Below, in pieces: positions 1-64,000 of a stretch of DNA of 64,000 nucleotides; the stretch's first letter is position 1; the number at the start of each line of letters is the position of its first letter. The notes under the pieces were generated by a model that saw only the letters and a list, made by a program, of their open reading frames with translations, was not told where the DNA came from and did not search any database. This DNA comes from Escherichia phage EP1: the sequence record OR892555.1; one strand, 5' to 3'. The position numbers and the translations under genes were made by a program.

Positions 1-345
1 TGTGTAATCCATGTGTTCCCACAAACCCATTTGTTCCATCTTCATAACGAAGTTGAACAGTTGAGGAACTTTTGTGAAACCACCAAAAGCTTCTTTATAG
101 ATGATGCCAAGAAGTAAACGACCAGCCATATCAGAGTATTCTTGAGTCTGCTTATCAATACAAACGTCAATCATAGCTTGGTGCATCTCTTTGGTAGAGC
201 AACCTTCATAGACACGCTTCATAGCTTCCATAGTTACTTCTGACCAAATGATTCCTCGTTTGTCAGCCCATGAAGCCCATTTGTTTAAACGTTCTGGTTC
301 GAATGGTACGATTGTACCGTCAGATTTGCGAATGGTCTTAATCAT
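1..345 (-). CDS. nrdA: ribonucleotide reductase large subunit, N-terminal ATP-cone region (partial, gene runs off window start)
   Basis: Reverse translation from ATG at 343-345 reads MIKTIRKSDGTIVPFEPERLNKWASWADKRGIIWSEVTMEAMKRVYEGCSTKEMH, ATP-cone-like; absent from ORF track because truncated. Confidence 0.5.
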   Translation of the reverse strand, partial: MIKTIRKSDGTIVPFEPERLNKWASWADKRGIIWSEVTMEAMKRVYEGCSTKEMHQAMIDVCIDKQTQEYSDMAGRLLLGIIYKEAFGGFTKVPQLFNFVMKMEQMGLWEHMDYT

Positions 346-396
346 TATTTTAGAGTCCTACAGGTGAAAAGGGTCTCCGAAGAGACCCATTAGAGA

Positions 397-732
397 TTAA
401 ATGCTAAAGATTTGTTTATTTTGCCAAAGTTCATAGAACTTGTTAGAAACCTTGGTAAGTGAGGCTTTTGACATTGCGTTGAAGTACCACCAACGTTTAG
501 TTTCATCAAACAGTTTTTCAAGGTCTTCGTGCAGGTTGTCTTCCATTCGTGAAATAACAAAGTTACCACGCTTCTTACCAGTAACACGACCAAACTTGAT
601 ATCACTTCGTCCTTTACAATCTTCTGTGTACATCACTATGTCACCGAACCGTAAAGGTTTGTCAAACTTATCTACTCCAAGTTCAACGCCAGCTTTTACA
701 TCTTCAATTGTAAGATTGTTTGCTTTAGACAT
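397..732 (-). CDS. hypothetical protein (111 aa)
   Basis: ORF track; co-oriented and tightly packed with flanking genes. Confidence 0.4.
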   Translation of the reverse strand: MSKANNLTIEDVKAGVELGVDKFDKPLRFGDIVMYTEDCKGRSDIKFGRVTGKKRGNFVISRMEDNLHEDLEKLFDETKRWWYFNAMSKASLTKVSNKFYELWQNKQIFSI

Positions 733-1057
733 GATATTTATCCAAGTTTCGTTTCAGGTAAAGCCACCCATCATCAGTGCGTTCAACACCCATGAACAGT
801 GGAGCCGTTACAACCTTTCCAAACGTATTGCGATGCTGACAAATCTCATAAGAATACGTTTTCTCAATGTTCAGGCCATATTTGAAAAGAACTGCTTTCA
901 AGACCTGTTCATTATCCAGTAAAGTTTCTGGTGTCTCTCCATATTTTGCTAACAGTGAATCATTCATAAACACTGTCATAGAGAGATTGTAGTTTGAGAA
1001 ATGGCTCTTTGGAGCCACCTCTTCAGTATTAATGTTCTGTGAATCCATTATAACCAA
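725..1057 (-). CDS. hypothetical protein (110 aa)
   Basis: ORF track; short overlap with neighbours typical of phage operons. Confidence 0.4.
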   Translation of the reverse strand: MVIMDSQNINTEEVAPKSHFSNYNLSMTVFMNDSLLAKYGETPETLLDNEQVLKAVLFKYGLNIEKTYSYEICQHRNTFGKVVTAPLFMGVERTDDGWLYLKRNLDKYHV

Positions 1058-1784
1058 CCCCTTTTAACCAATTCTTCAGGTTATTTGCATCATAGTTCAG
1101 TTTCGGGTATGAGGTCACATGGAACTTCTCACCGTCATAGTAAACAATATCCGCAAGCCATAATCCGTTTTCTCGGCAGAAGTCTTTGTCTGCTTTTGAA
1201 CTGATTGGTCGAACTTCTGTGAAGTCACTCAATCCAAGGTCTTTCAAACTTCCTACAAGACCTTTACAGATAACGCATGTGTCAGATGTTACCACGAATA
1301 ATTCTTTGCTTTCAAGTTCCGCAATGAACTCTGCAAGCTGTACTTTAGGAAGATTAGACTGCTTCATAACCTTCTTATCAGACTCACGGATAATGGCGTA
1401 CCATTCTTTTCCATCAATCATTGAAGCACGTACATGACATTCATCACCAGTATACTTCTCGATATCTGCAAGACGCTTCAAAGCTTCTTCGTAGTTATCG
1501 GTATACTTCAGGTTGTTATTCTCACAGACTGCTTTCATAGCTCCGTCATGGTCATGCTGTGAAAGGTAAATCAGTCCATCAAGAACATACTGTAAATCCG
1601 CCTGAGCATCAAGAGCCTCAATAGGGTCTTTTTCATCAACAGCTTTTAAAAGCTCTTTGGCCTCTTCTAACATACAAAGTGCTTGACTACGCATTGAAGA
1701 CCAGTACTCAGGTGTATAAGGAGTCAACGGGGTATTACCACAACGCTGATTCCAAGTTAAAACGGATTCTCTGGAATTAAACAT
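1029..1784 (-). CDS. MazG-like NTP pyrophosphohydrolase domain fused to glutaredoxin-like CxxC domain (tentative)
   Basis: N-terminal all-alpha region with LEEAKELL and ADLQYVLDGL motifs; C-terminal FVVTSDTCVICKG thioredoxin-fold-like CxxC; sits next to nrdA. Confidence 0.4.
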   Translation of the reverse strand: MFNSRESVLTWNQRCGNTPLTPYTPEYWSSMRSQALCMLEEAKELLKAVDEKDPIEALDAQADLQYVLDGLIYLSQHDHDGAMKAVCENNNLKYTDNYEEALKRLADIEKYTGDECHVRASMIDGKEWYAIIRESDKKVMKQSNLPKVQLAEFIAELESKELFVVTSDTCVICKGLVGSLKDLGLSDFTEVRPISSKADKDFCRENGLWLADIVYYDGEKFHVTSYPKLNYDANNLKNWLKGVGYNGFTEH

Positions 1785-2011
1785 TAAACCTCCTGAAACA
1801 GTTTCTGCTGAGACTCAATATAATCCAGTCGGCCTTTCAGTTCAACACGTTTGTTAATCAGGTGCTGAATCTGGGACTCAAGAGCCTCCATTTCGGACTC
1901 CGTAGCTTCTTTAGCTTTGACAATTGCATCTTTCAGTGCTGCAATGTGGCTGTCAATTTTAGCTACGTGGTCATTATTAATTTTGTTAAATATCATCTTA
2001 TTCTCTCTCAT
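1784..2011 (-). CDS. hypothetical coiled-coil protein (75 aa)
   Basis: ORF track; heptad-like charged sequence. Confidence 0.35.
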   Translation of the reverse strand: MRENKMIFNKINNDHVAKIDSHIAALKDAIVKAKEATESEMEALESQIQHLINKRVELKGRLDYIESQQKLFQEV

Positions 2012-2498
2012 TAAGTTTCATGATTTTATGGATTCTCTTCTCAGCATCTTCATAAGTCTCTTTAGTCAGAAACTTGATTGCTGCAATGTTTGCATTGTAG
2101 AAGAGTCGAAGCTTGGAGTCAATCCTTTTTGTCATGACGTCAAACTTATGTTGAAGGTTAGCTTCTCCGTAGACCAAACCACCTCGCGTATAATAAGTTT
2201 GCACAATATAGAAGTCAAACTCTTTTTCACAGAAAGTTTCAATATCTTTCTTAATATACTCAGAAGAGGTCTGGTAAACCATCCAGTCACTCTCTTTTGT
2301 CACAATCTTACGTCTGGTCTTCCCAGCTACTTTCTTCTTGGTGACATTATTAAACTGCTTCTTACCAATGTAATACTGTCCAGTCTTTTTGCAGTACACT
2401 AAGTAAACGAAACCAAAATACTTAGCGGGGTCAATCTCCCCGCACAGTGAAATCCAATGTCCATATTCATGGCAATTGCCAAAACCTTTAATCTTCAT
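1998..2498 (-). CDS. GIY-YIG family endonuclease (homing endonuclease-like)
   Basis: FVYLVYCKKTGQYYIGKK matches the GIY-(10-11 aa)-YIG motif near the N-terminus. Confidence 0.55.
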   Translation of the reverse strand: MKIKGFGNCHEYGHWISLCGEIDPAKYFGFVYLVYCKKTGQYYIGKKQFNNVTKKKVAGKTRRKIVTKESDWMVYQTSSEYIKKDIETFCEKEFDFYIVQTYYTRGGLVYGEANLQHKFDVMTKRIDSKLRLFYNANIAAIKFLTKETYEDAEKRIHKIMKLNERE

Positions 2499-3528
2499 TC
2501 ATAACAGGCTCCCAACCATATTTAGCAAAGGTGAAATCGTCTTTAGGGTTACGCTCTTGATAGGCAATCCAGAAGTGCTGGTGCATCAGTTCAAGAGGTG
2601 TTTTTGTAATCACCTGACCATCCCACGATTCATAAGTGTATGACTCTTTCTTAGCGTAGAGTCCATAGATAGCATCAAGACACTCTTTATAGGTCTCTTT
2701 ACCTTCCAGAGCGTTCATTACAGCAACTTTCCCTGCACCCTTAAGGCCAAAGTAGTTATCTGCGTTATCTCCTGCTACAGCTTGATAGCAGAGGAATTTA
2801 AAGCCTACACCAACAGTCTTTTTAGCTTTTGGCTTAGACTTGATAGGGCAATCCCAAATATCACCTACATTGCCATCTGCAATGAAAATCAGAGGGGCTT
2901 TCTCGTAAGTCATATCAATACAGTAAGTTCCTTCCGCTTGGCGAAGGTCTTTGTCAATGCTCATAAGAGCAGCCTTCTTACCCATCTTCTCAGCTTTTGC
3001 AATAACAATGGAGTCAGCTTCAAAGCCACCTTTGAGAAGCTTAAACTCAGGTCGTGACAGAAGATACTCACGACAAGCAACTAAATGCGTAGGGGTTACT
3101 GATTCTTTACGGTTACCTTGATACTGGTGTTCAAGACCTTTAATGTCTTTGTGTTTGTGTACACCTTTTTCAGTAAGGTATCCCATCCAAGTTCGCTCTT
3201 TACCAACAACCTTCAACCATTCCTGAAGAACTTGCTGAGTTGCCATAATAGCTTCTTTTTCACTCTTAGCTTCTTTCCAAGACTGTCTTTCCCATTCATC
3301 TTCATCGAATGCAAGACCAAGTTCCTCTGTCAGAACTCTCTGGTCAGATAGCCATTGATTAGCATCTTTAGCACTCTCAAAAGCATCAGACTCTTCAGCA
3401 GTGAGTTTATTCACATACTTGTACTTTGCTTTCTCAACGACACAGGCTCCCTTGTAAGCGATACTGTCAGAGTCAATAAAGACATGTGTCACAGTATCTG
3501 GGAGTTTTGTTAATGTGTACTTTTCCAT
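2488..3528 (-). CDS. 5'-3' exonuclease / RNase H (FEN family)
   Basis: Acidic clusters FIDSDSIAY, FEADSIVIAKAE, MSIDKDLRQ and GDNADNYFGLKGAGK resemble T4 RNase H/FEN active-site and H3TH regions; 346 aa. Confidence 0.6.
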   Translation of the reverse strand: MEKYTLTKLPDTVTHVFIDSDSIAYKGACVVEKAKYKYVNKLTAEESDAFESAKDANQWLSDQRVLTEELGLAFDEDEWERQSWKEAKSEKEAIMATQQVLQEWLKVVGKERTWMGYLTEKGVHKHKDIKGLEHQYQGNRKESVTPTHLVACREYLLSRPEFKLLKGGFEADSIVIAKAEKMGKKAALMSIDKDLRQAEGTYCIDMTYEKAPLIFIADGNVGDIWDCPIKSKPKAKKTVGVGFKFLCYQAVAGDNADNYFGLKGAGKVAVMNALEGKETYKECLDAIYGLYAKKESYTYESWDGQVITKTPLELMHQHFWIAYQERNPKDDFTFAKYGWEPVMNED

Positions 3529-3540
3529 TTATATCTCCAA

Positions 3541-3573
3541 TACGAAAAAGCCCCATACTAAGTACAGGGCTTT
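3541..3573 (-). terminator. rho-independent terminator downstream of the SSB-like gene
   Basis: Minus-strand hairpin AGCCC/GGGCT (3549-3571) followed by U-run (plus-strand AAAAA at 3544-3548). Confidence 0.5.
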
Positions 3574-3590
3574 GTAGTAACTACTGAGAA

Positions 3591-4445
3591 TTAATCTTCA
3601 GTATCAAAATCTTCTTCTTCGTCGTCATCTGGGTCTGGCATCTCTTCGTCGTCGTCGTCGTCAGAGTTAGTATCTTCAGAATCCTTCGCATCTTCTTCGG
3701 TAATTTCACCGTTATCTTCAACGCCATCCAGACCAAGCAGAGCCAGTTCATCTTCATCCAGTTCAGGCTCACCGTTACCACCTGTACCACCAGTGTACGG
3801 AACCAGAGTATCAATGATAAACTGTTCCTGAATCGGCTTAGTCAGAACGTTGCTTTCAAAAGTGTAGAAGTGAGTTGCAAGAATCACACTACCAAATGAA
3901 CCGTTACCTACTGCGATATCTGGGTGAATAATGTCATAAGTTTTGTCGTCATCGTGTTTATCAGAATGTTGAGCCTTGATTTTCTTCATCGGCTGTTTAA
4001 CTGCAACACGCTTACCGTTAACCTCTTCAATCAGCATAACAGGGAATGACTGTTTCGCTGTCCAGACCGCACCATCTTTATAAGCAGCAGCGCGACTTAC
4101 TTTCAGAATGTGATAAGTGTCTGCTTCGAATGGTGGTTTGCAACCAAACTTCTCTTCGAAGTCATCTGCATCAACCGCTTCAGTTGTAACTTTATCCCAA
4201 CCATCAGGATTCTTTTTAGACTTGGTGAACTCTTTAAAGAGTTTGTTACCGTCTTTTGCCAGAATCGAAACGCTGTAGTTACAGTCCTTGCCTGGGAATT
4301 TCTTATCAACTGACTTACCTTTTCCCGGACGTGGGATAGTGTTCAGGTAGTAGAACCAAACATCTTTCAGCAAATAACGCAGAGTCTGACGTTCAGTACC
4401 GTTGTATTTTTCTACCGGAGATTTCATTTTAACAACTTTAGACAT
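3591..4445 (-). CDS. single-stranded DNA-binding protein (T7 gp2.5-like, acidic C-terminal tail), tentative
   Basis: Start moved to MSKVVK (RBS AAGAGGA upstream); strongly acidic C-terminus ending DFDTED; lies between exonuclease and primase-helicase. Confidence 0.45.
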   Translation of the reverse strand: MSKVVKMKSPVEKYNGTERQTLRYLLKDVWFYYLNTIPRPGKGKSVDKKFPGKDCNYSVSILAKDGNKLFKEFTKSKKNPDGWDKVTTEAVDADDFEEKFGCKPPFEADTYHILKVSRAAAYKDGAVWTAKQSFPVMLIEEVNGKRVAVKQPMKKIKAQHSDKHDDDKTYDIIHPDIAVGNGSFGSVILATHFYTFESNVLTKPIQEQFIIDTLVPYTGGTGGNGEPELDEDELALLGLDGVEDNGEITEEDAKDSEDTNSDDDDDEEMPDPDDDEEEDFDTED

Positions 4446-4664
4446 TCTTAAATCCTCTTTCTCAAAATTATTTCTTTCAAACTTGAAGGAGTACAATCTT
4501 ACAGACTTCATACTCCCTTGTCAAACACTTTTAAGCAGATTTTTTAGCTGCTTTACGTGCTGTCTTACCAGTGCGAACACGTTTTGCTTCATAGTGTGCA
4601 GCAGATTTACCAGCAGTTGCTTTCAGTGAATCGCCAAATACTTTTTCAAACGCTTTAGAATGTT

Positions 4665-4961
4665 TCATACAACTCTCCGATAAATTTCGTATTCAAATGT
4701 TTTGTCAGTTAACCTAAACATATAGCCAGTATCGTTGTCAATAGAAACTAAGATTCCATCAATGACACTCTCAAGTTCTCTATATCCTAACTCAACCGTA
4801 TGTCCTTTGTTAATGAGTACTTTACAGAAATTGTCTATACGAGTCAAGCACTCTTTTTTAAATTTTACTGAATTTGTTTCTTCATAGAATGGCGTAAAAC
4901 CCTCCTTAAGATACGCATCAGTCAGTTTCAAACGGGCAGTCATCGTCTTCTCCATCTTCAT
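4665..4961 (-). CDS. hypothetical protein (98 aa)
   Basis: ORF track. Confidence 0.4.
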   Translation of the reverse strand: MKMEKTMTARLKLTDAYLKEGFTPFYEETNSVKFKKECLTRIDNFCKVLINKGHTVELGYRELESVIDGILVSIDNDTGYMFRLTDKTFEYEIYRRVV

Positions 4962-6915
4962 TTAACACTGGTGGAATGGTAGAACTTTGACGTTGCTCTT
5001 GAGTGTAAACCTCTCCAGTCTCACGGTCAAAGTCTTCGTCATCATAATGTGGCATAGAGTCATCATAGTGGTCATCGGCTTCACCAATACCAAACTGCTG
5101 ACGAATATTCTCTGCTGCACCATCAATATCAACACCGCTACCAGCAGCCTTGATAAGACGGCCTGTATCTGGATTATACCAAGTGTGACCAGCAATACCA
5201 GTTGACTTACCATGACGACGGCATTTAGTTAACTTGATTTTTGTCAAGTTTTTCTTAACAGGGTCTGGGTCAACCTTGTTACGCATTAACAGAATGTTGT
5301 TCATGGAAATCTGGAAGTATGCACCAGAACCCTTGATATCCTCTTCAGAAATATCACCACCTTCAGAGTTAGCTTTCTGACCGCCTGCACTCTTACGAAC
5401 GTGGCAGACGTTTACCTGTGCATATTGGTAACGCTTGCAACGACGCAACAGTTCAGACAAGACTTCTTCTTCATCCGTATCAGAACGTGACAGAGCCAGT
5501 GTGATAGGGTCAAGAATGATAATCTTACAGTCTAAGCTGTTAACCAGATAGTCAACAAACTCTAACAGGTTATCTTGGTCGATTGCCCCTTGGTGGTCAA
5601 CGATATGGATACGACGACCAGCAGACAACTCATCATGTGCAACCTTGATTTCATCCCAATTACGTTCATCGTAAGGAATCTCTGAAATCTGTTTACTCAA
5701 GTGAATTGCACAAAGCATCTCCATTAACTCTTCATAAGTATCTTCTACAGGAATCACGCCAATATTGTAATCAGTTTCCTTCCAAGCAGTGTAAATCATT
5801 TCACGGGTGTAAGCTGATTTACCTACTGAAGATGGTGCTGCCAGAGTTGTAATCTCCCCTAAACCGTAACCACCATAAGTCAGCCTGTTCAAGTCTCCAA
5901 AAGATTCTGGGAATGGAATCAGTGGAATCTGACCACGATTCTTCATTGCATCAAAACCATCTGCGAAGTTCTTGATACCAGCAGGGCAGTAACGAGGTGC
6001 ATTATAGATACGCTGTTTAAAACCTTCCAGTACTGTATCTTTCTCTTTGTAAAACTTAGTCCACCACTCATTCAGGTCTTTGACACCTTCTGGATACTGA
6101 AATAAGCGAACCTTCTCAATCGGAAGAATACCAGCAGCCTCTTTAGTGGCTTTTGCACCTGCTTCATCGTTATCAAAGCACAGGTAAATCTCATCAAACG
6201 ATGTGATGTACTGATAGTTGTCTTTGATAGACTTAATGTTTGCACCTGATGGAACAGATACGTGACAGTAATTCTTACGACGAGACTTGTCTTTGATTGC
6301 CAGAGAAGTCATGTAGATTGCTGTAGCACATTCCATCTCACCTTCCCAGATGAATAGACGGTTGCCACCTTCTGGAGCAATCCATGAACCGAACATTGCC
6401 AGTTCACCTTTAATATCCCCTACACCACCTGAGAAGTCTTTAAGCTTACCACGAAGATGCTCTTTCGGATGGTCTTCTGGGTAACGGTGACGAACACGAT
6501 AACCTACATGTTCAAGTTTTCCATTTTCATCTTTCTTGTAAGTTGGGTAAAAGTGTGCATCAATCTCACCTTCACCATCTACATCAACCTTTATTCCAAG
6601 ACGGTCGAGAACCTTTGCAGGAATCTTACGGTCTTTCAAATCCATCGCTTCAAGGTTATCTTTTACATCGTCTAAATCCATACCACGGAAAGTACGATTT
6701 TTATTGTCTGAACCAGTAGAATAAGTACTCACAATTTGCCCTTTATCAAAATCCCACTCTGGAAAACCCTTGTTGCAACTAAAGCAAGTCATCGAATAAG
6801 AATCATCGTCATGATGATAGATTGAACCAGCATCTGATGAACCACACTTAGGGCAAGCACAATGACCAACAAACTGACCAGCTTCCTTCAATTTACGACC
6901 TTTAGACATTAGCAC
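4918..6915 (-). CDS. bifunctional DNA primase-helicase (T7 gp4-like)
   Basis: N-terminal Cys4 zinc ribbon (CPKCGSSD...CFSCNKG), TOPRIM-like FDNDEAGAKA, Walker A GLGEITTLAAPSSVGKSAY; 665 aa. Confidence 0.75.
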   Translation of the reverse strand: MLMSKGRKLKEAGQFVGHCACPKCGSSDAGSIYHHDDDSYSMTCFSCNKGFPEWDFDKGQIVSTYSTGSDNKNRTFRGMDLDDVKDNLEAMDLKDRKIPAKVLDRLGIKVDVDGEGEIDAHFYPTYKKDENGKLEHVGYRVRHRYPEDHPKEHLRGKLKDFSGGVGDIKGELAMFGSWIAPEGGNRLFIWEGEMECATAIYMTSLAIKDKSRRKNYCHVSVPSGANIKSIKDNYQYITSFDEIYLCFDNDEAGAKATKEAAGILPIEKVRLFQYPEGVKDLNEWWTKFYKEKDTVLEGFKQRIYNAPRYCPAGIKNFADGFDAMKNRGQIPLIPFPESFGDLNRLTYGGYGLGEITTLAAPSSVGKSAYTREMIYTAWKETDYNIGVIPVEDTYEELMEMLCAIHLSKQISEIPYDERNWDEIKVAHDELSAGRRIHIVDHQGAIDQDNLLEFVDYLVNSLDCKIIILDPITLALSRSDTDEEEVLSELLRRCKRYQYAQVNVCHVRKSAGGQKANSEGGDISEEDIKGSGAYFQISMNNILLMRNKVDPDPVKKNLTKIKLTKCRRHGKSTGIAGHTWYNPDTGRLIKAAGSGVDIDGAAENIRQQFGIGEADDHYDDSMPHYDDEDFDRETGEVYTQEQRQSSTIPPVLNEDGEDDDCPFETD

Positions 6916-7099
6916 CTCTGCGTTGTAGTTCTGCTTTTAAGCCATTTTCAATCTTGTCTAGCTCGTGAATCTCTTCTGCAATCTCTTTCCGTCTTGAAGC
7001 TACCCTTTCAAGTCGCTCCATCATAACTTCTTTGGAAAGAGATGAGAGTTCAACCGAACGATGGTCAATAACTTCTAAATTATTTACTCTCATCTTCAT
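6902..7099 (-). CDS. hypothetical coiled-coil protein (65 aa)
   Basis: ORF track. Confidence 0.35.
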   Translation of the reverse strand: MKMRVNNLEVIDHRSVELSSLSKEVMMERLERVASRRKEIAEEIHELDKIENGLKAELQRRGANV

Positions 7100-7104
7100 C
7101 TCTC

Positions 7105-7848
7105 TTATTTAATGATAATAGTTTTCAGCTTATTTTCGAGGTCTTCAAGACTACCATTGTTTTGAATAATGTCACGTTCAAATTTGGTAGAAATCCCATT
7201 TTCTGATTTATGTGATGAAACCTTAACCAGATTGTCTCTTTTTACCTCAATGATTTGGCTATCAAAAGACTTTAAGAACTCTGCTTCGTGGTCAAAACGT
7301 AAGTCACTAATCAGTGCAATACCATACTGGTTAGCTTTTGAGCATGATTCAAAGAACCTTTCCATCCTTTCTGCAAGGTCACGAATCCAGAACTTCTCTC
7401 CAAGAACTTTCCTGATAACTTCAGTTCCCCAGATTTGTTGAATCTGACGTGAAGAGAACTTGTAGGTTTTGCTAAGTCCCATTCTGGTTAGTAGAGTCGG
7501 TTTAGCAACCTTCTTCAGCTCCATGATTAAGCGTCCAGTTAGTTCACCACATAACTTGACGTCAAGATGCAAGTTTTTGTGCGGGAATACCTGTTCAAGT
7601 GACCATTGAACTGCAAAGTACAGGTCAGAGAATCTTAAGTTGAACTTTTGAGGTGTCTCTTTAGTTTCACCATATAAATCATTCCAGTCAAGACCAAAGA
7701 TGTATGCAGCAGATTCTTTTAAACTGTCTGCAAAAGCAAAGATGTGAACGTTGTAACCTTCTTCTTCTTGAAGAAAGTTCTTGGTCAACATGCAGGAAGT
7801 GTCCTTACCAGAACGAGCCTTTCCAGTAAATGCAATAATACTTTTCAT
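7105..7848 (-). CDS. P-loop kinase, deoxynucleoside monophosphate kinase-like
   Basis: N-terminal FTGKARSGKDT P-loop resembling phage dNMP kinases. Confidence 0.5.
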   Translation of the reverse strand: MKSIIAFTGKARSGKDTSCMLTKNFLQEEEGYNVHIFAFADSLKESAAYIFGLDWNDLYGETKETPQKFNLRFSDLYFAVQWSLEQVFPHKNLHLDVKLCGELTGRLIMELKKVAKPTLLTRMGLSKTYKFSSRQIQQIWGTEVIRKVLGEKFWIRDLAERMERFFESCSKANQYGIALISDLRFDHEAEFLKSFDSQIIEVKRDNLVKVSSHKSENGISTKFERDIIQNNGSLEDLENKLKTIIIK

Positions 7849-7862
7849 ATACCATTATCTCC

Positions 7863-7895
7863 ATACGAAAAAGCCCCCAATTAAGGAGGCTTTGG
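7863..7895 (-). terminator. rho-independent terminator
   Basis: Minus-strand hairpin AAAGCC/GGCTTT then U-run; shares CCATACGAAAAAGCCCC core with the terminator at 3541. Confidence 0.5.
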
Positions 7896-7908
7896 GAAAA
7901 CAATTCTA

Positions 7909-8712
7909 TTAGTGAATATGTGTAGAATCAAGCTTTTCTTTTTCAGACAGAGCCTGAATAGTTGCTACAAACTCGTCACCAAAGTTGATGGCAATCTTAT
8001 CTTGAAGTACTGCCGCACCAGTTTGCATGATAACTTCACGAAGTGCTTCACCACTTACGTTACCAGCAATCTGCTCTACAAACTCAATAGGTGCATCAAT
8101 CAAACCTGCAACTTCGAACAGGGCGTGAATACTCATAACAGTGATGATTGAAGGAACCAGAGCAGTCAGTTTGACTTGAATCTCATCAAGGCCACGTTCA
8201 GCTTCGTTGCCAACAATCTCTTGGAGTTGCTCTTTGGTTAACTTCACCATTTCCTGTGAACGCTCAAAGATATCTGCAAAACCCCAATCCAGTTTTTCAT
8301 AACGTGGAAGTTTCTCTTGAACACGCTTCTCAAGTACAGCCATCACACTTGCAATGGAGTTGATAATCAGGTTGAATGTGTCATCTTCAGTGAATTCAAG
8401 CAGTGCTTCTTTCTCTTCTTCAGAGAGAACTTTGTAGTCACCAGTTTGCATCTTGTCAAAGATGTAGCCTGTAAAGGCATCCACACCAACAGCTACTGAA
8501 GCAAGAGCAAGTTGACGGTTATTCAGAAGCAGTTCAACCTGTGAGCGAAATGCTGACTCATCAGAGATTTCTGCATTAGCCTGATAAGATTCAGGAGTTG
8601 CTTGTGAACTGAAGGTATTGCTACGCATGACAATAGCAAGGCTTTCAACAGTGTTCAGCATAAAGTTGCTATCAATACCTTTAGAGGCCAGCATTTCATT
8701 TACAGTAGTCAT
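7909..8712 (-). CDS. hypothetical protein (267 aa)
   Basis: ORF track; function not recognisable by eye. Confidence 0.45.
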   Translation of the reverse strand: MTTVNEMLASKGIDSNFMLNTVESLAIVMRSNTFSSQATPESYQANAEISDESAFRSQVELLLNNRQLALASVAVGVDAFTGYIFDKMQTGDYKVLSEEEKEALLEFTEDDTFNLIINSIASVMAVLEKRVQEKLPRYEKLDWGFADIFERSQEMVKLTKEQLQEIVGNEAERGLDEIQVKLTALVPSIITVMSIHALFEVAGLIDAPIEFVEQIAGNVSGEALREVIMQTGAAVLQDKIAINFGDEFVATIQALSEKEKLDSTHIH

Positions 8713-8713
8713 A

Positions 8714-9136
8714 TTAACTCTCTCTCATTTTGTTAAGTGTTTGTCGTGATAACTTTAAGCTTTCTGTAGAGGAAAAGTCAAGAACTTTTTCAGACCTTGG
8801 GAAGTAGTGTCTATCCCATGAACTTTCTACATCGCTAATCAGTGTTGTTAGGTTATCTAAGTCTGTTCCGTTTTGCAACTTCTTTTTTAAAGAATCTATC
8901 AAGAAGAGTGTATCTTTTGCTTTACGCCTCTCAGCAGATATCTCCTTCATATGCTCAAAGACTGAACATTTCATTCTTTCATCGTAACCTTCGGAGAGTT
9001 CAATCTCATGTTGAACATCAACCATTCGACGATGATGGTAAGCGTACTCCTTTTGAGCAGCAATGTCAAGTTCTTCCAACTTTTTTAAAGCTCTCATGAA
9101 GTCAGCTATGTCTGGGTGAACAAACATTCTCTGCAT
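8714..9136 (-). CDS. hypothetical protein (140 aa)
   Basis: ORF track. Confidence 0.4.
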   Translation of the reverse strand: MQRMFVHPDIADFMRALKKLEELDIAAQKEYAYHHRRMVDVQHEIELSEGYDERMKCSVFEHMKEISAERRKAKDTLFLIDSLKKKLQNGTDLDNLTTLISDVESSWDRHYFPRSEKVLDFSSTESLKLSRQTLNKMRES

Positions 9137-9312
9137 AATGCCCTCTTTTAAGTACCTATTAAACTTAATCTGTTTTCTTTACGTATTCTATACGTATAAC
9201 TTTAAAGCTTCTTAAAAGCTATTAAAAATCTTTTAAGGGTTTTTAAAGAAACTGTATAGTTAATCTGTAAAGGGAGTCTTTTAAGTTAAAACCCACTCCG
9301 CAAGATTAACAC

Positions 9313-9333
9313 CTTGTCAAGTGAATTGTCAAC
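9313..9333 (+). promoter_or_regulatory. conserved 21-bp element CTTGTCAAGTGAATTGTCAAC (tandem TTGTCAA half-sites) upstream of the polymerase operon
   Basis: Near-identical copy (18/21) at 50938-50958 upstream of another plus-strand gene block. Confidence 0.4.
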
Positions 9334-9393
9334 TTGCTTTTTTAAACTTTTTGCAGTAATGTATTGAGTCAATGATTTTGAGAGGGAGTAAAA

Positions 9394-12093
9394 ATGGAAA
9401 ACGTAGATTTTGAAAACTTGCACTTGGTAGGTGATACAGAAACTGATGGGTTACTCCTTGAGTTCACAAAAGCACATGTAATGGCATTTGCAGATTACAA
9501 AGATGATGGTGATGAACCTGCTGTGTGGGTATTCACCGATGAACCTATTCTTGGTCACAAATGCACTAAGTACATCAAAGGTGGTCTTCGTGAAGGTGTA
9601 GAGTTTGCTCTCAAGGCAAAGCGTCTCTGTATTCATAACGGTCTTGGCTACGACTGGTGGGTGTTCAATCACATTGCACCGGACTTATGGAACTTTGACA
9701 ATCCGAAGTGTAAACCTTGGGGAGACTTCTTTCAGGATTCTCTTATTCAGTCTCGTGTTCAGTGGATGGATAGACCTACACCAAAAGGTTACAAAGGTGC
9801 GCATGGTTTGGCTGCATGGGGTGCTCGTGTTGGTGTTCGTAAACCAGAGATTGAAGAGTGGGGTGTTTGGAATGCTGACATTCTGAACCGTGTTGTTGAG
9901 GATATTCGAATCAACGCCAAAACTAAACGTGCTCTTGATAACGAATACCTGAAGTTGAAGAAGTGTGGTGTAGACACTTACGAAACCTACATGCGAGCTA
10001 AAGAAACATCTTTCTGGATGAGTCAGCAAGCCATCAACGGTTGGAAAGCTGATATTGAACTTATGCAGTTCCATGTCAAAGAACTTGACAGATTGACTGA
10101 TGAATTAGCTGCTGAAGTTGAGCCTCATCTACCACCGACTATTAAGACGAAAGGTAAAGTTACTGGTGAAGAGTTTGCAAGGGCTTGGAACGAGTATGTT
10201 GAGACATTTGGTAAAGCAGATGGTCTGAAGCGCATCACTAAGTATCCAAAAACTAAGTTCCGTCAGCAGGTTCGTAATGGTGAGATGCAGACTTACGCTA
10301 TCAAACCTTTTGGTAAACCAACTACCAAGATTTTCAACATTGAGAAGCGTAACTGCTACACTCCAACTAACACGGTTACTGGAGAAGAGTACAAAGAAGG
10401 CTTCGTGGCAATGAAAGATGCTCGTGCAGTTTGTAACGAGTTGAATGCTGCGATTGATAAGAAGTGCAAAGACTGGAAACCAGTTAAGACCGTGAAGACT
10501 GTGAAGTACTACAATAATCACGTAGTAAATCACTTTGAACTTGAGTCAAGTCGTTACACAGGTTTGATTGATGCACCTTATACACCAATTGAGTTCGAAG
10601 TTTCACGCATGACTCAGGTTGCGGTTGTGAAGGATTATCTGAAAACTCTTGGCTGGATTCCTGATGACTGGAACTACAAGAAAGACTCTGATGGTCGTCC
10701 GGTGAAGGTTTGTCGCTTCAAAGACAACAAGAAGATGATTCGTAAACATCCGAAATGGCAAGAGATGGTGGAACGTTGCGGATTGAACTATGTTGAACAT
10801 GAAGGTGTACAGTATATCGAACACAACTGGTCTGTGAAGAAGTACACAGATTTGCTTGAGCCTTGCTTGATTCGTACTTCACCGAAACTGACTGAATCAT
10901 CTTACGATACAATTGAAGGTGAACTTGGACAGAAGATTGCGAAGTACTACACTTTGATGCACCGACGCAGAACTATTGAGAACTCAAAGGATGATGAAAA
11001 AGGTTGGTTAAACCAGATTCGTCCAGATGGTCGTTTGAGTGCTGGTGCAATGGTGTTTGGTACTTCAACTGGACGCATGACACAATACGGAATTGTGAAC
11101 GTACCTTCTGGTGCTGCTGTTTACGGTGAACCAATGAGGGCAGTCTGGATTTGTGAAGAAGGAACAAACGTAGTTTCCGTTGACATGAACTCTGCACAGC
11201 TTGTTTTACTGTGTAACTTTATGGGTGATAAAGAGTTCACCAAAGCGGTAACTCAGGGTAAAGAAGAGATTGAGTTTATCCGTCAGGAAGATGGCAGATA
11301 TTACTGCAAACACTTTGACGAATACCTGAATCCAGAAGTTGATAAGTATCTGCGTTATGACTCTGAAAACGACTTGTACGTAGTTTACTCAGGCACTGAT
11401 GCTCATACACTGAACAGTATCTACTTCAGCTTGAACGAAGAACAAGATATCTTGACTTGTCGTATGACTCAGGATGAAAATCTTCTTCACGAAATTAGTA
11501 AAGGTCGTAAAAAAGCTAAGAATGGTATCTATGCGTTACTGTTCGGTGCTGGTGATGAAAAGTTTGCTAAAACGATTAAAGCTGCGACTACTCAGGAAGG
11601 TGCATTGACTAAACAGACTTACTTTGTGCGCTTGCCGAAGATTAAGAAACTGTTAGATGACTTGGAAGCTGACTTTAAGGCAACTAAGAAAGCACTTGAA
11701 GAGGTGTTTGGTAAAACTGCTGCAATTGCTAAAGGTGGTTTTGTCAAGGTAGCTGGAGCATGGTTGTGGTGTAAGTCTCCACACAAACTGTTAAACTATT
11801 TGCTGATGGGTTCAGAAAGTCAGGTTCAAAATGAGGCAATTAACCTTGCTTGTCGTAGAGCCTATGACGAAGGGTTGATGAAATTGAATGGACGTAAGCC
11901 AGCTATCGGCGCTAGGCTTCTTCTGGCATACCACGATGAGAATAGTTGGGAATGTCCAGAGAGTATGACTCAAGAAGTTAAAGCTATTACTGACTGGATG
12001 TACGGACAGGCTTCTAAAAACCTTGGGCTAAGGAAAGAAACTATGGTAACAGGTACTGGTAAGGTTGGTAAGAGTTGGTTGGAAGTGCACTAA
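9394..12093 (+). CDS. DNA polymerase, family A, with N-terminal 3'-5' exonuclease domain
   Basis: Exo motif VGDTETDGL; Pol A-like motifs VSVDMNSAQLVLL (motif A-like), KNGIYALLFGAG (motif B-like), LLAYHDENSWE (motif C-like); 899 aa. Confidence 0.85.
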   Translation: MENVDFENLHLVGDTETDGLLLEFTKAHVMAFADYKDDGDEPAVWVFTDEPILGHKCTKYIKGGLREGVEFALKAKRLCIHNGLGYDWWVFNHIAPDLWNFDNPKCKPWGDFFQDSLIQSRVQWMDRPTPKGYKGAHGLAAWGARVGVRKPEIEEWGVWNADILNRVVEDIRINAKTKRALDNEYLKLKKCGVDTYETYMRAKETSFWMSQQAINGWKADIELMQFHVKELDRLTDELAAEVEPHLPPTIKTKGKVTGEEFARAWNEYVETFGKADGLKRITKYPKTKFRQQVRNGEMQTYAIKPFGKPTTKIFNIEKRNCYTPTNTVTGEEYKEGFVAMKDARAVCNELNAAIDKKCKDWKPVKTVKTVKYYNNHVVNHFELESSRYTGLIDAPYTPIEFEVSRMTQVAVVKDYLKTLGWIPDDWNYKKDSDGRPVKVCRFKDNKKMIRKHPKWQEMVERCGLNYVEHEGVQYIEHNWSVKKYTDLLEPCLIRTSPKLTESSYDTIEGELGQKIAKYYTLMHRRRTIENSKDDEKGWLNQIRPDGRLSAGAMVFGTSTGRMTQYGIVNVPSGAAVYGEPMRAVWICEEGTNVVSVDMNSAQLVLLCNFMGDKEFTKAVTQGKEEIEFIRQEDGRYYCKHFDEYLNPEVDKYLRYDSENDLYVVYSGTDAHTLNSIYFSLNEEQDILTCRMTQDENLLHEISKGRKKAKNGIYALLFGAGDEKFAKTIKAATTQEGALTKQTYFVRLPKIKKLLDDLEADFKATKKALEEVFGKTAAIAKGGFVKVAGAWLWCKSPHKLLNYLLMGSESQVQNEAINLACRRAYDEGLMKLNGRKPAIGARLLLAYHDENSWECPESMTQEVKAITDWMYGQASKNLGLRKETMVTGTGKVGKSWLEVH

Positions 12094-12102
12094 GGTATTG
12101 AA

Positions 12103-12615
12103 ATGATTACAGAAATTCGATTAAAGGAGATTTTAAAGTATGACCCCGATACAGGGGTCTTTACTTGGAAATTCAGAGAAGGTAATGCAAACTTTAACTC
12201 CAGATTTGGAGGCAAGAGGGCTGGAAACTACAGAACAAATACTGATGGTCACAAATCTGTCCAATTGCTGATTGATGGAAGGAGCTACCAAGCAAATCGT
12301 TTAGTTATCTTGTATATGGATGGATACCTACCCGATAAATCTTTACAGGTTGACCACAAAAACTGTGATGGATGGGATAACAGGTATTTGAATTTGAGGG
12401 TTTGCACAGCTTCACAAAACTCTTGCAATCGGTCTAAGAAGTCTCTATCAGGTTTACCAAAAGGTGTTCAGAAGATAAGGAAACGTTTTAGGGCAATGCT
12501 TCGTTTGCAAGGAAGGAATTACCATCTTGGGATGTTTGACACGCCTGAAGAAGCCCACGAAGCTTACTGTGAAGCTGCTATAAAACTCCACGGAGATTTT
12601 GCAAAACTTAGTTGA
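12103..12615 (+). CDS. HNH homing endonuclease with AP2-like DNA-binding domain
   Basis: HNH region VDHKNCDGWDN...CTASQN; C-terminal AP2-like RAMLRLQGRNYHLGMFDTPEEAHEAY; starts 10 nt after the polymerase stop. Confidence 0.7.
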   Translation: MITEIRLKEILKYDPDTGVFTWKFREGNANFNSRFGGKRAGNYRTNTDGHKSVQLLIDGRSYQANRLVILYMDGYLPDKSLQVDHKNCDGWDNRYLNLRVCTASQNSCNRSKKSLSGLPKGVQKIRKRFRAMLRLQGRNYHLGMFDTPEEAHEAYCEAAIKLHGDFAKLS

Positions 12616-12645
12616 CAAGGTGCTCATGGAAGAGTACCATATACT
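12612..12645 (+). promoter_or_regulatory. sigma70-like promoter candidate
   Basis: TTGACA at 12612-12617, 17-nt spacer, TACCAT at 12635-12640 (TATACT at 12640-12645). Confidence 0.35.
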
Positions 12646-12667
12646 ATATATTGTATAGGAGACTTGT

Positions 12668-12868
12668 ATGACTATTTCAGAAATTGAAGTTCAACTGCAA
12701 TGTGCTGGATACTCTCAAAGTGAGATTGAGTCTATGTGCATCATCATTTGCAGTAGCCATAAGCACCTCAAGCTTTCTAATGAAAATCTTCGCAAGGTTG
12801 ATATTTTTATTGCTGGAGGTAAGATTATCAAGGATAAGACAGGCTACCTTAAAGGTGAACGTCTATGA
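12668..12868 (+). CDS. hypothetical protein (66 aa)
   Basis: ORF track; RBS GGAGA upstream. Confidence 0.35.
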   Translation: MTISEIEVQLQCAGYSQSEIESMCIIICSSHKHLKLSNENLRKVDIFIAGGKIIKDKTGYLKGERL

Positions 12869-13074
12869 GCCATCGTGGAAGAACTCATCTCGCCATGATG
12901 CAAGGGGCTTCAAAAGAGACTATCAAGAATCGGAAGAAAACTCTTTTTGACAGAATGAATAGACTCATTGATAATGCAAGCCTACCTAACTCTGAAAAGG
13001 TTTTCTTGAAAGGGAATCTGAAGAGTATCGCACAGGAACTTATTGACATTGAATTTTGGAGACACCAAAAATGA
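12865..13074 (+). CDS. hypothetical protein (69 aa)
   Basis: ORF track; ATGA overlap with upstream gene. Confidence 0.35.
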   Translation: MSHRGRTHLAMMQGASKETIKNRKKTLFDRMNRLIDNASLPNSEKVFLKGNLKSIAQELIDIEFWRHQK

Positions 13075-13322
13075 GCAATAAAGAGCAAGAAGCTTTAGCA
13101 ATCTTCAAGAGCGAAGACAAATCAATAGCTTTTGTCTCAGAGGCTTGGTGCAGAGATTTGGGGTATGATTGGTATCTCTTCTTATGCGCTAAGAAAGATG
13201 TTAAACCAGTTGATGAAACCCGATTCAAAGAACTGTATAATATCTGCCAAGAGGGTTATGAAGAACATTACGAAGGTTCTTTGAATCTTGTAAATTCAAA
13301 AGCTTCAGACTTATTTTATTGA
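13072..13322 (+). CDS. hypothetical protein
   Basis: Start moved to MSNKEQ after GGAGA RBS. Confidence 0.35.
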
Positions 13323-13332
13323 GAGGTTCAAA

Positions 13333-13578
13333 ATGTTAAAATTATTGATACCAGCTTTAGTATTCTTACTGGTGGGGTGCAACCCTTCTTATGAGAATAA
13401 GGATGCCTCTTACAGACTTCCTCCAGAAATGCAAGACTGCAAGATTTACAAGCTTAATGGTGATGCCATTAGCAAAGATGTTATTGTAGTTCGCTGCCCA
13501 AATTCTCAGACGACAACTTCTTACAAGTATGGTAAGAATAATCAGTCACACACCACAGTTTTTGATGGAGGATATTGA
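13333..13578 (+). CDS. putative lipoprotein (81 aa)
   Basis: N-terminal MLKLLIPALVFLLVGC: hydrophobic signal with LVGC lipobox-like cysteine. Confidence 0.45.
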   Translation: MLKLLIPALVFLLVGCNPSYENKDASYRLPPEMQDCKIYKLNGDAISKDVIVVRCPNSQTTTSYKYGKNNQSHTTVFDGGY

Positions 13579-13579
13579 T

Positions 13580-13786
13580 ATGCAGGTTCTGGTAAACTTT
13601 ATCTATAAGTATGAAAACATCTTCAGCACTATGACTGTAGCTCAACGCAATCCGGTTATCCCACGAGAAGGGGAGACTGTTGAGATTAATGATTGGAACT
13701 ACAGAGTTGAAGAGGTCAAGCATAAACTTAAAGATGGTTATGACCACCAAGTTGTAAATGTGTATTTAAAAGGTAAGTGGCAATGA
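13580..13786 (+). CDS. hypothetical protein
   Basis: Start at MQVLVNF preceded by GGAGGA RBS. Confidence 0.35.
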   Translation: MQVLVNFIYKYENIFSTMTVAQRNPVIPREGETVEINDWNYRVEEVKHKLKDGYDHQVVNVYLKGKWQ

Positions 13787-13877
13787 GAGTCTTACATATC
13801 ATCTCTGAAGATTTTGGAGGGTGCTCTTGGCACTCATTTTTCACAAAAGGCTGTCTAGCTTGTGAGGCACGTAATAA

Positions 13878-14978
13878 ATGACAATTCTGTACAAACAAAA
13901 TAAAGATGGTTCTTTCAACGTCTGGTCATGTGTTGCTGTAGGTGATAAAGTCGTCACAACTTATGGTAAAGAAAATGGCAAGATGATGTTTGAAGAGTAC
14001 ACAGCAGAACCTAAGAACATCGGTAAGAAGAATGAGCGTAATGCTGAACAGCAAGCTCTCTTTGAAGTTGCTGCTAAGTACAAGAAGCAGGTTGACCGTA
14101 AAGGTTATGCTTATTCAAAATCTGAAGCAGAGAACACTGAAAAGGTTGGTGTACAACTCGCACAAGATGCTGCAAAGGTAAGCCATGCCAAGTATTTGAA
14201 GTTCCCTGCTGATGCTCAACCTAAGCTTGATGGTGTTCGTTGCCGCATATCAAGAGATGTTGACTCAGTGAACTTCACAGCTTATTCCCGTGAAAATACT
14301 GTGTACAACGTACCTGAAGAGTTGATTCCAGATTTACTCATGATGCTTAAACTCCATAAAGATGTTGATGATTTTGACGGTGAGATTTATGCTCATGGTT
14401 GGGACTTGGAAGATATTGTATCTATGATTAAGAATGCTGACAATCCAGACCGTCACCTGCTTAAATTCTACTGGTATGATATCTGTGATAAAACTAAAAC
14501 TTGGCCTGAGCGTCGTGGAATCATTGATAACTCACCAATTGTTGAACTCGGTGATGCTTGCAGAGTTGTGCCTGTTCAAACTATCCGTGTCAACTCTTGG
14601 GAAGAGTTCGACAAAGCCCATGATAATTGGGTTAAGCTGAAGTTTGAAGGGGCTATGTACCGTTCAATCTCTGAAGAATCTTTCTACGAGTGTAGTCACC
14701 GTTCATACTTCTTAATCAAGCATAAGAAGATGCACACTGAAGAGTTTAAAGTAACTGGTGTGAAGACTGATAAACGTGGTCATGGTAAGTTCGTTGTAGA
14801 AACTCTTCCTAACGTCTTTGTAGATGTTTCATGGAAAACTACCCATGATAAGAAACAGTATCTTGCTGAACATCCTGAAGAGTTTATCGGGAAGCCTTTG
14901 ACGGTTCAGTTCCAGAAGATGACTCGTAAGGGGTCTTTACAGTTCCCTGTTGGCCTCGTTATACGAGATTATGAATAA
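13878..14978 (+). CDS. ATP-dependent DNA ligase
   Basis: Adenylation motif I KLDGVRC; EGAMYRS and FLIKHKK resemble ligase motifs IV and V; 366 aa. Confidence 0.7.
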   Translation: MTILYKQNKDGSFNVWSCVAVGDKVVTTYGKENGKMMFEEYTAEPKNIGKKNERNAEQQALFEVAAKYKKQVDRKGYAYSKSEAENTEKVGVQLAQDAAKVSHAKYLKFPADAQPKLDGVRCRISRDVDSVNFTAYSRENTVYNVPEELIPDLLMMLKLHKDVDDFDGEIYAHGWDLEDIVSMIKNADNPDRHLLKFYWYDICDKTKTWPERRGIIDNSPIVELGDACRVVPVQTIRVNSWEEFDKAHDNWVKLKFEGAMYRSISEESFYECSHRSYFLIKHKKMHTEEFKVTGVKTDKRGHGKFVVETLPNVFVDVSWKTTHDKKQYLAEHPEEFIGKPLTVQFQKMTRKGSLQFPVGLVIRDYE

Positions 14979-14984
14979 AAGTTG

Positions 14985-15012
14985 TTGACATACACTCTCC
15001 GGTAGATATACT
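14985..15012 (+). promoter_or_regulatory. sigma70-like promoter
   Basis: TTGACA (14985-14990), 16-nt spacer, TATACT (15007-15012), about 50 nt upstream of the 15063 start. Confidence 0.5.
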
Positions 15013-15062
15013 AGCAATATAAAATTTGATATAGGAACTACCGGATGAGTTAGGAGAAGAAA

Positions 15063-15443
15063 ATGAAAAAGATTATGGTAGGTGTCATTCTGGCAACTCT
15101 GAGTTTTGGTGCATCAGCTATGAAGATGCCTGAAGCAGACTTTAGCAAGGTCTCTATGGAGGCTTGTCAGATTGTTCGTAAAGTCGTAACAGATGCTGGA
15201 GAGTTGACTAAACCGTTATCTTCTCCAACTGTAATGGAAATGTCTGACCGTATCACTGATTACAATTACCGTGTGATGGCAGACTACTACGAAGCTGTTT
15301 CTGATGCTATGGTCACTCAGGATGTTGACTTGCTTGATGACAAAGACATTGAGAAGGTTGAAGATACTAAGCGTGACATGATGGATGAAACTTTTAAAGG
15401 TGTTCATTATTTTGTTGAAAAGCGTACTTGTGTAGGTTTATGA
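15063..15443 (+). CDS. putative secreted/periplasmic protein (126 aa)
   Basis: N-terminal signal-peptide-like MKKIMVGVILATLSFGASA. Confidence 0.45.
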   Translation: MKKIMVGVILATLSFGASAMKMPEADFSKVSMEACQIVRKVVTDAGELTKPLSSPTVMEMSDRITDYNYRVMADYYEAVSDAMVTQDVDLLDDKDIEKVEDTKRDMMDETFKGVHYFVEKRTCVGL

Positions 15444-15444
15444 T

Positions 15445-15648
15445 ATGAAGAAGAATCATTGCAGAAAGAACTATGGAGAAGTGCTTGACGATGAAGGTTA
15501 TGCAATCTTTCGAGTTTACTGTGCAGATGACTCTGAAGTAGATAAAGCACTTGATGATTATATCAATGGTACTCGTGAAAACGTCAGAGCAACAAACATA
15601 GATTCATTGATTGACACTTCCAGAAAACGGAGGAAGAAAGATGAATGA
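15445..15648 (+). CDS. hypothetical protein (67 aa)
   Basis: ORF track. Confidence 0.3.
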   Translation: MKKNHCRKNYGEVLDDEGYAIFRVYCADDSEVDKALDDYINGTRENVRATNIDSLIDTSRKRRKKDE

Positions 15649-15940
15649 AGTCTTTGACCCTTACGCCCCACAAGATAAGTGGGAAGCCGATAGAGAGTAT
15701 GAGATGGAAAGTTATATCTGTCCAATGGATGTAGACGAAATGAGAGAGTTCGTTGCATTCCGTTTTGAAAAAGAAATTGAGAAAAGAAAACTTTCTCAGG
15801 CACAAGTGGCAAAAATTTGTGATATCTCTCAAAGTCGTGTTTCCAACATTGTCAATGGTACTGGAAAGATTACCCTTGAATACATGTTGAAAGCTTGTGA
15901 AAAACTTGGTGTTAACTTCAACTTAAGGTTGTCAGATTAA
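15641..15940 (+). CDS. helix-turn-helix (XRE-like) DNA-binding protein
   Basis: C-terminal LSQAQVAKICDISQSRVSNIVNG HTH-like segment; start set at MNEVFD after GGAGGAAG RBS. Confidence 0.5.
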   Translation: MNEVFDPYAPQDKWEADREYEMESYICPMDVDEMREFVAFRFEKEIEKRKLSQAQVAKICDISQSRVSNIVNGTGKITLEYMLKACEKLGVNFNLRLSD

Positions 15941-15941
15941 T

Positions 15942-16301
15942 ATGAAACGTGAAAATGCAATCATCAAAGGTAACTTCGCAATTGGCTTCTACGGGAAACC
16001 TACTGAAGCTGAGAAGGTATGGGGTCATGAGATTCTCGAAGAGATGATTCCAAAACTCCAAAAAGGAGAAATCAAGCATTCTGAAAAGAATCGTGTGAAA
16101 GGTTATATGGCAATTGGTTCAGCTATATCTAACATCAAACTTGAGACGACATGTGCAAAAGATGTTCGTAACTCGTTTATCAAAGAACTTTTCAATAACC
16201 TTGATGGTGTTGATGCTACCGCTATCTGGCTTGATATTGATGGTGTTAAGTATACAACTTTCGTATTTAAAAACGAGGATATCAAATGTCTCTTCCCGTA
16301 A
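15942..16301 (+). CDS. hypothetical protein (119 aa)
   Basis: ORF track. Confidence 0.4.
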   Translation: MKRENAIIKGNFAIGFYGKPTEAEKVWGHEILEEMIPKLQKGEIKHSEKNRVKGYMAIGSAISNIKLETTCAKDVRNSFIKELFNNLDGVDATAIWLDIDGVKYTTFVFKNEDIKCLFP

Positions 16302-16786
16302 AAATTGACTTGTTCTTCGGATACAATCTGATGACAGGATGTATGCTCAGTCTTCCAAAGTCTCCTTATCGTACTGAGAAGGGTGCTGTGAAACGTGCTG
16401 CACACTACAATAATGACTTAGGTCGTTTGCAGACGATTTACAAGTGGCTTGAAGAAGACGGTCGCGTGAATGAGTACTTTCATCAGCTTCGTATGTCTAA
16501 TGAAGAAAATAAGATGGGTTACGAAATGTTCCCACGTCTTTACAAAGTGACTTCACCAACTTCTCAAACTTGGAATGAGAAGTCTATTGAGGGTTACAAA
16601 AAGGTCACAATGTCTCCGTTTAGTAGTGGTGCAGAGTTTGAGAAGCTACGTGAGATAATTTATCAGACTGTTGCAAAGCGTGTTGCAAAGGGTCTTTCTT
16701 ATAATGAAAAGATTGACTGGAACACTCAAAAGGTTATACAATTCTTTGCATACGATAATGACAAACAAACTTTTGTAGAGGTTTAA
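16286..16786 (+). CDS. hypothetical protein (166 aa)
   Basis: ORF track. Confidence 0.4.
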   Translation: MSLPVKIDLFFGYNLMTGCMLSLPKSPYRTEKGAVKRAAHYNNDLGRLQTIYKWLEEDGRVNEYFHQLRMSNEENKMGYEMFPRLYKVTSPTSQTWNEKSIEGYKKVTMSPFSSGAEFEKLREIIYQTVAKRVAKGLSYNEKIDWNTQKVIQFFAYDNDKQTFVEV

Positions 16787-16787
16787 A

Positions 16788-17306
16788 ATGAAGATTGGAA
16801 ACAGCTTAACAGAGCCAGAAGCAATCCTGCTTAAGGGTGTTATCAAAGAACATCTGAAAAATCGTAGACTCCAAGAAGGTACAATCCTGATTGAGACAAA
16901 CTACGAAGCCGGAACGATTGAGTTTCTTGATGAAGATACTGGTGATGCACTTTGCCTTTTACCAACTCACCTCTTCACTACTGAGTTCCGAGATTCTAAA
17001 TCAATCTCTGTGAAGCTGGTTCCAAGCATTGAGTTGTATGAAGGTATGCAATATCCACGTAGCTTCAAAGCTTTACTTAACATCTTCATAGATGACATTG
17101 TAGATTTAGTAAGGCCAGAAGCTGGTGAGTATGTAATCACTGCTGAGTGTAAGAATAGCAGCTACATCACTCTCGCTGGTAATCTTTCAACGATGAACTT
17201 CTTAGATTTCATCCCGAAACACTTTGAAGACTTTCTTTCATCGTGTGGTGATGACCTTGATTTCATTGTAAAACTGGAACAAGAATATAAGGTGAATAAG
17301 AAATGA
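16788..17306 (+). CDS. hypothetical protein (172 aa)
   Basis: ORF track. Confidence 0.4.
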   Translation: MKIGNSLTEPEAILLKGVIKEHLKNRRLQEGTILIETNYEAGTIEFLDEDTGDALCLLPTHLFTTEFRDSKSISVKLVPSIELYEGMQYPRSFKALLNIFIDDIVDLVRPEAGEYVITAECKNSSYITLAGNLSTMNFLDFIPKHFEDFLSSCGDDLDFIVKLEQEYKVNKK

Positions 17307-17572
17307 AAATCTTTAAAGTTGAACACTGTTACATGCAGAGTGGTGAGCCAATTCGTTGTCCACATTGTGGTGGCACAGACTTCCAAGGTGAGGTTACAGA
17401 TATCATCTCTGGTCATGTAGCAGAAGAGTATACTCGTTGCCGTGGTTGTATGAAGATTGTTTCATTTTGGGCTTATGGAAGTTATGAGCCACACCCACAC
17501 ATTATTTACCATCCAGTTAAAGTGGTTAAGAACGTCATCAACTGGTTTATCATCAAGGGGTTTTTCAAATGA
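17303..17572 (+). CDS. zinc-ribbon protein (89 aa)
   Basis: CPHCGG ... CRGC paired CxxC motifs. Confidence 0.4.
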   Translation: MKIFKVEHCYMQSGEPIRCPHCGGTDFQGEVTDIISGHVAEEYTRCRGCMKIVSFWAYGSYEPHPHIIYHPVKVVKNVINWFIIKGFFK

Positions 17573-18114
17573 TTCGTTTAGTATTTGCAAGTGGTCGTAA
17601 AGGTGAGTTTGGTACTCCTGATGGAATGCCTTGGGAACGTAACCGTGAAGATATGAAAGAGTTTAAAAAGCTGACTCAAAACCAGCTTGTACTCATGGGT
17701 AATGAAACTTTCAAAACTCTTGGACGTAAACCTTTACCAAATCGTGAGAACATGATTCTGACAAACAACCTCCCATATTACGGTATAGACTTTGATAATG
17801 ATGGCTTTGTCTTTGCAAAGGTTGACCCAGATTCTTTCGGTGCATTCTTGAAGAAGATTGACAGCCAGATTGATGAAAACGTATGTGTGATTGGTGGTGC
17901 AAACATCTTGAAAGCAGCTTTACCGTTTGCTGATGAAGTTTACCACACAGTTATCTATGAAATTACTAAAGAGCCAACTGTGTATCTTCCTGAAGAGGGA
18001 TTCTTTGATTATTTACACGAACCTGAACTCTTTGCTAGAATACAGGCTAAACCTCTGGATGACAAATCTGGGGTTGTAAATTTCTATGTTCCACAAGTAA
18101 GAGGACGTTTCTGA
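17569..18114 (+). CDS. folA: dihydrofolate reductase
   Basis: MIRLVFASGRKGEFGTPDGMPWE...LVLMGNETFKTLGRKPLPNRENMILT matches DHFR N-terminal pattern; directly upstream of thymidylate synthase. Confidence 0.75.
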   Translation: MIRLVFASGRKGEFGTPDGMPWERNREDMKEFKKLTQNQLVLMGNETFKTLGRKPLPNRENMILTNNLPYYGIDFDNDGFVFAKVDPDSFGAFLKKIDSQIDENVCVIGGANILKAALPFADEVYHTVIYEITKEPTVYLPEEGFFDYLHEPELFARIQAKPLDDKSGVVNFYVPQVRGRF

Positions 18115-18115
18115 T

Positions 18116-19012
18116 ATGTCACAAGCAGATGTAAGCTACAAAAATATCCTGAACCATGTTTTAACAGTTGGTGAGCAGCGTAAAACCCGAACTGGTTCTG
18201 TAATTTCAACGTTCTCACCTCCAGAGTTTCGTTTTGATATGCGTACTGGTTTCCCTTTACTGACCTCTAAACAGGTTCTGACAAGACAAGTTATCGGGGA
18301 AGCTTTATGGTTCTTGAACGGTGAGAATAAACTTGGTCATCTTCGCTATCGTACTTGGGGAGAAAACGATGGGGAACGTTGGACAATCTGGACAAATGAC
18401 TTTGAACGCTGGCTTAAAACAACATATGCAAGCGAGCAAGACTGGTTAGAGGATGCAGGTGGACGAATCTACGGTGTTCAGTGGAGAGCCTCAGAAGGTC
18501 ATGGTGGCGTTACAGTTGACCAGTTAGACAATCTGATTACCAAGATGAAAAAGTCTCCTACAGACCGTTACATGCTGGTTAACGCTTGGAATGCTGCTGA
18601 TATCTCAGCTAATGCAATGGCTTTACCACCTTGTCATGTGCTTTTCCAGATTTACATCTCGAATACTGGTGAAGTGGATTTAAAATGGTATCAACGTTCT
18701 GTAGACAGTTTCTTAGGTTTGCCATTTAACATTGCGTCTTATGGTTTCATCTTAGAAGTGCTTTGCAAGATGACTGGCTATACACCTCGTTATCTGATTG
18801 GTACTTTTGGTGACACTCAGATTTATCAGAACCATATGAGTCAGGTATTCCAGCTTTTAGGTAATGAAGAGTTTCCTGCACCGAAGTTTGAGATTGTTCA
18901 AGATTTGAAATGTCTGGATGACCTAAAACATATGACTGCAAGTGACTTTATCGGTGGTTTCAAAGACTATCGACATGCAGGGAAGATTGAAGCTCCCTTG
19001 TCAGTAGGTTGA
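18116..19012 (+). CDS. thyA: thymidylate synthase
   Basis: Active-site region ALPPCHVLFQIY and YQRSVDSFLGLPFNIASY are ThyA signatures. Confidence 0.85.
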   Translation: MSQADVSYKNILNHVLTVGEQRKTRTGSVISTFSPPEFRFDMRTGFPLLTSKQVLTRQVIGEALWFLNGENKLGHLRYRTWGENDGERWTIWTNDFERWLKTTYASEQDWLEDAGGRIYGVQWRASEGHGGVTVDQLDNLITKMKKSPTDRYMLVNAWNAADISANAMALPPCHVLFQIYISNTGEVDLKWYQRSVDSFLGLPFNIASYGFILEVLCKMTGYTPRYLIGTFGDTQIYQNHMSQVFQLLGNEEFPAPKFEIVQDLKCLDDLKHMTASDFIGGFKDYRHAGKIEAPLSVG

Positions 19013-19021
19013 TAGATACAA

Positions 19022-19050
19022 AAAAGGCTCCTTTTTACGGGAGCCTTAAA
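19022..19050. terminator. bidirectional terminator hairpin between convergent genes
   Basis: GGCTCC-loop-GGAGCC hairpin; T-run on the minus-strand side, weaker on the plus side. Confidence 0.5.
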
Positions 19051-19051
19051 C

Positions 19052-19426
19052 TTATTTTTTCTTAGCATTTTGAGTGTTCTGTTCAGTGATTGCTTGCAAA
19101 GCTGATACAGATTGTGCTAGGTTGTTAACACTGTCAGAGAATTTATCAAGGGTCTTGGTCAACTTGGCGTTTTCACCCTTTACGTTCTCTAGCTGAACCT
19201 TCTGGTTCTCCATGCCTAATTGCAGGAGTTTCATGTCAGACTGTAAATCACGAATAGCTGAATAGTTGCTTTTGTTGTAACTATCTAGCTGCTGTAACTT
19301 TGTCGAAACGGAAACTTCCTGCTTCCCACTAGACACCTGCATTGTAGTGTACATACCAATTACACTGAAGATACCCACAACAATTGCACCAATGTTATTT
19401 TTGAAAGCATCCTCTAACCACTTCAT
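19052..19426 (-). CDS. membrane-anchored coiled-coil protein (124 aa)
   Basis: N-terminal TM segment IGAIVVGIFSVIGMY followed by long coiled coil. Confidence 0.4.
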   Translation of the reverse strand: MKWLEDAFKNNIGAIVVGIFSVIGMYTTMQVSSGKQEVSVSTKLQQLDSYNKSNYSAIRDLQSDMKLLQLGMENQKVQLENVKGENAKLTKTLDKFSDSVNNLAQSVSALQAITEQNTQNAKKK

Positions 19427-19620
19427 TCTTTCTCCCCTTTAAAGGCTTTTTCCAAGTTATTAACAAATTCATCATCAATAGGCGTATCTGTCTTACTCGC
19501 AAGGTATCTTGCAAGTCTGAAGAAGGCTTTCTCAATCATGTATTCACTCAGAAGGGAAAGTAGAAGTTTCCAGAGGAAGCTACCCAAGTTTTTTAAGAGG
19601 ATTACTAGGATAGTCGGCAT
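19423..19620 (-). CDS. small hydrophobic protein (65 aa)
   Basis: ORF track; hydrophobic N-terminus ILVILLKNLGSFLWKLLLSLL; ATGA overlap with downstream gene. Confidence 0.35.
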   Translation of the reverse strand: MPTILVILLKNLGSFLWKLLLSLLSEYMIEKAFFRLARYLASKTDTPIDDEFVNNLEKAFKGEKE

Positions 19621-19699
19621 TATGTCACCTCATCAGCCAAGATGGTGAGAATACCTATGAAAATATTAACACCGTCTTAACATTTAGTCAACAAATTGA

Positions 19700-22237
19700 T
19701 TACGCCGTTCTAACCCATGCCATCAATCTGATAAACAAGTTTACAACACTGAATGCTGAACCAGAACCTGTACCACCAGTGTCACCACTAACTGTGTGGG
19801 TGTGAGCACCAATACCAACCGTGTGAGCGTGGTTACCAGCAGAAGCAGCAGTACCAGAGATTGTGTGGGTGTGAGCACCACCTGCATCAGTGTAACCTGG
19901 CCCTGTACCAAGCTTACCACCACCACCACCAGAGTAGTGAGTAGAGTTCTGACCAATCCATGAGATAGCATGTTTGTGACTACCAGCAGATGCAGCAGAA
20001 CCACTTACAGAGTGGGTATGAGCACCAGTCGTGTTAGAGGTCTTAGTACCATAGTCAAAGCTTGACGTTGTAGCTGAGAAGCTGTGAGTATGTGAAGGAA
20101 GGTGTCCTACAGCTAATGTCACAGTATCTGCACCACCAACTGTCTTAACATCTGAACCATTCGCTGCACCGATTCTGACAGTTCTACCGACACCTTCATT
20201 TAGATACGTCCAAGTTAATCCCGGAAGGGTAGTATTAGGGTTCTGGTTAGTTGCAAACCATGTTACAATACCTACAGGGTAAACTTTCTTAAGGTCTGTA
20301 GAGTCTGTAACAGCATTTGCAATCTTCTGGTCAACTTCAGTTTTAGTATATGCACCAACATCTGATGCTGAAGGTTTTAACAAGCTTGTGTAAATAGACT
20401 GGACACTACCAGAAACCATGCTAGTTGGTGGTGTTACAGAACCTTCAGGTGTTGTATACATAGATACTGCGGCATTTGAAGTGCATCTCCAACTAAAGCT
20501 AATACTGTGTGCATAACCACCAGATTTAGCGTAGATATCATAACTATTGCTACCATTCGAAACATAACCAATATCAGTAAACAATGGACTAGTGTCAGTA
20601 CTATTCCAAAGAACTGCCGTGATACCAACAGGTGTAGAGTTGTTTCCAGTCCTTAAAATAATACTAGTAGGCGCGGCTTGTGCTGTTGAGCCAGCATTAT
20701 AACCAGCACCACCTGCAAACCTCATTTCTACAGTTGATGTACTCTGTGGCATAACTACGGTTGCCACCTTAACCCATAAACCATTAGTACCTGAGCTATT
20801 TGGACTAATAGACCCAATCATTTCATATCTTAAGTCTGATAAACTTTTTGTATAATATCTTGAATCAAAGTTTGCAAAGTCTGAAGGTTTCACCTGTCCA
20901 GTGATATTCACACTTTTATTGGCGACAATCTCATTAGCAAGCTGCAAAGAACTACCAAGTATGTGGTTTTGCAATGACAGAGTTGTTGAACCATCTGAGC
21001 CAACACCAATAAACCACCTGTTAGTAGTACCATCTGAGTCTCTTGAGATGATATAAGAGGCTTTACCTGCACTGCTTGGCATTAATACTAGACCCTGACC
21101 ATCATTCTTAATGGTCTGTACACCAGTAAAGGTGTTTGCAGTATTGTTCCTTGCAATTGTAGAAAGTGTTGCAGCAGGAATAAATCTGGCATCAATGTTA
21201 GACCAATCTGTAGGCTGAACCTGTCCAGTGATTGCAAGACTCTTGTTAACTCTGACCATGTTATCAAGTAATACATAGGTATCATTTGAGATGTTTGTCA
21301 ATACAACTGAGTTGCTACCATCTGCATAGTTACCTACAGCCCACTTCATAGAAGCATCTGTGTTCTGACCTTCAATGTAAAGTGCTTTACCACTTGTCAA
21401 GTTCTTCAGAGTTAATCTTGCACCATCACCAAGTAACGTTGTAGTACCTCTGAGGGTGTTGTTTCCAGTAATCGTGTTAGCTGCTGCCAACTGAACAAAT
21501 CTTTGGTCTGCTGCATCACGAGTATAGAATCTTGCATCAAAGTTTGCGAAGTCTGAAGGAACAACCTGTCCAGTAACTTGAAGACTTTTGTTAATACCTA
21601 CAGAACCAGTACCAAGAACAATATTAGTATTCTGTTTGGTGTTTGCAATAGTAACGTCAGAACCAGAACTCAAGTTACCAATTGTGAACCTTACAGCGTT
21701 TGCTGTATCACGACCTTCATAATACAATGCAGCCGCAGCAGTGTTCTTCAAAGTCAAACCAGCATTATCTGTCTGGAAAATCTGACTTGCTGTAAAGGTA
21801 TTTTGAGTTCCCTTGATAGCAAATCTTGCATCGTTCTCATCATTAGTTCTCATCCCAAGTTCATTGGGAGATGGCTTATTCAGAGTGTGATAAACAGTTG
21901 CACTTCTTGAAGCATCTGCAATAGTCAGTTTAAGACCATTTGCATTAAGCTTGAAAGTTTTTGCAGTGTCACCGAAGACAATTTCGGAGTTACCTGTTGG
22001 GTCAAGTAAATCTTTTCCCCCATAGGTAAGCTTTACAATTCCTAAATTACCTGTCATGGTTCCACCAACTAATTGCAGAAATCTTTCCAGTCTAAATGAT
22101 GCAAGGAAATCCGCATAAGTCATTCTACGGTCTTCATCACCTAGCATCTCAGTTCTTTTCTTAACTCTGACATGCAATAGGTCATCAGAACGAATCTCAC
22201 TAATCGAGTTTAATTCACTCAATTTAAATTCTGCCAT
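19700..22237 (-). CDS. tail fiber protein with tail-collar-like domain and His-rich C-terminal repeats
   Basis: Three internal repeats NKSL.ITGQV.PSDF.NFD.R.YT; tail-collar-like VYPVGIVTWFATN...LPGLTWTYL; C-terminal GAHTHS/GSHKHA/GAHTHT His boxes. Confidence 0.7.
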   Translation of the reverse strand: MAEFKLSELNSISEIRSDDLLHVRVKKRTEMLGDEDRRMTYADFLASFRLERFLQLVGGTMTGNLGIVKLTYGGKDLLDPTGNSEIVFGDTAKTFKLNANGLKLTIADASRSATVYHTLNKPSPNELGMRTNDENDARFAIKGTQNTFTASQIFQTDNAGLTLKNTAAAALYYEGRDTANAVRFTIGNLSSGSDVTIANTKQNTNIVLGTGSVGINKSLQVTGQVVPSDFANFDARFYTRDAADQRFVQLAAANTITGNNTLRGTTTLLGDGARLTLKNLTSGKALYIEGQNTDASMKWAVGNYADGSNSVVLTNISNDTYVLLDNMVRVNKSLAITGQVQPTDWSNIDARFIPAATLSTIARNNTANTFTGVQTIKNDGQGLVLMPSSAGKASYIISRDSDGTTNRWFIGVGSDGSTTLSLQNHILGSSLQLANEIVANKSVNITGQVKPSDFANFDSRYYTKSLSDLRYEMIGSISPNSSGTNGLWVKVATVVMPQSTSTVEMRFAGGAGYNAGSTAQAAPTSIILRTGNNSTPVGITAVLWNSTDTSPLFTDIGYVSNGSNSYDIYAKSGGYAHSISFSWRCTSNAAVSMYTTPEGSVTPPTSMVSGSVQSIYTSLLKPSASDVGAYTKTEVDQKIANAVTDSTDLKKVYPVGIVTWFATNQNPNTTLPGLTWTYLNEGVGRTVRIGAANGSDVKTVGGADTVTLAVGHLPSHTHSFSATTSSFDYGTKTSNTTGAHTHSVSGSAASAGSHKHAISWIGQNSTHYSGGGGGKLGTGPGYTDAGGAHTHTISGTAASAGNHAHTVGIGAHTHTVSGDTGGTGSGSAFSVVNLFIRLMAWVRTA

Positions 22238-22249
22238 TATACAATCCTC

Positions 22250-22275
22250 TTAAAAGGGGCTAAAAAGCCCCTATT
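22250..22275 (-). terminator. rho-independent terminator between the two fiber genes
   Basis: AGGGGCT-aaaa-AGCCCCT hairpin followed by U-run on the minus strand. Confidence 0.45.
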
Positions 22276-22279
22276 ATAA

Positions 22280-23428
22280 TTAAGCAGTTCTCTGCCATAC
22301 ATATAGAACAAATGATGGCTGTTCAATGTTAAATGCCTGACCAGAACCAGTTGAGCCAGTTGTACCAGAGTGAGAGTGTTCACCTGCACCTGTAACAGTT
22401 ACAGTAGCCGTATGCGAGTGGCTACCAATTGATACAGAGTGGCTATGAGCACCAATCGCTACAGTATGAGTGTGCGCACCAATCGCTACAGTGTGCGTAT
22501 GGTTGTTAGCGGTTGTCAGAGTGGCTCTTGGGTCATAGTCTGCACCAACTACTGAAAGTCCCGGATGACTCCCTGGGTCATAACCACGGTTAATCCACGT
22601 TGTCTGAGTGAATCCAGCAGAACTCGTAGTTTTATTACCATAGTTAAATGATGATGTGGTCTTAGTACCATAATCAAATGTTGTAGTGCTTCTATTCCCA
22701 TAGTCAAATGAACTGATTGAAGCAGTTGCACCATGTGAGTGACCACCACCTGTAACGTACACTGAGTGAGTGTGAGCAGGGATGTTATTAGCTGTCAATG
22801 CAGCAGTCTGTGAACCAAATGTCGAACCTGCTGGTCTAGAAGCACTGTCATAACCTACAAGCGCTCTACCTCTTGAAACCAGTTCCCAAGTACCTCCACA
22901 AATCAGGTAAGTAGATGGGTTAGCAGCATTCATCGACAAGTGGATAGTACCAACTGGATATGAAGCCTGAACAGCTCTGTATAGACTATTAACTGCTCTT
23001 GCTGTAGCATACTTATCAGCATCTTCATTATATGCGTTGGAGGCTAACCAGTTCTGAACATTACCCAAACCAACTTGTGATTTAGTTGTGTTGTGAGGGT
23101 TATTCTTATCATTAATGTGAGCCTGAATAAGTTGATTAACTTCATCAGAAGACATAATCTGTAAGTTCGCTCTTGCTTCAGCTACGTCAACGATATCTGA
23201 TAAGTTATTTGCAGCGACAAGCTGTAAAGCATTTAAGACATTACCTAATTCAACCTGAACTTTTGTGACACCGTGAGGGTTATTCCTCAAGGATGCGTGA
23301 GGGTCAAGTAGTTGTTCAAGTGTACATCTCTTGTCTTCAATACCTTGTTTAAGGTGGAAGATATCACTTAACTCAATTGGTAATGATGCTTGAGGCAAGG
23401 CACTAATTTGAATTTCACCTACTGCCAT
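22280..23428 (-). CDS. tail fiber / receptor-binding protein, paralogous C-terminus to the 845-aa fiber
   Basis: Tail-collar-like YPVGTIHLSMNAANPSTYLICGGTWEL; C-terminal HTHTVAIGAHTHTVAIGAHSHSVSIGSHSHT. Confidence 0.65.
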   Translation of the reverse strand: MAVGEIQISALPQASLPIELSDIFHLKQGIEDKRCTLEQLLDPHASLRNNPHGVTKVQVELGNVLNALQLVAANNLSDIVDVAEARANLQIMSSDEVNQLIQAHINDKNNPHNTTKSQVGLGNVQNWLASNAYNEDADKYATARAVNSLYRAVQASYPVGTIHLSMNAANPSTYLICGGTWELVSRGRALVGYDSASRPAGSTFGSQTAALTANNIPAHTHSVYVTGGGHSHGATASISSFDYGNRSTTTFDYGTKTTSSFNYGNKTTSSAGFTQTTWINRGYDPGSHPGLSVVGADYDPRATLTTANNHTHTVAIGAHTHTVAIGAHSHSVSIGSHSHTATVTVTGAGEHSHSGTTGSTGSGQAFNIEQPSFVLYVWQRTA

Positions 23429-23430
23429 TA

Positions 23431-23745
23431 TTAGCCTCCAATAAATTCATAAGTGTACTGATTAGTTGTGCTTGTTGGAGCAGTACCTGTCACTGTATTA
23501 ATAAGATTCCATCCAGCCGATACTAAATCAGGCTGTTCAGTAGCAAAGCTTCTTACTTCACCAACAATAGCTGTTGTCCCATTTGCTCTTTCCAGCAAAT
23601 AGTTTAAAATATAGTTATACCACTGACGACCCATTGGTTCACCACGTAGTAAACCTGTTGCCTGAATCTCAGGAGGTGGTAACACTTTTAACTGGTTACC
23701 ATCAGCGTCTACATCATCTGTAGCCCATCTTACTGCATCTGCCAT
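23431..23745 (-). CDS. tail/baseplate-associated protein (104 aa)
   Basis: ORF track; position between fiber and baseplate genes. Confidence 0.4.
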
Positions 23746-24602
23746 TATGAACTTCCTTCCTGTTGAGATTTATCTTTTCTGCCTTTGATGATTTGTGCAA
23801 CTTCAGCCATTACACCGTATTCACCACCTGCAACCGTTTCTTTGCCGACAATAAAGTTGTCGTTGCTGTTATTCGTTCTGCTCACATTCATATAATCTTT
23901 TGAAGTGCTTCCAGCAGTTCTATCAATTCTAAAATAACCGTCTCTTACACCTGCATCTGCTAAACTCCCTAGCAAGTTAGCTTCAAGAGAGCCACCAGTG
24001 TTATTCGTTACAAGACCTTTGTTATTGTCTGTTACAAACCAGTTATCTTTGTCATCAACGATAGCTAAGGCTGAATCAGCAACCTCTACAGGTGTCCAAG
24101 CAGTACCATTCAAAGTCACATCTCTTAAGATGACTGCTGAACCAATTGTTGTTGCAGCAATCTTTGAAAGTGTGTATGCTGTATCTAGAACGTTATTTCT
24201 CGTGTTAACACGAATAACAATCCCACCAGTCATCGGTGTAATATGCTCAAACACCTGTGAAAAGGTAGCATTGTAAAGTGTCATTACGGCATTTTGAAGA
24301 AACGCTGGAGTTGTGTCAGAACGTCTTAGGAAAATTTGGATATACAGCATTGCACGATATGAATCGTCATCAGCACCAAGAGGTCTAGGGACTTTAATCA
24401 AAGCCCCGATATTATCTAGTTGCTGACCAATAGCTGTACGGATATTACGTTCTGTGTGCATCTGCCAAGTAATATCCTCTAACAATTGTAACTCATCTGT
24501 AATAGATTTCAATAGACTAGTGTAAATAAACTTTTCTTTGAATTGAGTTACAGTTCTTTCATCCAATGTTTTGTAATAGACGTCTTCAATCTTTTCAAAC
24601 AT
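23745..24602 (-). CDS. baseplate protein (285 aa)
   Basis: Position in the baseplate cluster; no motif recognised. Confidence 0.4.
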
Positions 24603-24604
24603 TG

Positions 24605-26073
24605 TTACTCCTTAGTGATAGTGTACTGGCTGCTTTCCCATACCGTATACTGGTCACCATCAACTGTGATTCTCGAAGTAGTGTACTGGTCATCCGAAGG
24701 TGGAACTGCTTGGTTATTTGAAAGAGCAACTTTAATTTCGTTGATTTCAATACCTTGAATAACGTCATAGATGTATCCATAGATTCTGTTAGGAATCACG
24801 TCATTACCAACTTTCAGGGTTCTACCATAATCGTTAATACCCTGTACAATACTGTCATGGATATCTTCTTCAGGGATTGTCAAGCTTTCTTCATCATACA
24901 ACTCATAAGTTACCTTAACAAAGACATACTTAGGTGTTGGTCTGCTGAAGTAAACGTTATGAGCCAAACCTCCAAGGTCATATGCAGTACCAAAGATGGA
25001 GCCGTAAGCCCTGATACCAGCAGGTTTAGTATCCCAGATAGCTTGAGCAACGTTATCATTCTGACCACCTACAACGACAATCTTGAAAGATTTCGGAGGA
25101 ATACCATCAGAAGTTGTTGTCTCAGTGTCGTTCTCAACACCTGAAGCATCTGAAACACCCTGAACTCTCTTGACAGCAGCAACGATAGCGTCTAAAGTAC
25201 CTACACCAGTAACAGTTAAAGATTCTAGGTAACGCTGACGAAGTTCTGTATCAGTTTCTTCATCACGTCCTGTTGTCAGGTCGTATCTGTTAAACACATT
25301 ATCAAGACCGTCTACGGTTGTCTCGATTTCAATTAGTGTTCCTGCCAAAGCTGGAATAGCACCAACCTGTTCAGCAACTACATCGTGAATTGTAGTAATC
25401 TTCGTAAAGCTTAGGAATGTCGTTGCAGTAACAACCATAGGGTTTGTTCTGGCAATAATATCCCCTTCATCTTTATAGACCCTTAGAGATGAACCATCAT
25501 TAGTAACTTCAGCCTTAGCAACAATACCACCATTAATAGCATCTGCAAGTTCGTTTAGCAGAGTCGTGATAGTATCTGAAGAAGTAGGTTGATAAGAGAA
25601 AACAACGTTATCAATAATAATAACATAGTTTGCATCAGTACGTAAAGAGTTAACTTCTAAAACTGCTTCAACACAATAAGATGGTGTCAAGGTGAAGGTA
25701 GAAACTGGATAGAAAATATTACCAGCAGTACTTCTCAGTCTTGTTGTTGCAGGGATTGAAGCACCAGTTGTGCCAGTAAATTCAGCCTGTCCTCTTGTAG
25801 CCTGAGCAACGTATCTGTAGATTGCGTTTAAGGCTGTGATATCATCTAGGTTGAATCCTTCAGCTTTATCAATGGTATTACCATCATAAATCTCAGACAG
25901 AACTTCATGAGTATCTGCCAAGGCTCTTGCTACTGATGCTAAGAAGAGACCTAATTGGCTGTCTTCAGATACGTCAAGGTTTGGGGAGATATCTCTTAAA
26001 AGTCTTGCTTTGATATTATCAAAGATTTCTTGATATCTCAATGTTTGTAATCCTGTTGCGGTTAATCCAGCCA

Positions 26074-26074
<1 letters not shown>
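24605..26074 (-). CDS. baseplate J-like wedge protein
   Basis: 489 aa, immediately upstream of a gp25/W-like gene; gene order typical of contractile-tail baseplates. Confidence 0.55.
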
Positions 26075-28092
<2,018 letters not shown>

Positions 28093-28093
<1 letters not shown>

Positions 28094-28434
28094 TATAAGT
28101 TCTCCATCAAACGCATATCTTCAGAAGTGTAATAGTTAAGTTCAAATGCCTTATCCCTCCCAAAGTTATTTCTCGATGGTTGTAAGTCAGTTCCGAAGAT
28201 TTTTTCAACGAAGATTTCACCAGATAAGGAAGGAACTACATAGCGGCCTGTGATAGATTGGTCGGCAAGGCATTTCTTTTCAGATAATAATACATTACCA
28301 TCAACATCAGTTAGCGTCAAGAACCATCTGTCAAGCCTTTCTTTGTATTTCAATTCAATAACAAAAACAGCACCTTCTAAAGTCACTGTCTGAGTTGACC
28401 ATTCCGTATCTGGAACAGGGATATACTGAGACAT
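28093..28434 (-). CDS. tail protein (113 aa)
   Basis: ORF track; tail module position. Confidence 0.35.
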
Positions 28435-29231
28435 TAATAAGTTCCTTTCTTGTTTGGGTTAACTGAATGCTTCTGCATAGATTTACCACTTCCAGCACCA
28501 GTACTAAGAACTTGAGCAGCGTTTCTTTCAGCTTCATCACTAAAGGTTGTCTGCCCTTTACTGGTATTTGCAGAGCGACCACAAGCAGCCATAGCACGAT
28601 ATTCATCACTTGAAAGTTCTCTTACACCATTTGATTGTAGGTCATACAGAAGTTGACAGTTTAATTTACCGTTACCTAAAGAAGTTGTAGTATTACCAGT
28701 ATTCTTCTTTGAAGTTGCTCCACCATCATTTGTGGTAGCTGTTTTACCAGTTGCTGCTGAAACGTCAGTTTGTCCGACTACAGCTTTAAATTCCACACCT
28801 TGAAAAGTCATCTGAATACGAAGACCATTTGCAATCGTGTGTTCTTTATAAGCTTTGAAGTTTGTGATAATGCTATCGTCAATCTTAATACCATCTTTAC
28901 AGATAACAGAAATAATCTGTTTCTGGTCTCGCCAAGTTTCTACAGTGTCGATAAAGTTTTCTACAAGTTGGCCTTGACGGGTGCGTAATAGGCTACCTTC
29001 GTAGCCCACTACAACAACACCAGAGATAGTAATAGTCTTTGGAGCACGTTGAACGTTATCAGTTACAGTCTGTCCAGATTGCATTGTTTGAGTAGTCACC
29101 ATCATGGGTGAGTCATACTCCATACTCTCTGTTGCAGATAATGTCAAAAATGCGTCAACATTATCTCTCAGATGGAAGTAAATACCATCCTTACCAGAGT
29201 ATTTAATTTGCATATTAGAATTCCATAACAT
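28434..29231 (-). CDS. tail protein (265 aa)
   Basis: ORF track; tail module position. Confidence 0.4.
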
Positions 29232-31474
29232 TATTCTTCCTCTGGGTAACTTGAGTTAAGAAGGATATCTTCTTGGTGCTTGTCCATGATATCAACCATC
29301 TTAGTAGCAATCTGCTTACCATCAAGATTGAATGAAACATTCAGAGTCTGTCTAGTCTGCATAGGGAAACCAGAGGGTGTCATCATCATTGGTGTTTGAT
29401 TGAACTTAGTTGCAAAGTTATTTAAAGACTCTGACAAGTTGTTCATGATAATATCCCAATTGGACATTCCGTTATCAACAAAGCTACGATTACCTTGAGC
29501 ATCTACAGAATATTGTGCAAACTGTAGCTGTCCATTCTGGTCAAAAAACATTGGACGTTTTGGGTTGGTAATGCTTGATACAGCATCTTCAAAAGGCTTT
29601 GGAAGAGTAACTTCGTTGAACCTACCATTGTTCTTTCTGTCTGTAGAGCCAGATAACATCAATGATGAACCAACTGTACCAAGAACCATTCTGGTAGCTG
29701 TAACTCCTGCAACACCTGTAGCTGTTTCTGCTGTAGCTGCTGCACCACCTAGACCAAACTTCTGCATGATTTTTGCAAAGATACCTTCTTCAAAGATACT
29801 CTTAACGAATGCTACAGTGCCACCAAAGATTTTAGCAACCTTAGTAATAGCAGCAATTGCAACACCAATCATAGCAAAGGTTGAAACTAGTTCAGCAGAA
29901 TCCTTGATAAGTTTCTGTTGACTTGCATCCAAATCCTTGTACCATGCCATTGCAGAGTAATACAGTGAAGATGTTCTATACATGATATCTGTTACGAAGT
30001 CAAGTAAGTTACCAGCACCTTTTAACAGGTAACCAATCACTGTACCGAGTGCTTCAGCAGTACCCATAGAACCTTGTAAGAACATTGCAATGGATTGTGA
30101 AAGCTGTGAAATACCGTCGCTAGAGTTGTTAAACAATGCAACTAACATGTTATCCCACATAGACTTCGCTTGACCCATTGAGGTAGCTGTCTGCTTAGAT
30201 ACGGCATTCATACCACCTGCTGCCTGTACCAACTCAGCCATCTTTTCAGATACCTTTGGAAGTACATCTTCAGCAAGGAGCTTACCGTCTTTCATCAACT
30301 TATCAAGTTCTTGTGGGGTCTTACCAATAGCATCAGCAAATAACTGTACAGCACCTGCTAAACGGTCACCTAACTGACCACGAAGTTCTTCAGCCTGAAT
30401 CTTACCCTTAGAAGCCATCTGTTGGAAAGCAACCATGATACCTTTCAGGTCTTCGTCTGTTGCACCCCTGATACGAGAGAACATTGCAGCGTTCTTATAG
30501 AACTCCTGAGTTCCTTGGAATCCAAGAGCAGGTTGAGCACCAGCAGCAAAGTTTGAGTATTGCTTCATGGTATTTGTGTAGTTCTGTCCAATCTGATGAG
30601 CGAACGATGCAGCGAACATTCTAGCTTGCTGTGTATCTGCTCCGAAGATAGCTGTTGAGGCTAACTGTGCAGACTGTCTTTTAACACCTGCATCAATTGT
30701 CTTCTGAGCCAATTCTAAGGCTGCATAAGCTGAAACAAAACCACCAATCATCTGGCGTAGAGATGAGTTAGCTCTTTCCTGAAGCCAAGCTGATTCTCTG
30801 ACTGACTTGAGTCTAGCATTTTCTGCAATAACCCAACGCTTGGTAACGTCAATGAGCTTTTTGACTTCCATCTCATATTCACCGACTTTACCAGTTCCCT
30901 TATATTTGTTATAAAGACCTTGCAAGTTTCCTCTGAAGGAAGCTGCCATTTGGTTACCTTGCCCACCAATAGTTTCAAGGCGACGTGTCAGACCAGAATA
31001 GAAGTTGTTGTTAAACATTCTTTCCATCTGTCTCTGAGCAATATCAGGTCTTGGAGGTCTTGGGTTGCCACTTCCACCAGTAGGAGGGAAACCAGTACCA
31101 CCTTTTCTACCACCACGAACAGTGACTTTTCCATCAACTTTCATAGCGTCTCTTAAAGCCTTGTTAATTTCCTTGGCAGTTTTTCTACCTTGCGTCTCCA
31201 GTCTTTTAAGAGATTTAACACCTTGTGAATCAAGGTTAAGGGAGTTGTTGAGTGCTTTATTGATTCTGCCCGAAGCAGTCTGAGCGTTTTTTACAATTCT
31301 GTTTAATGCTTCCTGTGAAGACTTATTAGGTTTCACGTCAAAGGCTTTGTTAATATTACGTTCGATTCGTTGAGCAGACTGCATAGCCATCTTTTCAACT
31401 CTCTGCAAACCTTTAACAACCTTTTCACTGAAACCCAACTCCACAATAAAGCTATCAACTGTATATTGTGCCAT
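29231..31474 (-). CDS. tail tape measure protein
   Basis: 747 aa, Ala/Gly/Gln-rich and helical; directly after the chaperone pair, as in contractile and long-tail modules. Confidence 0.75.
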
Positions 31475-31713
31475 TAAATTTTACCTGCCCTTCTAAGTTC
31501 GTTATAAGCAATTTCTTCTTTGTATGACCTCTGGATTTCTAAATACTGTCGCAGAGATAATAAATCAGAGAAAGTCATTGAGAAGAGTTGGTCGAGTGTT
31601 TCTTTACACCCTTCCATACCGTAAATAGCAAGCACAAATTTCATCTCATCTGCTTCTTCATAAGTTGCTGCTACAGCCCCATCAGTCAATGGGGTCTGCA
31701 TAGCACTACTCAT
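31474..31713 (-). CDS. tail assembly chaperone T-segment (probably expressed as frameshift extension)
   Basis: 79-aa ORF in the -1 frame relative to the upstream chaperone, open from the slippery site through to its stop. Confidence 0.45.
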   Translation of the reverse strand: MSSAMQTPLTDGAVAATYEEADEMKFVLAIYGMEGCKETLDQLFSMTFSDLLSLRQYLEIQRSYKEEIAYNELRRAGKI

Positions 31714-31715
31714 GC

Positions 31716-32126
31716 TTACTGAGAAGTTAGGCTTTTGAAAATGCTTGCTTCGAAAAAACTTCCGAAATTAGCCTCCAGAGCAAATGCCAAGAAGTCAATA
31801 AATTCACCGTAGTTCGCTTGGAAGTATTTATCTACGTTTAGAGGGAAGTCATCTACAGTTGCACCTTGGAATAACAAAGCAGCCATTGAGTCAATATCGA
31901 GTTCATCAATACGGTCAAAGCAAGCTTCAACTAATTCTTTGAAAGGTACTGCTGTTACACTTTCTTCGCCTTCTTTCTGCTCTTTCCCAGATAAACTTGA
32001 AAACATCTGAGCAATTGTCGGTACAACAACTTTACCGAGTTTCATCGACATTTTAATACCATCTCTTGCACCTAGCAGGACAATATTCACTTTCTTACCA
32101 TTAATAATTTTAGATTCTGTCTTCAT
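31716..32126 (-). CDS. tail assembly chaperone (G-like)
   Basis: 136 aa between tube and tape measure; slippery T_TTT_TTC heptamer near its 3' end (plus-strand 31752-31758). Confidence 0.55.
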   Translation of the reverse strand: MKTESKIINGKKVNIVLLGARDGIKMSMKLGKVVVPTIAQMFSSLSGKEQKEGEESVTAVPFKELVEACFDRIDELDIDSMAALLFQGATVDDFPLNVDKYFQANYGEFIDFLAFALEANFGSFFEASIFKSLTSQ

Positions 32127-32205
32127 TGTGATTCCTTAAATTTCTTAGGTTCTATAAACGAAAAAAGGGAAGACCTTTTATAGTCTCCCCCTTATTAGGA
32201 TGTTC

Positions 32206-32652
32206 TTAAACACTTGACGCAGGAATCGTAGAAGTGTAGTCTAGCTTCTCACAACCAAAAATCCAAGTTTTAGAGTTCTGGTCACGACCAAGTTCAATCT
32301 GTGGAAGTTCCTGCAACCATGCGTTAATACCAGTTGCCAGAACAGAACCAGATGGGTCGTAGATTACGAAGTTAGAAGAGATATCTTCTTCAAGTTCCAT
32401 GTCATCTTGTTTAGCTTGAATCGCAGAAAGCATCTGGTTAGAGAGTGAAGTCTGCATTAGCTCAATCTCAATAGTACCTGTCTTATCTGCGTTTCTTGTC
32501 AGAGCTACCTGACCACCTGCACCAACAACTGGTGTAACAAGTGGAGAAGTTCTCTGTAGACGTAAGAATGAGTCTGGAGCAAAGCCTTCGATGGCAATAC
32601 CATTCCAGCTACATACAACGTCTTTAGGGGAATATTGCTGATACATAGCCAT
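32206..32652 (-). CDS. tail tube protein
   Basis: 148 aa directly downstream of the sheath gene. Confidence 0.55.
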   Translation of the reverse strand: MAMYQQYSPKDVVCSWNGIAIEGFAPDSFLRLQRTSPLVTPVVGAGGQVALTRNADKTGTIEIELMQTSLSNQMLSAIQAKQDDMELEEDISSNFVIYDPSGSVLATGINAWLQELPQIELGRDQNSKTWIFGCEKLDYTSTIPASSV

Positions 32653-32667
32653 TCCAATTTACCTCTA

Positions 32668-34020
32668 TTATTCGTAAGCCACTGTACCTTTCAAGTCAAC
32701 ATCCAAGATAGCACCTGCTAAGATACCTGCGAAGGTAACGTCTTTCAGGATACGAGCTTTCTTGTCTGCCAAAGCAACTTGAGAGGCTTTAGGAACATTA
32801 ACTGTATAAGATGACAGGAAGTTTCTGTTAACTGCTCTTTGCAGAGAGGTTTCAATGACCTGACGAATACGGGTAATACCAGTATCATCATAAGTAATCT
32901 TACCACCCTTCTGATTAATTAGCAAGTCTCTAAGAGAAGTTTTCAAGTCAGATTCTAACCAGTCAACACCACGGATGATATCAATCCATTCACCACCAGA
33001 AGTGATACCTCTACGTACAACTGGAACACCGCCATCAAGGTCGATGAAGTTGCAGTGACGTACATCCAAAGCGGATTTCTGAATGCTTGTCAGAGGTCTC
33101 TGGTTAGCTGGCTGAAGAGATGCTTCAACACCAGTCAACTGAGCGTTACCCCAAGCAATGGAACCTGCGTCATATGGAGCACCATAAGCGATGTAAGCCA
33201 TTTCTGGGTAGTCATAACTTGCAGTGTGATGCCATAGGCAAACAGTACGTGTGTACATGCTCTTAGCAAGTTGTGCAGGAACATCAGAAGCTGATGCCAA
33301 TTCAGTACCTTGCAGGGCAGCTACATCAGAGTTAGCTGTGAAGAAAATCTTCTTACGAGCCTGAATCTCAGAAGCCATTGCCAAGACGAACTGTGTAGTT
33401 CTATCTTCAGCAGCAATGAAGTACCAGTCAGTTGAGTACGTTTCAATTGCAGCCAGAGCAGTTGCAGCAGTATCAGCAGTTGTACCAGCGATTGATACAG
33501 TGTTGGTTGTTGATGTAACTTTTACGAAGTCATTGTCACCAGCTTTTGTAACAATCATGGTTGCAGAGCTACCAGTACCTGTTACGTTGATAGTAACATC
33601 ATCTTTGATTGTTTGGTCAGCTTCAATCTGCTCTTTAAACTGCGTCAGTACAATCAGAGCGGTGTCATCAGCTTGAGCAGTGTATTGGTATGGCTGAGAA
33701 ACCCCACCACCTACAGCAACCGTCAGAGAGTAATCTGTGCTTTCAGTTACTTCATCGGGGATTGAAACTGTATACTGCATAGCACGTCTACCAATATATA
33801 GCTGAGTTACTTTTGGAGTCTGACTCCATAGTTGTTTTGCAGCTTTATAAGCAGCAGTACTTTCACCGAAATCTTCAGCAACTTCAGTCAGAGAAGTATA
33901 GCCACGAACCCTTTCTTCAAAGTTGTCTGTTGACGCTAAGAATAATGGTAGACCAAAACCTTCTCTCGTAGTTCCTGCGGTGTTCAATGTAATATCTACA
34001 TTAACAATTGGATTCCACAT
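32668..34020 (-). CDS. tail sheath protein
   Basis: 450 aa preceding tube, chaperones and tape measure; indicates a contractile tail. Confidence 0.65.
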   Translation of the reverse strand: MWNPIVNVDITLNTAGTTREGFGLPLFLASTDNFEERVRGYTSLTEVAEDFGESTAAYKAAKQLWSQTPKVTQLYIGRRAMQYTVSIPDEVTESTDYSLTVAVGGGVSQPYQYTAQADDTALIVLTQFKEQIEADQTIKDDVTINVTGTGSSATMIVTKAGDNDFVKVTSTTNTVSIAGTTADTAATALAAIETYSTDWYFIAAEDRTTQFVLAMASEIQARKKIFFTANSDVAALQGTELASASDVPAQLAKSMYTRTVCLWHHTASYDYPEMAYIAYGAPYDAGSIAWGNAQLTGVEASLQPANQRPLTSIQKSALDVRHCNFIDLDGGVPVVRRGITSGGEWIDIIRGVDWLESDLKTSLRDLLINQKGGKITYDDTGITRIRQVIETSLQRAVNRNFLSSYTVNVPKASQVALADKKARILKDVTFAGILAGAILDVDLKGTVAYE

Positions 34021-34620
34021 TTATTTTACCCCTTTGGAGTCTACATCTAGATGGATAGTATATTCTGGTGGCTCCTGTCCTTCCTCATAAACCAACTCAC
34101 CATCAACGATAACGCACTCAATAATACCGCCACGTTCATCTTTCAAGACTGAGTTCATTACAAGGGTTACAACAAGAGGTGCAGAATTTTCGAAATCTGT
34201 ATTAAGATAAGTGTAATCATTCGGGATAGCTCCAGTATCAAGTACCGTAGCACCTGTCTGTTCAAGCAAGAAATCCCTTGTGGAACTCATCTCTAACCTT
34301 TGTTTTAGCTCCAGCATAATACTGTGAGCACCTTTACCATTTACAGTAATTAGTACGGGAATCTGAAAAGCAATTCGATAACAAACTACATCATCTTCCA
34401 CGAATTTATCAAGTAGCCAACCATAAGGTGTTGTAGCATCTTGGCAGTATACTGTAATGAATGGCTGGTCAGGTTTTAAACCTTTATCGTTAGAGTTGTC
34501 AGAGGGGTAAGCCCTAATAACGTTTGGTCTGTTATTCTTATCACGCGCTAATCGGTGACCAATAACATCTGCCAAAGTTCTGACAATCCCTTTCTCAAGT
34601 TCTGCTGTTTCTAACTGCAT
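34021..34620 (-). CDS. neck / tail completion protein (tentative)
   Basis: Position between head and tail modules. Confidence 0.4.
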   Translation of the reverse strand: MQLETAELEKGIVRTLADVIGHRLARDKNNRPNVIRAYPSDNSNDKGLKPDQPFITVYCQDATTPYGWLLDKFVEDDVVCYRIAFQIPVLITVNGKGAHSIMLELKQRLEMSSTRDFLLEQTGATVLDTGAIPNDYTYLNTDFENSAPLVVTLVMNSVLKDERGGIIECVIVDGELVYEEGQEPPEYTIHLDVDSKGVK

Positions 34621-34996
34621 TCATTTTATCCCTTCTAATAATGATATATTCATAATGGGATGTGTAAGCTAATTGATTTGACCAGTCCATTGTCATAAAT
34701 ACTTCGTACTCGTGACCATCAATCATCACAATATCGGATTCAGTCCAGTCAACATCATCAGATGCTCTCAACTTAGCTACAGTATAAAGGATTCTGGTAT
34801 CAGTCAGACGAATACCTTCCGGTAAGACAATCTGCGTACCATTCTTTACAGAACCCTTAATATATGGCTGGATATTACCTTTGCAGTTAATCTCTACAAT
34901 ATCTTCTGAAGCTACCCAATCACCATCGTTATTGTAATAACCATCTTCAGATACTTTGCGCTTAACTACAAAGCGGTGTCTGTTTAAGAGTCTCAT
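34595..34996 (-). CDS. neck / head-tail joining protein (tentative)
   Basis: Position between head and tail modules. Confidence 0.4.
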   Translation of the reverse strand: MRLLNRHRFVVKRKVSEDGYYNNDGDWVASEDIVEINCKGNIQPYIKGSVKNGTQIVLPEGIRLTDTRILYTVAKLRASDDVDWTESDIVMIDGHEYEVFMTMDWSNQLAYTSHYEYIIIRRDKMNAVRNSRT

Positions 34997-35475
34997 TTCT
35001 TAATACCTTTTTTAGTAGAAATTTTATAAGCAAGCTTGTCTCTCAAATCACCTGTCTCTACAAGAGGTGCGTTAAAACCTTTTTTCTTGACTGTGGAAGG
35101 TGCGTTAGGAGGAAGGATAGCAGTATTACCGAAACCTCTTTTAATTGACTTCTGAGCACTCTTTGCAAATGCTTCCAAAGTATTTGTGGGGTCTACGTTA
35201 AGACTGTTAAGTTGCTTATAGAGATTCTTCTTAGTCTGCTCTAACAAGGTCTGTCTGTTTAGCATCATAGTGATTTCAAACAACCTACGATATACTTTAC
35301 CAGAAGCTGAGGGAACCCCAATAACTTCGTGTAAATACATTAAAGCAGGATAAGAAAAACCAGAGCTATGTTGACCTTGTTCTTGAAAATACCCAACTTG
35401 AGCATTAGCCGTATGCAAGTTCTTCATAGCCCCGACTAATTTAGCTCTAGCGGGGTGAATAACCCTTTTAACCAT
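34993..35475 (-). CDS. head-tail connector/completion protein (tentative)
   Basis: Position between head and tail modules. Confidence 0.4.
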   Translation of the reverse strand: MVKRVIHPARAKLVGAMKNLHTANAQVGYFQEQGQHSSGFSYPALMYLHEVIGVPSASGKVYRRLFEITMMLNRQTLLEQTKKNLYKQLNSLNVDPTNTLEAFAKSAQKSIKRGFGNTAILPPNAPSTVKKKGFNAPLVETGDLRDKLAYKISTKKGIKK

Positions 35476-35927
35476 TATTCATCTCGCTCGATAATAAATA
35501 CGCCATTGACATTAGGGCAGAAGTCTCTACCATGATATCTAGCAGCATCGCCATATTCAGTATATTTCTTGACAGAGCAAGGATTCTGTTGACGTCTGAT
35601 ATCAATATCACACTGACTAATCCCACCCGCATAAGGTAGACCAGACACTGAACTTTTAATCAGGTCGTCGTAGACAGCTTTTAGAGACTTGAATCTGGAA
35701 GAGTTACGTAAGTAAACACCACCAACTTTCTCATCTCCCATCTTGGCTACTTGAAAGAGTAAATATTTAAGAGCTTTGATGGCTGCTTTCTTTTCGTCTT
35801 TACCAGATTCCACATAGAACCACTCTAGCACCGACTGTTCAATAAGAAGTTCATCGTTATTGGTGTCGGTGCAGAGGATTCTTACTCTATCAAGAGGGTT
35901 ATTGGCTGGGTCGCCTGTATAACACAT
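35475..35927 (-). CDS. head completion/adaptor protein (tentative)
   Basis: Immediately downstream of the major capsid gene. Confidence 0.4.
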   Translation of the reverse strand: MCYTGDPANNPLDRVRILCTDTNNDELLIEQSVLEWFYVESGKDEKKAAIKALKYLLFQVAKMGDEKVGGVYLRNSSRFKSLKAVYDDLIKSSVSGLPYAGGISQCDIDIRRQQNPCSVKKYTEYGDAARYHGRDFCPNVNGVFIIERDE

Positions 35928-35948
35928 TTATAACCCTCCTTTCAAGTA

Positions 35949-37061
35949 TTAGTCTTGTGGTGCAGCGTCAGAACGAACGTCTACCAGCAACTGAGGACGT
36001 GTGCAGTATGGCAGCATGTAAGAGTGAGCTTCGAAGTCAATACCTTCGTCACGGTCTTTTTCGTATTCGAATACATACAGTTCCTGACCAAGAGTATTTG
36101 CGTAACCCATCTTCGGACATGGGCCATATGCAACTTCGAAGATGTTGTTAGCTTCACCCAACATAGAAACGTTAGGGAACGCATGACCAACACCTACAGT
36201 GTTTGCTACGCCGTCGATGCTTACCAGAACGTGAGTCTTACCACGCTTATCTTGGAACTTACCGTTGTACTGTACAAACTTCACACCACCGTAGTAGAAT
36301 GTGTTCATATGAGCCTGAACGCCATCAGTACCACCAGTTCTCAGAGAGCCAGTAATCTGCTGCCAAGCCAGTGGAGTCTGCTGTGCAAGGTATGCGTCAC
36401 GAATCTTCGGATGCTTGATAAGCTTGCTGAAGAACAGACGGTCAACAACTACGTGAATTTCTTCACCGTTGATAACTGTACCAATCTTAGCTTCATCTTC
36501 CATGTGCATACGAAGTTCTTCGATAGCAGCGTCGATATCAGCGTTTGGATTGTCAAGGTCAAAGTAAACAGTCTTCTTCTCAACGTCAAACTGCTTGAAC
36601 AGGTCAGCATAAAGAACACCATTAGCGTCGATTACTTTACCCTTCAGAGCTTGCATAAACAAGAACTCACGAGTAATATCGAACTTGGTACGAATCTTCA
36701 TCAGCTTACGAGCACGAACGATAGCTTCAGTAGTCAGTTCGTTTGCAGTGCCTGGGCGACGTACACCCTGAATTTCATCAGGAGTGATGCTTTCAATTTC
36801 TTTGAAATACATCATTGGGAAGCTAATCTGCTTAACTTTCTCTGGAGCGCTCGTTTCAGCTTTGCGGCTGGTACGGTCTACAGCATCCAGTAAGCTAACA
36901 TCAGACTCAGTTAAATCCATCAGGAAAGTGGTCTGAGTGGTTGGAGCAGAACGGAAAAGACCCAAACCGGAAATATAACCGTAAGTATTTGGGATAGACT
37001 GGACTTCACCAGTCAGGTCAGCAAGGAAAAATCTGCTTTGTTCAGAATTGATTAATGCCAT
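35949..37061 (-). CDS. major capsid protein (lambda gpE-like family)
   Basis: 370 aa; C-terminal MLGEANNIFEVAYGPCPK...YMLPYCTRPQLLVDV parallels lambda gpE; preceded by D-like decoration and S49 protease genes. Confidence 0.75.
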   Translation of the reverse strand: MALINSEQSRFFLADLTGEVQSIPNTYGYISGLGLFRSAPTTQTTFLMDLTESDVSLLDAVDRTSRKAETSAPEKVKQISFPMMYFKEIESITPDEIQGVRRPGTANELTTEAIVRARKLMKIRTKFDITREFLFMQALKGKVIDANGVLYADLFKQFDVEKKTVYFDLDNPNADIDAAIEELRMHMEDEAKIGTVINGEEIHVVVDRLFFSKLIKHPKIRDAYLAQQTPLAWQQITGSLRTGGTDGVQAHMNTFYYGGVKFVQYNGKFQDKRGKTHVLVSIDGVANTVGVGHAFPNVSMLGEANNIFEVAYGPCPKMGYANTLGQELYVFEYEKDRDEGIDFEAHSYMLPYCTRPQLLVDVRSDAAPQD

Positions 37062-37091
37062 TATAAAATTCTCCAGAATGTCTTATTGTTA

Positions 37092-37469
37092 TTACAGGCC
37101 AGTTGGTACGAAATCAATGCCTTTCGCTTTAAGAGCAGTCTTAACAGCGTCAGCATCAACACCTTCAGCCAGAGTTAAGAGGTCTTTAAGTTCAGCATCA
37201 CGGAAGATACCAACAACTTTCAACTGACCATGATAAGACAGTTGCAGGTCTGCGTAGAAGTTAACGATGCAAACAGAGTCAGCCTGAGCTTCTTCACCTG
37301 CTGCAACTTTAGTACCATCAGCTTTCAGAACTTCACCTACACGGTAGTCTGTTGAAGCTACTGGTTCATACACTTTACGAGAGTGACCATTTGGTGTAAT
37401 CTGTTCCCAAAGAATGATATCATTCAGTGGTTCTCTGTTACCTAAGTGAGTAAAACCTTGATATGCCAT
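37092..37469 (-). CDS. head decoration protein (lambda gpD-like)
   Basis: 125 aa between protease and capsid genes; LKADGTKVAAGEEAQADSVCIV resembles the gpD core. Confidence 0.5.
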   Translation of the reverse strand: MAYQGFTHLGNREPLNDIILWEQITPNGHSRKVYEPVASTDYRVGEVLKADGTKVAAGEEAQADSVCIVNFYADLQLSYHGQLKVVGIFRDAELKDLLTLAEGVDADAVKTALKAKGIDFVPTGL

Positions 37470-37480
37470 TATGTGTTTCC

Positions 37481-38833
37481 TTAATTGATAAGAGATTTCA
37501 AAGCATTCTGGAGAGCCAGTTTGCGTTGTTCTGCGGTGTCATCAGAAGCCTTTTCAGAAGGTTTTTCTTCATCAACCAGTTCTGCTTCACCGTCATTACC
37601 CATTTCTTCCATTGCATTAGAGTGTTCCAGAACAGCACCAGCAGTTTCTTTCAGCTTAGTGATTTCTGAATCTTTCTCCGACATTGCAGAAGCATGAGCC
37701 GCGATAGTTTCATTTAGTTTCTGGTTAGCACCTTCCATAGCATTCATAAAGAGAACACTCAGAGGGTTGTCAAGACCAGCGCCTAAGATAGCCTGAGCAG
37801 CTTCTGTTGCGTCAAACCCGAAAGCTTCAGCAGAAGCAGAAATCTTACCAGTCAGTTCAGACATAGTTTTTTCCTGTTCTTTTGCTTTCATCTGAGCAAC
37901 CTGAGCGCGTAGAGCCTCTAGTTCTTGCTTTTCTTGTTCAGTCATTTCTTCACCTGAATTGTTAACGTTTAAACTTACAGGAGCTTCGTCAGAACCTTGT
38001 AAGTAATTTAAGAAATCATCTTGAGACATGATTGAATTAATTAAACCAAGTTCAAGAGCTTCCTGAGCAGAATAAACATTCGCCTCAGTATTCTTTACAG
38101 CTTCTTCAGAGATGTTACGTGCATCAGCTACAAAACCTGTGAAGGTGTTATAGGTGTCATTAATTCTCTGTTGAAGTCTTGTTTTGCTTTCTTCTGAGAG
38201 TGCTTGGAATGGAGAACCCAAACCTTTAAATTCACCAGCTTTAATAACGTTAATTGTAACGCCATTCTTTTCAAATGCTTTAGTTAATTCTTGGTGAACC
38301 ATAATTACACCGATTGAACCAACATCTGCATCTGGTGATGCAATTACTTCATCAGCAGAACATGCAAGTGCATATGCAGCGGAACATGCGAACTCATCAA
38401 CATATGCTACAATTTTCTTTTTGCCTCTGGAGGCTACGATGTGACGTGCTAATTCAAAACAACCTGAAGCTTCACCACCACCAGAATCAACGTGCAGTAC
38501 AATTGTCTTAATAGATTCATCTGCTAAAGCTTCGTCGAAGCCTCTGCGTAAACCTTCATAAGAACTTAGACCACCAGTACACATTGCATCCATAAATGTC
38601 ATACGATGTGTTAGGCCACCCATAATAGGAATAATAGCAATGTCGTCTTTGACTTTTAAAAGACTTCTTGCCTCACCTTTAGGTTTGTCGAAATTGACTG
38701 CTGCTTGAACTTCACCTAACAAGCGGTTATTTACATAAGTCGCTGCTGAGTGAGCTAGAGATTCAGTGGCTAGTAAAGGCTGGTTGAATAATCTATCAGC
38801 AAGTCTGAAGATATTCGAACTCATTTTACTCAC
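37481..38833 (-). CDS. prohead protease (S49/SppA-like) with C-terminal scaffold-like coiled-coil region
   Basis: VLHVDSGGGEASG...ACSAAYALACSADEVIASPDADVGSIGV serine protease core; C-terminal Glu/Ala/Lys-rich helical region. Confidence 0.75.
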   Translation of the reverse strand: MSKMSSNIFRLADRLFNQPLLATESLAHSAATYVNNRLLGEVQAAVNFDKPKGEARSLLKVKDDIAIIPIMGGLTHRMTFMDAMCTGGLSSYEGLRRGFDEALADESIKTIVLHVDSGGGEASGCFELARHIVASRGKKKIVAYVDEFACSAAYALACSADEVIASPDADVGSIGVIMVHQELTKAFEKNGVTINVIKAGEFKGLGSPFQALSEESKTRLQQRINDTYNTFTGFVADARNISEEAVKNTEANVYSAQEALELGLINSIMSQDDFLNYLQGSDEAPVSLNVNNSGEEMTEQEKQELEALRAQVAQMKAKEQEKTMSELTGKISASAEAFGFDATEAAQAILGAGLDNPLSVLFMNAMEGANQKLNETIAAHASAMSEKDSEITKLKETAGAVLEHSNAMEEMGNDGEAELVDEEKPSEKASDDTAEQRKLALQNALKSLIN

Positions 38834-38834
38834 C

Positions 38835-39167
38835 CTATTTGTTTAAATCCACCGATACTGAAGCGATAACATAGATACCTTCTTCAGCAAAGAATTGAGG
38901 GCTGCTAAGAGCACCTGTTGCCACGCATTTATCGTTGGCATCCCATAGGCTATAGTGTGAGACCGTTGCAGAAGCTGGCACAGTGATATTAACTGTGTCT
39001 TCTGAGGCAATTAAGCCATTGTTCGGTTCAGAGAAATAAATAGCCACTGGCTGAGTAACCTTATTTGCTGTAGGGTCTGCCGTTGGGTCTACATTGTGTA
39101 AAACAATAGTCGTTGGGGTTAGCGTGGCGAGGATTTTATTCTTACCATCAATAGTTAATGTTCCCAT
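38835..39167 (-). CDS. hypothetical head-module protein (110 aa)
   Basis: ORF track. Confidence 0.35.
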   Translation of the reverse strand: MGTLTIDGKNKILATLTPTTIVLHNVDPTADPTANKVTQPVAIYFSEPNNGLIASEDTVNITVPASATVSHYSLWDANDKCVATGALSSPQFFAEEGIYVIASVSVDLNK

Positions 39168-39667
39168 TAATTGAACCTTACTTTCTGTTTAAGGACTGTT
39201 GAATGGTTACCAGATTCATCCACCACATTTACAATCATATCATATACTTTACCTTTGACAAGTACTTTGTAATCATTTTGTGAAAAAATGTACTCAAGTC
39301 TGTTAGACTCTTTGTTTACTGTCATTGGAGATTGAAATGCTGTGTCAATGGTAATGAACGCAGCTTCAACGCTATTAACGTTTATACGTTTATTCTCACA
39401 GTTATATAACTTTACACCCAAAAGGCATGAACTGTCAAATGGAATTTTAACAATTTCACTACAATTGTTTGAAATAAACGAATTTCCGTCCATTGGGGCA
39501 TCAAGTAACCTGCAAATAGTGAAAACGTTAGAGGTTCCACCATCACTTACATAACCTGAAAGGCTGACCCTTGAGCCAGCCTCCACAGATAATGTATCAG
39601 TAATAACCAGAACACCTCTATACGAATGCACTCGTGTAGCATTTGAAATAGAGATAACTTCAGCCAT
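39167..39667 (-). CDS. hypothetical head-module protein (166 aa)
   Basis: ORF track. Confidence 0.35.
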   Translation of the reverse strand: MAEVISISNATRVHSYRGVLVITDTLSVEAGSRVSLSGYVSDGGTSNVFTICRLLDAPMDGNSFISNNCSEIVKIPFDSSCLLGVKLYNCENKRINVNSVEAAFITIDTAFQSPMTVNKESNRLEYIFSQNDYKVLVKGKVYDMIVNVVDESGNHSTVLKQKVRFN

Positions 39668-41142
39668 TATTTATTTGCCTTATTCGCTGTACTTGGGTCT
39701 TTTGCTGAAGGGGTCTTTGCAGTCCCCTCTCCGGCAGTCTTATAACCATCACCTGAACGACTTTGAGTGTTAGGAGATAATTCTTCAGACACAGGTTGGG
39801 ACTCATCAGCAGGTGGTAAGCCAATGTGTTCTCTAAGCTTGTTAGACAGTTCCTTATCAACTTCCATAGCACCAACTGCAACGGTCTTCTGGATATAAGC
39901 ACCGATAGCTTCAAGGTCTGGAGTTTCAATGTCGTCATAAACGATTTGGACGTGTTCTTCGTCATCCCACATATTCAGAGCGTAAGTCTGTGCTACTAGG
40001 TCACGGTTAATTACGTTTCTGATTTGTTTCAGAAGAATATCTACAGACATTGCAAGTAAACTTGTCTTAGAATCTGCTAAAGAGAATGAACCGTATTTTG
40101 ACTGACCCATTGCAAGAACATCTGACATAAACGCCATCATAATCTGCTTAGAATAACGGTCAATAATAGCTCCAGTATCATAAGCCTTTGCACCCTGTCT
40201 AGACACTAATGAGAACTCAAAGATATCCTCTTTAGTTTCTGGGTCGATGAATCTAGGCCAGATTAAACCTGCTCGGTCATTTGCAATCATATCATTAACT
40301 ACAGATTTGCAGTATTCTACGAAAGCTTTCTTTTCAGGTTCAGCATTCTCATCCAGATAATCAGGTGGTAAACCAATCTTTGGCATACCTACTAAATCTC
40401 TGGAAACACCAACTGCTTCGTACTCTTCAATTTGGACTTTATATTTCCAAGGTACATAAGCATTAAGTAATGGTGAACGACCTTCTGGGTTACCGTATTC
40501 ATCATCATATTTGAACAGCAAGAATTTACTTCTTGGAAGTTTTCTTGTTAATGGCTGTTCAGCCATATTAATAGCTCCAGCAATGTGTGAAACGTTTCTC
40601 AGATTCTGTCTAACACCTGTTACTTTTCGATAGTCTGAATCAAAATACCATTTATCAAGTGTTGATTGGTTTCTGATGGGGAGTTTAGCCCAACCAATTA
40701 AACCATCATTATATCTCGAAGGGTATTTCCCTTTATTACCCTGACGCTTCTTGTAAACTTTCTCATTCACGCAGAATCCGTAAGTGCAGAATGACATTAC
40801 AGAGTTAATAAAGTCAGCCCAATCATGCTCCATGTCATCCATCAGAGAGTTAAAGAAGTCTGCTCGTTCAATCATCTTAGGGTCTTGTTCTTTTCCCTTC
40901 GGAGGAACAAATCTCCAGTTGACTTTTCTAACAAACATCTTAATAATGTTTACAGATGCCGCTACAGCAGGGTCACGCATCATTAGTTGGAAAGTCTTAA
41001 TGCTTTCTGGGAATCTTAAAGCTTGTCTAGGTTCTTCATAGATTCTTCCATTACGAACCTTTAAACCAAGGCTCCCAACCTCACCCATTCTGAATGGAGG
41101 TAGGATTTCTTGTGTTTCTGTAATTTCTGCCATTCTTCTCAC
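39667..41142 (-). CDS. portal protein
   Basis: 491 aa directly downstream of the large terminase gene and upstream of the protease. Confidence 0.65.
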   Translation of the reverse strand: MRRMAEITETQEILPPFRMGEVGSLGLKVRNGRIYEEPRQALRFPESIKTFQLMMRDPAVAASVNIIKMFVRKVNWRFVPPKGKEQDPKMIERADFFNSLMDDMEHDWADFINSVMSFCTYGFCVNEKVYKKRQGNKGKYPSRYNDGLIGWAKLPIRNQSTLDKWYFDSDYRKVTGVRQNLRNVSHIAGAINMAEQPLTRKLPRSKFLLFKYDDEYGNPEGRSPLLNAYVPWKYKVQIEEYEAVGVSRDLVGMPKIGLPPDYLDENAEPEKKAFVEYCKSVVNDMIANDRAGLIWPRFIDPETKEDIFEFSLVSRQGAKAYDTGAIIDRYSKQIMMAFMSDVLAMGQSKYGSFSLADSKTSLLAMSVDILLKQIRNVINRDLVAQTYALNMWDDEEHVQIVYDDIETPDLEAIGAYIQKTVAVGAMEVDKELSNKLREHIGLPPADESQPVSEELSPNTQSRSGDGYKTAGEGTAKTPSAKDPSTANKANK

Positions 41143-41150
41143 CTGAATTG

Positions 41151-42767
41151 TTAACGTCTAAGCCCCTCATAAGGATTGCTTCTCACTAAATCAGTGTGAG
41201 TACCCATAGAAGGTGGCTTGAATAGTTTTACTTCGTTGAGACTGTTGAAAGCATCGCTTGTGGCATCCACTTGGTCATCCTTGGTTTTCCCATCTCCACA
41301 AAAACCTTCCAGTTCTTGGAAATAGGCTTCGTTCCAGCTACCTCTAACGATTTTTACCAATCCTGCTTCAGAAGCAGCAGAGAAACCCGCAAAACGGGTA
41401 ACTTTATCTTTATTGGTTGGTTTGGCTCTTGCACGATAACCTTTCTCGGAAAGTTTTCTGATAAGAGATGTTGCGTAGGATTTACCAGCAGCGCCTGGGT
41501 CTTGAGGAATAAAGATACCAGTACGTTTGCCGTCGCTTTCAGCGGTCAAGTTAATTTGTGTCTCGACTCCAGAAGGTCTATCTCTAAATCTTACTACGTT
41601 CATGACATAATAGCAACCATCTTTTTTAGATTTAGCCATTCTAACACCTGCTGTCCAGTCAGGGTTAGGGTTAACTTCAGAAGGTAAAGTAGCCGCTAAG
41701 TCCCATGCTCTCACGTCAAATACGTCAGGTGGAACTGAATCAACAATCTCACACCATTGTCTTTGCCAATAGTTAGAACCTTCTGCACGAGCTTTCCAGT
41801 TACCAAATCTCAAACGTGCAACGTTTACTGGAGTGTTGTTTTCCAGCTTACCACGATACTTCGGTTCCAAGAAGTCAAGAATTGGGTTATCATCAATCGT
41901 ACCAGAGATAAAGGTATACGTCTGAGGAATCTCCAGAGGGAACATTTCAAGAATCTTGTCTCTATCCCAATCAGATACCATCACACCATCATTCATCACA
42001 TACCAACGAATACGACCACATTTCTCAGGGTCTGGATAACCTTCTTCGTCTAAGAATGGTTCTACCCAATCATAAATGAAGTGGTCTCTGTCTGGGTTCA
42101 TGGAAATCTTCATGTAAGAGTCACCTTCAGCACCAGAACGCAAACGAGTTTGCAGGTATGAAATCTGTGACGCAGAGAAGTGTGTACCTTCGTCAAAGTA
42201 AATTGCTGAGTATTCAATACCCTGATGACCTTCAGCGTGTTTTTCAAGTTCTAAGTAGGTAAACTTGATAGTAGCCCCAGAAGGGAATACAATGGTCATC
42301 TTCTGTTCATGTGGAACACCACCGAACTTACCAAAAAGCTTCTTCGCAGCAGGCCATAAACCACCTTGTAACTGTGTCGTGTTTCGACGGAAGTATACAG
42401 CGTTGTAGTTAGGGTCTTCGATAAATCTGAGTGAATCCATCAGCAAAGCAGCAGTCTTACCAGCACCAGCCGCACCACCATATAGAACTAAGTCAGCATT
42501 TGTGTTAAGAAATACTTCCTGAGAGCCGGGTTGTGGAGCTACATAGTTCTTATCAGTCATAAGTTTAAAGATAAGTCTTACTTGGTCTGGAGTGTATCTT
42601 AATAAAGTCAGAATCTGAGTAGGAAGGAATTTAGAGGGGTCTTTACCAAATGACTTGATAATATCTTTAACTTCATCAGAAAGCCCCAACTCTCCAGCTA
42701 GGACTTTCCTTACATCTTCCACTCGCTTCTGCTTAACAGCATTCAAATCCATTAAGCGCCTCCGCAA
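41151..42767 (-). CDS. terminase large subunit
   Basis: Walker A LYGGAAGAGKTAA; C-terminal RNase H-like nuclease region; 538 aa. Confidence 0.85.
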   Translation of the reverse strand: MRRRLMDLNAVKQKRVEDVRKVLAGELGLSDEVKDIIKSFGKDPSKFLPTQILTLLRYTPDQVRLIFKLMTDKNYVAPQPGSQEVFLNTNADLVLYGGAAGAGKTAALLMDSLRFIEDPNYNAVYFRRNTTQLQGGLWPAAKKLFGKFGGVPHEQKMTIVFPSGATIKFTYLELEKHAEGHQGIEYSAIYFDEGTHFSASQISYLQTRLRSGAEGDSYMKISMNPDRDHFIYDWVEPFLDEEGYPDPEKCGRIRWYVMNDGVMVSDWDRDKILEMFPLEIPQTYTFISGTIDDNPILDFLEPKYRGKLENNTPVNVARLRFGNWKARAEGSNYWQRQWCEIVDSVPPDVFDVRAWDLAATLPSEVNPNPDWTAGVRMAKSKKDGCYYVMNVVRFRDRPSGVETQINLTAESDGKRTGIFIPQDPGAAGKSYATSLIRKLSEKGYRARAKPTNKDKVTRFAGFSAASEAGLVKIVRGSWNEAYFQELEGFCGDGKTKDDQVDATSDAFNSLNEVKLFKPPSMGTHTDLVRSNPYEGLRR

Positions 42768-42773
42768 ATAGAA

Positions 42774-42974
42774 TTATTCAGCAGCAACTTCTTCGGCAGC
42801 CTTAACACCAAACTTTGCATCAACTGCATCTAACAGTTCATCCATATTGGTTTCTTTAATGTCTTTGCCAGTTGCATTAGCCAGACGGTGAGCAACACTG
42901 ATAATAGTGTTCTGCAACAGTTCGGCTCTTTTGTTTGCTTCATAAAGTTCTTTGTAAACATTAGTCTCGTTCAT
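42774..42974 (-). CDS. hypothetical small protein upstream of terminase
   Basis: ORF track with start trimmed to MNETNVYKEL; helical. Confidence 0.3.
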   Translation of the reverse strand: MNETNVYKELYEANKRAELLQNTIISVAHRLANATGKDIKETNMDELLDAVDAKFGVKAAEEVAAE

Positions 42975-43195
42975 TGTATTTCTCCAAAATAATAAGTGAA
43001 TGGCTCTCCTGAAAAAAGACGGTGCAGAGACCGTCAAGGAGAAACCACAATGTATGCCAGAGACATACTGTATAAGTCTTCTTATAAAGTATACATCTGT
43101 AAAAAAGCCCTGTCTAAAAATACTCTTCGGTAGCGAAAGGAAGAATACTCGTAGCAGGGCGTTATTATTTTATTTTGAGAGAGAGTAAAATAATT

Positions 43196-43271
43196 TGGAG
43201 CGTCGAAAGGGAGTCGAACCCTCATAATCCTGTTTTGCAGACAGGTACATAGCCATTTCTGTCATCGACGC
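43196..43271 (-). tRNA. tRNA-Cys (anticodon GCA)
   Basis: Acceptor halves 43200-43206/43265-43271 pair; T-arm AAGGG-AGTCGAA-CCCTC (reverse-complement view); anticodon loop CUGCAAA; CCA encoded. Confidence 0.7.
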
Positions 43272-43277
43272 ATTAAT

Positions 43278-43369
43278 TGGAGGAAGATACCAGACTTGAA
43301 CTGGTACGCCGATTTCTCGGTTACTGACAGTTTAGCAAACTGTCCCCTTACCTTTAGGGTTAATCTTCC
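43278..43369 (-). tRNA. tRNA-Ser (anticodon GCU), long variable arm
   Basis: 92 nt; acceptor GGAAGAT/ATCTTCC; anticodon stem ACAGT/ACTGT with loop UUGCUAA. Confidence 0.7.
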
Positions 43370-43371
43370 AA

Positions 43372-44103
43372 TTATTTATTCAAGGCATCCTTCATTTCTG
43401 GAGTTGCAATTGAATCAATCACGCCAGATTTACAGGAATCATCAAACCAGTCTGGTAAGATACCTGCAAGGAAACCATTAATATTTGTTTTCAAGTAATC
43501 AGCAATCAAAGCCGCTTCATCTGCAATCATCTGAGCCACTTCATTAGCATAGGCAGTAATCTTTGCCATACCATCATTAATCGCTGTAACAGCTTGTGTA
43601 GCGAGGTCAGAGATGGTTGCTAGTCCTTTATCAATTGCATCCTGTAAGTCGCTTAGAACGCTGTTTACGGCATCTATAGAGGTATTAATCAAATCCATAG
43701 CCTTGTTACCGTATTCAGTAGCAACTCCCATGATTCCACTAAACGGTGTACAACCAACTTGTTCACCTGCTGCTCCCATAACATTAGAGTAACCTTTAGC
43801 TACTTGCATACGTTGTGAAAACTCATCTACAGACTTCTGTCCATATTGAGTCAGTGTGTTAGTTGTCGTTGTAGTGCTTCCAAGGCTAGTTGAGAAGCTA
43901 CTTAACAAGGCTGTAGTCAAACCAGCAGCAATAAGTTTATCTTTTACTGTAGGGTCTGATACCGAGCTAATAGAGCTTACTAATGAAGTAGAAGCGGCAA
44001 CTGTACCACCAAGAACTGCTGCACCAGTAATAAGAGGGTTAGAGAACCCGTTACCGGATTTAAGGAGACTGAAAATCTCTTTACCTTGTCCTGTCATCTC
44101 TTT
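43372..44103 (-). CDS. Ser/Thr/Ala-rich protein embedded in the tRNA array
   Basis: ORF trimmed to MKEMTGQ so it does not overlap the adjacent tRNA; low-complexity S/T-rich centre. Confidence 0.4.
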   Translation of the reverse strand, partial: KEMTGQGKEIFSLLKSGNGFSNPLITGAAVLGGTVAASTSLVSSISSVSDPTVKDKLIAAGLTTALLSSFSTSLGSTTTTTNTLTQYGQKSVDEFSQRMQVAKGYSNVMGAAGEQVGCTPFSGIMGVATEYGNKAMDLINTSIDAVNSVLSDLQDAIDKGLATISDLATQAVTAINDGMAKITAYANEVAQMIADEAALIADYLKTNINGFLAGILPDWFDDSCKSGVIDSIATPEMKDALNK

Positions 44104-44122
44104 CATTATGCACCTATAAAAT

Positions 44123-44199
44123 TGGTAGCCCATCGGGATTTGAACCCTGTTCTCATGTTTTTCAGACACGCGCTTTAACCATATAAGCTAATTGAGCTA
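44123..44199 (-). tRNA. tRNA, tentative Phe (anticodon GAA), atypical T-stem and acceptor/D-arm linker
   Basis: T-loop ATTTGAA with 3-bp GGG/CCC stem; anticodon loop CUGAAAA; acceptor TAGCTCA/TGGGCTA pairs with one G-U. Confidence 0.45.
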
Positions 44200-44206
44200 T
44201 TAAAAT

Positions 44207-44283
44207 TGGGGTGACCTACGGGAATCGAACCCGTATAGACCATGTTCACAGCATGGGTCATTATCCATTTATGATAAGGCCAC
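44207..44283 (-). tRNA. tRNA-His (anticodon GUG)
   Basis: T-arm ACGGG-AATCGAA-CCCGT; anticodon stem CCATG/CATGG with loop CUGUGAA; D-stem TCAT/ATGA. Confidence 0.7.
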
Positions 44284-44314
44284 ATGTAAGGACTCTCGTA
44301 AGAACCCTTAGAGG

Positions 44315-44390
44315 TGGCAGCAGCGTAAGGATTTGAACCTTAATCTTTCAGCTTCAGAGGCTGGAGCATTGCCAGTTATGCTACACTGCT
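44315..44390 (-). tRNA. tRNA-Gln (anticodon CUG)
   Basis: T-arm TAAGG-ATTTGAA-CCTTA; anticodon loop CUCUGAA; D-stem GCAT/ATGC. Confidence 0.65.
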
Positions 44391-44397
44391 ATTAATT

Positions 44398-44468
44398 TGG
44401 TACTCCATATCGGATTCGAACCGATACATAACACAGATTTTAAGTCTGGCCTCTCTGCCAATTGGAGT
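44398..44468 (-). tRNA. tRNA-like gene, anticodon loop reads UAA (Leu-type) but D-arm appears truncated
   Basis: Perfect T-arm ATCGG-ATTCGAA-CCGAT and 6-bp acceptor; only about 10 nt available for the D-arm. Confidence 0.4.
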
Positions 44469-44478
44469 AATGGAGCAT

Positions 44479-44554
44479 TGGCGGGGGATGTTGGAATTGA
44501 ACCAACTTCTTCGATTTCAAAGACCGAGGTTTTAACCTTGTAAACTAATCCCCT
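44479..44554 (-). tRNA. tRNA-Gln (anticodon UUG)
   Basis: T-arm GTTGG-AATTGAA-CCAAC; anticodon loop CUUUGAA; D-stem GTTT/AAAC. Confidence 0.6.
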
Positions 44555-44562
44555 TTAAATCT

Positions 44563-45120
44563 TTACTTTCTTAGTGGATGAATAAAGAATGCCAACATAA
44601 TTCTTTCCCTTGAGAATGCTCTTTCTTCTGGGACAACACTTTTAAGTTTCCATCCAACATAAATTCTCCAGTAAAACTGTTTACCAAAGACTTTAATTGA
44701 TGGGATAAAAGCGAATAATCCCCAAGCATTCCTATTCCACATCAGGAGATAACCTGTCTGATTATCTTCAGGGTTAGAACTTACGTTGATATTACCTTTC
44801 CACTTAGTAACATCTTTTACATCTCTTCCTAATACATGGTAAGAGAAGTTATAAGCTTTGTTTCTCCAGAGCCACCCAACTCTCTGCATATAAACACCAA
44901 GCTTACCAATCTTTCTAATCTTAGCCCATCGCTCAACGTGACCTTTGTCACCGTCAATTGGGTTATCATAAGTTTCCATCCATCTGAATCCAAAAGGTAG
45001 ATGGCCTTTCTTCTCACTGTAGAATGGAACAACAAAAGGTGCTAAGATTACTGCTAAGATTGCTGCAAATGGCTCTAGCAAAGCTAGGAAAATCCATGAA
45101 GCATACTTCAAATATCTCAT
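44563..45120 (-). CDS. membrane protein embedded in the tRNA array
   Basis: ORF trimmed to MRYLKYAS to avoid tRNA overlap; N-terminal TM segment ASWIFLALLEPFAAILAVILAPFVV. Confidence 0.4.
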   Translation of the reverse strand: MRYLKYASWIFLALLEPFAAILAVILAPFVVPFYSEKKGHLPFGFRWMETYDNPIDGDKGHVERWAKIRKIGKLGVYMQRVGWLWRNKAYNFSYHVLGRDVKDVTKWKGNINVSSNPEDNQTGYLLMWNRNAWGLFAFIPSIKVFGKQFYWRIYVGWKLKSVVPEERAFSRERIMLAFFIHPLRK

Positions 45121-45140
45121 TTTAAATAGCCTCTTTAAAT

Positions 45141-45216
45141 TGGTGCAGAATAAGGGATTCGAACCCCTATTAACAGCTTCGTAGACTGTTGCTCTATCCA
45201 TTTGAACTAATCCTGC
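45141..45216 (-). tRNA. tRNA-Arg (anticodon ACG)
   Basis: T-arm AAGGG-ATTCGAA-CCCCT; anticodon loop CUACGAA. Confidence 0.6.
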
Positions 45217-45330
45217 TTCCCTACGAGAACACCATACAGTTTTTCACAAACTTTGTTTTTACGTCTGTTTAGGTATGACGCTCTAAACTTTTTTGCGATG
45301 GAGTTATTGCTCATAGTGCTCTCCTCAAAT

Positions 45331-45408
45331 TGGTGTTCCAAGACGGATTCGAACCGTCACTAATACAAGGTTTGAGCTTGCATCCTCTGCCAATTGGGAT
45401 ACTGGAAC
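45331..45408 (-). tRNA. tRNA with anticodon CAA (Leu-type) but short variable region
   Basis: Well-formed cloverleaf in reverse complement (acceptor GTTCCAG/TTGGAAC, D-loop AATTGGCAG, T-loop TTCGAAT); anticodon loop CUCAAAC; 78 nt. Confidence 0.55.
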
Positions 45409-45410
45409 AT

Positions 45411-45485
45411 TGGTACTCGCTGAAGGAATTGAACCTTCTTTACCAACTTGTAAGGATGGGGCTTTACCGTATAAACTAAGCGAGT
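45411..45485 (-). tRNA. tRNA-Val (anticodon UAC)
   Basis: Acceptor ACTCGCT/AGCGAGT perfect; T-arm GAAGG-AATTGAA-CCTTC; anticodon loop CUUACAA. Confidence 0.65.
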
Positions 45486-45490
45486 ATGAA

Positions 45491-45578
45491 AAGAGGTCTG
45501 AAGTTGTGCCGCTAACTCAACTCCGTGGAATTTGTTACGGTCTTCAGTTGACTCAAGCGGTCTTTCACTCGACCTCTG
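45491..45578. ncRNA. structured element with acceptor-like terminal stem but no T-loop (candidate small RNA or degenerate tRNA)
   Basis: AGAGGTC (45492-45498) pairs with GACCTCT (45571-45577); internal hairpin CTGAAG...CTTCAG; fills a tRNA-sized gap in the array. Confidence 0.3.
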
Positions 45579-45581
45579 AAA

Positions 45582-45658
45582 TGGTGCTGCTCACAGGACT
45601 CGAACCTGCATTTCCATCCTTACAAGGGATGTGTAATAGCCAATTATACGAAAGCAGC
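45582..45658 (-). tRNA. tRNA-Thr (anticodon UGU)
   Basis: T-arm ACAGG-ACTCGAA-CCTGC; anticodon stem CATCC/GGATG with loop CUUGUAA. Confidence 0.7.
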
Positions 45659-45664
45659 ATTGTT

Positions 45665-45739
45665 TGGAGCATCCAGAGGGAATCGAACCCTCAACCTCAG
45701 TTTGGAAGACTGTAATTTTCCCGTTTAAACTATGGATGC
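45665..45739 (-). tRNA. tRNA-Gly (anticodon UCC)
   Basis: Acceptor GCATCCA/TGGATGC perfect; T-arm GAGGG-AATCGAA-CCCTC; anticodon loop CUUCCAA. Confidence 0.65.
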
Positions 45740-45745
45740 ACTAAT

Positions 45746-45821
45746 TGGTGGAGAAGCAGGGAATTGAACCCTGTACTTAAGTTTGCAAAACTTATGTTTT
45801 AACCATGTAAACTACATCCCC
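45746..45821 (-). tRNA. tRNA-Ala (anticodon UGC)
   Basis: T-arm CAGGG-AATTGAA-CCCTG; anticodon stem TAAGT/ACTTA with loop UUUGCAA. Confidence 0.65.
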
Positions 45822-45827
45822 AATGTT

Positions 45828-45903
45828 TGGTACAGGTGGAGGGAATTGAACCCATCATCTTACTGATTAAGAGTCAGCCGCATAACCATTTTGCTACACC
45901 TGC
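45828..45903 (-). tRNA. tRNA-Lys (anticodon CUU), tentative
   Basis: T-loop AATTGAA with GGG/CCC stem; anticodon loop CUCUUAA; acceptor ACAGGTG/CACCTGC. Confidence 0.55.
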
Positions 45904-45910
45904 ATTAATT

Positions 45911-45988
45911 TGGTAGGAGACAAGGGATTCGAACCCTCAAACACCAACTTCTAAGGATGGTAGGTTTACCAATTACCGTCAATCTCCC
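45911..45988 (-). tRNA. tRNA with anticodon UAG (Leu-type) but short variable region, structure partly unresolved
   Basis: T-arm AAGGG-ATTCGAA-CCCTC; acceptor with two G-U pairs; anticodon loop CUUAGAA; D-loop AATTGGTAA. Confidence 0.45.
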
Positions 45989-46052
45989 ATTAAATCTTTG
46001 TAGAGAACTGCTAAGACGCCAAAGCAACAATGGTATCAAATGCCTTAACAAT

Positions 46053-46080
46053 TCTCTAAAAAGACCTAACTGGTCTTTGC
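46053..46080 (-). terminator. hairpin, possible minus-strand terminator inside the tRNA array (weak)
   Basis: AAAGACC-taact-GGTCTTT stem followed by short U-run on the minus strand. Confidence 0.3.
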
Positions 46081-46229
46081 ATAGTCTTGTTTAATCCGGT
46101 GACTATAACCTTTGGAGAGCTTGATATTATCTCTTCTCCGTGACACCTACTAGGTGCTTTGTTGTGCGTGTACGACAATACACGAGGGAAACCGAACGCT
46201 GTACCAGAGCGTGGGCTTAAATCTCATTA

Positions 46230-46319
46230 GGCGGTAGATAAAGGAGTCGAACCCTCACCGTATCACTACAATGGCAATTGTTTTCAAGACAATTTGGCTT
46301 CCATTAGCCGCTATCTACC
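46230..46319 (-). tRNA. tRNA-Ser (anticodon UGA), long variable arm
   Basis: Acceptor GGTAGAT/ATCTACC; anticodon stem ATTGT/ACAAT with loop CUUGAAA; about 87 nt. Confidence 0.65.
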
Positions 46320-46332
46320 CCTAATAAGACTG

Positions 46333-46737
46333 TTAAACCTCTAACAGTCCTGCATGAACTTTCCTATGACAGTTAGAACACAGTACAACACATTTTCTAA
46401 CTTCTCTCTTAATAGTCCCTCTAGAGTAAGTCTTTAAATTGCTAGGTTCAAAGTCTTTTTCATTTGGGTCTAAATGGTGGAAGTCTAATGCTACTGGTTC
46501 AGATTCACCACAAACTCTGCATTTGCAGATTCTTTTGTATCGGTTAAGAAACTCTCTGTTTCTTTTTCTGTCAGCTACCGCCCTAATTTTCCTTTTAGCT
46601 TTATAAGTTGGGTCTTCTTGATACTTCTTAGAAGAGTATTTGGATTTGCAATCTTTGCATACTGACTGGTATCCATTACCACGCTTATGAAAACAACTTA
46701 AAGGTTTTTCTTGTGAGCATTTTCTACAAAGTTTCAT
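46333..46737 (-). CDS. HNH homing endonuclease inserted in the tRNA array
   Basis: Cys-rich zinc-binding N-terminus; HNH core DFHHLDPNEK ... CSNCHRKVH. Confidence 0.65.
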   Translation of the reverse strand: MKLCRKCSQEKPLSCFHKRGNGYQSVCKDCKSKYSSKKYQEDPTYKAKRKIRAVADRKRNREFLNRYKRICKCRVCGESEPVALDFHHLDPNEKDFEPSNLKTYSRGTIKREVRKCVVLCSNCHRKVHAGLLEV

Positions 46738-46751
46738 ACAAGTACCTATTC

Positions 46752-46822
46752 TGGCAGGGGTGTAGAGATTCGAACTCTAATCAAGAATTTTGGAGACTCT
46801 ATTGCTGCCTTAGCTCACCCCT
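46752..46822 (-). tRNA. tRNA-Trp (anticodon CCA), tentative
   Basis: Acceptor AGGGGTG/CACCCCT perfect; T-arm TAGAG-ATTCGAA-CTCTA; anticodon loop CUCCAAA; short D-arm. Confidence 0.6.
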
Positions 46823-46993
46823 ATTAACACTATAATTCGAAGCTTACCGTATTGTCACAACACTGTCAAGCCTCTTCTCAGATTATTTACATGTTCTGGA
46901 AAACATGAGATACAGACCACCTCCTTATGAAGTTGACTCATCTGAATCAACACGGAGACCCGCTAAGGTCGTCTAAGTAATCTGCTAACTAAT

Positions 46994-47070
46994 TGGCACA
47001 CCCTACAGGGCTCGAACCTGTAACTCAGTGCTTAGAAGGCACTTGCTCTATCCAATTGAACTAAGGGTGC
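46994..47070 (-). tRNA. tRNA-Arg (anticodon UCU)
   Basis: T-arm ACAGG-GCTCGAA-CCTGT; anticodon stem AGTGC/GCACT with loop CUUCUAA. Confidence 0.7.
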
Positions 47071-47320
47071 ATTCTTATCTTTAAAGGCTCTCTTAGAAAA
47101 CCCTTAAAGATGCCCACCTTATTAATCATACCGTGGGCGAGTACGCCAAATTCTTTGATGAGGGGTTGGAAGACCTCACTGGTGTTTAGCCTATTAAGCT
47201 ACTGCCAGAAAAACATTATCGTTTGCATTTATTTTAGTTTGCAAAAATAGACGCTACGCTAACGAAAACTAAGGTTACTATAAAGTGGTCACATCTGAAT
47301 GTCAACAACTTTATCGAATT

Positions 47321-47396
47321 TGGTAGTGGTAGCAGGAATCGAACCTGCGATGTTCGGTTATCAGCCGAGTGTTATGACCGTCTTAACTATACCACC
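47321..47396 (-). tRNA. tRNA-Ile (anticodon GAU)
   Basis: T-arm GCAGG-AATCGAA-CCTGC; anticodon loop CUGAUAA. Confidence 0.6.
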
Positions 47397-47398
47397 AT

Positions 47399-47475
47399 TG
47401 GAGGTTCAGATGGGATTCGAACCCACATTCATAGGGCTTATGAAACCCTTGCATTACCTTATCTGCGACTGAACC
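47399..47475 (-). tRNA. tRNA-Met (anticodon CAU), G-C-rich anticodon stem
   Basis: Acceptor GGTTCAG/CTGAACC perfect; T-arm ATGGG-ATTCGAA-CCCAC; anticodon stem AGGGC/ACCCT with loop UUCAUAA. Confidence 0.65.
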
Positions 47476-47554
47476 ATAATAAGTTGCCCTTTGGAGAAGA
47501 ACTATTGAGTGGGTGTTTCCAGCCGCGCAGGTGTTCTTCAGTTAAGGGCGAATT
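47476..47554. ncRNA. structured element with acceptor-like terminal stem but no T-loop (candidate small RNA)
   Basis: TTGCCCT (about 47484-47490) pairs with AGGGCGA (about 47544-47550); shares a TTCAGTT motif with the element at 45491. Confidence 0.25.
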
Positions 47555-47630
47555 TGGTAGGAGTGGAGGGATTCGAACCCGTCGCCTGTCAGATTAAAAG
47601 TCTGCCGCATCACCATTCTGCTACACTCCC
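47555..47630 (-). tRNA. tRNA-Lys (anticodon UUU)
   Basis: T-loop ATTCGAA with GGG/CCC stem; anticodon stem TCAGA/TCTGC with loop CUUUUAA. Confidence 0.65.
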
Positions 47631-47775
47631 ATTAAATCATCTTTGCAGTAACCTACGCAAACCTTGCTAAAGGGTTTGTAGAGTCATTTCCTATTAAGCT
47701 AATCTAGAATCATGCTAAGGAAATTCATCGGCACTCATGGGACGACATTTAGCTCCATAAGCCACTGCAAAGAGG

Positions 47776-47907
47776 ATTACCAGACCGTTGTTTTATCTTA
47801 AGTGCTCCCATTACACCAACACGCCGTAACGTGTGAAGGAATCGAACCTTCGCCTTTTCTTTACCAGAGAAATAGATTGTTTAATACTTGCTGTAAACGG
47901 TCTTCTG
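47776..47907 (-). ncRNA. tRNA-like RNA lacking a canonical acceptor stem, enclosed by a long-range stem (candidate Y-RNA-like or pseudo-tRNA)
   Basis: Minus strand reads AGACCGTT...[anticodon-like arm TTTCT-CTGGTAA-AGAAA][T-arm GAAGG-TTCGATT-CCTTC][hairpin ACACG-TTACGG-CGTGT]...AACGGTCT; ends pair over 8 bp. Confidence 0.4.
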
Positions 47908-47919
47908 TAAATTTGTTGA

Positions 47920-47993
47920 GCCAGACCAAGTTTTAAATTATTCAAATTAATTGGCTTGAAATTTTTAAGTTGGCTTGCTGAATTTGGTCTTCT
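47920..47993 (-). repeat. hairpin spacer module, copy B1 (CAGAAGACCAA ... TTGGTCTGG)
   Basis: AGACCAA (47922-47928) complementary to TTGGTCT (47983-47989); conserved flanks shared with copies at 47779, 48388, 48544. Confidence 0.5.
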
Positions 47994-48055
47994 GCTCCTT
48001 TAAAGAATACTCGTAAGAACTCTTTAAGGGATGGGCTAAAAAGCCCTCTCAAATT

Positions 48056-48133
48056 TGGCGGTTACGAAGGGATTCGAACCCTCATCATCTCCCGTGACAG
48101 GGGAGTATTTTAACCAGATTAAACTACATAACC
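48056..48133 (-). tRNA. tRNA-Asp (anticodon GUC)
   Basis: T-arm AAGGG-ATTCGAA-CCCTC; anticodon stem CTCCC/GGGAG with loop CUGUCAC. Confidence 0.7.
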
Positions 48134-48139
48134 TTTGTT

Positions 48140-48227
48140 TGGTGCGCCGTGAAGGAGTCGAACCTACCGAGTCATAATGACAAGTGATTTACAGTCACCA
48201 CCGCTTCCATCTACGGGATAACGACGC
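48140..48227 (-). tRNA. tRNA-Tyr (anticodon GUA), long variable arm
   Basis: 88 nt; T-arm GAAGG-AGTCGAA-CCTAC; anticodon loop CUGUAAA. Confidence 0.65.
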
Positions 48228-48297
48228 ATTTTATTCTATTCAGGCTAAGGACTTGCACCTTACAAATCGGTGAGCATTACGCTTCTCTCCCAAATCT

Positions 48298-48374
48298 TGG
48301 CGGTGAGTTAGGGATTCGAACCCTATACCATTCGGTTAACAGCCGACCGCACATGCCTTATGTGCTTCCTCACC
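48298..48374 (-). tRNA. tRNA-Asn (anticodon GUU)
   Basis: T-arm TAGGG-ATTCGAA-CCCTA; anticodon loop CUGUUAA. Confidence 0.7.
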
Positions 48375-48387
48375 ATGTTTAGTATTG

Positions 48388-48449
48388 CCAGACCGTATCT
48401 TTTCATTTTTTCCTATAAAAATTTTGAGATTGCTGTAAACGGTCTTCTG
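48388..48449 (-). repeat. hairpin spacer module, copy A2 (CAGAAGACCGT ... ACGGTCTGG)
   Basis: AGACCGT (48390-48396) complementary to ACGGTCT (48439-48445); lies between tRNA-Asn and the CAU tRNA. Confidence 0.5.
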
Positions 48450-48455
48450 CAAATT

Positions 48456-48532
48456 TGGAGGCGGGTGTTGGAGTCGAACCAACCGTTACCATGCTAATGA
48501 GACATGTGAGACACCCTTTCTCTATACCCGCG
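48456..48532 (-). tRNA. tRNA with anticodon CAU (Met, fMet or Ile-lysidine type)
   Basis: T-arm GTTGG-AGTCGAA-CCAAC; D-stem GAGA/TCTC; anticodon loop CUCAUUA; position 1-72 mismatched. Confidence 0.6.
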
Positions 48533-48543
48533 ATTCTTAATGA

Positions 48544-48607
48544 CCAGACCAAGTTTTATTTTCTATAAGCGAAGAAAGTTTTTTAACTTGCTGAATTTGG
48601 TCTTCTG
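48544..48607 (-). repeat. hairpin spacer module, copy B2 (CAGAAGACCAA ... TTGGTCTGG)
   Basis: AGACCAA (48546-48552) complementary to TTGGTCT (48597-48603). Confidence 0.5.
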
Positions 48608-48614
48608 TCAAATT

Positions 48615-48689
48615 TGGAGTCGTAGACGGGATTCGAACCCGCGAGCAACTGATTGAAGGTCAGGTGGCTAACCATTTGCCTTCTACGAC
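48615..48689 (-). tRNA. tRNA-Glu (anticodon UUC), tentative (C at position 33)
   Basis: Acceptor GTCGTAG/CTACGAC perfect; T-arm ACGGG-ATTCGAA-CCCGC; anticodon loop CCUUCAA. Confidence 0.55.
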
Positions 48690-48696
48690 ATTAATT

Positions 48697-48773
48697 TGGT
48701 CTCCGTTGAGGGAGTTGAACCCTCGACCCCTTGCTCCCAAAGCAAGTGCTCTGCCAAACTGAGCTAAACGGAA
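48697..48773 (-). tRNA. tRNA-Pro (anticodon UGG)
   Basis: T-arm GAGGG-AGTTGAA-CCCTC; anticodon stem CTTGC/GCAAG with loop UUUGGGA. Confidence 0.7.
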
Positions 48774-48940
48774 ATAATTCTTTTCAAACTCTATGTAACC
48801 ACTTTAACATTATTTTTTAGTGGTTGTCAAGAACTTTTTTAAAATATTTTTCAGTATCTTAGAAAAACTCTCGATTTCGTTTTTATGTAGAACATATTAA
48901 AGGGTATCAAACAATTTGTCAATACCCTTTTTAAAACTTT

Positions 48941-50356
48941 TTACCAGATGTAACGGTCAATCATTACTGCTTTGAGCATTACGCTGATTGGGTCAAACTT
49001 CTCACCACCAAGCAGAGCCTTTAAAGTGGCTGGAGAGAAACCTGATACCATCGCTACTCCGTTATCATTTACGGATACTTCGCAGTGACCATTACGGTTT
49101 GCTAAGTACCAGAATACCAGTTGTGGCATCTCATATCCAGCTTTTTCATACTTACTACGAATTACTTCGAAGTTTGTACGACCATTTGCCCCGTCAACCT
49201 GATTAAACTCCATATCAGAGAAGATAATAAGCTTACTTGGCATTGCTGCCTGAGTCAAGTTATTTCTTACACCAATTTCAAGAATACGGTCAAATGCTGC
49301 TTGTAGGTTTGTAGAACCATACTCAACATGACTCATAATCTGACGATGACGATTCTGTAAAGTGCCACTCAGGGTGATAAAGTGAGGTCTGTCTGAGTAA
49401 ATCATTAACTCGTCTTTAAAACAACCTGTATTGCGTTCTGAGACGTATAACGCCAGAGACACACCAATATCAAGAGCGGTTACTGAACCAAATGTTTCCC
49501 AAGTCATAGAGCATGATACATCTGTCATACAAAGGATGTTTTCACCATCAGCCATCCAGTTTGGTAGTGCTTTCCACTGTTCATTAGCAACTTGTGCTTT
49601 ACCACGCTGAACAGATTTAAGAACATCATAAGGGTATACAGCACCAGCATTAATCTTCGTCTCGCCCTTAGATAGAGCTTCAACGTAAGCTGCATAACGT
49701 TCACCATCTTTCTTACTGAACAGTTTTTGATAACGTGCAGCAGCCAGTGAAGGAATCTTACTGTAGTCAATCTCGCCAAAGTTATTTGTAGAGATTTTCT
49801 GTTCAACGGTGTCAGATAAAGCTGACAGCAGTGTACGGTACTCTTTCTCACTCAAGTTTGCAAATTTACAGAAACGTTTTACAAACTGCTTGTGGCGTGG
49901 TTTTACTCGTGGTAACCACTTAGCTGCTAAACATGCTGTATCAGGGTCTAACAAAGCTTCTTCTAAATGCTTGAAAGCATCTGTCTCATAACGAGTACCT
50001 ACGAAGATTTTGAAGTCATCGAAACGACCTAATTCAGAAATCTTATCCATGATACGAAGAACTTGGAAAGAATCCAGAATGTTATCTTCGATTGCTTGTA
50101 AGAGGACAGTTCGGAAAGCTTTACGCTCACCCATACCTTCTCGTACATCTCGCATATGCAGTAAAATACGAACTGCTACATCAACATCCTCACGCAAAGC
50201 TTTGTAGAACAAGTCTGGGAGAATCTCTACATTGTTACGGCTTGAACCAGCAGCTTTGTAGAAGTCTACCAAGGCAGACATTGATGATGTATGGTTAACA
50301 GCACCATTTTCAGTTCGCCCTGCATTGAGGTGCGAATGCTTAAATAAATCGCTCAT
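48941..50356 (-). CDS. Ro60-like protein: helical TROVE-like N-terminal region plus C-terminal vWA domain with MIDAS motif
   Basis: C-terminal MTDVSCSMTWE (DxSxS) ... GSTNLQAAF ... LVFWYLANRNGHCEVSVNDNGVAMVSGFS parallels the Ro60 vWA domain; 471 aa; directly upstream of the tRNA array on the same strand. Confidence 0.6.
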   Translation of the reverse strand: MSDLFKHSHLNAGRTENGAVNHTSSMSALVDFYKAAGSSRNNVEILPDLFYKALREDVDVAVRILLHMRDVREGMGERKAFRTVLLQAIEDNILDSFQVLRIMDKISELGRFDDFKIFVGTRYETDAFKHLEEALLDPDTACLAAKWLPRVKPRHKQFVKRFCKFANLSEKEYRTLLSALSDTVEQKISTNNFGEIDYSKIPSLAAARYQKLFSKKDGERYAAYVEALSKGETKINAGAVYPYDVLKSVQRGKAQVANEQWKALPNWMADGENILCMTDVSCSMTWETFGSVTALDIGVSLALYVSERNTGCFKDELMIYSDRPHFITLSGTLQNRHRQIMSHVEYGSTNLQAAFDRILEIGVRNNLTQAAMPSKLIIFSDMEFNQVDGANGRTNFEVIRSKYEKAGYEMPQLVFWYLANRNGHCEVSVNDNGVAMVSGFSPATLKALLGGEKFDPISVMLKAVMIDRYIW

Positions 50357-50436
50357 ATTTTACTCTCTTCTCTCTTTTGTTGTTTGATGTGACAGACTTT
50401 AGAACATCTTCGTAGAGCCTGTCAACATCTTTTAAA

Positions 50437-50808
50437 TTATTTTTTCAGAGCCGCTACAGCAGAGAACGTTGGCTTGTTCTCTTGTGGCTTATCTCCACCT
50501 TTCTCACCCTCTTTCTTAGTATCTGCTGCAATAGCTTTCATCTCACCTGCTGAGTGAGTCATGATAGTTTTGCCAGCTTCCATCATTGACTTCAGGTTTA
50601 CATCATCAGCCGTCAAACCAAACTCTGCAAGTTTTACAGGGTCTCTGGTAACAATTGCCTCAAACAACTTTGCAGCATACTCTGCTGAGTTGTCAATGGT
50701 TAATTGGGCTTTTACAAGAGAACTTTTGTTACGTGAGCCTTTTGGTCTTCCAGATGGGTTACCGGACTGGCCTTTCTTGAATTGGCCTTTGTTTGTACGT
50801 TTTGTCAT
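50437..50808 (-). CDS. hypothetical protein with N-terminal GNPSGRPKG motif (123 aa)
   Basis: ORF track; Gly/Pro/Lys-rich N-terminus. Confidence 0.4.
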   Translation of the reverse strand: MTKRTNKGQFKKGQSGNPSGRPKGSRNKSSLVKAQLTIDNSAEYAAKLFEAIVTRDPVKLAEFGLTADDVNLKSMMEAGKTIMTHSAGEMKAIAADTKKEGEKGGDKPQENKPTFSAVAALKK

Positions 50809-50937
50809 TCAGTCTCCTTCTAAGACTTCTTAAAAGGCTTTTAAGATAAGAGATAGATATCCAGAAAGATATCTGTTTAAATAGCCTTTTTAGAAGAGTC
50901 TTTTAAGTAATCTTCTAAGTGTTTTATTAGGCTACAG

Positions 50938-50958
50938 CTTGTCAAGTCATTTGTCAAC
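50938..50958 (+). promoter_or_regulatory. conserved 21-bp element CTTGTCAAGTCATTTGTCAAC (second copy)
   Basis: 18/21 identity with 9313-9333; in the divergent intergenic region. Confidence 0.4.
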
Positions 50959-50981
50959 AACTTTTTCAGTTGCAATAGTTC

Positions 50982-51010
50982 TTGACTTGTTGTATGGATT
51001 ACTGTACCAT
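50982..51010 (+). promoter_or_regulatory. sigma70-like promoter candidate
   Basis: TTGACT (50982-50987), 17-nt spacer, TACCAT (51005-51010). Confidence 0.35.
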
Positions 51011-51198
51011 CTTACTTAAAGCTGTAGGTCTGCCTTTATCTACAAAGGAGACTTAATGAGAAAATCTAATAAACCGAAGAAAGGTAATAATACCAATCAC
51101 TGTAAGGAATCAAAAAGGGTAGAATCAATCTACTATTCGTCCTCTGAAATTGGTCTGTACCTGTTCTTTCAAAATTACAGAAGACAAGAGGATTATTT

Positions 51199-51432
51199 AT
51201 GTGTAGTTCACAATTAGAAATCACAGATATTATTGAGTTGTATCAGACTGCAAAGAATCATGGCTATATAACTTCTATTGGGAAGAATAGTCACTATGAT
51301 GCTCTAACTGGAATGTATTTCAGGGCTGTAGCTCAATCTAGTGAACAGCATTTAATGGTTTCTTCCAGTGAGTTTGCTTCGTTTCTCTATTGCAGCAAAA
51401 TTATAAATCGTAGGAGAACTGATAAATGTTAA
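51199..51432 (+). CDS. hypothetical protein (77 aa)
   Basis: ORF track; GAGGA RBS. Confidence 0.3.
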   Translation: MCSSQLEITDIIELYQTAKNHGYITSIGKNSHYDALTGMYFRAVAQSSEQHLMVSSSEFASFLYCSKIINRRRTDKC

Positions 51433-52016
51433 CCGTAAGTTTTAATTATAATAGTGATGGTTCTGTATCCGTCACTTCACCTTATGCAAATGACCTCTTA
51501 AAAGAGTTGGTTAATCAGTGTGGAAGAGGTATGCACTACGTACCTGACACTTTTAAACAGAAGACAATTGCAAATAACCTGATGCGTGTGACAGTAAGCA
51601 ATACAAACCCGTCATATGACTTGAGCGAAGAATCTCCATATTCACTTATGGCTCTTGGTGAAGACAGCAAATTTAAGCTTGTTTGCCATGATTCTGAGAC
51701 TTTCCTTAAGGTATTCTCAAACCTCATCCACAATTCTAAATATTCATACGTAGATGGCTCTGTGTCATTCTACCCAGCAAACTACACATGTGTTCTTGTG
51801 GACAATATGAGAAGTGGTGAACTAATCCCTACAGATATCTCGTTTGATGTGAACACTACACCAGACGCAACTCCAAGAAATGACTTCGACATGGATTATG
51901 CACTTGCTTTGAGTAAGAAATCTGAGTTCATTGAGTATGTCAATGGATTCGGCTTTAAGTTTGATGAGACTATGAATCTCAAAAAGCTTAAAAACCTGCT
52001 TAAGACTAAAGCTTAA
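51426..52016 (+). CDS. hypothetical protein (196 aa)
   Basis: ORF track; followed by terminator. Confidence 0.4.
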   Translation: MLTVSFNYNSDGSVSVTSPYANDLLKELVNQCGRGMHYVPDTFKQKTIANNLMRVTVSNTNPSYDLSEESPYSLMALGEDSKFKLVCHDSETFLKVFSNLIHNSKYSYVDGSVSFYPANYTCVLVDNMRSGELIPTDISFDVNTTPDATPRNDFDMDYALALSKKSEFIEYVNGFGFKFDETMNLKKLKNLLKTKA

Positions 52017-52021
52017 GCACT

Positions 52022-52041
52022 TCGGGGCGAAAGCCCCTTTT
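52022..52041 (+). terminator. rho-independent terminator
   Basis: GGGGC-gaaa-GCCCC hairpin followed by TTTTT. Confidence 0.6.
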
Positions 52042-52061
52042 TAATTATTTAAGGATAGATA

Positions 52062-52436
52062 ATGAAGGCGAAGAGTGGAAAAGACTTTTACTGCTTCCTA
52101 CAATCCTATGTACAAACAATTGAAGAAGGTGAGAGATATAATCTTGAAGATGTTCTCCCAACTCCTTTGACGTGGCATACTAGTAAATGGCCTGAAACGG
52201 ATATCCAACCAACCACTGCAACCTTCAAATACACCCCTAAAATTGACCTACCAGATTCTGAAGGATTACTCTACCCAATGTTTCACATTGTCGGTCTAGG
52301 TACTTTCCTTATGGATATTCAGTATGTAATGGGTAAGGGATATAAAATTGAAGGTGTAGTTCTTGGTGATGTTTCTCCGCAACACAAAGGCTACTTCAGA
52401 TTAAATGCAAGATTAGAGGCTAATAAAAATGATTAA
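52062..52436 (+). CDS. hypothetical protein, paralog of the N-terminal domain of the next gene
   Basis: SKWPETDI, FLMDIQYVM and LNARLE align with SPWPEADI, FFMDLQYAI and LNAKLK in the 52429 product. Confidence 0.45.
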   Translation: MKAKSGKDFYCFLQSYVQTIEEGERYNLEDVLPTPLTWHTSKWPETDIQPTTATFKYTPKIDLPDSEGLLYPMFHIVGLGTFLMDIQYVMGKGYKIEGVVLGDVSPQHKGYFRLNARLEANKND

Positions 52437-53313
52437 GGCAAAAACATACCCAGATTTTAAAGAGTTCGTCAAAGGTTTTATTGCGAACGTTAAGGCTGGT
52501 AAAAGATATGACTTCAGAACATATCAGGAAGCTATTCTCCCACTAACTTACAGTTCACCTTGGCCTGAAGCAGACATTGCAGAGTCGACCAACTTCACTT
52601 ACGAGCCAGCCTACACAGTGCCATTCAGTCAAGAACTTCTTTACAGCATCGGTGCTCAAATGAGAACTTCTGATTTCTTTATGGATTTGCAGTATGCAAT
52701 CATTAATGGTAAGGATGTTGACACGGTTTACTGTGAATGGCTTGCAAGAGTCAAACCCTTCTCAATGCTTAACGCAAAACTGAAAGATGCTGTAGTTCCT
52801 CCAGTAATCACTACACAGCCAACTAACCAGACTATTAATGAGGGTGACACGTTGACTCTGAGTATCGTTGCAACTGGTGCTACAGGCCATCAGTGGAAGA
52901 AAGGTGCAAGTAACATCTCCGGTGCAACATCTGCAACCTACACAAAATCAAACGTAGTCCCTGCTGATGCTGGTTCTTACACTTGCGTAGTAACTGGAGA
53001 GGGTGGTGTAACGGTAACGTCAAACGCTGCAACTGTGACGGTGAATGCTTTACCCGTAATCACTACGCAGCCACAAAACGTTGAAATCACTGAAGGTGAA
53101 ACTCTTGAGTTGAGCATCGTGGCTACTGGAGCAACTGGTTACCAGTGGAAGAAAGGTGCTGACAACATCTCTGGAGCAACTTCAGCAACTTACACAAAAG
53201 AGAATGCAACAACTGCTGACGATGCCGGAACGTACACTTGTGTAGTTACTGGTGCAGGTGGTTCTGTGACTTCTAACGCAGCTACTGTTGTGGTTAACGA
53301 AGTAGGAGGTTAA
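52429..53313 (+). CDS. protein with two tandem Ig-like domains (Hoc-like surface/decoration candidate)
   Basis: C-terminal duplicated about 85-aa unit ITTQP.N..I.EG.TL.LSIVATGATG.QWKKGA.NISGATSATYTK...AG.YTCVVTG. Confidence 0.55.
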   Translation: MIKAKTYPDFKEFVKGFIANVKAGKRYDFRTYQEAILPLTYSSPWPEADIAESTNFTYEPAYTVPFSQELLYSIGAQMRTSDFFMDLQYAIINGKDVDTVYCEWLARVKPFSMLNAKLKDAVVPPVITTQPTNQTINEGDTLTLSIVATGATGHQWKKGASNISGATSATYTKSNVVPADAGSYTCVVTGEGGVTVTSNAATVTVNALPVITTQPQNVEITEGETLELSIVATGATGYQWKKGADNISGATSATYTKENATTADDAGTYTCVVTGAGGSVTSNAATVVVNEVGG

Positions 53314-53315
53314 TA

Positions 53316-53780
53316 ATGCGACTCTCTGATAAGGGGCTTGCAGCAATTAAGTTCTTTGAAGGGCTTCGTCTAGAAGCCTATAAAGACTCTGCTGGAATCC
53401 CAACAATCGGGTACGGTACAATTCGTATTGGTGGTAAACCTGTTACGATGGGTATGAAGATTACTGCTGCACAAGCTGAACAGTATCTGCTTGCAGATGT
53501 TGAAAGCTATGTTGGTGCAGTGAACAAAGCTATCAAGGTTCCAACTTCTCAAAATGAGTTTGATGCTCTCGTTGTAGAAACTTACAACATCGGTATCACA
53601 GCTATGAGAGATTCCACTTTCATCAAGCGTCACAATGCTGGTAACAAAGCTGGCTGTGCTGAAGCTATGCAGTGGTGGAACAAGGTAACGGTCAATGGTA
53701 AGAAAGAAGTTTCTAAGGGTCTGCAAAACAGACGTCGCTTAGAAGCTAAAATTTATCTTGACGCTGTTTATCCTAAATAG
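53316..53780 (+). CDS. endolysin, GH24 lysozyme family (T4 e / P22 gp19-like)
   Basis: N-terminal FEGLRLEAYKDSAGIPTIGYGT catalytic motif region; 154 aa. Confidence 0.75.
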   Translation: MRLSDKGLAAIKFFEGLRLEAYKDSAGIPTIGYGTIRIGGKPVTMGMKITAAQAEQYLLADVESYVGAVNKAIKVPTSQNEFDALVVETYNIGITAMRDSTFIKRHNAGNKAGCAEAMQWWNKVTVNGKKEVSKGLQNRRRLEAKIYLDAVYPK

Positions 53781-53788
53781 TAGATTTA

Positions 53789-53813
53789 GAGGCTCCTTCG
53801 GGAGCCTTTTTTA
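53789..53813 (+). terminator. rho-independent terminator after endolysin
   Basis: GGCTCC-ttcg-GGAGCC hairpin followed by TTTTTT. Confidence 0.6.
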
Positions 53814-53818
53814 TTTCT

Positions 53819-54229
53819 ATGGAGAAAACTATGAAGATTTGGGCTAGTGATGTTGGAACTTTCAAATACACCCGTAGTGGTATGAAGGTTCGTATCAGTG
53901 GGAGTAAGATTGTGACCTTGGGAGATAAGGTTTACAGCAAGTTTATTGTTGAGGTGATTGAGCGTTCGCCTATCACAATTGCTAACAACGCTTTCTATGT
54001 AGGTAGCATGTACAACGTGGATGGTGAAGGTATGTTCAGTCCACTTGGTGAGAATGGTTTAGATATTATTTCAGAACACCCCTTGACAAGAGAGCAGCTT
54101 TCCGGTTACTATAAAAGCCTACTTGAGAAGCAGAAAGCTTTGCATAAAGGTGAGGCTAACTACCACAACAACCAGTGCATCAAGCTTCTGGACAAGATTG
54201 AAAAAGCTGAGAGAGGTTATTATGAATAA
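53819..54229 (+). CDS. hypothetical protein
   Basis: ORF track. Confidence 0.4.
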   Translation: MEKTMKIWASDVGTFKYTRSGMKVRISGSKIVTLGDKVYSKFIVEVIERSPITIANNAFYVGSMYNVDGEGMFSPLGENGLDIISEHPLTREQLSGYYKSLLEKQKALHKGEANYHNNQCIKLLDKIEKAERGYYE

Positions 54230-54611
54230 AGAGATTCCTGTAAAAGTTGATACTTCACGTCATGGTAATGACACACGAAATCTTGCAGATGCTGTAATAT
54301 ATCAATATCAAGGAAATCTGCGTCTACGTTTTAGAGCATCTGGAAGCATTCTTTCACACACTCGTGATGATGAAGATGGTTGTCCAGTATTTGGTTGGTA
54401 TTGCACAGACTTCCCTCTGTATGCAATCCATTACCCAGACGGTCAGGAAGATTGGACTACACAATCTATCTTTGATGAACTGAATGGCATTCCTGTAGAG
54501 ACAGAAGTTGAGAAGGAGCCTGTAGAACTAACCTTCACTTTCGTTACTGAAGAGAAAGTTGGTGACATTTCTGTTACAGAAGCTATTCAGGTTACACAGG
54601 TAATTCGCTAA
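54222..54611 (+). CDS. hypothetical protein
   Basis: Start trimmed to MNKEIPV after GAGAGG RBS. Confidence 0.4.
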   Translation: MNKEIPVKVDTSRHGNDTRNLADAVIYQYQGNLRLRFRASGSILSHTRDDEDGCPVFGWYCTDFPLYAIHYPDGQEDWTTQSIFDELNGIPVETEVEKEPVELTFTFVTEEKVGDISVTEAIQVTQVIR

Positions 54612-54904
54612 TGAGTCGTTTACAGGTTGTCTTTCCGATTTGTGACTTTGTTCTTGAACGAGAGTTCGACCTGTACGAAGAAATAACCGATGACATGACT
54701 TGGAGTGTCGTTGAAGAGGCTATAAAGAAACTTTATGGTGGCCTCTTAAACCCCGCCAACAAGAAACTCACCACTAAGCAGGTGTCTGAACCGTACACTA
54801 CGTATGATGCCTCAAAGACACCTTTTGAGAACACCTGCTTTGAGTTACTTATTGGTGGCAACAAGGTTAACTATTTCTTCGTCAGGGAATACCGTGATGA
54901 CTAA
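54611..54904 (+). CDS. hypothetical protein (97 aa)
   Basis: ORF track. Confidence 0.4.
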   Translation: MSRLQVVFPICDFVLEREFDLYEEITDDMTWSVVEEAIKKLYGGLLNPANKKLTTKQVSEPYTTYDASKTPFENTCFELLIGGNKVNYFFVREYRDD

Positions 54905-55241
54905 GTTACACGTTGTTGTTTACAAGAGCTTTGCGGATATGCAGAATGCTTTGACTTCACAAGTTGATAAGCACCGTTCAAGGCTCTTTATCATGTGTGA
55001 TTTAGGAGATTACCAGCAACCTAAAGAGTTTAAATACAAAGATGGTGTCAGAGTCTTACAGTTTGAGGATAGCGTAACAGTTTTCGTCAAGCATGACCTT
55101 CCAGCAAAACACATAGGTATGTTTGAGTACTACATTTACCGCCATACAAATATGCGTGGTGATGATATCAAGATTTCTTCTTTAGAGGTCTTTGAAACTC
55201 CTAACACACAACTTAAAAAATATTTAGTGAGGAAACTATAA
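54897..55241 (+). CDS. hypothetical protein
   Basis: Start trimmed to MTKLHVV. Confidence 0.35.
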   Translation: MTKLHVVVYKSFADMQNALTSQVDKHRSRLFIMCDLGDYQQPKEFKYKDGVRVLQFEDSVTVFVKHDLPAKHIGMFEYYIYRHTNMRGDDIKISSLEVFETPNTQLKKYLVRKL

Positions 55242-55831
55242 TGTCTGAAGAAGTAAAGCCAGAGAATCAAGAAGAATTTATGCCACGAGTTACCCTTGTG
55301 CAACATTTTGGTAACATTGAAGGTATTCTTGCAGCATTCCAACCAACTGTTAACTCACCTGCAAAGGTTTGTACAGTGACTATGAACGTTAACAACATAT
55401 CTGCGTGTGTTATCGAAGAAGTTCAGTACTTCAAGTATAACGACAAAGAAGTTGATGCAGCACTTTTGAAGTATCGTGCAACTCTTGACAAGGATATTAA
55501 CCACCGTGACGTAGTTTCACTGTTTGGTGACTTGCATAAGCTGCTTGAAAAGGTTCTTAAGCGTACATACTACATGAATAGTGGTGCAATCATTACTACG
55601 TACATTTCACCTTGCATTACTGAACCAGTTCTGACAGATGATGCACAGTTCTACGTGACCGCTGCTTCTAGTCCTGATTGGTGGATGAAAAACAATGCTC
55701 TGAAGACTGTTGTTGAAGCTATCCGTGAACATATTCCTGGGTTTAGCCCTTGGCGTGGTGCTAAAGATGACTTCATCTCCATGCTTGAGAATGAACGAAA
55801 CAGACGTAGTGCATTACTGCCTAAAAAATAA
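55241..55831 (+). CDS. hypothetical protein (196 aa)
   Basis: ORF track. Confidence 0.4.
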   Translation: MSEEVKPENQEEFMPRVTLVQHFGNIEGILAAFQPTVNSPAKVCTVTMNVNNISACVIEEVQYFKYNDKEVDAALLKYRATLDKDINHRDVVSLFGDLHKLLEKVLKRTYYMNSGAIITTYISPCITEPVLTDDAQFYVTAASSPDWWMKNNALKTVVEAIREHIPGFSPWRGAKDDFISMLENERNRRSALLPKK

Positions 55832-55833
55832 GC

Positions 55834-55863
55834 TTGACAGCAGTATACATGTTTTTATATGAT
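55834..55863 (+). promoter_or_regulatory. sigma70-like promoter
   Basis: TTGACA (55834-55839), 18-nt spacer, TATGAT (55858-55863). Confidence 0.45.
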
Positions 55864-55890
55864 GGGGCTACTTAAGGGTAGTCCCTTTTT
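55864..55890 (+). terminator. terminator-like hairpin immediately after the promoter
   Basis: GGGGCTAC-ttaag-GGTAGTCCC followed by TTTTT. Confidence 0.4.
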
Positions 55891-55909
55891 CATATGCGAG
55901 GAAAGTAAA

Positions 55910-56602
55910 ATGAAAGTACAAAAAGGTGATGTAATAGCTATTCGCGTCCTTCATGGTCTAGCAACAAAACATGACACAGTTTATGCTGACGTAACATTTG
56001 TATCAGGTAATGGAAGAGTATACTTCAAACCAAGAGCTAATATGCGTTTTCTTGTTGACCGTCGCGGAAAGGTTGAGAATGGAATCTACGCTGGTCAAGT
56101 GTACTCAACCGATGAGTTTGGCAAAGGCATATTCACAGGTACTTGGCGAGGTATTTTAACACTTGGGCTATGTACAAGTATGAAATCTGAAGAAGCTGAA
56201 GAAGTATGTGAAGAAACCTTTGAAGCACCTGTCATTAATGCTGAAGACCTCCCTAAACATGACTATGGTGCAGCACGTTTCACAACTAAGGCAGATGCTA
56301 ATGGGGCAGCTTCAGTAGTTGTCGACAAAGCCCAAGACTTCTTCAAAGCTTTCTCTTCAAGTAACCAACATCATCACCACTTCAATCCTCAAACAAAACT
56401 TGATTCAGTGTTAACTAGTAAATGTGAAGATGCTAAGAAGTTGGCTAAAGAGGTTTATGAAGCTTCTTTTACAGCAAGTGAAGTGATTGAAGAGAATCAG
56501 TTTGAAAAGGTCATTCGTACAATGATGAAGGCTGGTTTAACACCTTATCAGATTGCTGAAGAGATTCAACGTCAGTTCTACAACGCTATGGTGAACGAAT
56601 GA
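55910..56602 (+). CDS. hypothetical protein
   Basis: Start trimmed to MKVQKGD (RBS GAGGAAAG) so it follows the hairpin. Confidence 0.4.
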   Translation: MKVQKGDVIAIRVLHGLATKHDTVYADVTFVSGNGRVYFKPRANMRFLVDRRGKVENGIYAGQVYSTDEFGKGIFTGTWRGILTLGLCTSMKSEEAEEVCEETFEAPVINAEDLPKHDYGAARFTTKADANGAASVVVDKAQDFFKAFSSSNQHHHHFNPQTKLDSVLTSKCEDAKKLAKEVYEASFTASEVIEENQFEKVIRTMMKAGLTPYQIAEEIQRQFYNAMVNE

Positions 56603-56820
56603 AAAAATTTACAACACTTGGTGAGTACTGGATGCTTGCTGCTACAGAATCATACAGGAAAGCCAAAAAGACTAAACAGTGCTATGGTAAGAAAGCTGAA
56701 GGTGATATTCTGTACTGCACAGTGTATGATGGAATGCCTCATGTTACACCAAGAGGTAAAGCTTTCAAACGTCTGATGGATATTGAGTGGAATGCTCGTT
56801 TAGAGAGGGTAGCAAAATGA
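56599..56820 (+). CDS. hypothetical protein (73 aa)
   Basis: ORF track; ATGA overlaps on both sides. Confidence 0.35.
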   Translation: MKKFTTLGEYWMLAATESYRKAKKTKQCYGKKAEGDILYCTVYDGMPHVTPRGKAFKRLMDIEWNARLERVAK

Positions 56821-57323
56821 TTTATGAAGATAGCCGTGATGTAATTTCTTATCAGAAATCTCAACACCATGTCTCTATCAAGATTGTCAAACCTGATGGT
56901 GAAGAAGGTGTTATCTCTCACTTTGGAGGCGACAATTGGTTTGGCACAGGGTGCTTTGAAGGTTACAGTAAAGAATACCTGAAAGCATTCTACCGAGACT
57001 TTAGCAGTGACTACAATGAACTGATTGATGTGAAGAATAAGTGTACAGCCAGTGAGTACAAAGTCAGGGGTTGGGCTGGAATGATTCTGATGCTTGGTAT
57101 TTTCCTTCTGATGATTTGTGCAATCTCCTTCATGGGCTTCTACACCCAAGATTTAACACTGAATCAGACCGAAAAGAAAATAGGTGAAATTTGGTTCTTG
57201 TATGTCCTTCCAATTGCTGGTATGATTTCTGCCTATTGGAGAATGAAGGTTCATAAGAAACGACTTGTGGACGCTGAGAATAAATTTGAAGAGGTAAGTA
57301 AAGAATGCAACCTAAGATTTTAG
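56817..57323 (+). CDS. membrane protein (two predicted TM helices)
   Basis: Start trimmed to MIYEDS; hydrophobic segments WAGMILMLGIFLLMICAISFMGFY and IWFLYVLPIAGMISAYW. Confidence 0.4.
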   Translation: MIYEDSRDVISYQKSQHHVSIKIVKPDGEEGVISHFGGDNWFGTGCFEGYSKEYLKAFYRDFSSDYNELIDVKNKCTASEYKVRGWAGMILMLGIFLLMICAISFMGFYTQDLTLNQTEKKIGEIWFLYVLPIAGMISAYWRMKVHKKRLVDAENKFEEVSKECNLRF

Positions 57324-57397
57324 CTGTATGTATCCGCTATGCAATTGCTGATATGATTAATCAGGCAATCCTGAAAGATGCTTATAAGGAGTGATAA

Positions 57398-57625
57398 ATG
57401 ATTAAGACACCTATCCAGCCATTCGGCTTTAGCTCTCTGAACGAACTGAAAGAGCACCTTGACAAGAACTACTACAACGAACAACCTGTAACGGTTCTTA
57501 AAGCTGACCTTTCAAAACTTCTGGACATTGCTATTGAAGCTACTGTAGAATCAAAACCAGAAGTTGAGAAGAAAGCTGAAAAGAAAACGAAGAAGACTGA
57601 GAAGAAATCTGAGGATTCTGAGTAA
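57398..57625 (+). CDS. hypothetical Lys/Glu-rich protein (75 aa)
   Basis: ORF track. Confidence 0.35.
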   Translation: MIKTPIQPFGFSSLNELKEHLDKNYYNEQPVTVLKADLSKLLDIAIEATVESKPEVEKKAEKKTKKTEKKSEDSE

Positions 57626-57678
57626 AATCTTGAAGGGGTTACTTGATAGCCCCTCTTAACCAAACAAGGTAGCAAAAA

Positions 57679-58146
57679 ATGAAACTTAAAGAAATCGTTC
57701 GTAAAGCAATGCTGGACAACTCCACTAAAGATGAGATGTACAAAGAAATCTGTGATAAGTTGAACTGTTCAAGACATGCTGCCAAGGTTCTTGTCGCAAG
57801 TTTTATATGGGAGTGTTCAGAGGCTTATATGAACTATACAGCTTTTGAGAGTTCTCACTTGATAGGCGACATAAAGGTTGGTACAGAGTTCAAAGAGCCT
57901 GAAATGAAACCTTCAGTGAAAGTAGGTAACCTTTATCAGATTAAAGATTTCCAGACTGCACAGATTGTTGCAAAAGGTGAAGTAGAAGCTGTGTACAATG
58001 ATGGTACATACCTCATTAAAATCTTTGAGTATGCTAAGTCATATGCTCACCTTTGTGGAATAAGATTTCTTGTGACGAAAGAAGATTTAGTTATGTCATC
58101 TGGTGATAAAGCTTATGCTGTACCACATTATGAAATTGTACGATGA
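57679..58146 (+). CDS. hypothetical protein (155 aa)
   Basis: ORF track. Confidence 0.4.
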   Translation: MKLKEIVRKAMLDNSTKDEMYKEICDKLNCSRHAAKVLVASFIWECSEAYMNYTAFESSHLIGDIKVGTEFKEPEMKPSVKVGNLYQIKDFQTAQIVAKGEVEAVYNDGTYLIKIFEYAKSYAHLCGIRFLVTKEDLVMSSGDKAYAVPHYEIVR

Positions 58147-58826
58147 AGAGTCTTATGGGACACCTTCGCAGGATGAATTGGACGAACTTGAAAGATACGG
58201 TTCTCCTTCGGAAGAAGAAAAAGATTCAATCTGATGAATGGTCAAAACTTACTAAGAAGTGTTTTCAGGATTTGATAGATATGGAAAAACAATTTGAGTT
58301 AGAGAGAAAGTACTTGGTACTGAGTTTGGAAGATATTGATAACTATCTTTCACCAGAATGCAGAGACCAGCTTCAACAAATTGTAATGTCACTGAGGCAT
58401 TCAAGAGAACTTGTAGATGGTAAAGAGCCACTTGAAGGTATCTTTGTTAAGAACTCTTATCCGTTCTATAAAGATACTTTGCAGAAACTTGAAATGTACG
58501 TTAAACAGCAGAACCGTAAAGAGTTCACTATGGTTTCTCTTGGTGGACAACAAATGCTTGTTATGGAGGATATCAATCCTAAACGAGTTAACAGAGGTGT
58601 TTGTATCAAGGTCACAGGTAAAGAAGAATTTGTTGATTATGACATACTCAGACATATTATAGATGGTTTGGGTGCTGTACTGAACATGAATGAATACCAT
58701 ATTAGTTCACACCCAATTAAGGGTGACCAGATAATGATTCAGGTAAGAGAACGTCATAATGGGTTCACACACTTCTTCCAGACTTCTAAAACTTCATTGC
58801 AAGCTATGCTTAGTGAAGTGATGTAA
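58143..58826 (+). CDS. hypothetical protein (227 aa)
   Basis: ORF track; last gene of the plus-strand block. Confidence 0.4.
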   Translation: MKSLMGHLRRMNWTNLKDTVLLRKKKKIQSDEWSKLTKKCFQDLIDMEKQFELERKYLVLSLEDIDNYLSPECRDQLQQIVMSLRHSRELVDGKEPLEGIFVKNSYPFYKDTLQKLEMYVKQQNRKEFTMVSLGGQQMLVMEDINPKRVNRGVCIKVTGKEEFVDYDILRHIIDGLGAVLNMNEYHISSHPIKGDQIMIQVRERHNGFTHFFQTSKTSLQAMLSEVM

Positions 58827-58833
58827 AACTCTA

Positions 58834-58882
58834 CAGCCCCTTAAAATGGATTCGATAGAATCTATCTCATAGGGGCTTTTTA
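58834..58882 (+). terminator. rho-independent terminator with large structured loop
   Basis: AGCCCCT (58834-58840) pairs with AGGGGCT (58870-58876) then TTTTT; loop holds GATTCGATAGAATCTATC. Confidence 0.5.
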
Positions 58883-60420
58883 TTGAGTAAAATAATTTTT
58901 ATAAAATTTGGGATTCACTACGTTCATCTTGGGTCACCATATCATGTGATAAAATATCTACCCCTCTTAACAGTCTACTTAATCTTACTCTCTATATAGT
59001 TATATAGTACTATATAGTATCTTAGTCTCTTAACAGTGAGTCTCTATAGCACTCTGTATAGCCCTTCTAAATAGCCCTCTATAAAGCCCTCTAATCAATC
59101 CTCTTCCAAACCTATACAATCCCTTAACCATCTCTTCATAGCTCCTTAGAAGCCCCTATACCCATCTTAATCTCTAGGTAAAAGATAGTACCCTCTATAG
59201 GGTGTTCACTAGGTTCTACTAACCCTCTATATAGACTGTTTTAGCTAACTAAACAGGTATTACCTTCTAAGGCTTATCCTACAAGGTCTAACACGGTACT
59301 AACAAGGTATCTTATAAGCCTGTATTTACCTGTTTTATACAGAATACTATATAGATATTTATGCAACTATTAAAATTTTTATAAAATAGAACTGTCAAGT
59401 CACTTTTTAGGGTCTTGAGAGCAACTCAAAAATATCTGTCTAGGGTGTATATCTGCTTGGTAGCCCTTAACAGCCTTGTAACATACCCTTTGCAAAATTT
59501 TAAAATATCATTAACAATTTCTTTACAACTCTATCAATCTCTTAACATCTCTTCAAAGGTCTTAACAGATTCTTAACAGGACTAACAAGGGTGTAACAAG
59601 TCTCTAACAAGTGCTACATAGACTTTACAGATTCTTAACAGATGACTAACAAGAGCTAACAAGTTAATTTTAAAGGGTTATTTTGTTAAGATAATTAACA
59701 AGTTCCTAACAAGGCTTTAAAGCTTTTAACATACTGTTAACATGGTCACTATCTCTTCTCTTATCGTTCCCTTAACTTCTTAGTGATTCTCTAAACATCC
59801 TCTTAAAAGCTCTCTATAGCTCTATACAGCCTCTTTTAAGCCCCTTGTAAGGTATCTATAGCCCAAGTAACTACAAAGGGCTTTATAGGGCTTTACAGAG
59901 GCTTTAAAGGGTATGCCAAGTTAGCTAACAAGAGTTTAACAAGGTCTTAACAATGATTTAACATACCCCTAACAAGGGTAACTATTCAGGAGTTGTTAAG
60001 AATTTGTTAAGAAAATGTTAAGGGGGCTAGCATTTACGTAACTTTTAAGCCACTTTTAAGCAACTTTATAGCCCCTATAACATACTTTTAAGACACTAAC
60101 AAGCCCTTTTTAGTAGTTCACAAGGTGACTAACGAGATGATAAAGCTTGATACCTTATAAGATTCTTTTAAGGCCATAGAAAGCTCTATAAAGGGCTTTT
60201 AAGAGTGGGTTAATATGATTGCTTAAGTTAGGTTGATAAGCTGTTATAGGGCTTTATAGAGCGTTTTAGAGGGTTGCCCTTCCCTTTGGGTTATGGGCTT
60301 ATATTTTAGGGAAAGAATAGTTGATTTGATAAGAGAATATAGAGTAAGCTATAGAGTTATTGTTCTAAATGTATGAGATAGATTCTATCGAATCTGTGAT
60401 ATGAGTCTGTATAGACGTAA
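58883..60420. repeat. ORF-free region of degenerate short repeats (CTAACAAG, CTTAACAG, CTCTATAG, GGCTTTATAG)
   Basis: No ORF of 60 aa or more in any frame across about 1.6 kb; stop-containing 8-10 bp motifs recur dozens of times. Confidence 0.55.
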
Positions 60421-60496
60421 AAAAGCCCCTATGCGATAGATTCTATGAAGGTAATTCATTACCTAAATCACTATCGAATCCATAGAAAGGGGCTGT
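60421..60496 (-). terminator. rho-independent terminator, mirror image of the 58834 terminator
   Basis: AGCCCCT (60424-60430) pairs with AGGGGCT (60488-60494); U-run on minus strand (plus-strand AAAA at 60421-60424); loop holds GATAGATTCTATG and CTATCGAATC. Confidence 0.45.
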
Positions 60497-60537
60497 TAAG
60501 GTATCTGGGGCTATTTTAGCCCCGTTGCGGCGTCTCG

Positions 60538-60786
60538 TTAGTTATGACCGTCCTTGTCATAGTAAAGAGAAATGATTTTATCGTTCCAATAGTGCCAATG
60601 ATTACCATCTTTCACCGCCTCTTGGATAGCTGCAATCCAAAAATCCGATTCAGGGTTATAATCCTTGACAATCTGGCTAACAAGGCTTTTCACCATATCA
60701 AAAGCACTATCTGTACTGATAATGTCAAATTTAACGTCCAGTGAGTAAAAACCATATTCGTTAACAGTTGCGCGGATAGTTGCCAT
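60538..60786 (-). CDS. hypothetical protein (82 aa)
   Basis: ORF track; preceded by conserved leader. Confidence 0.4.
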   Translation of the reverse strand: MATIRATVNEYGFYSLDVKFDIISTDSAFDMVKSLVSQIVKDYNPESDFWIAAIQEAVKDGNHWHYWNDKIISLYYDKDGHN

Positions 60787-60806
60787 TTTTGAACCTCCAG
60801 TTTAGG
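60787..60806 (-). promoter_or_regulatory. conserved leader CCTAAACTGGAG upstream of start codon (copy 1)
   Basis: Minus strand TTTCCTAAACTGGAGGTTCAAAAATG; upstream hairpin GGGGAGGG/CCTTCCCC. Confidence 0.5.
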
Positions 60807-60845
60807 AAAGTGGGGAAGGTCAATCCCTCCCCGTTGATTAGTAAT

Positions 60846-61109
60846 TTACTGCATATTGGCGTATGTTGCAAGCCTTTTTTCGTTGTATTTTGTCAGAATC
60901 TCACAAGACAAAACATCATATTTAGTAATGGCGTTGCTTTTGTCAAGGTCAAAAAAGCTAAACACTTTACCATCTTTGAATCCTACAACTTCATAAGACT
61001 CTTTGATGAGTTCACCGCTAAACATATCACTTTCGACACGGTGAAACAAGGATACATCTTCTTTATCAGTTGCAATCTGTAAAAGTGTGGTTAATTCTAC
61101 ATGTTCCAT
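60846..61109 (-). CDS. hypothetical protein (87 aa)
   Basis: ORF track; conserved leader. Confidence 0.4.
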   Translation of the reverse strand: MEHVELTTLLQIATDKEDVSLFHRVESDMFSGELIKESYEVVGFKDGKVFSFFDLDKSNAITKYDVLSCEILTKYNEKRLATYANMQ

Positions 61110-61131
61110 CTTGATTTCTCCAGTTTAGGAT
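61110..61131 (-). promoter_or_regulatory. conserved leader CCTAAACTGGAG (copy 2)
   Basis: Minus strand ATAATCCTAAACTGGAGAAATCAAGATG; preceded by hairpin GGGGAAG-aaatca-CTTCCCC (61135-61154). Confidence 0.5.
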
Positions 61132-61166
61132 TATGGGGAAGTGATTTCTTCCCCTTGATAGACACT

Positions 61167-61694
61167 TTAAAGATTCGCTATCGTTTCGTCAAGTGAATTT
61201 TCTAAGTTTTTTAAAGATTGTTCGTAAAGTCTAATCCCTCTAGTTAATGCCTCCCCCAACGTAATTTTAAATTTAGTTGTTGGATAGTCACTTGTAAAGA
61301 GATTTTCAACTTCATAGAGTGGGTGTTGTTGGTTACCCGTTCCCATAGCATACATCCCTGTATAGTGGATTGCAATAAAAAGATTATGAGACTTTATAGA
61401 GCGTTCATAGGCCATTTTGTAGCGGTTTAGCTCGTTTTTAGTCGCCTTGATAGCCATTTCATGAATCTCTGCGACGATAGCCATATAATCCGGCAGAATC
61501 ATTGCAACAGCTTTCATAAAGTTGTCAGCGGTCATAATTTTCTGATTTGGGCGATGGATGTAATACTTTTTATCTTCCCCTTTCGTGATGACTGCAAAAG
61601 TTTTATCTTTCAGGGTGAATTCAAAGGTATCTTTGACAGGTTTTTTCATTACATCTTTTGAGCGAATAGTGTTGATTGCTGTAAACTTGTTCAT
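61167..61694 (-). CDS. hypothetical protein (175 aa)
   Basis: ORF track; conserved leader. Confidence 0.4.
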   Translation of the reverse strand: MNKFTAINTIRSKDVMKKPVKDTFEFTLKDKTFAVITKGEDKKYYIHRPNQKIMTADNFMKAVAMILPDYMAIVAEIHEMAIKATKNELNRYKMAYERSIKSHNLFIAIHYTGMYAMGTGNQQHPLYEVENLFTSDYPTTKFKITLGEALTRGIRLYEQSLKNLENSLDETIANL

Positions 61695-61716
61695 CTTTGA
61701 TTCTCCAGTTTAGGAA
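61695..61716 (-). promoter_or_regulatory. conserved leader CCTAAACTGGAG (copy 3)
   Basis: Minus strand TACTTCCTAAACTGGAGAATCAAAGATG. Confidence 0.5.
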
Positions 61717-61896
61717 GTAAGCTTGATTGCTTGATAGATACTATAGGGCTTTTAGAAAGTGATTGCAAGCCCTTTTTAGTCTTATCTATAAAGAATCTTT
61801 TAAGTGATTCCTTTTAGATAAAACCCCCTCGAACAAATGTACTATTGTCAAGGGGTATCGTCAAGTAATTTTTGAAAGTTTTTTGTAAGTTGTTGA

Positions 61897-62238
61897 TTAG
61901 CTTATAAAGATTTTTTCAGGCTTGACGTAGTTCATTTTTTGGCCTTTAAGTAAATCACTCCAGATTAAAGCGGCAATGTGACCATAACCAAATTCACGTA
62001 GTGCTTTCATCGTGTTGACTTTTGTTTCAAATCGTGTTGCGTAGTATTCACTGTTAAGGGTTGTTTTGTTCCCTTCATTGTCTGTATGAATGATTTGCAT
62101 CACATGAAACGGGCTAACATCCTCTCCGCGATTCCATTGCTCAAAGTATTTTAAACACTGCATAGGCGACATATTATCACTTACTCGTGTAGACCATGAC
62201 GAATTTTCTTTATCGGTAATTACGGTTACATGTGCCAT
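61897..62238 (-). CDS. hypothetical protein (113 aa)
   Basis: ORF track; conserved leader. Confidence 0.4.
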   Translation of the reverse strand: MAHVTVITDKENSSWSTRVSDNMSPMQCLKYFEQWNRGEDVSPFHVMQIIHTDNEGNKTTLNSEYYATRFETKVNTMKALREFGYGHIAALIWSDLLKGQKMNYVKPEKIFIS

Positions 62239-62260
62239 CTTTGAATCTCCAGTTTAGGAA
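62239..62260 (-). promoter_or_regulatory. conserved leader CCTAAACTGGAG (copy 4)
   Basis: Minus strand AGCTTTCCTAAACTGGAGATTCAAAGATG; upstream GCCCCAGATAAAGAG box shared with copy 6. Confidence 0.5.
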
Positions 62261-62314
62261 AGCTCTTTATCTGGGGCTTATGGTATCAAGCTTTTAAGCC
62301 CCTTGTAAAGTACT

Positions 62315-62551
62315 TTATTTGTAAATCTCTAAAAATTCATCTTCATTAACATTTTCGTAGTATTCTGCGTTTTCGTCTTCACCTTGTAAGACATAACAGC
62401 CCATTCTAGACGATTTCGGGTATTCTTGTCTAGCAATATTGCAAGCTTCTACCGCGTTTTGTTTAGTTCCTTCAAAGGATTCTAAAACCCCATAATGGCA
62501 ATTATTAGCCCCAGAGCATACAGCAAGCATGAGATAGATTGTAGTTAACAT
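62315..62551 (-). CDS. small protein with signal-peptide-like N-terminus (78 aa)
   Basis: MLTTIYLMLAVCSGANNC hydrophobic N-terminus; lacks the conserved leader, has a GC hairpin upstream instead. Confidence 0.4.
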   Translation of the reverse strand: MLTTIYLMLAVCSGANNCHYGVLESFEGTKQNAVEACNIARQEYPKSSRMGCYVLQGEDENAEYYENVNEDEFLEIYK

Positions 62552-62614
62552 GATTTAAGCCCCTTGCAAGCCCCTATGCGGGGCTTTTTAATGTTGTTAG
62601 TGTGATTGTATGGT

Positions 62615-63172
62615 TTACGCTAAAACGTCGTTTACAGTGCTTTCTGTTAAGCTTTCCTGCATTGCGTCTAGCATGTTGCAATAGATAATTGAACTATCAT
62701 CAGTATTTTGAATAAGGCTTGCAACTTCTTCAAGTTTTTCATCAACATAGCCTAAATTTGGATTTTTTAAGTTAGGTACAAAAAACGGTGAATACATAGC
62801 GTTAAATTCTGTGATGTAAACCTTTTTAATCCAATCTTTATCAAAAGATTCTGTAAAGCTTGCGATATCACTCATATTTTCACAAGACCAATCATCTTGC
62901 AATTCATATTCTGGAATGTCAAGTTCTAAGATAACAATATTTTGAGTTTTCATCTGAAAAGCTGCTGTGATTGTAGCACTATCAAGAGCATTGCGTAAAC
63001 CTTCATTAGTAATTTCTTCAGCATTCATAGAATCAAGGTCATAGAATTTATTAACAGGGTAAACGTAAAAACAACCATCACTATCAGAGCAATTCCAAGC
63101 GCCTGATGGTTTATCACCGCCATTGATGAGGTTTACAAAGTTTTCTTGAGTAGTACCGTGAAAGCATTTCAT
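62615..63172 (-). CDS. hypothetical acidic protein (185 aa)
   Basis: ORF track; conserved leader. Confidence 0.4.
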   Translation of the reverse strand: MKCFHGTTQENFVNLINGGDKPSGAWNCSDSDGCFYVYPVNKFYDLDSMNAEEITNEGLRNALDSATITAAFQMKTQNIVILELDIPEYELQDDWSCENMSDIASFTESFDKDWIKKVYITEFNAMYSPFFVPNLKNPNLGYVDEKLEEVASLIQNTDDSSIIYCNMLDAMQESLTESTVNDVLA

Positions 63173-63193
63173 TTTGAATCTCCAGTTTAGGAA
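63173..63193 (-). promoter_or_regulatory. conserved leader CCTAAACTGGAG (copy 5)
   Basis: Minus strand CCACTTCCTAAACTGGAGATTCAAAATG. Confidence 0.5.
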
Positions 63194-63257
63194 GTGGGCT
63201 TGCTTGCCCGTCTGATAAGTAATTTAAGCTATTTAAAAACCAGTGTCAATAGATTTT

Positions 63258-63662
63258 TTAAAGTTCTGCGTAAATTGCATCACAGATATCACGAAAATCA
63301 TAGCTTGTTAAGTTACGTTGTAACCATGTTGCGAAAAAATCAGCTATTGCAAAATTTGCATCATACTCAACAGACAACCACACTTTTACAGCAAATCGAA
63401 ACATTTTCAAGTCAAGTTCTTTATTCATTACTTTTGATTTGCCCAACATATCAACCATTTCATATTGTGCTCCGTCAAGTGTAACACCTGAAGCAACATT
63501 TGCAAGTGAATTTTTTACGTTTTCAACGTCTAAGATTGCACCTTGAATCTTTCCAATAATGTTGTGTAGTGTTTCATCTGGTGCTGCTGATGTAATTACG
63601 TTGATGCGGTTAACGGTCAAACGTGCTTTTAGGATTGCAGTGTCGCGATTGTTAATAGCCAT
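63258..63662 (-). CDS. hypothetical protein (134 aa)
   Basis: ORF track; conserved leader. Confidence 0.4.
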   Translation of the reverse strand: MAINNRDTAILKARLTVNRINVITSAAPDETLHNIIGKIQGAILDVENVKNSLANVASGVTLDGAQYEMVDMLGKSKVMNKELDLKMFRFAVKVWLSVEYDANFAIADFFATWLQRNLTSYDFRDICDAIYAEL

Positions 63663-63682
63663 TTTTGAATCTCCAGTTTAGG
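63663..63682 (-). promoter_or_regulatory. conserved leader CCTAAACTGGAG (copy 6)
   Basis: Minus strand CACTAACCTAAACTGGAGATTCAAAAATG; upstream GCCCCAGATAAAGAG box. Confidence 0.5.
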
Positions 63683-63837
63683 TTAGTGATAAAATCTCTT
63701 TATCTGGGGCTATACTAGCAAACTTTATAACCCCATGTAAAGCAATTTTTAGACTAAATTTAACTTTTTACCGTTAACAATGATGTAACTTACACCACTA
63801 TTGCTGTAAACATCTTGATAGATTCTGCGTAACTTGC

Positions 63838-64000
63838 CTAAATAGCGTACTTTCCAAGAGGTAGGAATCTTTTTACCGTATCCGGTGGATGTTTTCTGTA
63901 AACCTGCTAATTGCCATTCTAAAATGTGCTGTTCTGCTGTTAACTCTTCAAAGTTTAATACGCCGTCTACATAGTGCTTTAAAGTGACGTTTAAAGTACG
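63838..64000 (-). CDS. hypothetical protein, C-terminal part (gene starts beyond window end)
   Basis: Open minus-strand frame from the window edge to TAG at 63838-63840 (ends ...TSWKVRYAI); not in ORF track because no start lies in the window. Confidence 0.3.

Follow-up and report, generated by a model that had tools for sequence, protein, structure and literature searches.

Two adjacent genes immediately 5' of the endolysin gene of Escherichia phage EP1 raise the question of whether both of their products are surface proteins of the virion, as was suggested in a sequence-only reading that described the pair as a possible variable surface-decoration or adhesion module. The window analysed is a 64,000-nucleotide stretch of DNA (record OR892555.1), and the phage that carries it belongs to the group Suspvirus (Ounavirinae). 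Both genes were found on the + strand where that reading had placed them, ORF A (124 aa) at 52062..52436 and ORF B (294 aa) at 52429..53313, and the gene directly 3' of ORF B (53316..53780, + strand), which had been called the endolysin, indeed encodes a GH24 phage lysozyme (PF00959, 2.6e-39; phrog_7, 1.5e-57). That the two genes are tandem paralogues, as also proposed, was evident from a BLASTP comparison (34% identity over 126 aa, E 2e-16) in which the similarity of ORF A was confined to residues 2-119 of ORF B, and from the match of each ORF to the PHROG family of the other at about 4e-15. The motifs originally pointed out (WPE.DI, F.MD.QY and LNA.L), like QWKK and YTC, are real and correspond to columns that do not vary in the alignment of the family.

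The identity of ORF B was established by phmmer and PHROG searches. Matches in the PDB included 9ncf_S (E 7.5e-214) and 9c2d_S (E 1.6e-199), phrog_3995 spanned the full length of the protein (3.5e-162) and the sequence was 100% identical to WQY99584.1, 'decoration protein [Escherichia phage EP1]'. The orthologous capsid-binding domains (CapBDs) of Sf14 gp20 and Bas63 Hex-Dec have been solved by cryo-EM (9C2D and 9NCF), and these proteins are Hoc-like monomers centred on the 60 pentamer-proximal hexamers of a T=9 capsid (PMC11821841; PMC12609058). The CapBD of ORF B (residues 1-119; 52429..52785, + strand), assigned by identity to the solved CapBDs, is 88-91% identical to them and matches with a TM of 0.78 (Foldseek). 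In the Sf14 paper, Arg79 and Arg107 are described as forming salt bridges with Asp221 in the major capsid protein (MCP); both arginines are present in ORF B, and the MCP of the window (35949..37061, - strand; phmmer 9ncf_A, E 3e-232 and 9c2d_A, E 9e-230), the inferred partner of the CapBD, has an Asp at position 222, within a conserved KIRDAY, that corresponds to Asp221 of Sf14 gp34. Orthology and the retention of the anchor residues and the capsid Asp are thus results of the present analysis, and location, stoichiometry, the anchoring residues themselves and presence in the virion are taken from the orthologue studies, including mass spectrometry that detected Sf14 gp20 and, with 44% coverage, Felix O1 gp36 in virions.

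ORF B is considered a Hoc-like decoration of the virion surface because its orthologues Sf14 gp20 and Bas63 Hex-Dec have been modelled on capsids by cryo-EM, and its own location on the capsid is carried over from these proteins on the strength of CapBD identity. By this reasoning, the N-terminal ~119 residues of ORF B would form a small, family-specific CapBD, which would sit as a monomer in the middle of each of the 60 pentamer-proximal hexamers in a T=9 capsid. Contacts of Arg79 and Arg107 with Asp221 in the MCP (Sf14 numbering) would anchor it there, and the two C-terminal I-set Ig-like domains would project away from the capsid, forming a fibre that is short and flexible like that of T4 Hoc. 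In Felix O1-like phages, the protein is already known as a decoration of the capsid. The CapBD family is narrow: when 1.84 billion representative proteins were searched with a profile, only 12 clusters were returned and no informative distant relative was among them. The surface-decoration proposal accordingly stands for ORF B, with orthologues observed on capsids by cryo-EM and in virions by mass spectrometry, but is not supported for the two genes as a pair.

Most GenBank, UniRef and PHROG annotations would instead make ORF B, and ORF A with it, a tail protein. Thus, phrog_3995 carries the label 'tail protein' and most records annotate the gene likewise, the UniRef name for ORF A orthologues is 'Tail protein' and gp36 was named 'major tail protein' in the Felix O1 paper. 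The PHROG tail matches, however, are limited to residues ~96-212 of ORF B, and the label appears to stem from the similarity of the Ig domains to those of Ig-bearing tail proteins. Moreover, two independent cryo-EM studies fit the orthologous CapBD into density at the centre of capsid hexamers (9C2D and 9NCF), which refutes the tail reading for the orthologues, and the annotation is explicitly called wrong in the Bas63 paper. A tail function for the EP1 proteins is considered almost certainly mistaken.

The claim that ORF B is extended by two Ig-like domains was borne out by both Pfam and structure prediction. Residues 125-208 and 209-294 form two repeats of 84-86 aa with a protein identity of 78% but a DNA identity of only 72.6%, and Tandem Repeats Finder did not find a DNA-level tandem repeat in 52000-53400. 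Pfam models Ig_3 (72.4 bits, cut-off 30), I-set (56.2 bits, cut-off 23.7) and Ig_2 all scored above gathering, each over two stretches of the protein, and the AlphaFold2 (AF2) model contained two beta-sandwiches with pLDDT of about 95 that matched I-set Ig domains arranged in tandem in Robo, MuSK and titin. Domain 1, of the I-set type, lies at 52801..53052 and domain 2, the terminal unit, at 53053..53310 (both + strand); the latter is nearest to Ig4 of Bas63 (80% identity). Variation in domain number among related phages, which had been suggested as a check, was also found. An exact 252-bp unit corresponding to domain 1 is missing from PC79-13 and mistaenkt, phages with 94-95% nt identity over the 3.3-kb locus, and the junction of this indel falls in a repeated CCnGTAATCACTACnCAGCC motif. 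Across the subfamily, products of the long gene have lengths of 210, 294, 372-378 and 460 aa, and an Ig number of 1-4 among Ounavirinae decoration proteins has been published (Bas63 paper). The present analysis established both the Ig fold of ORF B and the gain and loss of complete Ig units, with the junction in a linker motif that is repeated, and the latter is a clean case of such units coming and going between near-identical phages. The fibre formed by these domains may serve in adhesion or aggregation; adhesion to carbohydrate or mucus was proposed in both structure papers by analogy with Hoc (PMC11821841; PMC12609058).

The layout of the locus is conserved in several respects. The MCP gene is about 15 kb from ORF B on the opposite strand, which places ORF B outside the structural module, and the order of ORF B followed by the endolysin gene was kept in all Ounavirinae loci examined, such that the adjacency of ORF A and ORF B to the endolysin gene is conserved synteny. 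A terminator-like hairpin (GGGGC-GAAA-GCCCC followed by TTTTT; 52024..52045, + strand) separates ORF A from an upstream gene for a 196-aa protein. An equivalent of this hairpin is kept in REP11 and VpaE1, and in the Felix O1 genome paper it is given as a rho-independent terminator between ORF38 and ORF37 (PMC3185647). A second terminator-like hairpin, with a 9-bp stem that includes 5 GC pairs and is followed by a T-run, lies 3' of the endolysin gene (53788..53819, + strand). No promoter was assigned because the count of sigma-70 sites (15) was not above that in shuffled controls (12.5 +/- 3.4), and an Rfam search of 43.5-54 kb returned tRNAs only.

Reading of the sequence indicated that the stop of ORF A overlaps the start of ORF B by 8 nt (ATGATTAA, 52429-52436, + strand), and a GAGG Shine-Dalgarno-like motif occurs 9 nt 5' of the ORF B ATG. 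The start and stop of the short and long genes also overlap in Sf14, VpaE1, Bas63, Felix O1 and a metagenomic contig, the length of the overlap varying by genus from 8 nt here to 4 nt or 1 nt in other phages. Relative to ORF A, ORF B lies in the +1 frame, and a programmed frameshift joining the two was considered by sequence inspection only; it was dropped because no canonical zero-frame X XXY YYZ heptamer was found at the overlap and the overlap sequence differs between genera.

ORF A is 100% identical to WQM78929.1 of PC79-13, and its orthologues (phrog_4463) include Sf14 gp21, Bas63 bas63_0125, Felix O1 ORF37 and CHB7 gp94. The protein stops after the CapBD and is devoid of Ig domains, a Pfam search at E up to 1 giving no match. 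Presence of the CapBD fold in ORF A was indicated by the BLASTP similarity to ORF B and by an AF2 model of modest confidence (pLDDT 62) that matched only 9ncf_S and 9c2d_S in the PDB (TM 0.65) and only Ounavirinae proteins in BFVD. Among short paralogues, 96% have Gly at position 79 and 84% have Gln at position 107, and the anchor arginines were not found in ORF A. Loss of these residues was initially taken as a sign of lost capsid binding, but this interpretation was downgraded because Arg79, in place of which some single-copy outgroup proteins also have another residue, is no reliable marker of capsid binding. Thirty-six residues do not vary in either of the two paralogue families, among them polar and seemingly exposed motifs such as WPExDI, which would fit either retained capsid binding or mere conservation of the fold.

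Both paralogues occur in about 230 of 252 phage records, and the short and long copies form one clade each, in which a divergent metagenomic pair (P0098 and P0099) is included. In Kolesnikvirus and a Hafnia phage, only an Ig-bearing gene is present at the same syntenic position, and its CapBD is closer to the long copy than to the short. ORF A very probably arose by one ancient tandem duplication, in an ancestor shared by Felixounavirus, Mooglevirus, Suspvirus and the more distant metagenomic lineage. The gene is under purifying selection, with a dN/dS of 0.09-0.26 that is similar to that of the neighbouring endolysin and upstream genes. The gene has been lost in some phages. One decayed remnant of the short gene is common to a clade of 19 records in which Hex-Dec, with 1-2 Ig domains, is intact and has a CapBD dN/dS of 0.03-0.085 at dS up to 0.53, and in one isolate, SP3_SHan-2021, the short gene was deleted by recombination between the paralogues. 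Both the phage and Hex-Dec can dispense with ORF A. The identity and mechanism given above for ORF B, together with the account of ORF A as a paralogue of ancient origin that is selected and dispensable, are regarded as very likely.

In Felix O1, the short gene is expressed late, together with Hex-Dec. By RT-PCR, ORF36 and ORF37 were both classed as 'late, 60 min' and the flanking ORF35 and ORF38 as 'middle' (PMC3185647). ORF37 is missing from the Felix O1 virion list, which is restricted to the 17 top-ranking proteins, each with a coverage of 25% or more, and includes proteins of 9.7-13.7 kDa, and the short paralogue is not in the Sf14 mass-spectrometry table, which gives assigned structural genes only. 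Sf14 and Bas63 each encode an intact short paralogue, and their capsid maps contain density for Hex-Dec only and none on other hexamers, although a protein that is flexible, of low occupancy or labile during purification would escape icosahedral averaging. The upstream Ig-less paralogue is not discussed in the Sf14 and Bas63 structure papers, and gp21 is not mentioned in the supplement of the Sf14 paper. ORF A is thus probably not a stoichiometric component of the mature capsid, and the idea of a two-protein surface module is not supported for this gene, which is Ig-less, is absent from the Felix O1 virion list and has no counterpart density in two capsid maps.

The best guess, and a tentative one, is that ORF A still recognises capsid hexamers and is involved transiently or sub-stoichiometrically in head assembly or decoration. 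More speculatively, it may represent an unrecognised type of accessory factor for head assembly that evolved from a decoration protein, namely a late hexamer binder that is transient or low in copy and absent from mature purified virions. Such a protein might act on the procapsid or on facet-centre hexamers, or might compete with Hex-Dec, and so set where or when the latter docks. A permanent role on the capsid would be that of an Ig-less cap for the hexamer centres not open to Hex-Dec, namely the 20 at the facet centres, or that of a competitor of Hex-Dec by which the density of Ig fibres is tuned. It would agree with the shared CapBD fold and its 36 invariant residues and with late expression together with Hex-Dec. 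It would also agree with the geometry of Asp221 in facet-centre hexamers, which according to the Sf14 paper differs so as to disfavour contacts with Arg79 and Arg107, exactly the arginines that the short family lacks. The empty hexamers in maps of two phages that encode the short paralogue, and its absence from both the Felix O1 virion list and the Sf14 list of structural proteins, nonetheless make such a second decoration unlikely.

Dependence of Hex-Dec on ORF A, as a dedicated chaperone or assembly partner required for folding or capsid loading, was considered in view of the conserved start/stop overlap, which suggests translational coupling, the single late expression class of the two genes and the low-confidence prediction for the lone CapBD, which fits ordering of the domain on a partner. 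Persistence of an intact Hex-Dec under strong constraint in the 19-record clade with a decayed ORF A, and of an Ig-bearing gene without a short paralogue in Kolesnikvirus and the Hafnia phage, renders this very unlikely, and ORF A is probably neither a chaperone needed by Hex-Dec nor a permanent second decoration. The same decay, and the recombinational loss in SP3_SHan-2021, could point to a functionless duplicate, as could the faster evolution of ORF A (43% identity as opposed to 60% for the long CapBD at the same divergence). This is highly improbable, however, for a gene with a dN/dS as low as that of its neighbours, a frame that is intact in about 230 records from three genera as well as in a metagenomic lineage that diverged deeply, 42 family-specific fixed residues and a late transcript in Felix O1.

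These findings indicate that the common 'tail protein' label of ORF B is wrong in phage EP1 too, and they draw attention to the short paralogue as a conserved, late and apparently non-virion copy of the CapBD that occurs across hundreds of Felix O1-like phages, including some that serve in typing and biocontrol. With two high-resolution capsid structures already available, along with a natural loss clade and a natural chimera, its function could be tested cheaply and, if found, would show loading or regulation of decoration proteins.

Among known systems, Sf14 gp20 (9C2D/9C3A chain S) and Bas63 Hex-Dec (9NCF chain S) are full-length orthologues of ORF B, with 88-91% identity in the CapBD, the same Arg79 and Arg107, I-set Ig repeats and an MCP ~93% identical to that of the window. 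Synteny is also the same, with the short paralogue, Hex-Dec and endolysin genes in order and separated from the structural module by over 10 kb. The sole difference is in the number of Ig units, which is 2 in ORF B, 3 in Sf14 and 4 in Bas63, and the 2-Ig form has already been discussed for CHB7 gp95, SUSP2 and KPS64. T4 Hoc resembles the ORF B family as a hexamer-centre monomer with a small capsid-binding domain and a projecting string of Ig-like domains, and as a dispensable type of decoration. PHROG families of 'Hoc-like head decoration' matched only the Ig region of ORF B (residues ~116-291; 2.9e-27 and 6.2e-26), no match to Hoc reached the CapBD and no Hoc chain was among the PDB sequence matches listed (best 60 of 69). 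In contrast with Hoc, in which the capsid-binding domain is C-terminal, that of ORF B is N-terminal; the Hex-Dec CapBD is larger, topologically distinct and pseudo-C2-symmetric (Bas63 paper), and Hex-Dec fills only 60 of 80 hexamers, as shown for the orthologues of ORF B. T5 pb10 shares an Ig match with ORF B (PDB 5LXK Ig domain, E 1.2e-9) but has a single Ig domain and a capsid-binding domain with no detectable sequence match. Among homologues, gp038 of Kolesnikvirus phiEa104 and the protein of Hafnia phage Zyzzx have a homologous CapBD (30-37% identity) and are encoded at the same position 5' of the endolysin gene, whereas they carry a Big_2-type or other Ig-like domain in place of I-set units and are unaccompanied by a short paralogue.

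The short gene lacking Ig-like domains (ORF A; 52062-52436, plus strand, 124 aa) and the longer gene (ORF B; 52429-53313, plus strand, 294 aa) lie head to tail, the stop of the former and the start of the latter sharing an 8-nt overlap (ATGATTAA), and ORF B is directly followed by a GH24 lysozyme gene (53316-53780; PF00959, 2.6e-39). Terminator-like hairpins were noted on either side of this three-gene block (52024-52045 and 53788-53819), the upstream one being entered as a terminator in the Felix O1 paper (PMC3185647). In BLASTP, the alignment of ORF A covered residues 2-119 of ORF B (34% identity, E 2e-16), and PHROG family matches between the two were reciprocal (each approximately 4e-15). 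The remainder of ORF B consists of two repeats (Ig1, residues 125-208; Ig2, residues 209-294) that scored above the curated Pfam thresholds for Ig_3, I-set and Ig_2 and were modelled by AlphaFold2 as beta-sandwiches (pLDDT approximately 95), which superposed on tandem I-set domains of Robo, MuSK and titin. Thus, the sequence-only reading of this locus as tandem paralogues, the second with two Ig-like domains, was borne out in every detail by BLASTP, Pfam and structure prediction.

At 52801-53310, Ig1 and Ig2 had 78% identity at the amino-acid level but just 72.6% at the nucleotide level, which indicates divergence mostly at synonymous sites; such divergence would lower recombination between the two repeats. 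The longest exact DNA word common to both was 17 nt, and Tandem Repeats Finder called no repeat over these units because of their low DNA identity. After phage orthologues, the top PDB sequence match of the repeats was the Aureispira grappling-hook protein GhpA (PDB 9flp_A; E 2.5e-43, 10 stretches), which suggests an I-set-like repeat type common to ORF B and bacterial surface fibres.

Elsewhere in the window, ARAGORN identified a dense array of 22 tRNAs on the minus strand (44123-48773), to which Rfam added three tRNA-like matches (46755-46822, 47827-47890 and 48618-48689, the last at 53.7 bits). The array adjoins a minus-strand gene (48941-50356) whose 471-aa product contains DUF2828 and DUF7788 domains; in CHB7 this protein is labelled vWA-like, and in relatives 'RNA-binding protein'. 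No Rfam family other than tRNA was found near this gene.

ORF B is, on every testable feature, a member of the Ounavirinae family that includes Sf14 gp20 and the hexamer decoration protein (Hex-Dec) of Bas63. The 3.3-kb locus was 94-95% identical in DNA to those of Suspvirus phages CHB7, phiSUSP1, SUSP2 and PC79-13. ORF B itself matched chain S of 9NCF (Bas63) and of 9C2D/9C3A (Sf14) with E values of 1e-199 to 1e-214, and its modelled N-terminal domain superposed on these chains with a TM score of 0.78. According to the structure papers (PMC11821841, PMC12609058), the family protein is a Hoc-like monomer, found in Sf14 virions by mass spectrometry, with a capsid-binding domain (CapBD) made up of its N-terminal 118 residues; of the hexamers in the T=9 capsid, the 60 pentamer-proximal ones carry this domain at their centre and the 20 facet-centre ones are free of it; the Ig-like domains are flexible and point outward, and in Sf14 the CapBD is anchored through Arg79 and Arg107, their partner in the major capsid protein being Asp221. 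Both arginines are kept in ORF B, and the partner Asp is kept in the major capsid protein of the window (35949-37061, minus strand), which matched solved capsid proteins with E values of approximately 1e-230. We infer from this close orthology the same capsid location and anchoring mechanism in EP1. The Felix O1 orthologue, gp36, was detected at 44% coverage in CsCl-purified virions (PMC3185647). The surface-decoration role proposed from sequence is therefore right for the Ig-bearing gene, and it was already known: ORF B is 100% identical to GenBank 'decoration protein [Escherichia phage EP1]', at least one database entry thus being correctly annotated. The adhesive function suggested alongside that role is a putative one. 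The customary 'tail protein' annotation of this gene, which is separated from the structural module by more than 10 kb, is an error (PMC11821841, PMC12609058).

Both structure papers describe one to four Ig domains in this family, the two-domain form being represented by CHB7 gp95, treated in the Sf14 paper (PMC11821841, PMC12609058). The variation in domain number anticipated in the sequence-only reading was found among close relatives. In PC79-13 and mistaenkt, another Suspvirus phage of 94-95% DNA identity to the window across the locus, the protein is 210 aa long, with precisely Ig1 (252 bp, 52801-53052) missing; the junction falls inside the linker motif CCnGTAATCACTACnCAGCC (PVITTQP) that starts each Ig unit. 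Longer forms (372-378 aa and 460 aa) were noted in Sf14, VpaE1_ev035, P219 and Bas63. The units conserved across genera are the first and the last, Ig1 of the window being nearest to Bas63 Ig1 and Ig2 nearest to Bas63 Ig4. This pattern fits gain and loss through recombination between repeats. Other CapBD partners were also seen, i.e., a C-terminal Big_2-type Ig domain in Kolesnikvirus (phiEa104, L006:2941-3555; phi63_307, L012:2441-3055, where the 'kappa-carrageenase' annotation is surely mistaken), two different Ig-like units in Hafnia phage Zyzzx (L011:2501-3466) and, in metagenomic protein P0103, a tail rich in Lys and Ser and devoid of Ig domains.

The short paralogue is the sole part of this locus not treated in the Sf14 and Bas63 literature searched; neither 'paralog' nor Sf14 'gp21' occurs in the Sf14 structure paper or its supplement. 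Of 252 matching phage records, belonging to Felixounavirus, Mooglevirus and Suspvirus, about 230 have an orthologue of ORF A (approximately 123 aa, phrog_4463; e.g., Sf14 gp21, Bas63 bas63_0125 and Felix O1 ORF37) directly upstream of Hex-Dec. When 1.84 billion representative proteins were searched with a profile, the whole CapBD family comprised only 12 clusters. Short and long copies formed separate clades in a neighbour-joining tree, a divergent 87-kb metagenomic contig carried a tandem short/long pair (P0098 and P0099) in the same synteny, and Kolesnikvirus and the Hafnia phage had the Ig-bearing gene alone at the syntenic position, with a CapBD nearer to the long copy than to the short. 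Together, these observations point to a single ancient duplication that gave rise to a derived, faster-evolving copy without Ig domains; across the same divergence, identity was 43% for the short copy and 60% for the long. The two families have 36 invariant residues in common and differ in a fixed manner at 42 positions, e.g., with Gly in place of Arg79 and Gln in place of Arg107 in the short copies. The AlphaFold2 model of ORF A, of moderate confidence (pLDDT 62), matched only the two Hex-Dec CapBDs in the PDB (TM 0.65) and nothing outside Ounavirinae in BFVD.

Several roles for the short protein were weighed. A dead duplicate is argued against by dN/dS values of 0.09-0.26, similar to those of the endolysin (0.05-0.11), the long CapBD being at 0.02-0.05; the short copy is thus not in general decay. 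An obligate chaperone of Hex-Dec is argued against by 19 Felixounavirus records (REP5-12, Tf, SP116, Z31, mio, P54 and others) with one decayed remnant in common, its start codon gone and approximately 240 bp deleted. This clade is a natural knockout in which Hex-Dec is intact and constrained (CapBD dN/dS 0.03-0.085 at dS up to 0.53), and Hex-Dec is thus independent of the short protein. The remnant common to the 19 records spans approximately 190 bp (L005:2306-2497 in REP11; the same region in SP116, P54, vB_CECAV_041 and mio, L015-L018). The taxonomy line of the 88-kb vB_EcoM_P54 record (L016, PV390658.1) reads Straboviridae/Tequatrovirus, probably a classification error since its locus is collinear with, and approximately 94% identical to, those of Felixounavirus phages. 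In Salmonella phage SP3_SHan-2021 (MW296865.1; L004:2501-3379), a single 292-aa gene replaces the pair, joining short-copy residues 1 to approximately 48 in frame with Hex-Dec from approximately residue 50 to the end at the common WPE-DI motif. This chimera amounts to a 374-bp deletion through paralogue recombination; it is unique among 213 matching records and may therefore be an assembly artefact.

A stoichiometric second decoration is argued against by the Sf14 and Bas63 maps, in which density is seen only on hexamers that carry Hex-Dec although both phages encode the short protein (PMC11821841, PMC12609058), and by the published Felix O1 virion protein list, which includes proteins of 9.7-13.7 kDa but not ORF37 (PMC3185647). 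On the same evidence, the proposal that the short gene belongs to the surface module is probably wrong. By RT-PCR, Felix O1 ORF36 and ORF37 were both 'late, 60 min', the class of the morphogenesis genes, and neighbouring ORF35 and ORF38 were 'middle' (PMC3185647). A dispensable late accessory, perhaps one that still recognises capsid hexamers, if only briefly or in few copies, is put forward as a tentative and rather doubtful reading of ORF A, the negative virion evidence being soft. The residual interest of the locus is this unexplained short paralogue.

With respect to T4 Hoc, the CapBD lies at the opposite end of the protein from that of ORF B, the ORF B CapBD had no sequence match to Hoc among the best 60 of 69 PDB matches and, according to the Bas63 authors, the topology of the Hex-Dec CapBD is different. 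ORF B resembles Hoc in the way it works, without being its homologue.

Follow-up and report, generated by a model that had tools for sequence, protein, structure and literature searches.

Within the 64-kb window, the whole stretch of phage DNA analysed here, the interval 58827-60537 is the sole long gap that has neither open reading frames (ORFs) nor an RNA gene. The remaining ORF-free gaps, at 44170-48940, are occupied by 24 clustered tRNA genes. An initial annotation had described the interval as lacking any ORF of 60 codons or more on both strands, and we confirmed this, the longest ORF being 53 aa; the length, given there as 1.6 kb, was measured as 1711 bp. The neighbours converge on the interval as described, with a plus-strand ORF ending at 58826 and a minus-strand ORF (60538-60786) ending at 60538. 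Four roles had been suggested, namely a replication origin or iteron field, a packaging or genome-terminus region, a landing pad for proteins, and a non-coding RNA locus.

The interval is conserved among Felix O1-type phages

The region was matched by 255 records, nearly all of which are Felix O1-type (Ounavirinae) phages of Escherichia, Salmonella, Shigella and Citrobacter. CHB7 was the best match (91%), and a flanking gene is 99.7% identical to its counterpart in Suspvirus EcSzw-2. Going by these matches, the source phage is a Felix O1-like member of Ounavirinae that is closest to Suspvirus. Among ten aligned phages from three genera, the homologous region has a similar length (1674-1798 bp) and its columns agree with the base of the window at mostly 75-95%, whereas the adjacent 227-aa protein is only approximately 54% identical to most relatives. 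By homology to relatives with mapped genome ends, sequence conservation of the region is very strong. The architecture is kept in two distant relatives, Erwinia phage phiEa21-4, which matches the window at 59446-59572 with 70% identity, and Pectobacterium phage Wc4-1, which matches at 59488-59541 with 84% identity.

According to the initial annotation, its interpretation would fail if small proteins were translated across the whole region or if the region were an assembly artefact. Some annotators have called one to four hypothetical proteins here, and several public assemblies are broken within the region. However, small ORFs are poorly kept: the best-kept one, of 31 aa, occurs in five of the ten aligned phages, and no ORF of at least 30 aa is common to all ten. 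By the same homology to mapped relatives, the region has no conserved coding capacity. Because it is present at similar length in more than 250 independent genomes, it is not an artefact of assembly, and we consider both alternatives extremely improbable.

Mapped virion ends of relatives fall inside the interval

Three laboratories have used sequencing reads to map and annotate the virion ends of several relatives (Pr103Blw, D4/E9 and HP1). In the record of Pr103Blw, a "short direct terminal repeat" derived with PhageTerm is annotated at positions 1-581 and 87841-88421, and in both Pr103Blw and D4 the two ends carry exact copies of a 581-bp repeat. In HP1 (Mooglevirus), the annotated repeat is 570 bp long and both boundaries are the same to the nucleotide. 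Overall, the boundaries from the three laboratories coincide to the nucleotide and align to positions 59459 and 60027 of the window, which by homology indicates that the ends are fixed and not permuted. Moreover, the records of Pr103Blw, D4, E9, CRP22, HP1 and SeKF_63 begin at the equivalent of the 60027/60028 junction, and the record of NBEco005 ends at the equivalent of the left boundary, 59459. No terminal repeat was seen at the ends of the mio, SUSP2, fBSPA4 and UAB_Phi87 records, which are re-oriented or were deposited without it. Erwinia phage Fifi106 was set aside as terminus evidence because its record is an older circular version that starts inside coding DNA.

The position and length of the direct terminal repeat (DTR) in the window and its exact junction sequences follow by homology from the mapped relatives (Table 1). 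As a check on length, the same projection gave 570 bp for Mooglevirus, where 570 bp is annotated, and 614 bp for UAB_Phi87, which agrees to within 6 bp with the 608 bp obtained by Bal31 digestion and run-off sequencing (PMC4837284). This value is the sole wet-lab measurement, and the PhageTerm boundaries in relatives are computational; among the latter is the 613-bp repeat of Ro111lw (PMC6454146). The DTRs of UAB_Phi87, Ro111lw, Pr103Blw and HP1 are homologous, have nucleotide-identical junctions, are comparable in length to the projected 569 bp and have the same position as here, between converging gene blocks. The DTR itself is already known for the Felix O1-type phage family.

Table 1. Features of the gene-free interval, in window coordinates; a slash within a junction marks the cut.
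Feature	Position	Strand	Basis
Intrinsic terminator, stem AGCCCCU...AGGGGCU then UUUUAUU; closes the plus-strand gene block	58835..58884	+	RNA fold -23.6 kcal/mol, z -4.6
Left unique flank, 573 bp	58886..59458	.	22 CT-N4-AG copies, 17 TATAG/CTATA
Left junction TGTATATCTGCTT / GGTAGCCCTTAACA, cut between 59458 and 59459	59446..59472	.	Alignment of 10 phages
Predicted short direct terminal repeat (DTR), 569 bp	59459..60027	.	Repeat boundaries of relatives aligned within invariant blocks
Most deeply conserved DTR block, CCTTTGCAAAATTTTAAAATATC...	59478..59541	+	phiEa21-4 and Wc4-1 matches
Main TAACA(A/G)(G) array (CTTAACAG, CTAACAAG), one orientation, mostly 11 bp spacing	59561..59745	+	Word positions
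Central DTR block, CTCTATAG and GGCTTTATAG words, 10-11 bp spacing	59800..59912	.	Tandem-repeat rows, period 10-11
Convergent arrays at the DTR right end	59925..60022	.	Inverted pair I10, tandem rows, word spacing
Right junction GAAAATGTTAAGGGGGC / TAGCATTTACGTAAC, cut between 60027 and 60028	60011..60042	.	Nearly invariant in 10 phages
Right unique flank, 392 bp	60028..60419	.	14 CT-N4-AG copies
Tandem intrinsic terminators closing the minus-strand small-gene array	60418..60523	-	Fold -44 kcal/mol, z -5.3

The junctions are preserved in the window. On the left, the block TGTATATCTGCTT/GGTAGCCCT is intact and invariant in ten phages including the window; the invariant stretch comprises the 22 bp TGTATATCTGCTTGGTAGCCCT, and the base that follows is A in SUSP1. 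The left cut falls at the same position in Pr103Blw and HP1, and TGTATATCTGCTT was also found in phiEa21-4. On the right, the block AATGTTAAGGGGGC/TAGC is likewise intact and nearly invariant in the same set of ten.

An inverted cut-site motif, TAGCCC..TTAACA, is common to both junctions in the aligned Escherichia, Salmonella, Shigella and Citrobacter phages. Because it is not clear in phiEa21-4, the shared motif is noted here as an observation only.

With the mapped virion ends of three relatives inside the homologous region and with invariant junctions, the suggested packaging or genome-terminus role is strongly supported. The best explanation as a whole, to which we assign a probability of roughly 0.8, is that the gene-free interval represents the concatemer junction, the meeting place of the ends of the linear virion DNA, and that the window is a collapsed circular-style map. 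The DTR, which is single in this map, is predicted to occur at each end of the virion DNA, the termini being projected. In the virion, the left flank would then adjoin the right-end copy of the DTR on its inner side, and the right flank would adjoin the left-end copy, also on the inner side. As single-stranded DNA, the DTR folds only moderately more stably than shuffled sequences (z -2.9), which is too little to argue for a hairpin intermediate.

Because read coverage is doubled over a terminal repeat, assembly breaks are expected there, and the repeat explains why public assemblies of Felix O1-type phages are frequently broken or misassembled at this place. The probable physical genome ends at 59459 and 60027 allow the correct orientation and the duplicated 569 bp to be restored. 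Felix O1-type phages find wide application in Salmonella typing, biocontrol and therapy, and knowledge of the packaging signal would aid phage engineering and the assessment of transduction risk.

Inward-facing terminators enclose the interval

Both edges of the interval carry intrinsic terminators, which were missed by a pattern scan for promoters and terminators because of their long loops and were recovered by folding. No shuffled sequence folded as well as the left-edge terminator. At the right edge, a small hairpin (60523-60507) is followed by a large hairpin (60494-60424) and then by a U run. The terminators of the two edges belong to the same sequence family in inverted orientation (pairs I2, I5 and I8), and in the relative Michonne, terminators are annotated at both edges of the region. 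Both terminators face inward and seal the region from the neighbouring genes.

This arrangement bears on the suggestion of a non-coding RNA locus, which was not borne out. An RNA might start, for example, at the weak sigma-70-like site GTAACA-17-TAAAAT at 59478-59506 (score 9/12), the TAAAAT element of which lies within a block invariant in ten phages, and a weak terminator-like hairpin is present on the plus strand at 60269-60282. However, promoter-like sites are not enriched in the region (8 compared to 8.3 ± 3.0 in shuffles), the two Rfam matches are at chance level (E-values of 0.24 and 0.56, with scores that fall far short of the gathering thresholds), and the flanking terminators shield the region from read-through transcription. 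Conserved words, variable spacers and indels in multiples of 11 bp also form a pattern that is expected at the level of DNA and not of an RNA helix. We therefore consider a non-coding RNA locus very unlikely.

Phased, selectively conserved words fill the interval

The recurring short words listed in the initial annotation are real, with counts that were slightly too high: CTAACAAG is present in 9 copies and not approximately 12, where the rest of the window would predict 0.1. TAACAAG occurs 12 times, on the plus strand only, and the forward and reverse counts of the other words are 6 and 1 for CTTAACAG, 3 and 1 for CTCTATAG, 2 and 1 for GGCTTTATAG, and 6 and 2 for TTTTAAG. One frame, CT-N4-AG, fits all of the counted words. 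It is found in 66 copies within the 1711 bp, compared to 11.7 ± 3.3 in first-order Markov simulations and to a density of 8.9 per kb outside the interval; per 300-bp stretch, 17 copies were counted here and at most 8 elsewhere in the window.

Spacing analysis, as recommended in the initial annotation, showed that 22 of the 65 intervals between neighbouring CT-N4-AG copies measure 10 or 11 bp, whereas 3.5 were expected (P ~1e-12). A Fourier analysis of the whole region gave peaks near 10-11 bp that did not exceed those of coding windows; the phasing is therefore confined to individual arrays, and we relied on the spacing between neighbours. Inside the DTR lie 21 of the 27 forward TAACA copies of the region, and half of the intervals between them (10 of 20) are exactly 11 bp. 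The right end of the DTR has five TAACA copies spaced 11 bp apart (59926-59970) and then three inverted TGTTAAG copies, also 11 bp apart (59994, 60005 and 60016), and this inverted array, which stops 5 bp short of the right terminus, is nearly invariant in ten phages together with the right junction. The strongest dyad symmetry of the region with 200-bp arms is centred at 60002.5 (z 6.1, above all background centres sampled), a score that may be inflated because CT-N4-AG itself is half-palindromic.

The words are conserved selectively. Agreement reaches 96% in the TAACA/TGTTA cores, where 88% of columns are invariant, compared to 80% and 53% for the other columns of the DTR (permutation p < 0.0005). 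When 1-bp gaps are left aside, the distinct gap lengths in the alignment are most often 11-12 bp, with more at 22-23 and 32-33 bp. Conserved cores, variable spacers, 11-bp spacing and indels near multiples of 11 bp provide indirect support for the suggested protein-binding landing pad, and the phased words are probably protein-binding sites. Most plausibly, we infer, these putative sites serve packaging recognition.

Similar arrays extend into both flanks. The left flank contains CT(C/A)TATAG and CTATAAAG words with AGCCC spacers, and its columns agree with the base of the window at 68-96% (40-bp bins, ten phages from three genera). The right flank contains arrays of CTTTTAAG, CTTTATAG and GGGCTTTATAGAG, with tandem rows of period 11 and 22 at 60033-60097, and is in part the inverted counterpart of the left flank; an inverted pair (I3) links 59077-59121 with 60217-60261. 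The central DTR block and 60149-60205 make up an imperfect palindrome, with the block as its left arm (inverted pairs I1, 57 nt, 70%, and I6, 35 nt, 74%). In phiEa21-4, the equivalent of the right flank is built on another word, (C/T)TTAGAAG.

No discussion of the region was found in the Felix O1 genome paper, in a comparative paper on Felixounavirus or in the Bas63 knockout-library paper, and the published descriptions of Felix O1-like DTRs that were consulted give the length alone, with no mention of the 1.7-kb gene-free setting, the phased arrays or their conservation. The region is an ordinary kind of feature with interesting undescribed detail, and its internal structure of phased, conserved words is the part that is new relative to the literature searched.

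Origin-like features

Dense direct repeats spaced one helical turn apart are also what a replication origin would offer. In such a reading, which is compatible with a terminus role, the region would be or would also hold an origin, with the words acting as iterons and the AT-rich stretch of the left flank at approximately 59340-59400 as the unwinding element; the 100-bp window from 59300 to 59400 has a GC content of 0.23. T7-type replication genes (primase/helicase, DNA polymerase and exonuclease) are annotated in one relative. Secondary origins of T7 adjoin its end-proximal repeat arrays, and the T7 record has the promoters phiOL and phiOR annotated beside these arrays. The iteron-type origins lambda ori and P1 oriR likewise combine in-phase direct repeats with a neighbouring AT-rich stretch.

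The words found here are, however, far shorter (7-8 bp) and far more numerous than in those two origins, typical iterons being roughly 17-22 bp long. No DnaA box is present on either strand of the region, and no recognisable initiator gene adjoins it: searches of Pfam and PHROGs with six flanking proteins provided no functional lead, the proteins having no Pfam match and belonging to PHROG families of unassigned function. Changes in GC skew track gene orientation and are uninformative, Chi sites are absent from the region, and no experimental origin mapping for Felix O1-type phages was found in the literature. Of the suggested origin or iteron field, the repeats and the AT-rich stretch are present, whereas DnaA boxes and a recognisable initiator gene nearby are not, and we regard an origin as possible but rather unlikely.

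A candidate recognition platform for packaging

For the preferred reading, a concatemer junction, the phased words may be part of the packaging machinery. The gene for the large terminase subunit is located at 41151-42767 (PHROG 979; Pfam Terminase_6N and 6C), and for its assignment to a Felix O1-type terminal-repeat clade we follow PMC4837284. No small terminase subunit is recognisable in the Felix O1-type phage family, and for the small ORF that lies upstream of the large terminase gene, Pfam and PHROGs searches offered no clue to function.

During packaging, terminase would cut concatemeric DNA at both junctions, and the DTR would then be duplicated by analogy with T7, in which the terminal repeat is duplicated during packaging. 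A phage protein would bind the phased words, assemble along the DNA and thereby position both cuts. As putative binding words we consider the approximately 21 TAACA copies in the DTR, mostly 11 bp or multiples thereof apart, with three inverted copies at the right end, and the CT-N4-AG copies in the flanks. We tentatively propose, at somewhat less than even odds, that the TAACA and CT-N4-AG arrays constitute the recognition platform of a candidate packaging protein, which would coat approximately 1.5 kb on one face of the DNA and set the cuts 569 bp apart. The binder could be a 66-aa protein whose gene, in ORF 42774-43037 on the minus strand, lies immediately upstream of that for the large terminase, or it could be the N-terminal part of the large terminase. 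If true, packaging sites would be recognised here in a new way, and the platform might at the same time act as an end-proximal origin in the style of T7. Both invariant junctions, along with the TAACA arrays, which are phased and selectively conserved, offer concrete targets for mutation and bait for the recognition protein.

Precedents exist in the P1 pac hexamers and in SPP1 pacL/pacR, phased short repeats that bind the small terminase subunit. As here, short repeated words are clustered around the terminase cut site; in contrast, P1 and SPP1 use headful packaging with permuted ends, whereas the ends here are fixed and exact.

A binding protein with a job other than packaging, such as protection or tethering of the DNA ends after injection, control of ejection, or decoying of a host DNA-binding protein, would also fit the binding-site signature of conserved cores and 11-bp spacing. 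The coordinates place approximately 1.1-1.2 kb of gene-free DNA at each virion end, and the genes at both ends are transcribed outward. However, the words match no tested host-factor consensus except for one unconvincing IHF match, at 59532, the word of which is not kept in relatives, and the tightest conservation is located exactly at the two cut sites, which is a better fit to packaging. We consider a non-packaging role of the binder decidedly unlikely.

Comparison with the T7 concatemer junction

The layout resembles the concatemer junction of T7, in which a short exact terminal repeat (160 bp) also lies in gene-free DNA and many A/T-rich words ending in AG (CCTAAAG in T7, CT-N4-AG here) are regularly spaced beside and inside the repeat; T7-type replication genes are found in both phage groups. 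The T7 heptamer arrays beside the terminal repeat were reportedly named SRL and SRR by Dunn and Studier in 1983. We know of no established function for these comparable arrays, and the analogy with T7 therefore supplies no mechanism.

The arrays of the window differ from SRL and SRR in word, spacing and orientation: the T7 words are 13 bp apart in one orientation, whereas those found here are 10-11 bp apart and include inverted sets, and there is no sequence homology between the regions. Compared with T7, the repeat is 3.5 times as long and the region approximately 3 times as large. Early promoters read inward from the left end of T7, in contrast to the outward-reading genes at both ends here, and the large terminase of the phage studied here is of the T4 type. 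The similarity to SRL and SRR is one of layout only.

Mapped genome ends of relatives project into the ORF-free interval

No ORF of at least 60 codons occurs on either strand of the 1711-bp interval 58827-60537, where the longest encodes 53 aa, and the flanking genes converge on it, a plus-strand ORF ending at 58826 and a minus-strand ORF (60538-60786) at 60538; on both points the initial annotation was correct. This is the only long ORF-free gap of the window without RNA genes. The remaining long gaps (44170-48940) belong to a tRNA cluster of 24 genes on the minus strand (43196-48773). The region is matched by 255 phage records, nearly all of Felix O1-type phages (Ounavirinae) with the hosts Escherichia, Salmonella, Shigella and Citrobacter; Suspvirus CHB7 matches best (91%), and a flanking gene is 99.7% identical to its counterpart in Suspvirus EcSzw-2.

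Because the repeat boundaries of relatives project into the window, we propose that the ORF-free interval is the concatemer junction, which looks internal because the map is collapsed. In Pr103Blw, a 'short direct terminal repeat' (DTR) is annotated at record positions 1-581 and 87841-88421, and the paper on this phage gives a DTR of 581 bp by PhageTerm. Our sequence comparison showed that both end copies are identical and that D4 has an exact terminal repeat of 581 bp, and a 570-bp repeat is annotated at the start of the HP1 (Mooglevirus) record. In all three phages, the repeat opens with GGTAGCCCTTAACA..., directly behind ...TGTATATCTGCTT, and its last bases read ...ATGTTAAGGGGGC. The records of E9, CRP22 and SeKF_63 begin at the same position, and that of NBEco005 terminates at the left DTR boundary.

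For the projection, we aligned 10 phages of Suspvirus, Mooglevirus and Felixounavirus. Little or no variation occurs in either junction block, and because the blocks align between 59458 and 59459 and between 60027 and 60028, the DTR of the window projects to 569 bp. The packaging or genome-terminus role, one of several initially listed candidates, is thereby supported. The same procedure yielded 570 bp for Moogleviruses, compared with 570 bp annotated in HP1, and 614 bp for UAB_Phi87, compared with 608 bp measured by Bal31 digestion and run-off sequencing (PMC4837284), and the 613 bp reported for Ro111lw (PMC6454146) is in the range of projected lengths. For Felix O1, the original genome paper had inferred short terminal repeats because gel size and sequence length differed (PMC3185647). 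In window orientation, virion DNA would start at 59459, proceed rightward via 60537 and round the genome, return via 58826 and end at 60027, and would therefore carry approximately 1.1-1.2 kb of gene-free DNA at each end. The genes nearest both virion ends are transcribed outward.

Anatomy and repeated words

Features of the region and of the terminase locus (window coordinates)
Feature	Coordinates	Strand	Description
Terminator of plus-strand block	58835-58884	+	Strong hairpin and U run; -23.6 kcal/mol, z -4.6
Left flank	58886-59458		CT(C/A)TATAG words with AGCCC spacers
Projected DTR	59459-60027		
Right flank	60028-60419		CTTTTAAG and GGGCTTTATAGAG words; in part inverse of left flank (inverted-repeat pair I3)
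Terminator of minus-strand block	60523-60418	-	Two hairpins; -44 kcal/mol, z -5.3
Large terminase gene	41151-42767	-	PHROG 979; Pfam Terminase_6N and 6C
ORF upstream of large terminase	42774-43037	-	66 aa from internal ATG; PHROG 4397, a family without assigned function

The recurring words initially described are all present, but their copy numbers had been set slightly too high. Recounted in the interval, CTAACAAG occurs 9 times (0.1 expected), TAACAAG 12 times on the plus strand only, and CTTAACAG, CTCTATAG and TTTTAAG in 6 + 1, 3 + 1 and 6 + 2 forward and reverse copies, respectively. A single frame, CT-N4-AG, accommodates every word of the initial annotation; it has 66 copies in the interval compared with 11.7 ± 3.3 in Markov simulations, and its density in the rest of the window is 8.9 per kb. 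The spacing between adjacent copies is 10 or 11 bp in 22 of 65 cases (3.5 expected, P ~1e-12), and 13 of the 15 small arrays reported by Tandem Repeats Finder have a period of 10-12 bp. The word density of the region is unmatched anywhere else in the window.

The two edge terminators belong to one sequence family and are inverted relative to each other (inverted-repeat pairs I2, I5 and I8). Most forward TAACA words of the region (21 of 27) lie inside the DTR, spaced by exactly 11 bp in 10 of 20 intervals, and three inverted TGTTAAG words follow one another there at 11 bp, the last ending 5 bp short of the right terminus. Extended dyad symmetry is strongest around a centre at 60002.5, approximately 25 bp from the right cut. 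Its score there (z 6.1) is above all background centres sampled and may be inflated by the half-palindromic nature of the CT-N4-AG frame itself. Read inward, the two DNA ends start alike, with GGTAGCCCTTAACA... and GCCCCCTTAACA....

The left flank contains two copies of AATTTTTATAAAAT, a 14-bp word made up of A and T only, at 58894-58907 and, 480 bp further on, at 59374-59387, and the related AAAATTTTAAAATATC is found at ~59495 in the most conserved DTR block; the AT-only word is a possible unwinding or bending element.

Conservation points to protein-binding sites on DNA

Agreement with the window base per column of the 10-phage alignment is mostly 75-95%, in contrast to the adjacent 227-aa protein, which is only ~54% identical to most relatives. 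Within the DTR, agreement reaches 96% in the TAACA/TGTTA cores, where 88% of columns are invariant, compared with 80% and 53% for the other columns (permutation p < 0.0005). In the tally of distinct gap lengths, with 1-bp gaps set aside, 11-12 bp is commonest (8/60), and 22-23 and 32-33 bp account for 3 each. Such conserved words, free spacers and phase-keeping indels are the hallmark of DNA carrying arrayed protein-binding sites, which we predict here.

A non-coding RNA locus, also among the initial candidates, was not corroborated, as the region has no Rfam match and sigma-70-like sites are not in excess; a single weak promoter-like site (59478-59506) lies inside the most deeply conserved block. 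Regarding a protein-coding function, no ORF of at least 30 aa is common to all 10 aligned phages, the best being a 31-aa ORF in 5 of 10.

Packaging, terminase and replication origin

In T7-type phages, each concatemer junction contains one repeat copy, terminase cleaves at the edges of the repeat, and packaging duplicates it. Homology to the mapped relatives shows two predicted fixed cut sites, 569 bp apart, in gene-free, transcriptionally insulated DNA. A putative phage protein bound to the phased TAACA and CT-N4-AG words would bend or wrap the DNA and place terminase at the junctions. No small terminase subunit is recognisable in this phage, and only the large subunit was found in Felix O1 (PMC3185647). 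The 66-aa protein encoded just upstream of the large terminase gene could be the small terminase or recognition subunit that is missing. The finding may serve to orient the genome and to search for the missing packaging-recognition protein.

A replication origin may coexist with the terminus role: Felix O1-type phages carry T7-type replication genes, and secondary origins of T7 are linked to its phiOL and phiOR promoters, next to which lie comparable arrays. Neither DnaA boxes nor Chi sites occur in the region. Judged by the usual criteria, it is probably not an iteron origin, nor is it a headful pac site.

Distant relatives and known systems

A sensitive search added Erwinia phage phiEa21-4 (Kolesnikvirus) and Pectobacterium phage Wc4-1, whose matches are confined to 59446-59572, an interval that takes in the left junction and the initial 110 bp of the DTR. 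phiEa21-4 has an ORF-free region of 1.2 kb with the layout of the window, in which TGTATATCTGCTT comes first and is followed by a TTAACA run and then by inverted TGTTAA words, and the repeat is closed by a right-junction-like AAATGTAAAAGTGGC/TAAC (slash, junction); its DTR projects to ~439 bp. Its right flank (2760-3070 of the compared locus L024) carries the word (C/T)TTAGAAG, with 12 TTAGAA cores mostly 10-12 bp from their neighbours, instead of the CTTTTAAG and CTTTATAG of the window. The flank word has thus been replaced with the layout kept, which makes the architecture older than the individual flank words.

The closest known systems are the Felix O1-type DTRs, which have homologous sequence and the same boundaries. 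The T7 sequence, which we checked, has a 160-bp terminal repeat and CCTAAAG-type heptamers 13 bp apart in one orientation; the likeness of its concatemer junction to the region is in layout and design only, whereas word, spacing, orientation pattern, size and terminase type all differ. The identity of the region is not new, as a ~0.6-kb DTR has been published for these phages and a few GenBank records annotate where it lies. In the open-access papers searched, we found no account of a gene-free setting of 1.7 kb, of CT-N4-AG as the frame that unites the words, of phased TAACA arrays with selectively conserved cores and indels in multiples of 11 bp, of invariant sequences at the junctions, or of a layout conserved to Erwinia and Pectobacterium phages, although an earlier description of each is possible.

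Irregular records and other features of the window

The record of EcSzw-2, the closest public relative, is marked UNVERIFIED (MH791400.1, of which 1-3000 is our locus L013; also L014). It stops at the equivalent of 58858 and resumes at that of 59794, the equivalent of 58859-59793 is missing, and a copy of 58900-59136 is displaced further inside; the assembly appears to have been broken or scrambled by the terminal-repeat region. The ekra, ESCO50, BPS17L1 and BPS17W1 records likewise break at arbitrary points within the region. The 147-kb record of Staphylococcus phage SA1 (GU169904.1) also matches the region at the DNA level and contains a homologue of the Felix O1-type flanking gene at 137082-137663, which suggests that it is chimeric or contaminated.

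GATC is absent from 1-64000 (~230 copies expected from base composition), which suggests that there has been strong selection against host systems that target GATC, e.g., restriction enzymes or Dam/MutH/SeqA; strong depletion also affects CTAG (71 compared with 230 expected), CCGG, CGCG, GCGC and GGCC. Two stretches of ~85-95 bp in the minus-strand small-gene array (62233-62316 and 63658-63749), both at least partly intergenic, match one and the same EcSzw-2 stretch and may be promoter or terminator cassettes repeated between early genes, as reported for Felix O1.

Follow-up and report, generated by a model that had tools for sequence, protein, structure and literature searches.

Sister terminators with an optional loop insert probably face each other across the terminal-repeat region of a Felix O1-like phage

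A 64,000-nucleotide stretch of DNA from Escherichia phage EP1 (sequence record OR892555.1; hereafter the window) contains a 22-bp motif whose two inverted copies bracket a non-coding region of about 1.5 kb. Such an arrangement raises the question of whether the motif is a signal in its own right, for instance a pair of protein binding sites, or a component of the terminator hairpins in which it lies. We consider it probable that two paralogous terminators face each other here across a terminal-repeat region, and that the motif is an optional insert in their loops.

The source phage of the window is Felix O1-like (Ounavirinae). A 3.5-kb query around the motif matched 256 phage records, nearly all of them Felix O1-like myoviruses of this subfamily, and the best match is Escherichia phage SUSP2 (88% identity, 87% query cover). 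An alignment-based locus search gave 21 loci and a single-protein locus search SUSP2 only; 17 terminal regions were aligned, and 38 sequences representing 34 distinct genomes were then surveyed. The motif lies in a gap (58827-60537) between two convergent genes:

58143..58826, + strand: left flanking gene, 227 aa, PHROG 4330 (unknown function), ending a + strand block that reads towards the terminus
60538..60786, - strand: right flanking gene, 82 aa, PHROG 4559 (unknown function), ending a - strand block that reads towards the terminus

Orthologues of the left gene are annotated beside the gap in all relatives, the alignment holds 13 orthologues of the right gene, and the neighbours of both likewise belong to phage families of unknown function. 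The gap has no open reading frame of at least 60 aa in the ORF list. Tiny ORFs annotated there in P219 and I14.1 were not taken as genes; they fall within conserved repeat arrays. Nucleotide identity of the gap among relatives is 76-86%, 197 records cover at least 80% of its length, and its annotation in relatives consists of 'terminator' and small 'repeat_region' features. Searching 58000-61500 against Rfam at permissive thresholds gave no RNA family, the two matches being chance-level eukaryotic ones (a snoRNA and a microRNA precursor), and a promoter scan found no enrichment (14 against 11.8 expected).

The 22-mer GATTCGATAGAATCTATCTCAT occurs exactly twice in the 64 kb, at 58849-58870 (+) and 60373-60394 (-), and allowing up to three mismatches adds no further copy in the window (0 expected from 100 shuffles). 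With the flanking A/T included, the exact inverted repeat is 23 nt long (58849-58871 / 60372-60394). The preliminary description of this DNA was thus right about a mirrored 22-bp motif, with positions 1 nt too low. The 23-mer that it took as the mirrored unit is exact over the 22-mer, and its leading G has no mirror. The 64-kb search likewise bore out that the motif is confined to the gap region and not scattered over many unrelated positions. In a repeat search the motif pair grows to 43 nt at 81% (58829-58871 / 60372-60414). The same search matches the terminators with each other, once over 27 nt at 96% (58855-58881 / 60420-60446) and a second time over 26 nt at 88% (58833-58858 / 60471-60496). 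The core of the motif, GATTC-N4-GAATC, has dyad symmetry. Apart from the halves in the right terminator described below, the copies in the window are as follows:

58848..58871, + strand: motif copy in the loop of the predicted left terminator (site S1), hairpin AUGGAUUC-GAUA-GAAUCUAU, exact match
60372..60414, - strand: third motif copy (site S3), a decayed duplicate of the 5' half and loop of the terminator, with the 3' stem and T-run absent

The segment 60372-60414 agrees with the left terminator at 39 positions and differs at 10, and the same position in relatives holds unrelated or partly related sequence.

The elements that carry the motif have the features of intrinsic terminators, as had been claimed for them from the outset along with their mirrored placement around the non-coding region:

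58835..58882, + strand: predicted left Rho-independent terminator, 7-bp AGCCCCT/AGGGGCT stem, inner 8-bp hairpin, TTTTT at 58878-58882
60419..60494, - strand: predicted right Rho-independent terminator, common stem, motif halves at 60431-60442 and 60471-60481, TTTTTT at 60419-60424
60443..60470, - strand: nested second hairpin, 28 nt, AGGTAAT..ATTACCT, in the apex of the motif hairpin
60507..60523, - strand: small conserved hairpin GGGGCUAAAAUAGCCCC, lying past the stop codon and ahead of the right terminator, -12.3 kcal/mol

Both elements build on the AGCCCCT/AGGGGCT stem, at 58835-58841/58871-58877 and 60424-60430/60488-60494, and the partial motif copies reported in the right hairpin are there, GATAGATTCTATG at 60435-60447 and CTATCGAATCC at 60471-60481. 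The left RNA fold has -21.5 kcal/mol (z = -4.98) and the right one -27.5 kcal/mol (z = -4.42), and none of 200 shuffles was as stable in either case. The left stem begins 9 nt past the stop codon of its gene (58826), and the right stem 44 nt past the other stop codon (60538), with the small hairpin in the interval (conservation 0.93 in the block 60502-60526). All sequence-level features of an intrinsic terminator are thus found in both elements: the stem, the U-run, the position downstream of a gene and the gene's own strand. Read on the same strand, the right terminator is identical to the left at 48 of 57 positions, with a single 28-nt gap. We are fairly confident that the two elements are paralogous Rho-independent terminators closing the two convergent gene blocks, and transcription would be expected to end at both hairpins. 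A simple terminator scan missed both, because it limits loops to 8 nt and the loops of both elements are longer.

Relatives point in the same direction. Orthologous positions, left and right, are annotated 'terminator' in Mordin, Moogle and AYO145A. In the 17 aligned genomes the left stem is AGCCCCT/AGGGGCT in five, AGCCCC/GGGGCT in three and AGCCTCC/GGGGGCT in nine; the hairpin is kept despite the sequence change, and the loops vary freely. The right stem is invariant among the aligned genomes and hence uninformative. Nowhere in the region is conservation lower than in the terminator loops (0.12-0.6).

What the terminators bracket had been missed in the preliminary description. Judged from the ends of related records, which begin and end inside it, the gap is a chromosome-terminus or concatemer-junction region with a direct terminal repeat. 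In MH571750 (vB_EcoM-Ro111lw) an exact 613-bp repeat stands at both ends, the first base of the record mapping to 60027 and the last to 59459; the same length was obtained for this phage with PhageTerm (PMC6454146). PP892526 has an exact 581-bp repeat at both ends, mapping to 59459 and 60027. OQ743992 opens at 59459, and CRP22, NBSal004 and NBEco004 open or close at 60027. Erwinia phage M7, from another genus, has an exact repeat of 444 bp, both boundaries of which fall 3 nt outside 59459/60027 in the alignment; similarity of its DNA to the window is confined to the surroundings of the left boundary, and the start of its repeat, TTAGCCACTTTTACA, aligns at the right boundary box. The window shows the repeat as one collapsed copy, and its position in the present phage was taken from homology with these records:

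59460..60027, no strand: putative direct terminal repeat, about 569 bp, a single collapsed copy in the window

Anchors were found in 36 of the 38 sequences; the repeat lengths that they give, 567-656 and low by about 2 nt, agree with the deposited or published lengths of 613, 581 and 608. The last of these, 608 bp, belongs to UAB_Phi87 and was determined with Bal31 digestion together with run-off sequencing (PMC4837284); the anchor-based estimate for that genome is near 614 bp. The UAB_Phi87 record (JN225449.1, 87,603 bp) was opened elsewhere and lacks the repeat; the comparison is by length only. For Pr103Blw the published terminal repeat is 581 bp. The motif copies in the window lie 345-590 bp outside the repeat boundaries. 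The possibility that the DNA between the inverted terminators flips was considered and set aside; the boundary boxes have the same orientation in all 36 aligned relatives.

The terminal region has an architecture of its own, which is more interesting than the motif itself:

58883..59459, no strand: left unique non-coding arm with CTnTAwAG / CTATATAG motifs, conservation 0.8-0.98
59445..59473, + strand: left repeat boundary box, GTGTATATCTGCTTG followed by GTAGCCCTTAACAG, the boundary lying between 59459 and 59460, where the records MH571750, PP892526 and OQ743992 have ends
59467..60021, no strand: YTAACA / TAACAAG repeats, 19 on the + strand and then three inverted (59994, 60005 and 60016)
59683..59701, no strand: palindrome TTGTTAA-GATAA-TTAACAA (TTGTTAAGATAATTAACAA), invariant, inside the terminal repeat
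60005..60042, - strand: right repeat boundary box, ACGTAAATGCTA followed by GCCCCCTTAACATTTTCTTAACA, mirroring the left box through TAGCCC..TTAACA, with record ends at 60027
60028..60418, no strand: right unique non-coding arm with CTTTTAAG / CTTTATAG motifs, many of them spaced by 11 bp

The boundaries are nearly invariant in the 17 genomes, with CTGCTTG followed by GTAGCCCTTAACA on the left and, on the opposite strand, ATGCTA followed by GCCCCCTTAACA on the right; TAGCCC..TTAACA stands at 59461 (+) and 60029 (-). YTAACA occurs 24 times in the terminal repeat, the three inverted copies abutting the right boundary, and TAACAAG 12 times against 0.2 expected, always on the + strand. The spacing of the YTAACA/TAACAAG copies has a best period of 10.5 bp, the helical one (R = 0.82), which none of 2000 random placements reached. 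Many of the CTnTAwAG and CTTTTAAG motifs of the arms are likewise set at 11-bp spacing. A 25-nt block with the palindrome (59677-59701) is 100% conserved in the 17 genomes, and by 25-nt blocks the non-coding interior averages about 0.85 against about 0.65 in the flanking genes. The repeat arrays were also considered as a possible replication origin; GC skew tracks the direction of transcription only.

It is plausible, on these patterns of conservation, that the boundary boxes, the TTAACA arrays and the palindrome, and not the motif, are recognition sites for packaging or replication proteins. The mirrored boundary boxes are candidates for terminase cutting signals; in Felix O1 no small terminase subunit was identified (Felix O1 genome paper). 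What has already been reported for Felix O1-like phages is the terminal repeats, by length only. No description of the flanking terminator pair, the phased TTAACA arrays or the inverted boundary boxes was found in the literature searched, and the region is undescribed in the Felix O1 genome paper, the Bas63 essentiality preprint and several genome announcements.

Against this background the motif behaves differently. It is specific to the terminal region of the Ounavirinae, yet it is optional and shifts between sites. It is present in 82 of about 264 related records, with two copies in at most 9, so that about 69% of the records have none; the composite of motif and nested hairpin is found in 14. 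In the survey of 34 genomes, 15 have no copy, four combine a left copy with an inverted right copy, and five alternative sites are variably occupied. Outside this group, a search of 596 Gb of bacterial sequence with the motif 18-mer gave 16 single matches in unrelated bacteria, where simple arithmetic gives about 17 expected by chance. Viral contigs gave seven matches, six of them on contigs of 87-90 kb, the Felix O1-like size.

The left terminator of SUSP2, phiSUSP1 and CHB7 is a plain hairpin, AGCCCCTTTATTGGGGCTTTTT, with a 4-6-nt loop and -12.2 kcal/mol, and all Felixounavirus genomes have another plain one, AGCCTCC..GGGGGCT. The 25-nt left insert is restricted to the window, Mordin, Moogle, KPS64, P219, Michonne and one metagenomic contig. 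The right terminator is plain in most genomes, including Mordin, Moogle and Felix O1; it carries an insert in SUSP2, pinkbiff, Bas63, JLBYU32 and one contig, and the doubly nested form is seen at this terminator in the window only. Against the plain terminators of close relatives, the inserts are clean 22-28-nt indels, flanked by repeats of only 2-4 nt (TC, ATAG). Two further sites lie near 60373 and 60405, the module being more palindromic at the second. Six genomes have a copy 16 nt outside the left repeat boundary, and GGTAG..CTACC is a variant outside that boundary (three to six genomes) whose double change leaves an alternative pairing of 5 bp intact. With few exceptions the copies face the terminal repeat, those on the left being on the + strand and those on the right on the - strand. 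The preliminary description had proposed boundary elements or sites for a dimeric protein rather than simple terminators. As transcriptional boundaries of a special region the elements hold up; as a pair of protein sites they are largely unsupported, and so is the opposition to simple terminators, since the closest relatives have plain, motif-less terminators at the orthologous sites.

We propose the following explanation. The two gene blocks read outward to the chromosome ends and would converge at the junction once the DNA is concatemeric or circularised. Each chromosome end in virion DNA would have a terminator at some distance from it, about 1.15 kb at one end and 0.96 kb at the other. In concatemers the two terminators would face each other, shielding the repeat and packaging region, as well as the gene block on the far side, from transcription, and so preventing antisense transcription of that block. 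This insulating role is what the position and orientation of the terminators suggest. The motif would be a 22-25-nt hairpin module (stem GGAUUC/GAAUC, 4-nt loop) within the terminator loop and no separate signal; it would lengthen the terminator stem and roughly double its predicted stability (-21.5 against -12.2 kcal/mol for the plain form), and at the apex of the right copy another hairpin would be nested. On this view the long-range inverted repeat would exist because two oppositely pointing terminators both carry the same optional module.

The module may have spread by recombination or gene conversion among similar hairpins. It is patchily distributed over three genera and identical over 31 nt across genera, where the surrounding DNA is only about 78% identical, and this combination suggests exchange by one of these routes. 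A half-motif, GGATTCGATAG, is conserved beside the right terminator in most genomes and could seed such exchange. The 31-nt identity, together with the orientation of the copies, could reflect a sequence-specific function no less than recent exchange. Because the copies face the repeat and the variant keeps an alternative pairing, some selection on the structure or the dyad symmetry of the motif, with a weak role at the RNA or DNA level, is conceivable.

A rather less probable account, though one with a real chance of being correct, takes the motif and its composite as a miniature selfish or mutational palindromic module that spreads among hairpin loops by gene conversion, template switching or transposition-like insertion and is merely tolerated there. 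It is compatible with working terminators. The presence or absence of the insert at five orthologous sites as clean indels fits such a module, as do the hairpin-in-hairpin-in-hairpin structure, the placement of the composite in Moogle at a site other than that in the window, the patchiness over three genera and the half-motif GGATTCGATAG, which could seed conversion. However, a genome has at most about four copies, all within 1.7 kb, with none elsewhere in the 64 kb and none in bacterial genomes beyond chance. A clear target-site duplication is absent, and homologous recombination between mosaic phages could equally yield the patchiness. A more specific proposal, which we regard as unlikely, is that the module and its nested derivative are hairpin-seeking mini-insertions of the Ounavirinae terminus, copied in repeat-facing orientation into hairpin apices by a mechanism tied to the replication or processing of the ends. 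In carrier phages they might also modulate termination or end processing.

Less likely again is that the inverted copies are paired sites for a dimeric or bridging phage protein that organises the boundaries of the terminal region, for example in packaging. The dyad-symmetric core, the restriction of the motif to the terminal region and to the Ounavirinae, the orientation of the copies towards the repeat from both sides and their exact sequence across genera are what such sites would show. But most related records, including Felix O1 and AYO145A, do without the motif, and so do Ro111lw and I14.1, whose repeats are verified. Its five sites shift, a left copy with an inverted right one is found in only 4 of 34 genomes, and the invariant elements are elsewhere, in the boundary boxes, the TTAACA arrays and the palindrome at 59683-59701. 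An essential pair of packaging or boundary sites should be conserved with its machinery, and the motif is not; the protein-site pair is largely unsupported.

The processing of T7 concatemers uses pausing and hairpin intermediates. That the hairpin modules here take part in processing the concatemer, for instance as DNA hairpins from which the terminal repeat is primed for duplication, or by a pausing that ties transcription to packaging as at the T7 concatemer junction, is very improbable: the modules lie near the repeat, as close as 16 nt to its left boundary in the six genomes mentioned, and the T7 concatemer junction carries a class II terminator according to one abstract (10.64898/2026.02.12.705533), but most relatives, those with verified repeats among them, can dispense with the modules, and the copies in the window are hundreds of base pairs away from the boundaries.

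The reading as paralogous terminators with an optional insert can be set beside several known systems. Like intrinsic terminators in general, convergent pairs included, the two elements have a G+C stem and a U-tract, follow the last stop codon on the correct strand, and keep the left stem through sequence change in relatives, as expected of the type. Unlike the usual intrinsic terminators, they have unusually long loops (29 and 57 nt) with second and third nested hairpins, and unlike the usual convergent pairs they are sequence paralogues and not independent hairpins. The short exact terminal repeats of T7/SP6 and Felix O1 type are matched in that the gap holds the sequence duplicated at the record ends of relatives, and the boundary boxes of the Felix O1-type repeats (UAB_Phi87, Ro111lw and Pr103Blw, with 608, 613 and 581 bp) are conserved in the window. 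For a terminator at a concatemer junction, the class II terminator of T7 sets a precedent.

In Twort-like staphylococcal phages, 12-bp inverted repeats mark the borders of the long terminal repeats (PMC7596081). The boundary boxes resemble them as short inverted sequences at both borders of a redundant segment; the family and the sequence are different, the repeat is 7.6 kb there and 0.57 kb here, and the likeness concerns the boxes, not the 22-nt motif. With REP/BIME- or MITE-like repeats the motif shares the form of a short imperfect palindrome placed after genes, by or inside terminators, and variably present. It differs from them in having one to four copies in a single 1.7-kb region, with none in the remaining window or in host genomes; the many dispersed copies of a REP- or MITE-like element were not found, those in the window lying only within 58848-60481.

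The case is a cautionary one: a striking long-range inverted repeat is here best read as two sister terminators with a common optional loop insert. Its by-product is a map of the chromosome terminus for a group of phages in wide use for Salmonella and E. coli typing and biocontrol, in which chromosome ends are rarely annotated. The map offers probable repeat coordinates, candidate terminase signals and a 1.5-kb non-coding block more conserved than the neighbouring genes. It could tell annotators where to open such genomes and engineers which non-coding DNA to leave alone; the motif inserts are evidently dispensable parts for engineering. The stem common to the two terminators is not special. 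Stems of the GCCCC/GGGGC kind are widespread in hairpins of this phage, also at 22256, 52024, 60507, 62273 and 62570, and are its house style for hairpins.

Across the 17 genomes whose terminal regions were aligned, the non-coding DNA at 58930-60370 is better conserved than the protein-coding genes on both sides (~0.85 vs ~0.65), which implies that the DNA as such is under strong selection. Short open reading frames encoding "hypothetical proteins" of 30-45 aa have been annotated within the conserved repeat arrays of this region in some relatives. In phage P219, these lie at 582-680, 936-1028, and 2010-2114 (L018 numbering), and in vB_EcoM_I14.1 one lies at 1033-1170 (L007 numbering). The reading frames of both phages are probably over-calls.

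The inferred terminal repeat contains 24 YTAACA motifs between 59467 and 60021 with a phasing of ~10.5 bp. In the same interval, TAACAAG occurs 12 times, always on a single strand, and three inverted copies of YTAACA abut the right boundary of the repeat. Taken together, the phasing, the single-strand TAACAAG, and the inverted copies suggest a protein array on one helix face or, alternatively, curved DNA. Both boundaries also carry mirrored TAGCCC..TTAACA boxes, at 59445-59473 and 60005-60042. The individual elements in and beyond the repeat are as follows.

Sequence elements in the terminal region and the adjoining gene block
59683-59701: perfect palindrome, TTGTTAA-GATAA-TTAACAA
60069-60082, + strand: TAGCCCCTATAACA, a third box resembling the boundary boxes, 41 bp outside the right boundary
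60507-60523, - strand: GGGGCUAAAAUAGCCCC, conserved small hairpin that separates the right terminator from the stop codon of the 82-aa gene
60795-60806, 61118-61129, 61703-61714, 62247-62258, 63180-63191, and 63671-63682, all - strand: exact copies of CCTAAACTGGAG

The preliminary description had suggested that the long-range inverted repeat (58849-58871 and 60372-60394) provides binding sites for a dimeric protein or boundary elements. The palindrome at 59683-59701 is a better candidate for a dimeric-protein site, and the 25-nt block that holds it shows 100% identity across the 17 genomes. On the right side, the GGGGCUAAAAUAGCCCC hairpin and the right terminator form tandem hairpins at the end of the operon of the 82-aa gene.

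The six copies of CCTAAACTGGAG in the window compare with 0.3 expected. Each is directly followed by a start codon, and the genes concerned form the block adjoining the terminus. Equivalent 14-bp boxes in Citrobacter phage Mordin are located next to ribosome-binding sites and are labelled only "repeat_region". The box may be an extended Shine-Dalgarno sequence or a regulatory or processing box of the end-proximal genes.

vB_EcoM_I14.1 (PP892526.1) is classified as a Tequintavirus, yet has Felix O1-like ends and flanking genes. The 147-kb record of Staphylococcus phage SA1 (GU169904.1) contains a Felix O1-like copy of the terminal region at 135462-137053 and looks like a mixed assembly.
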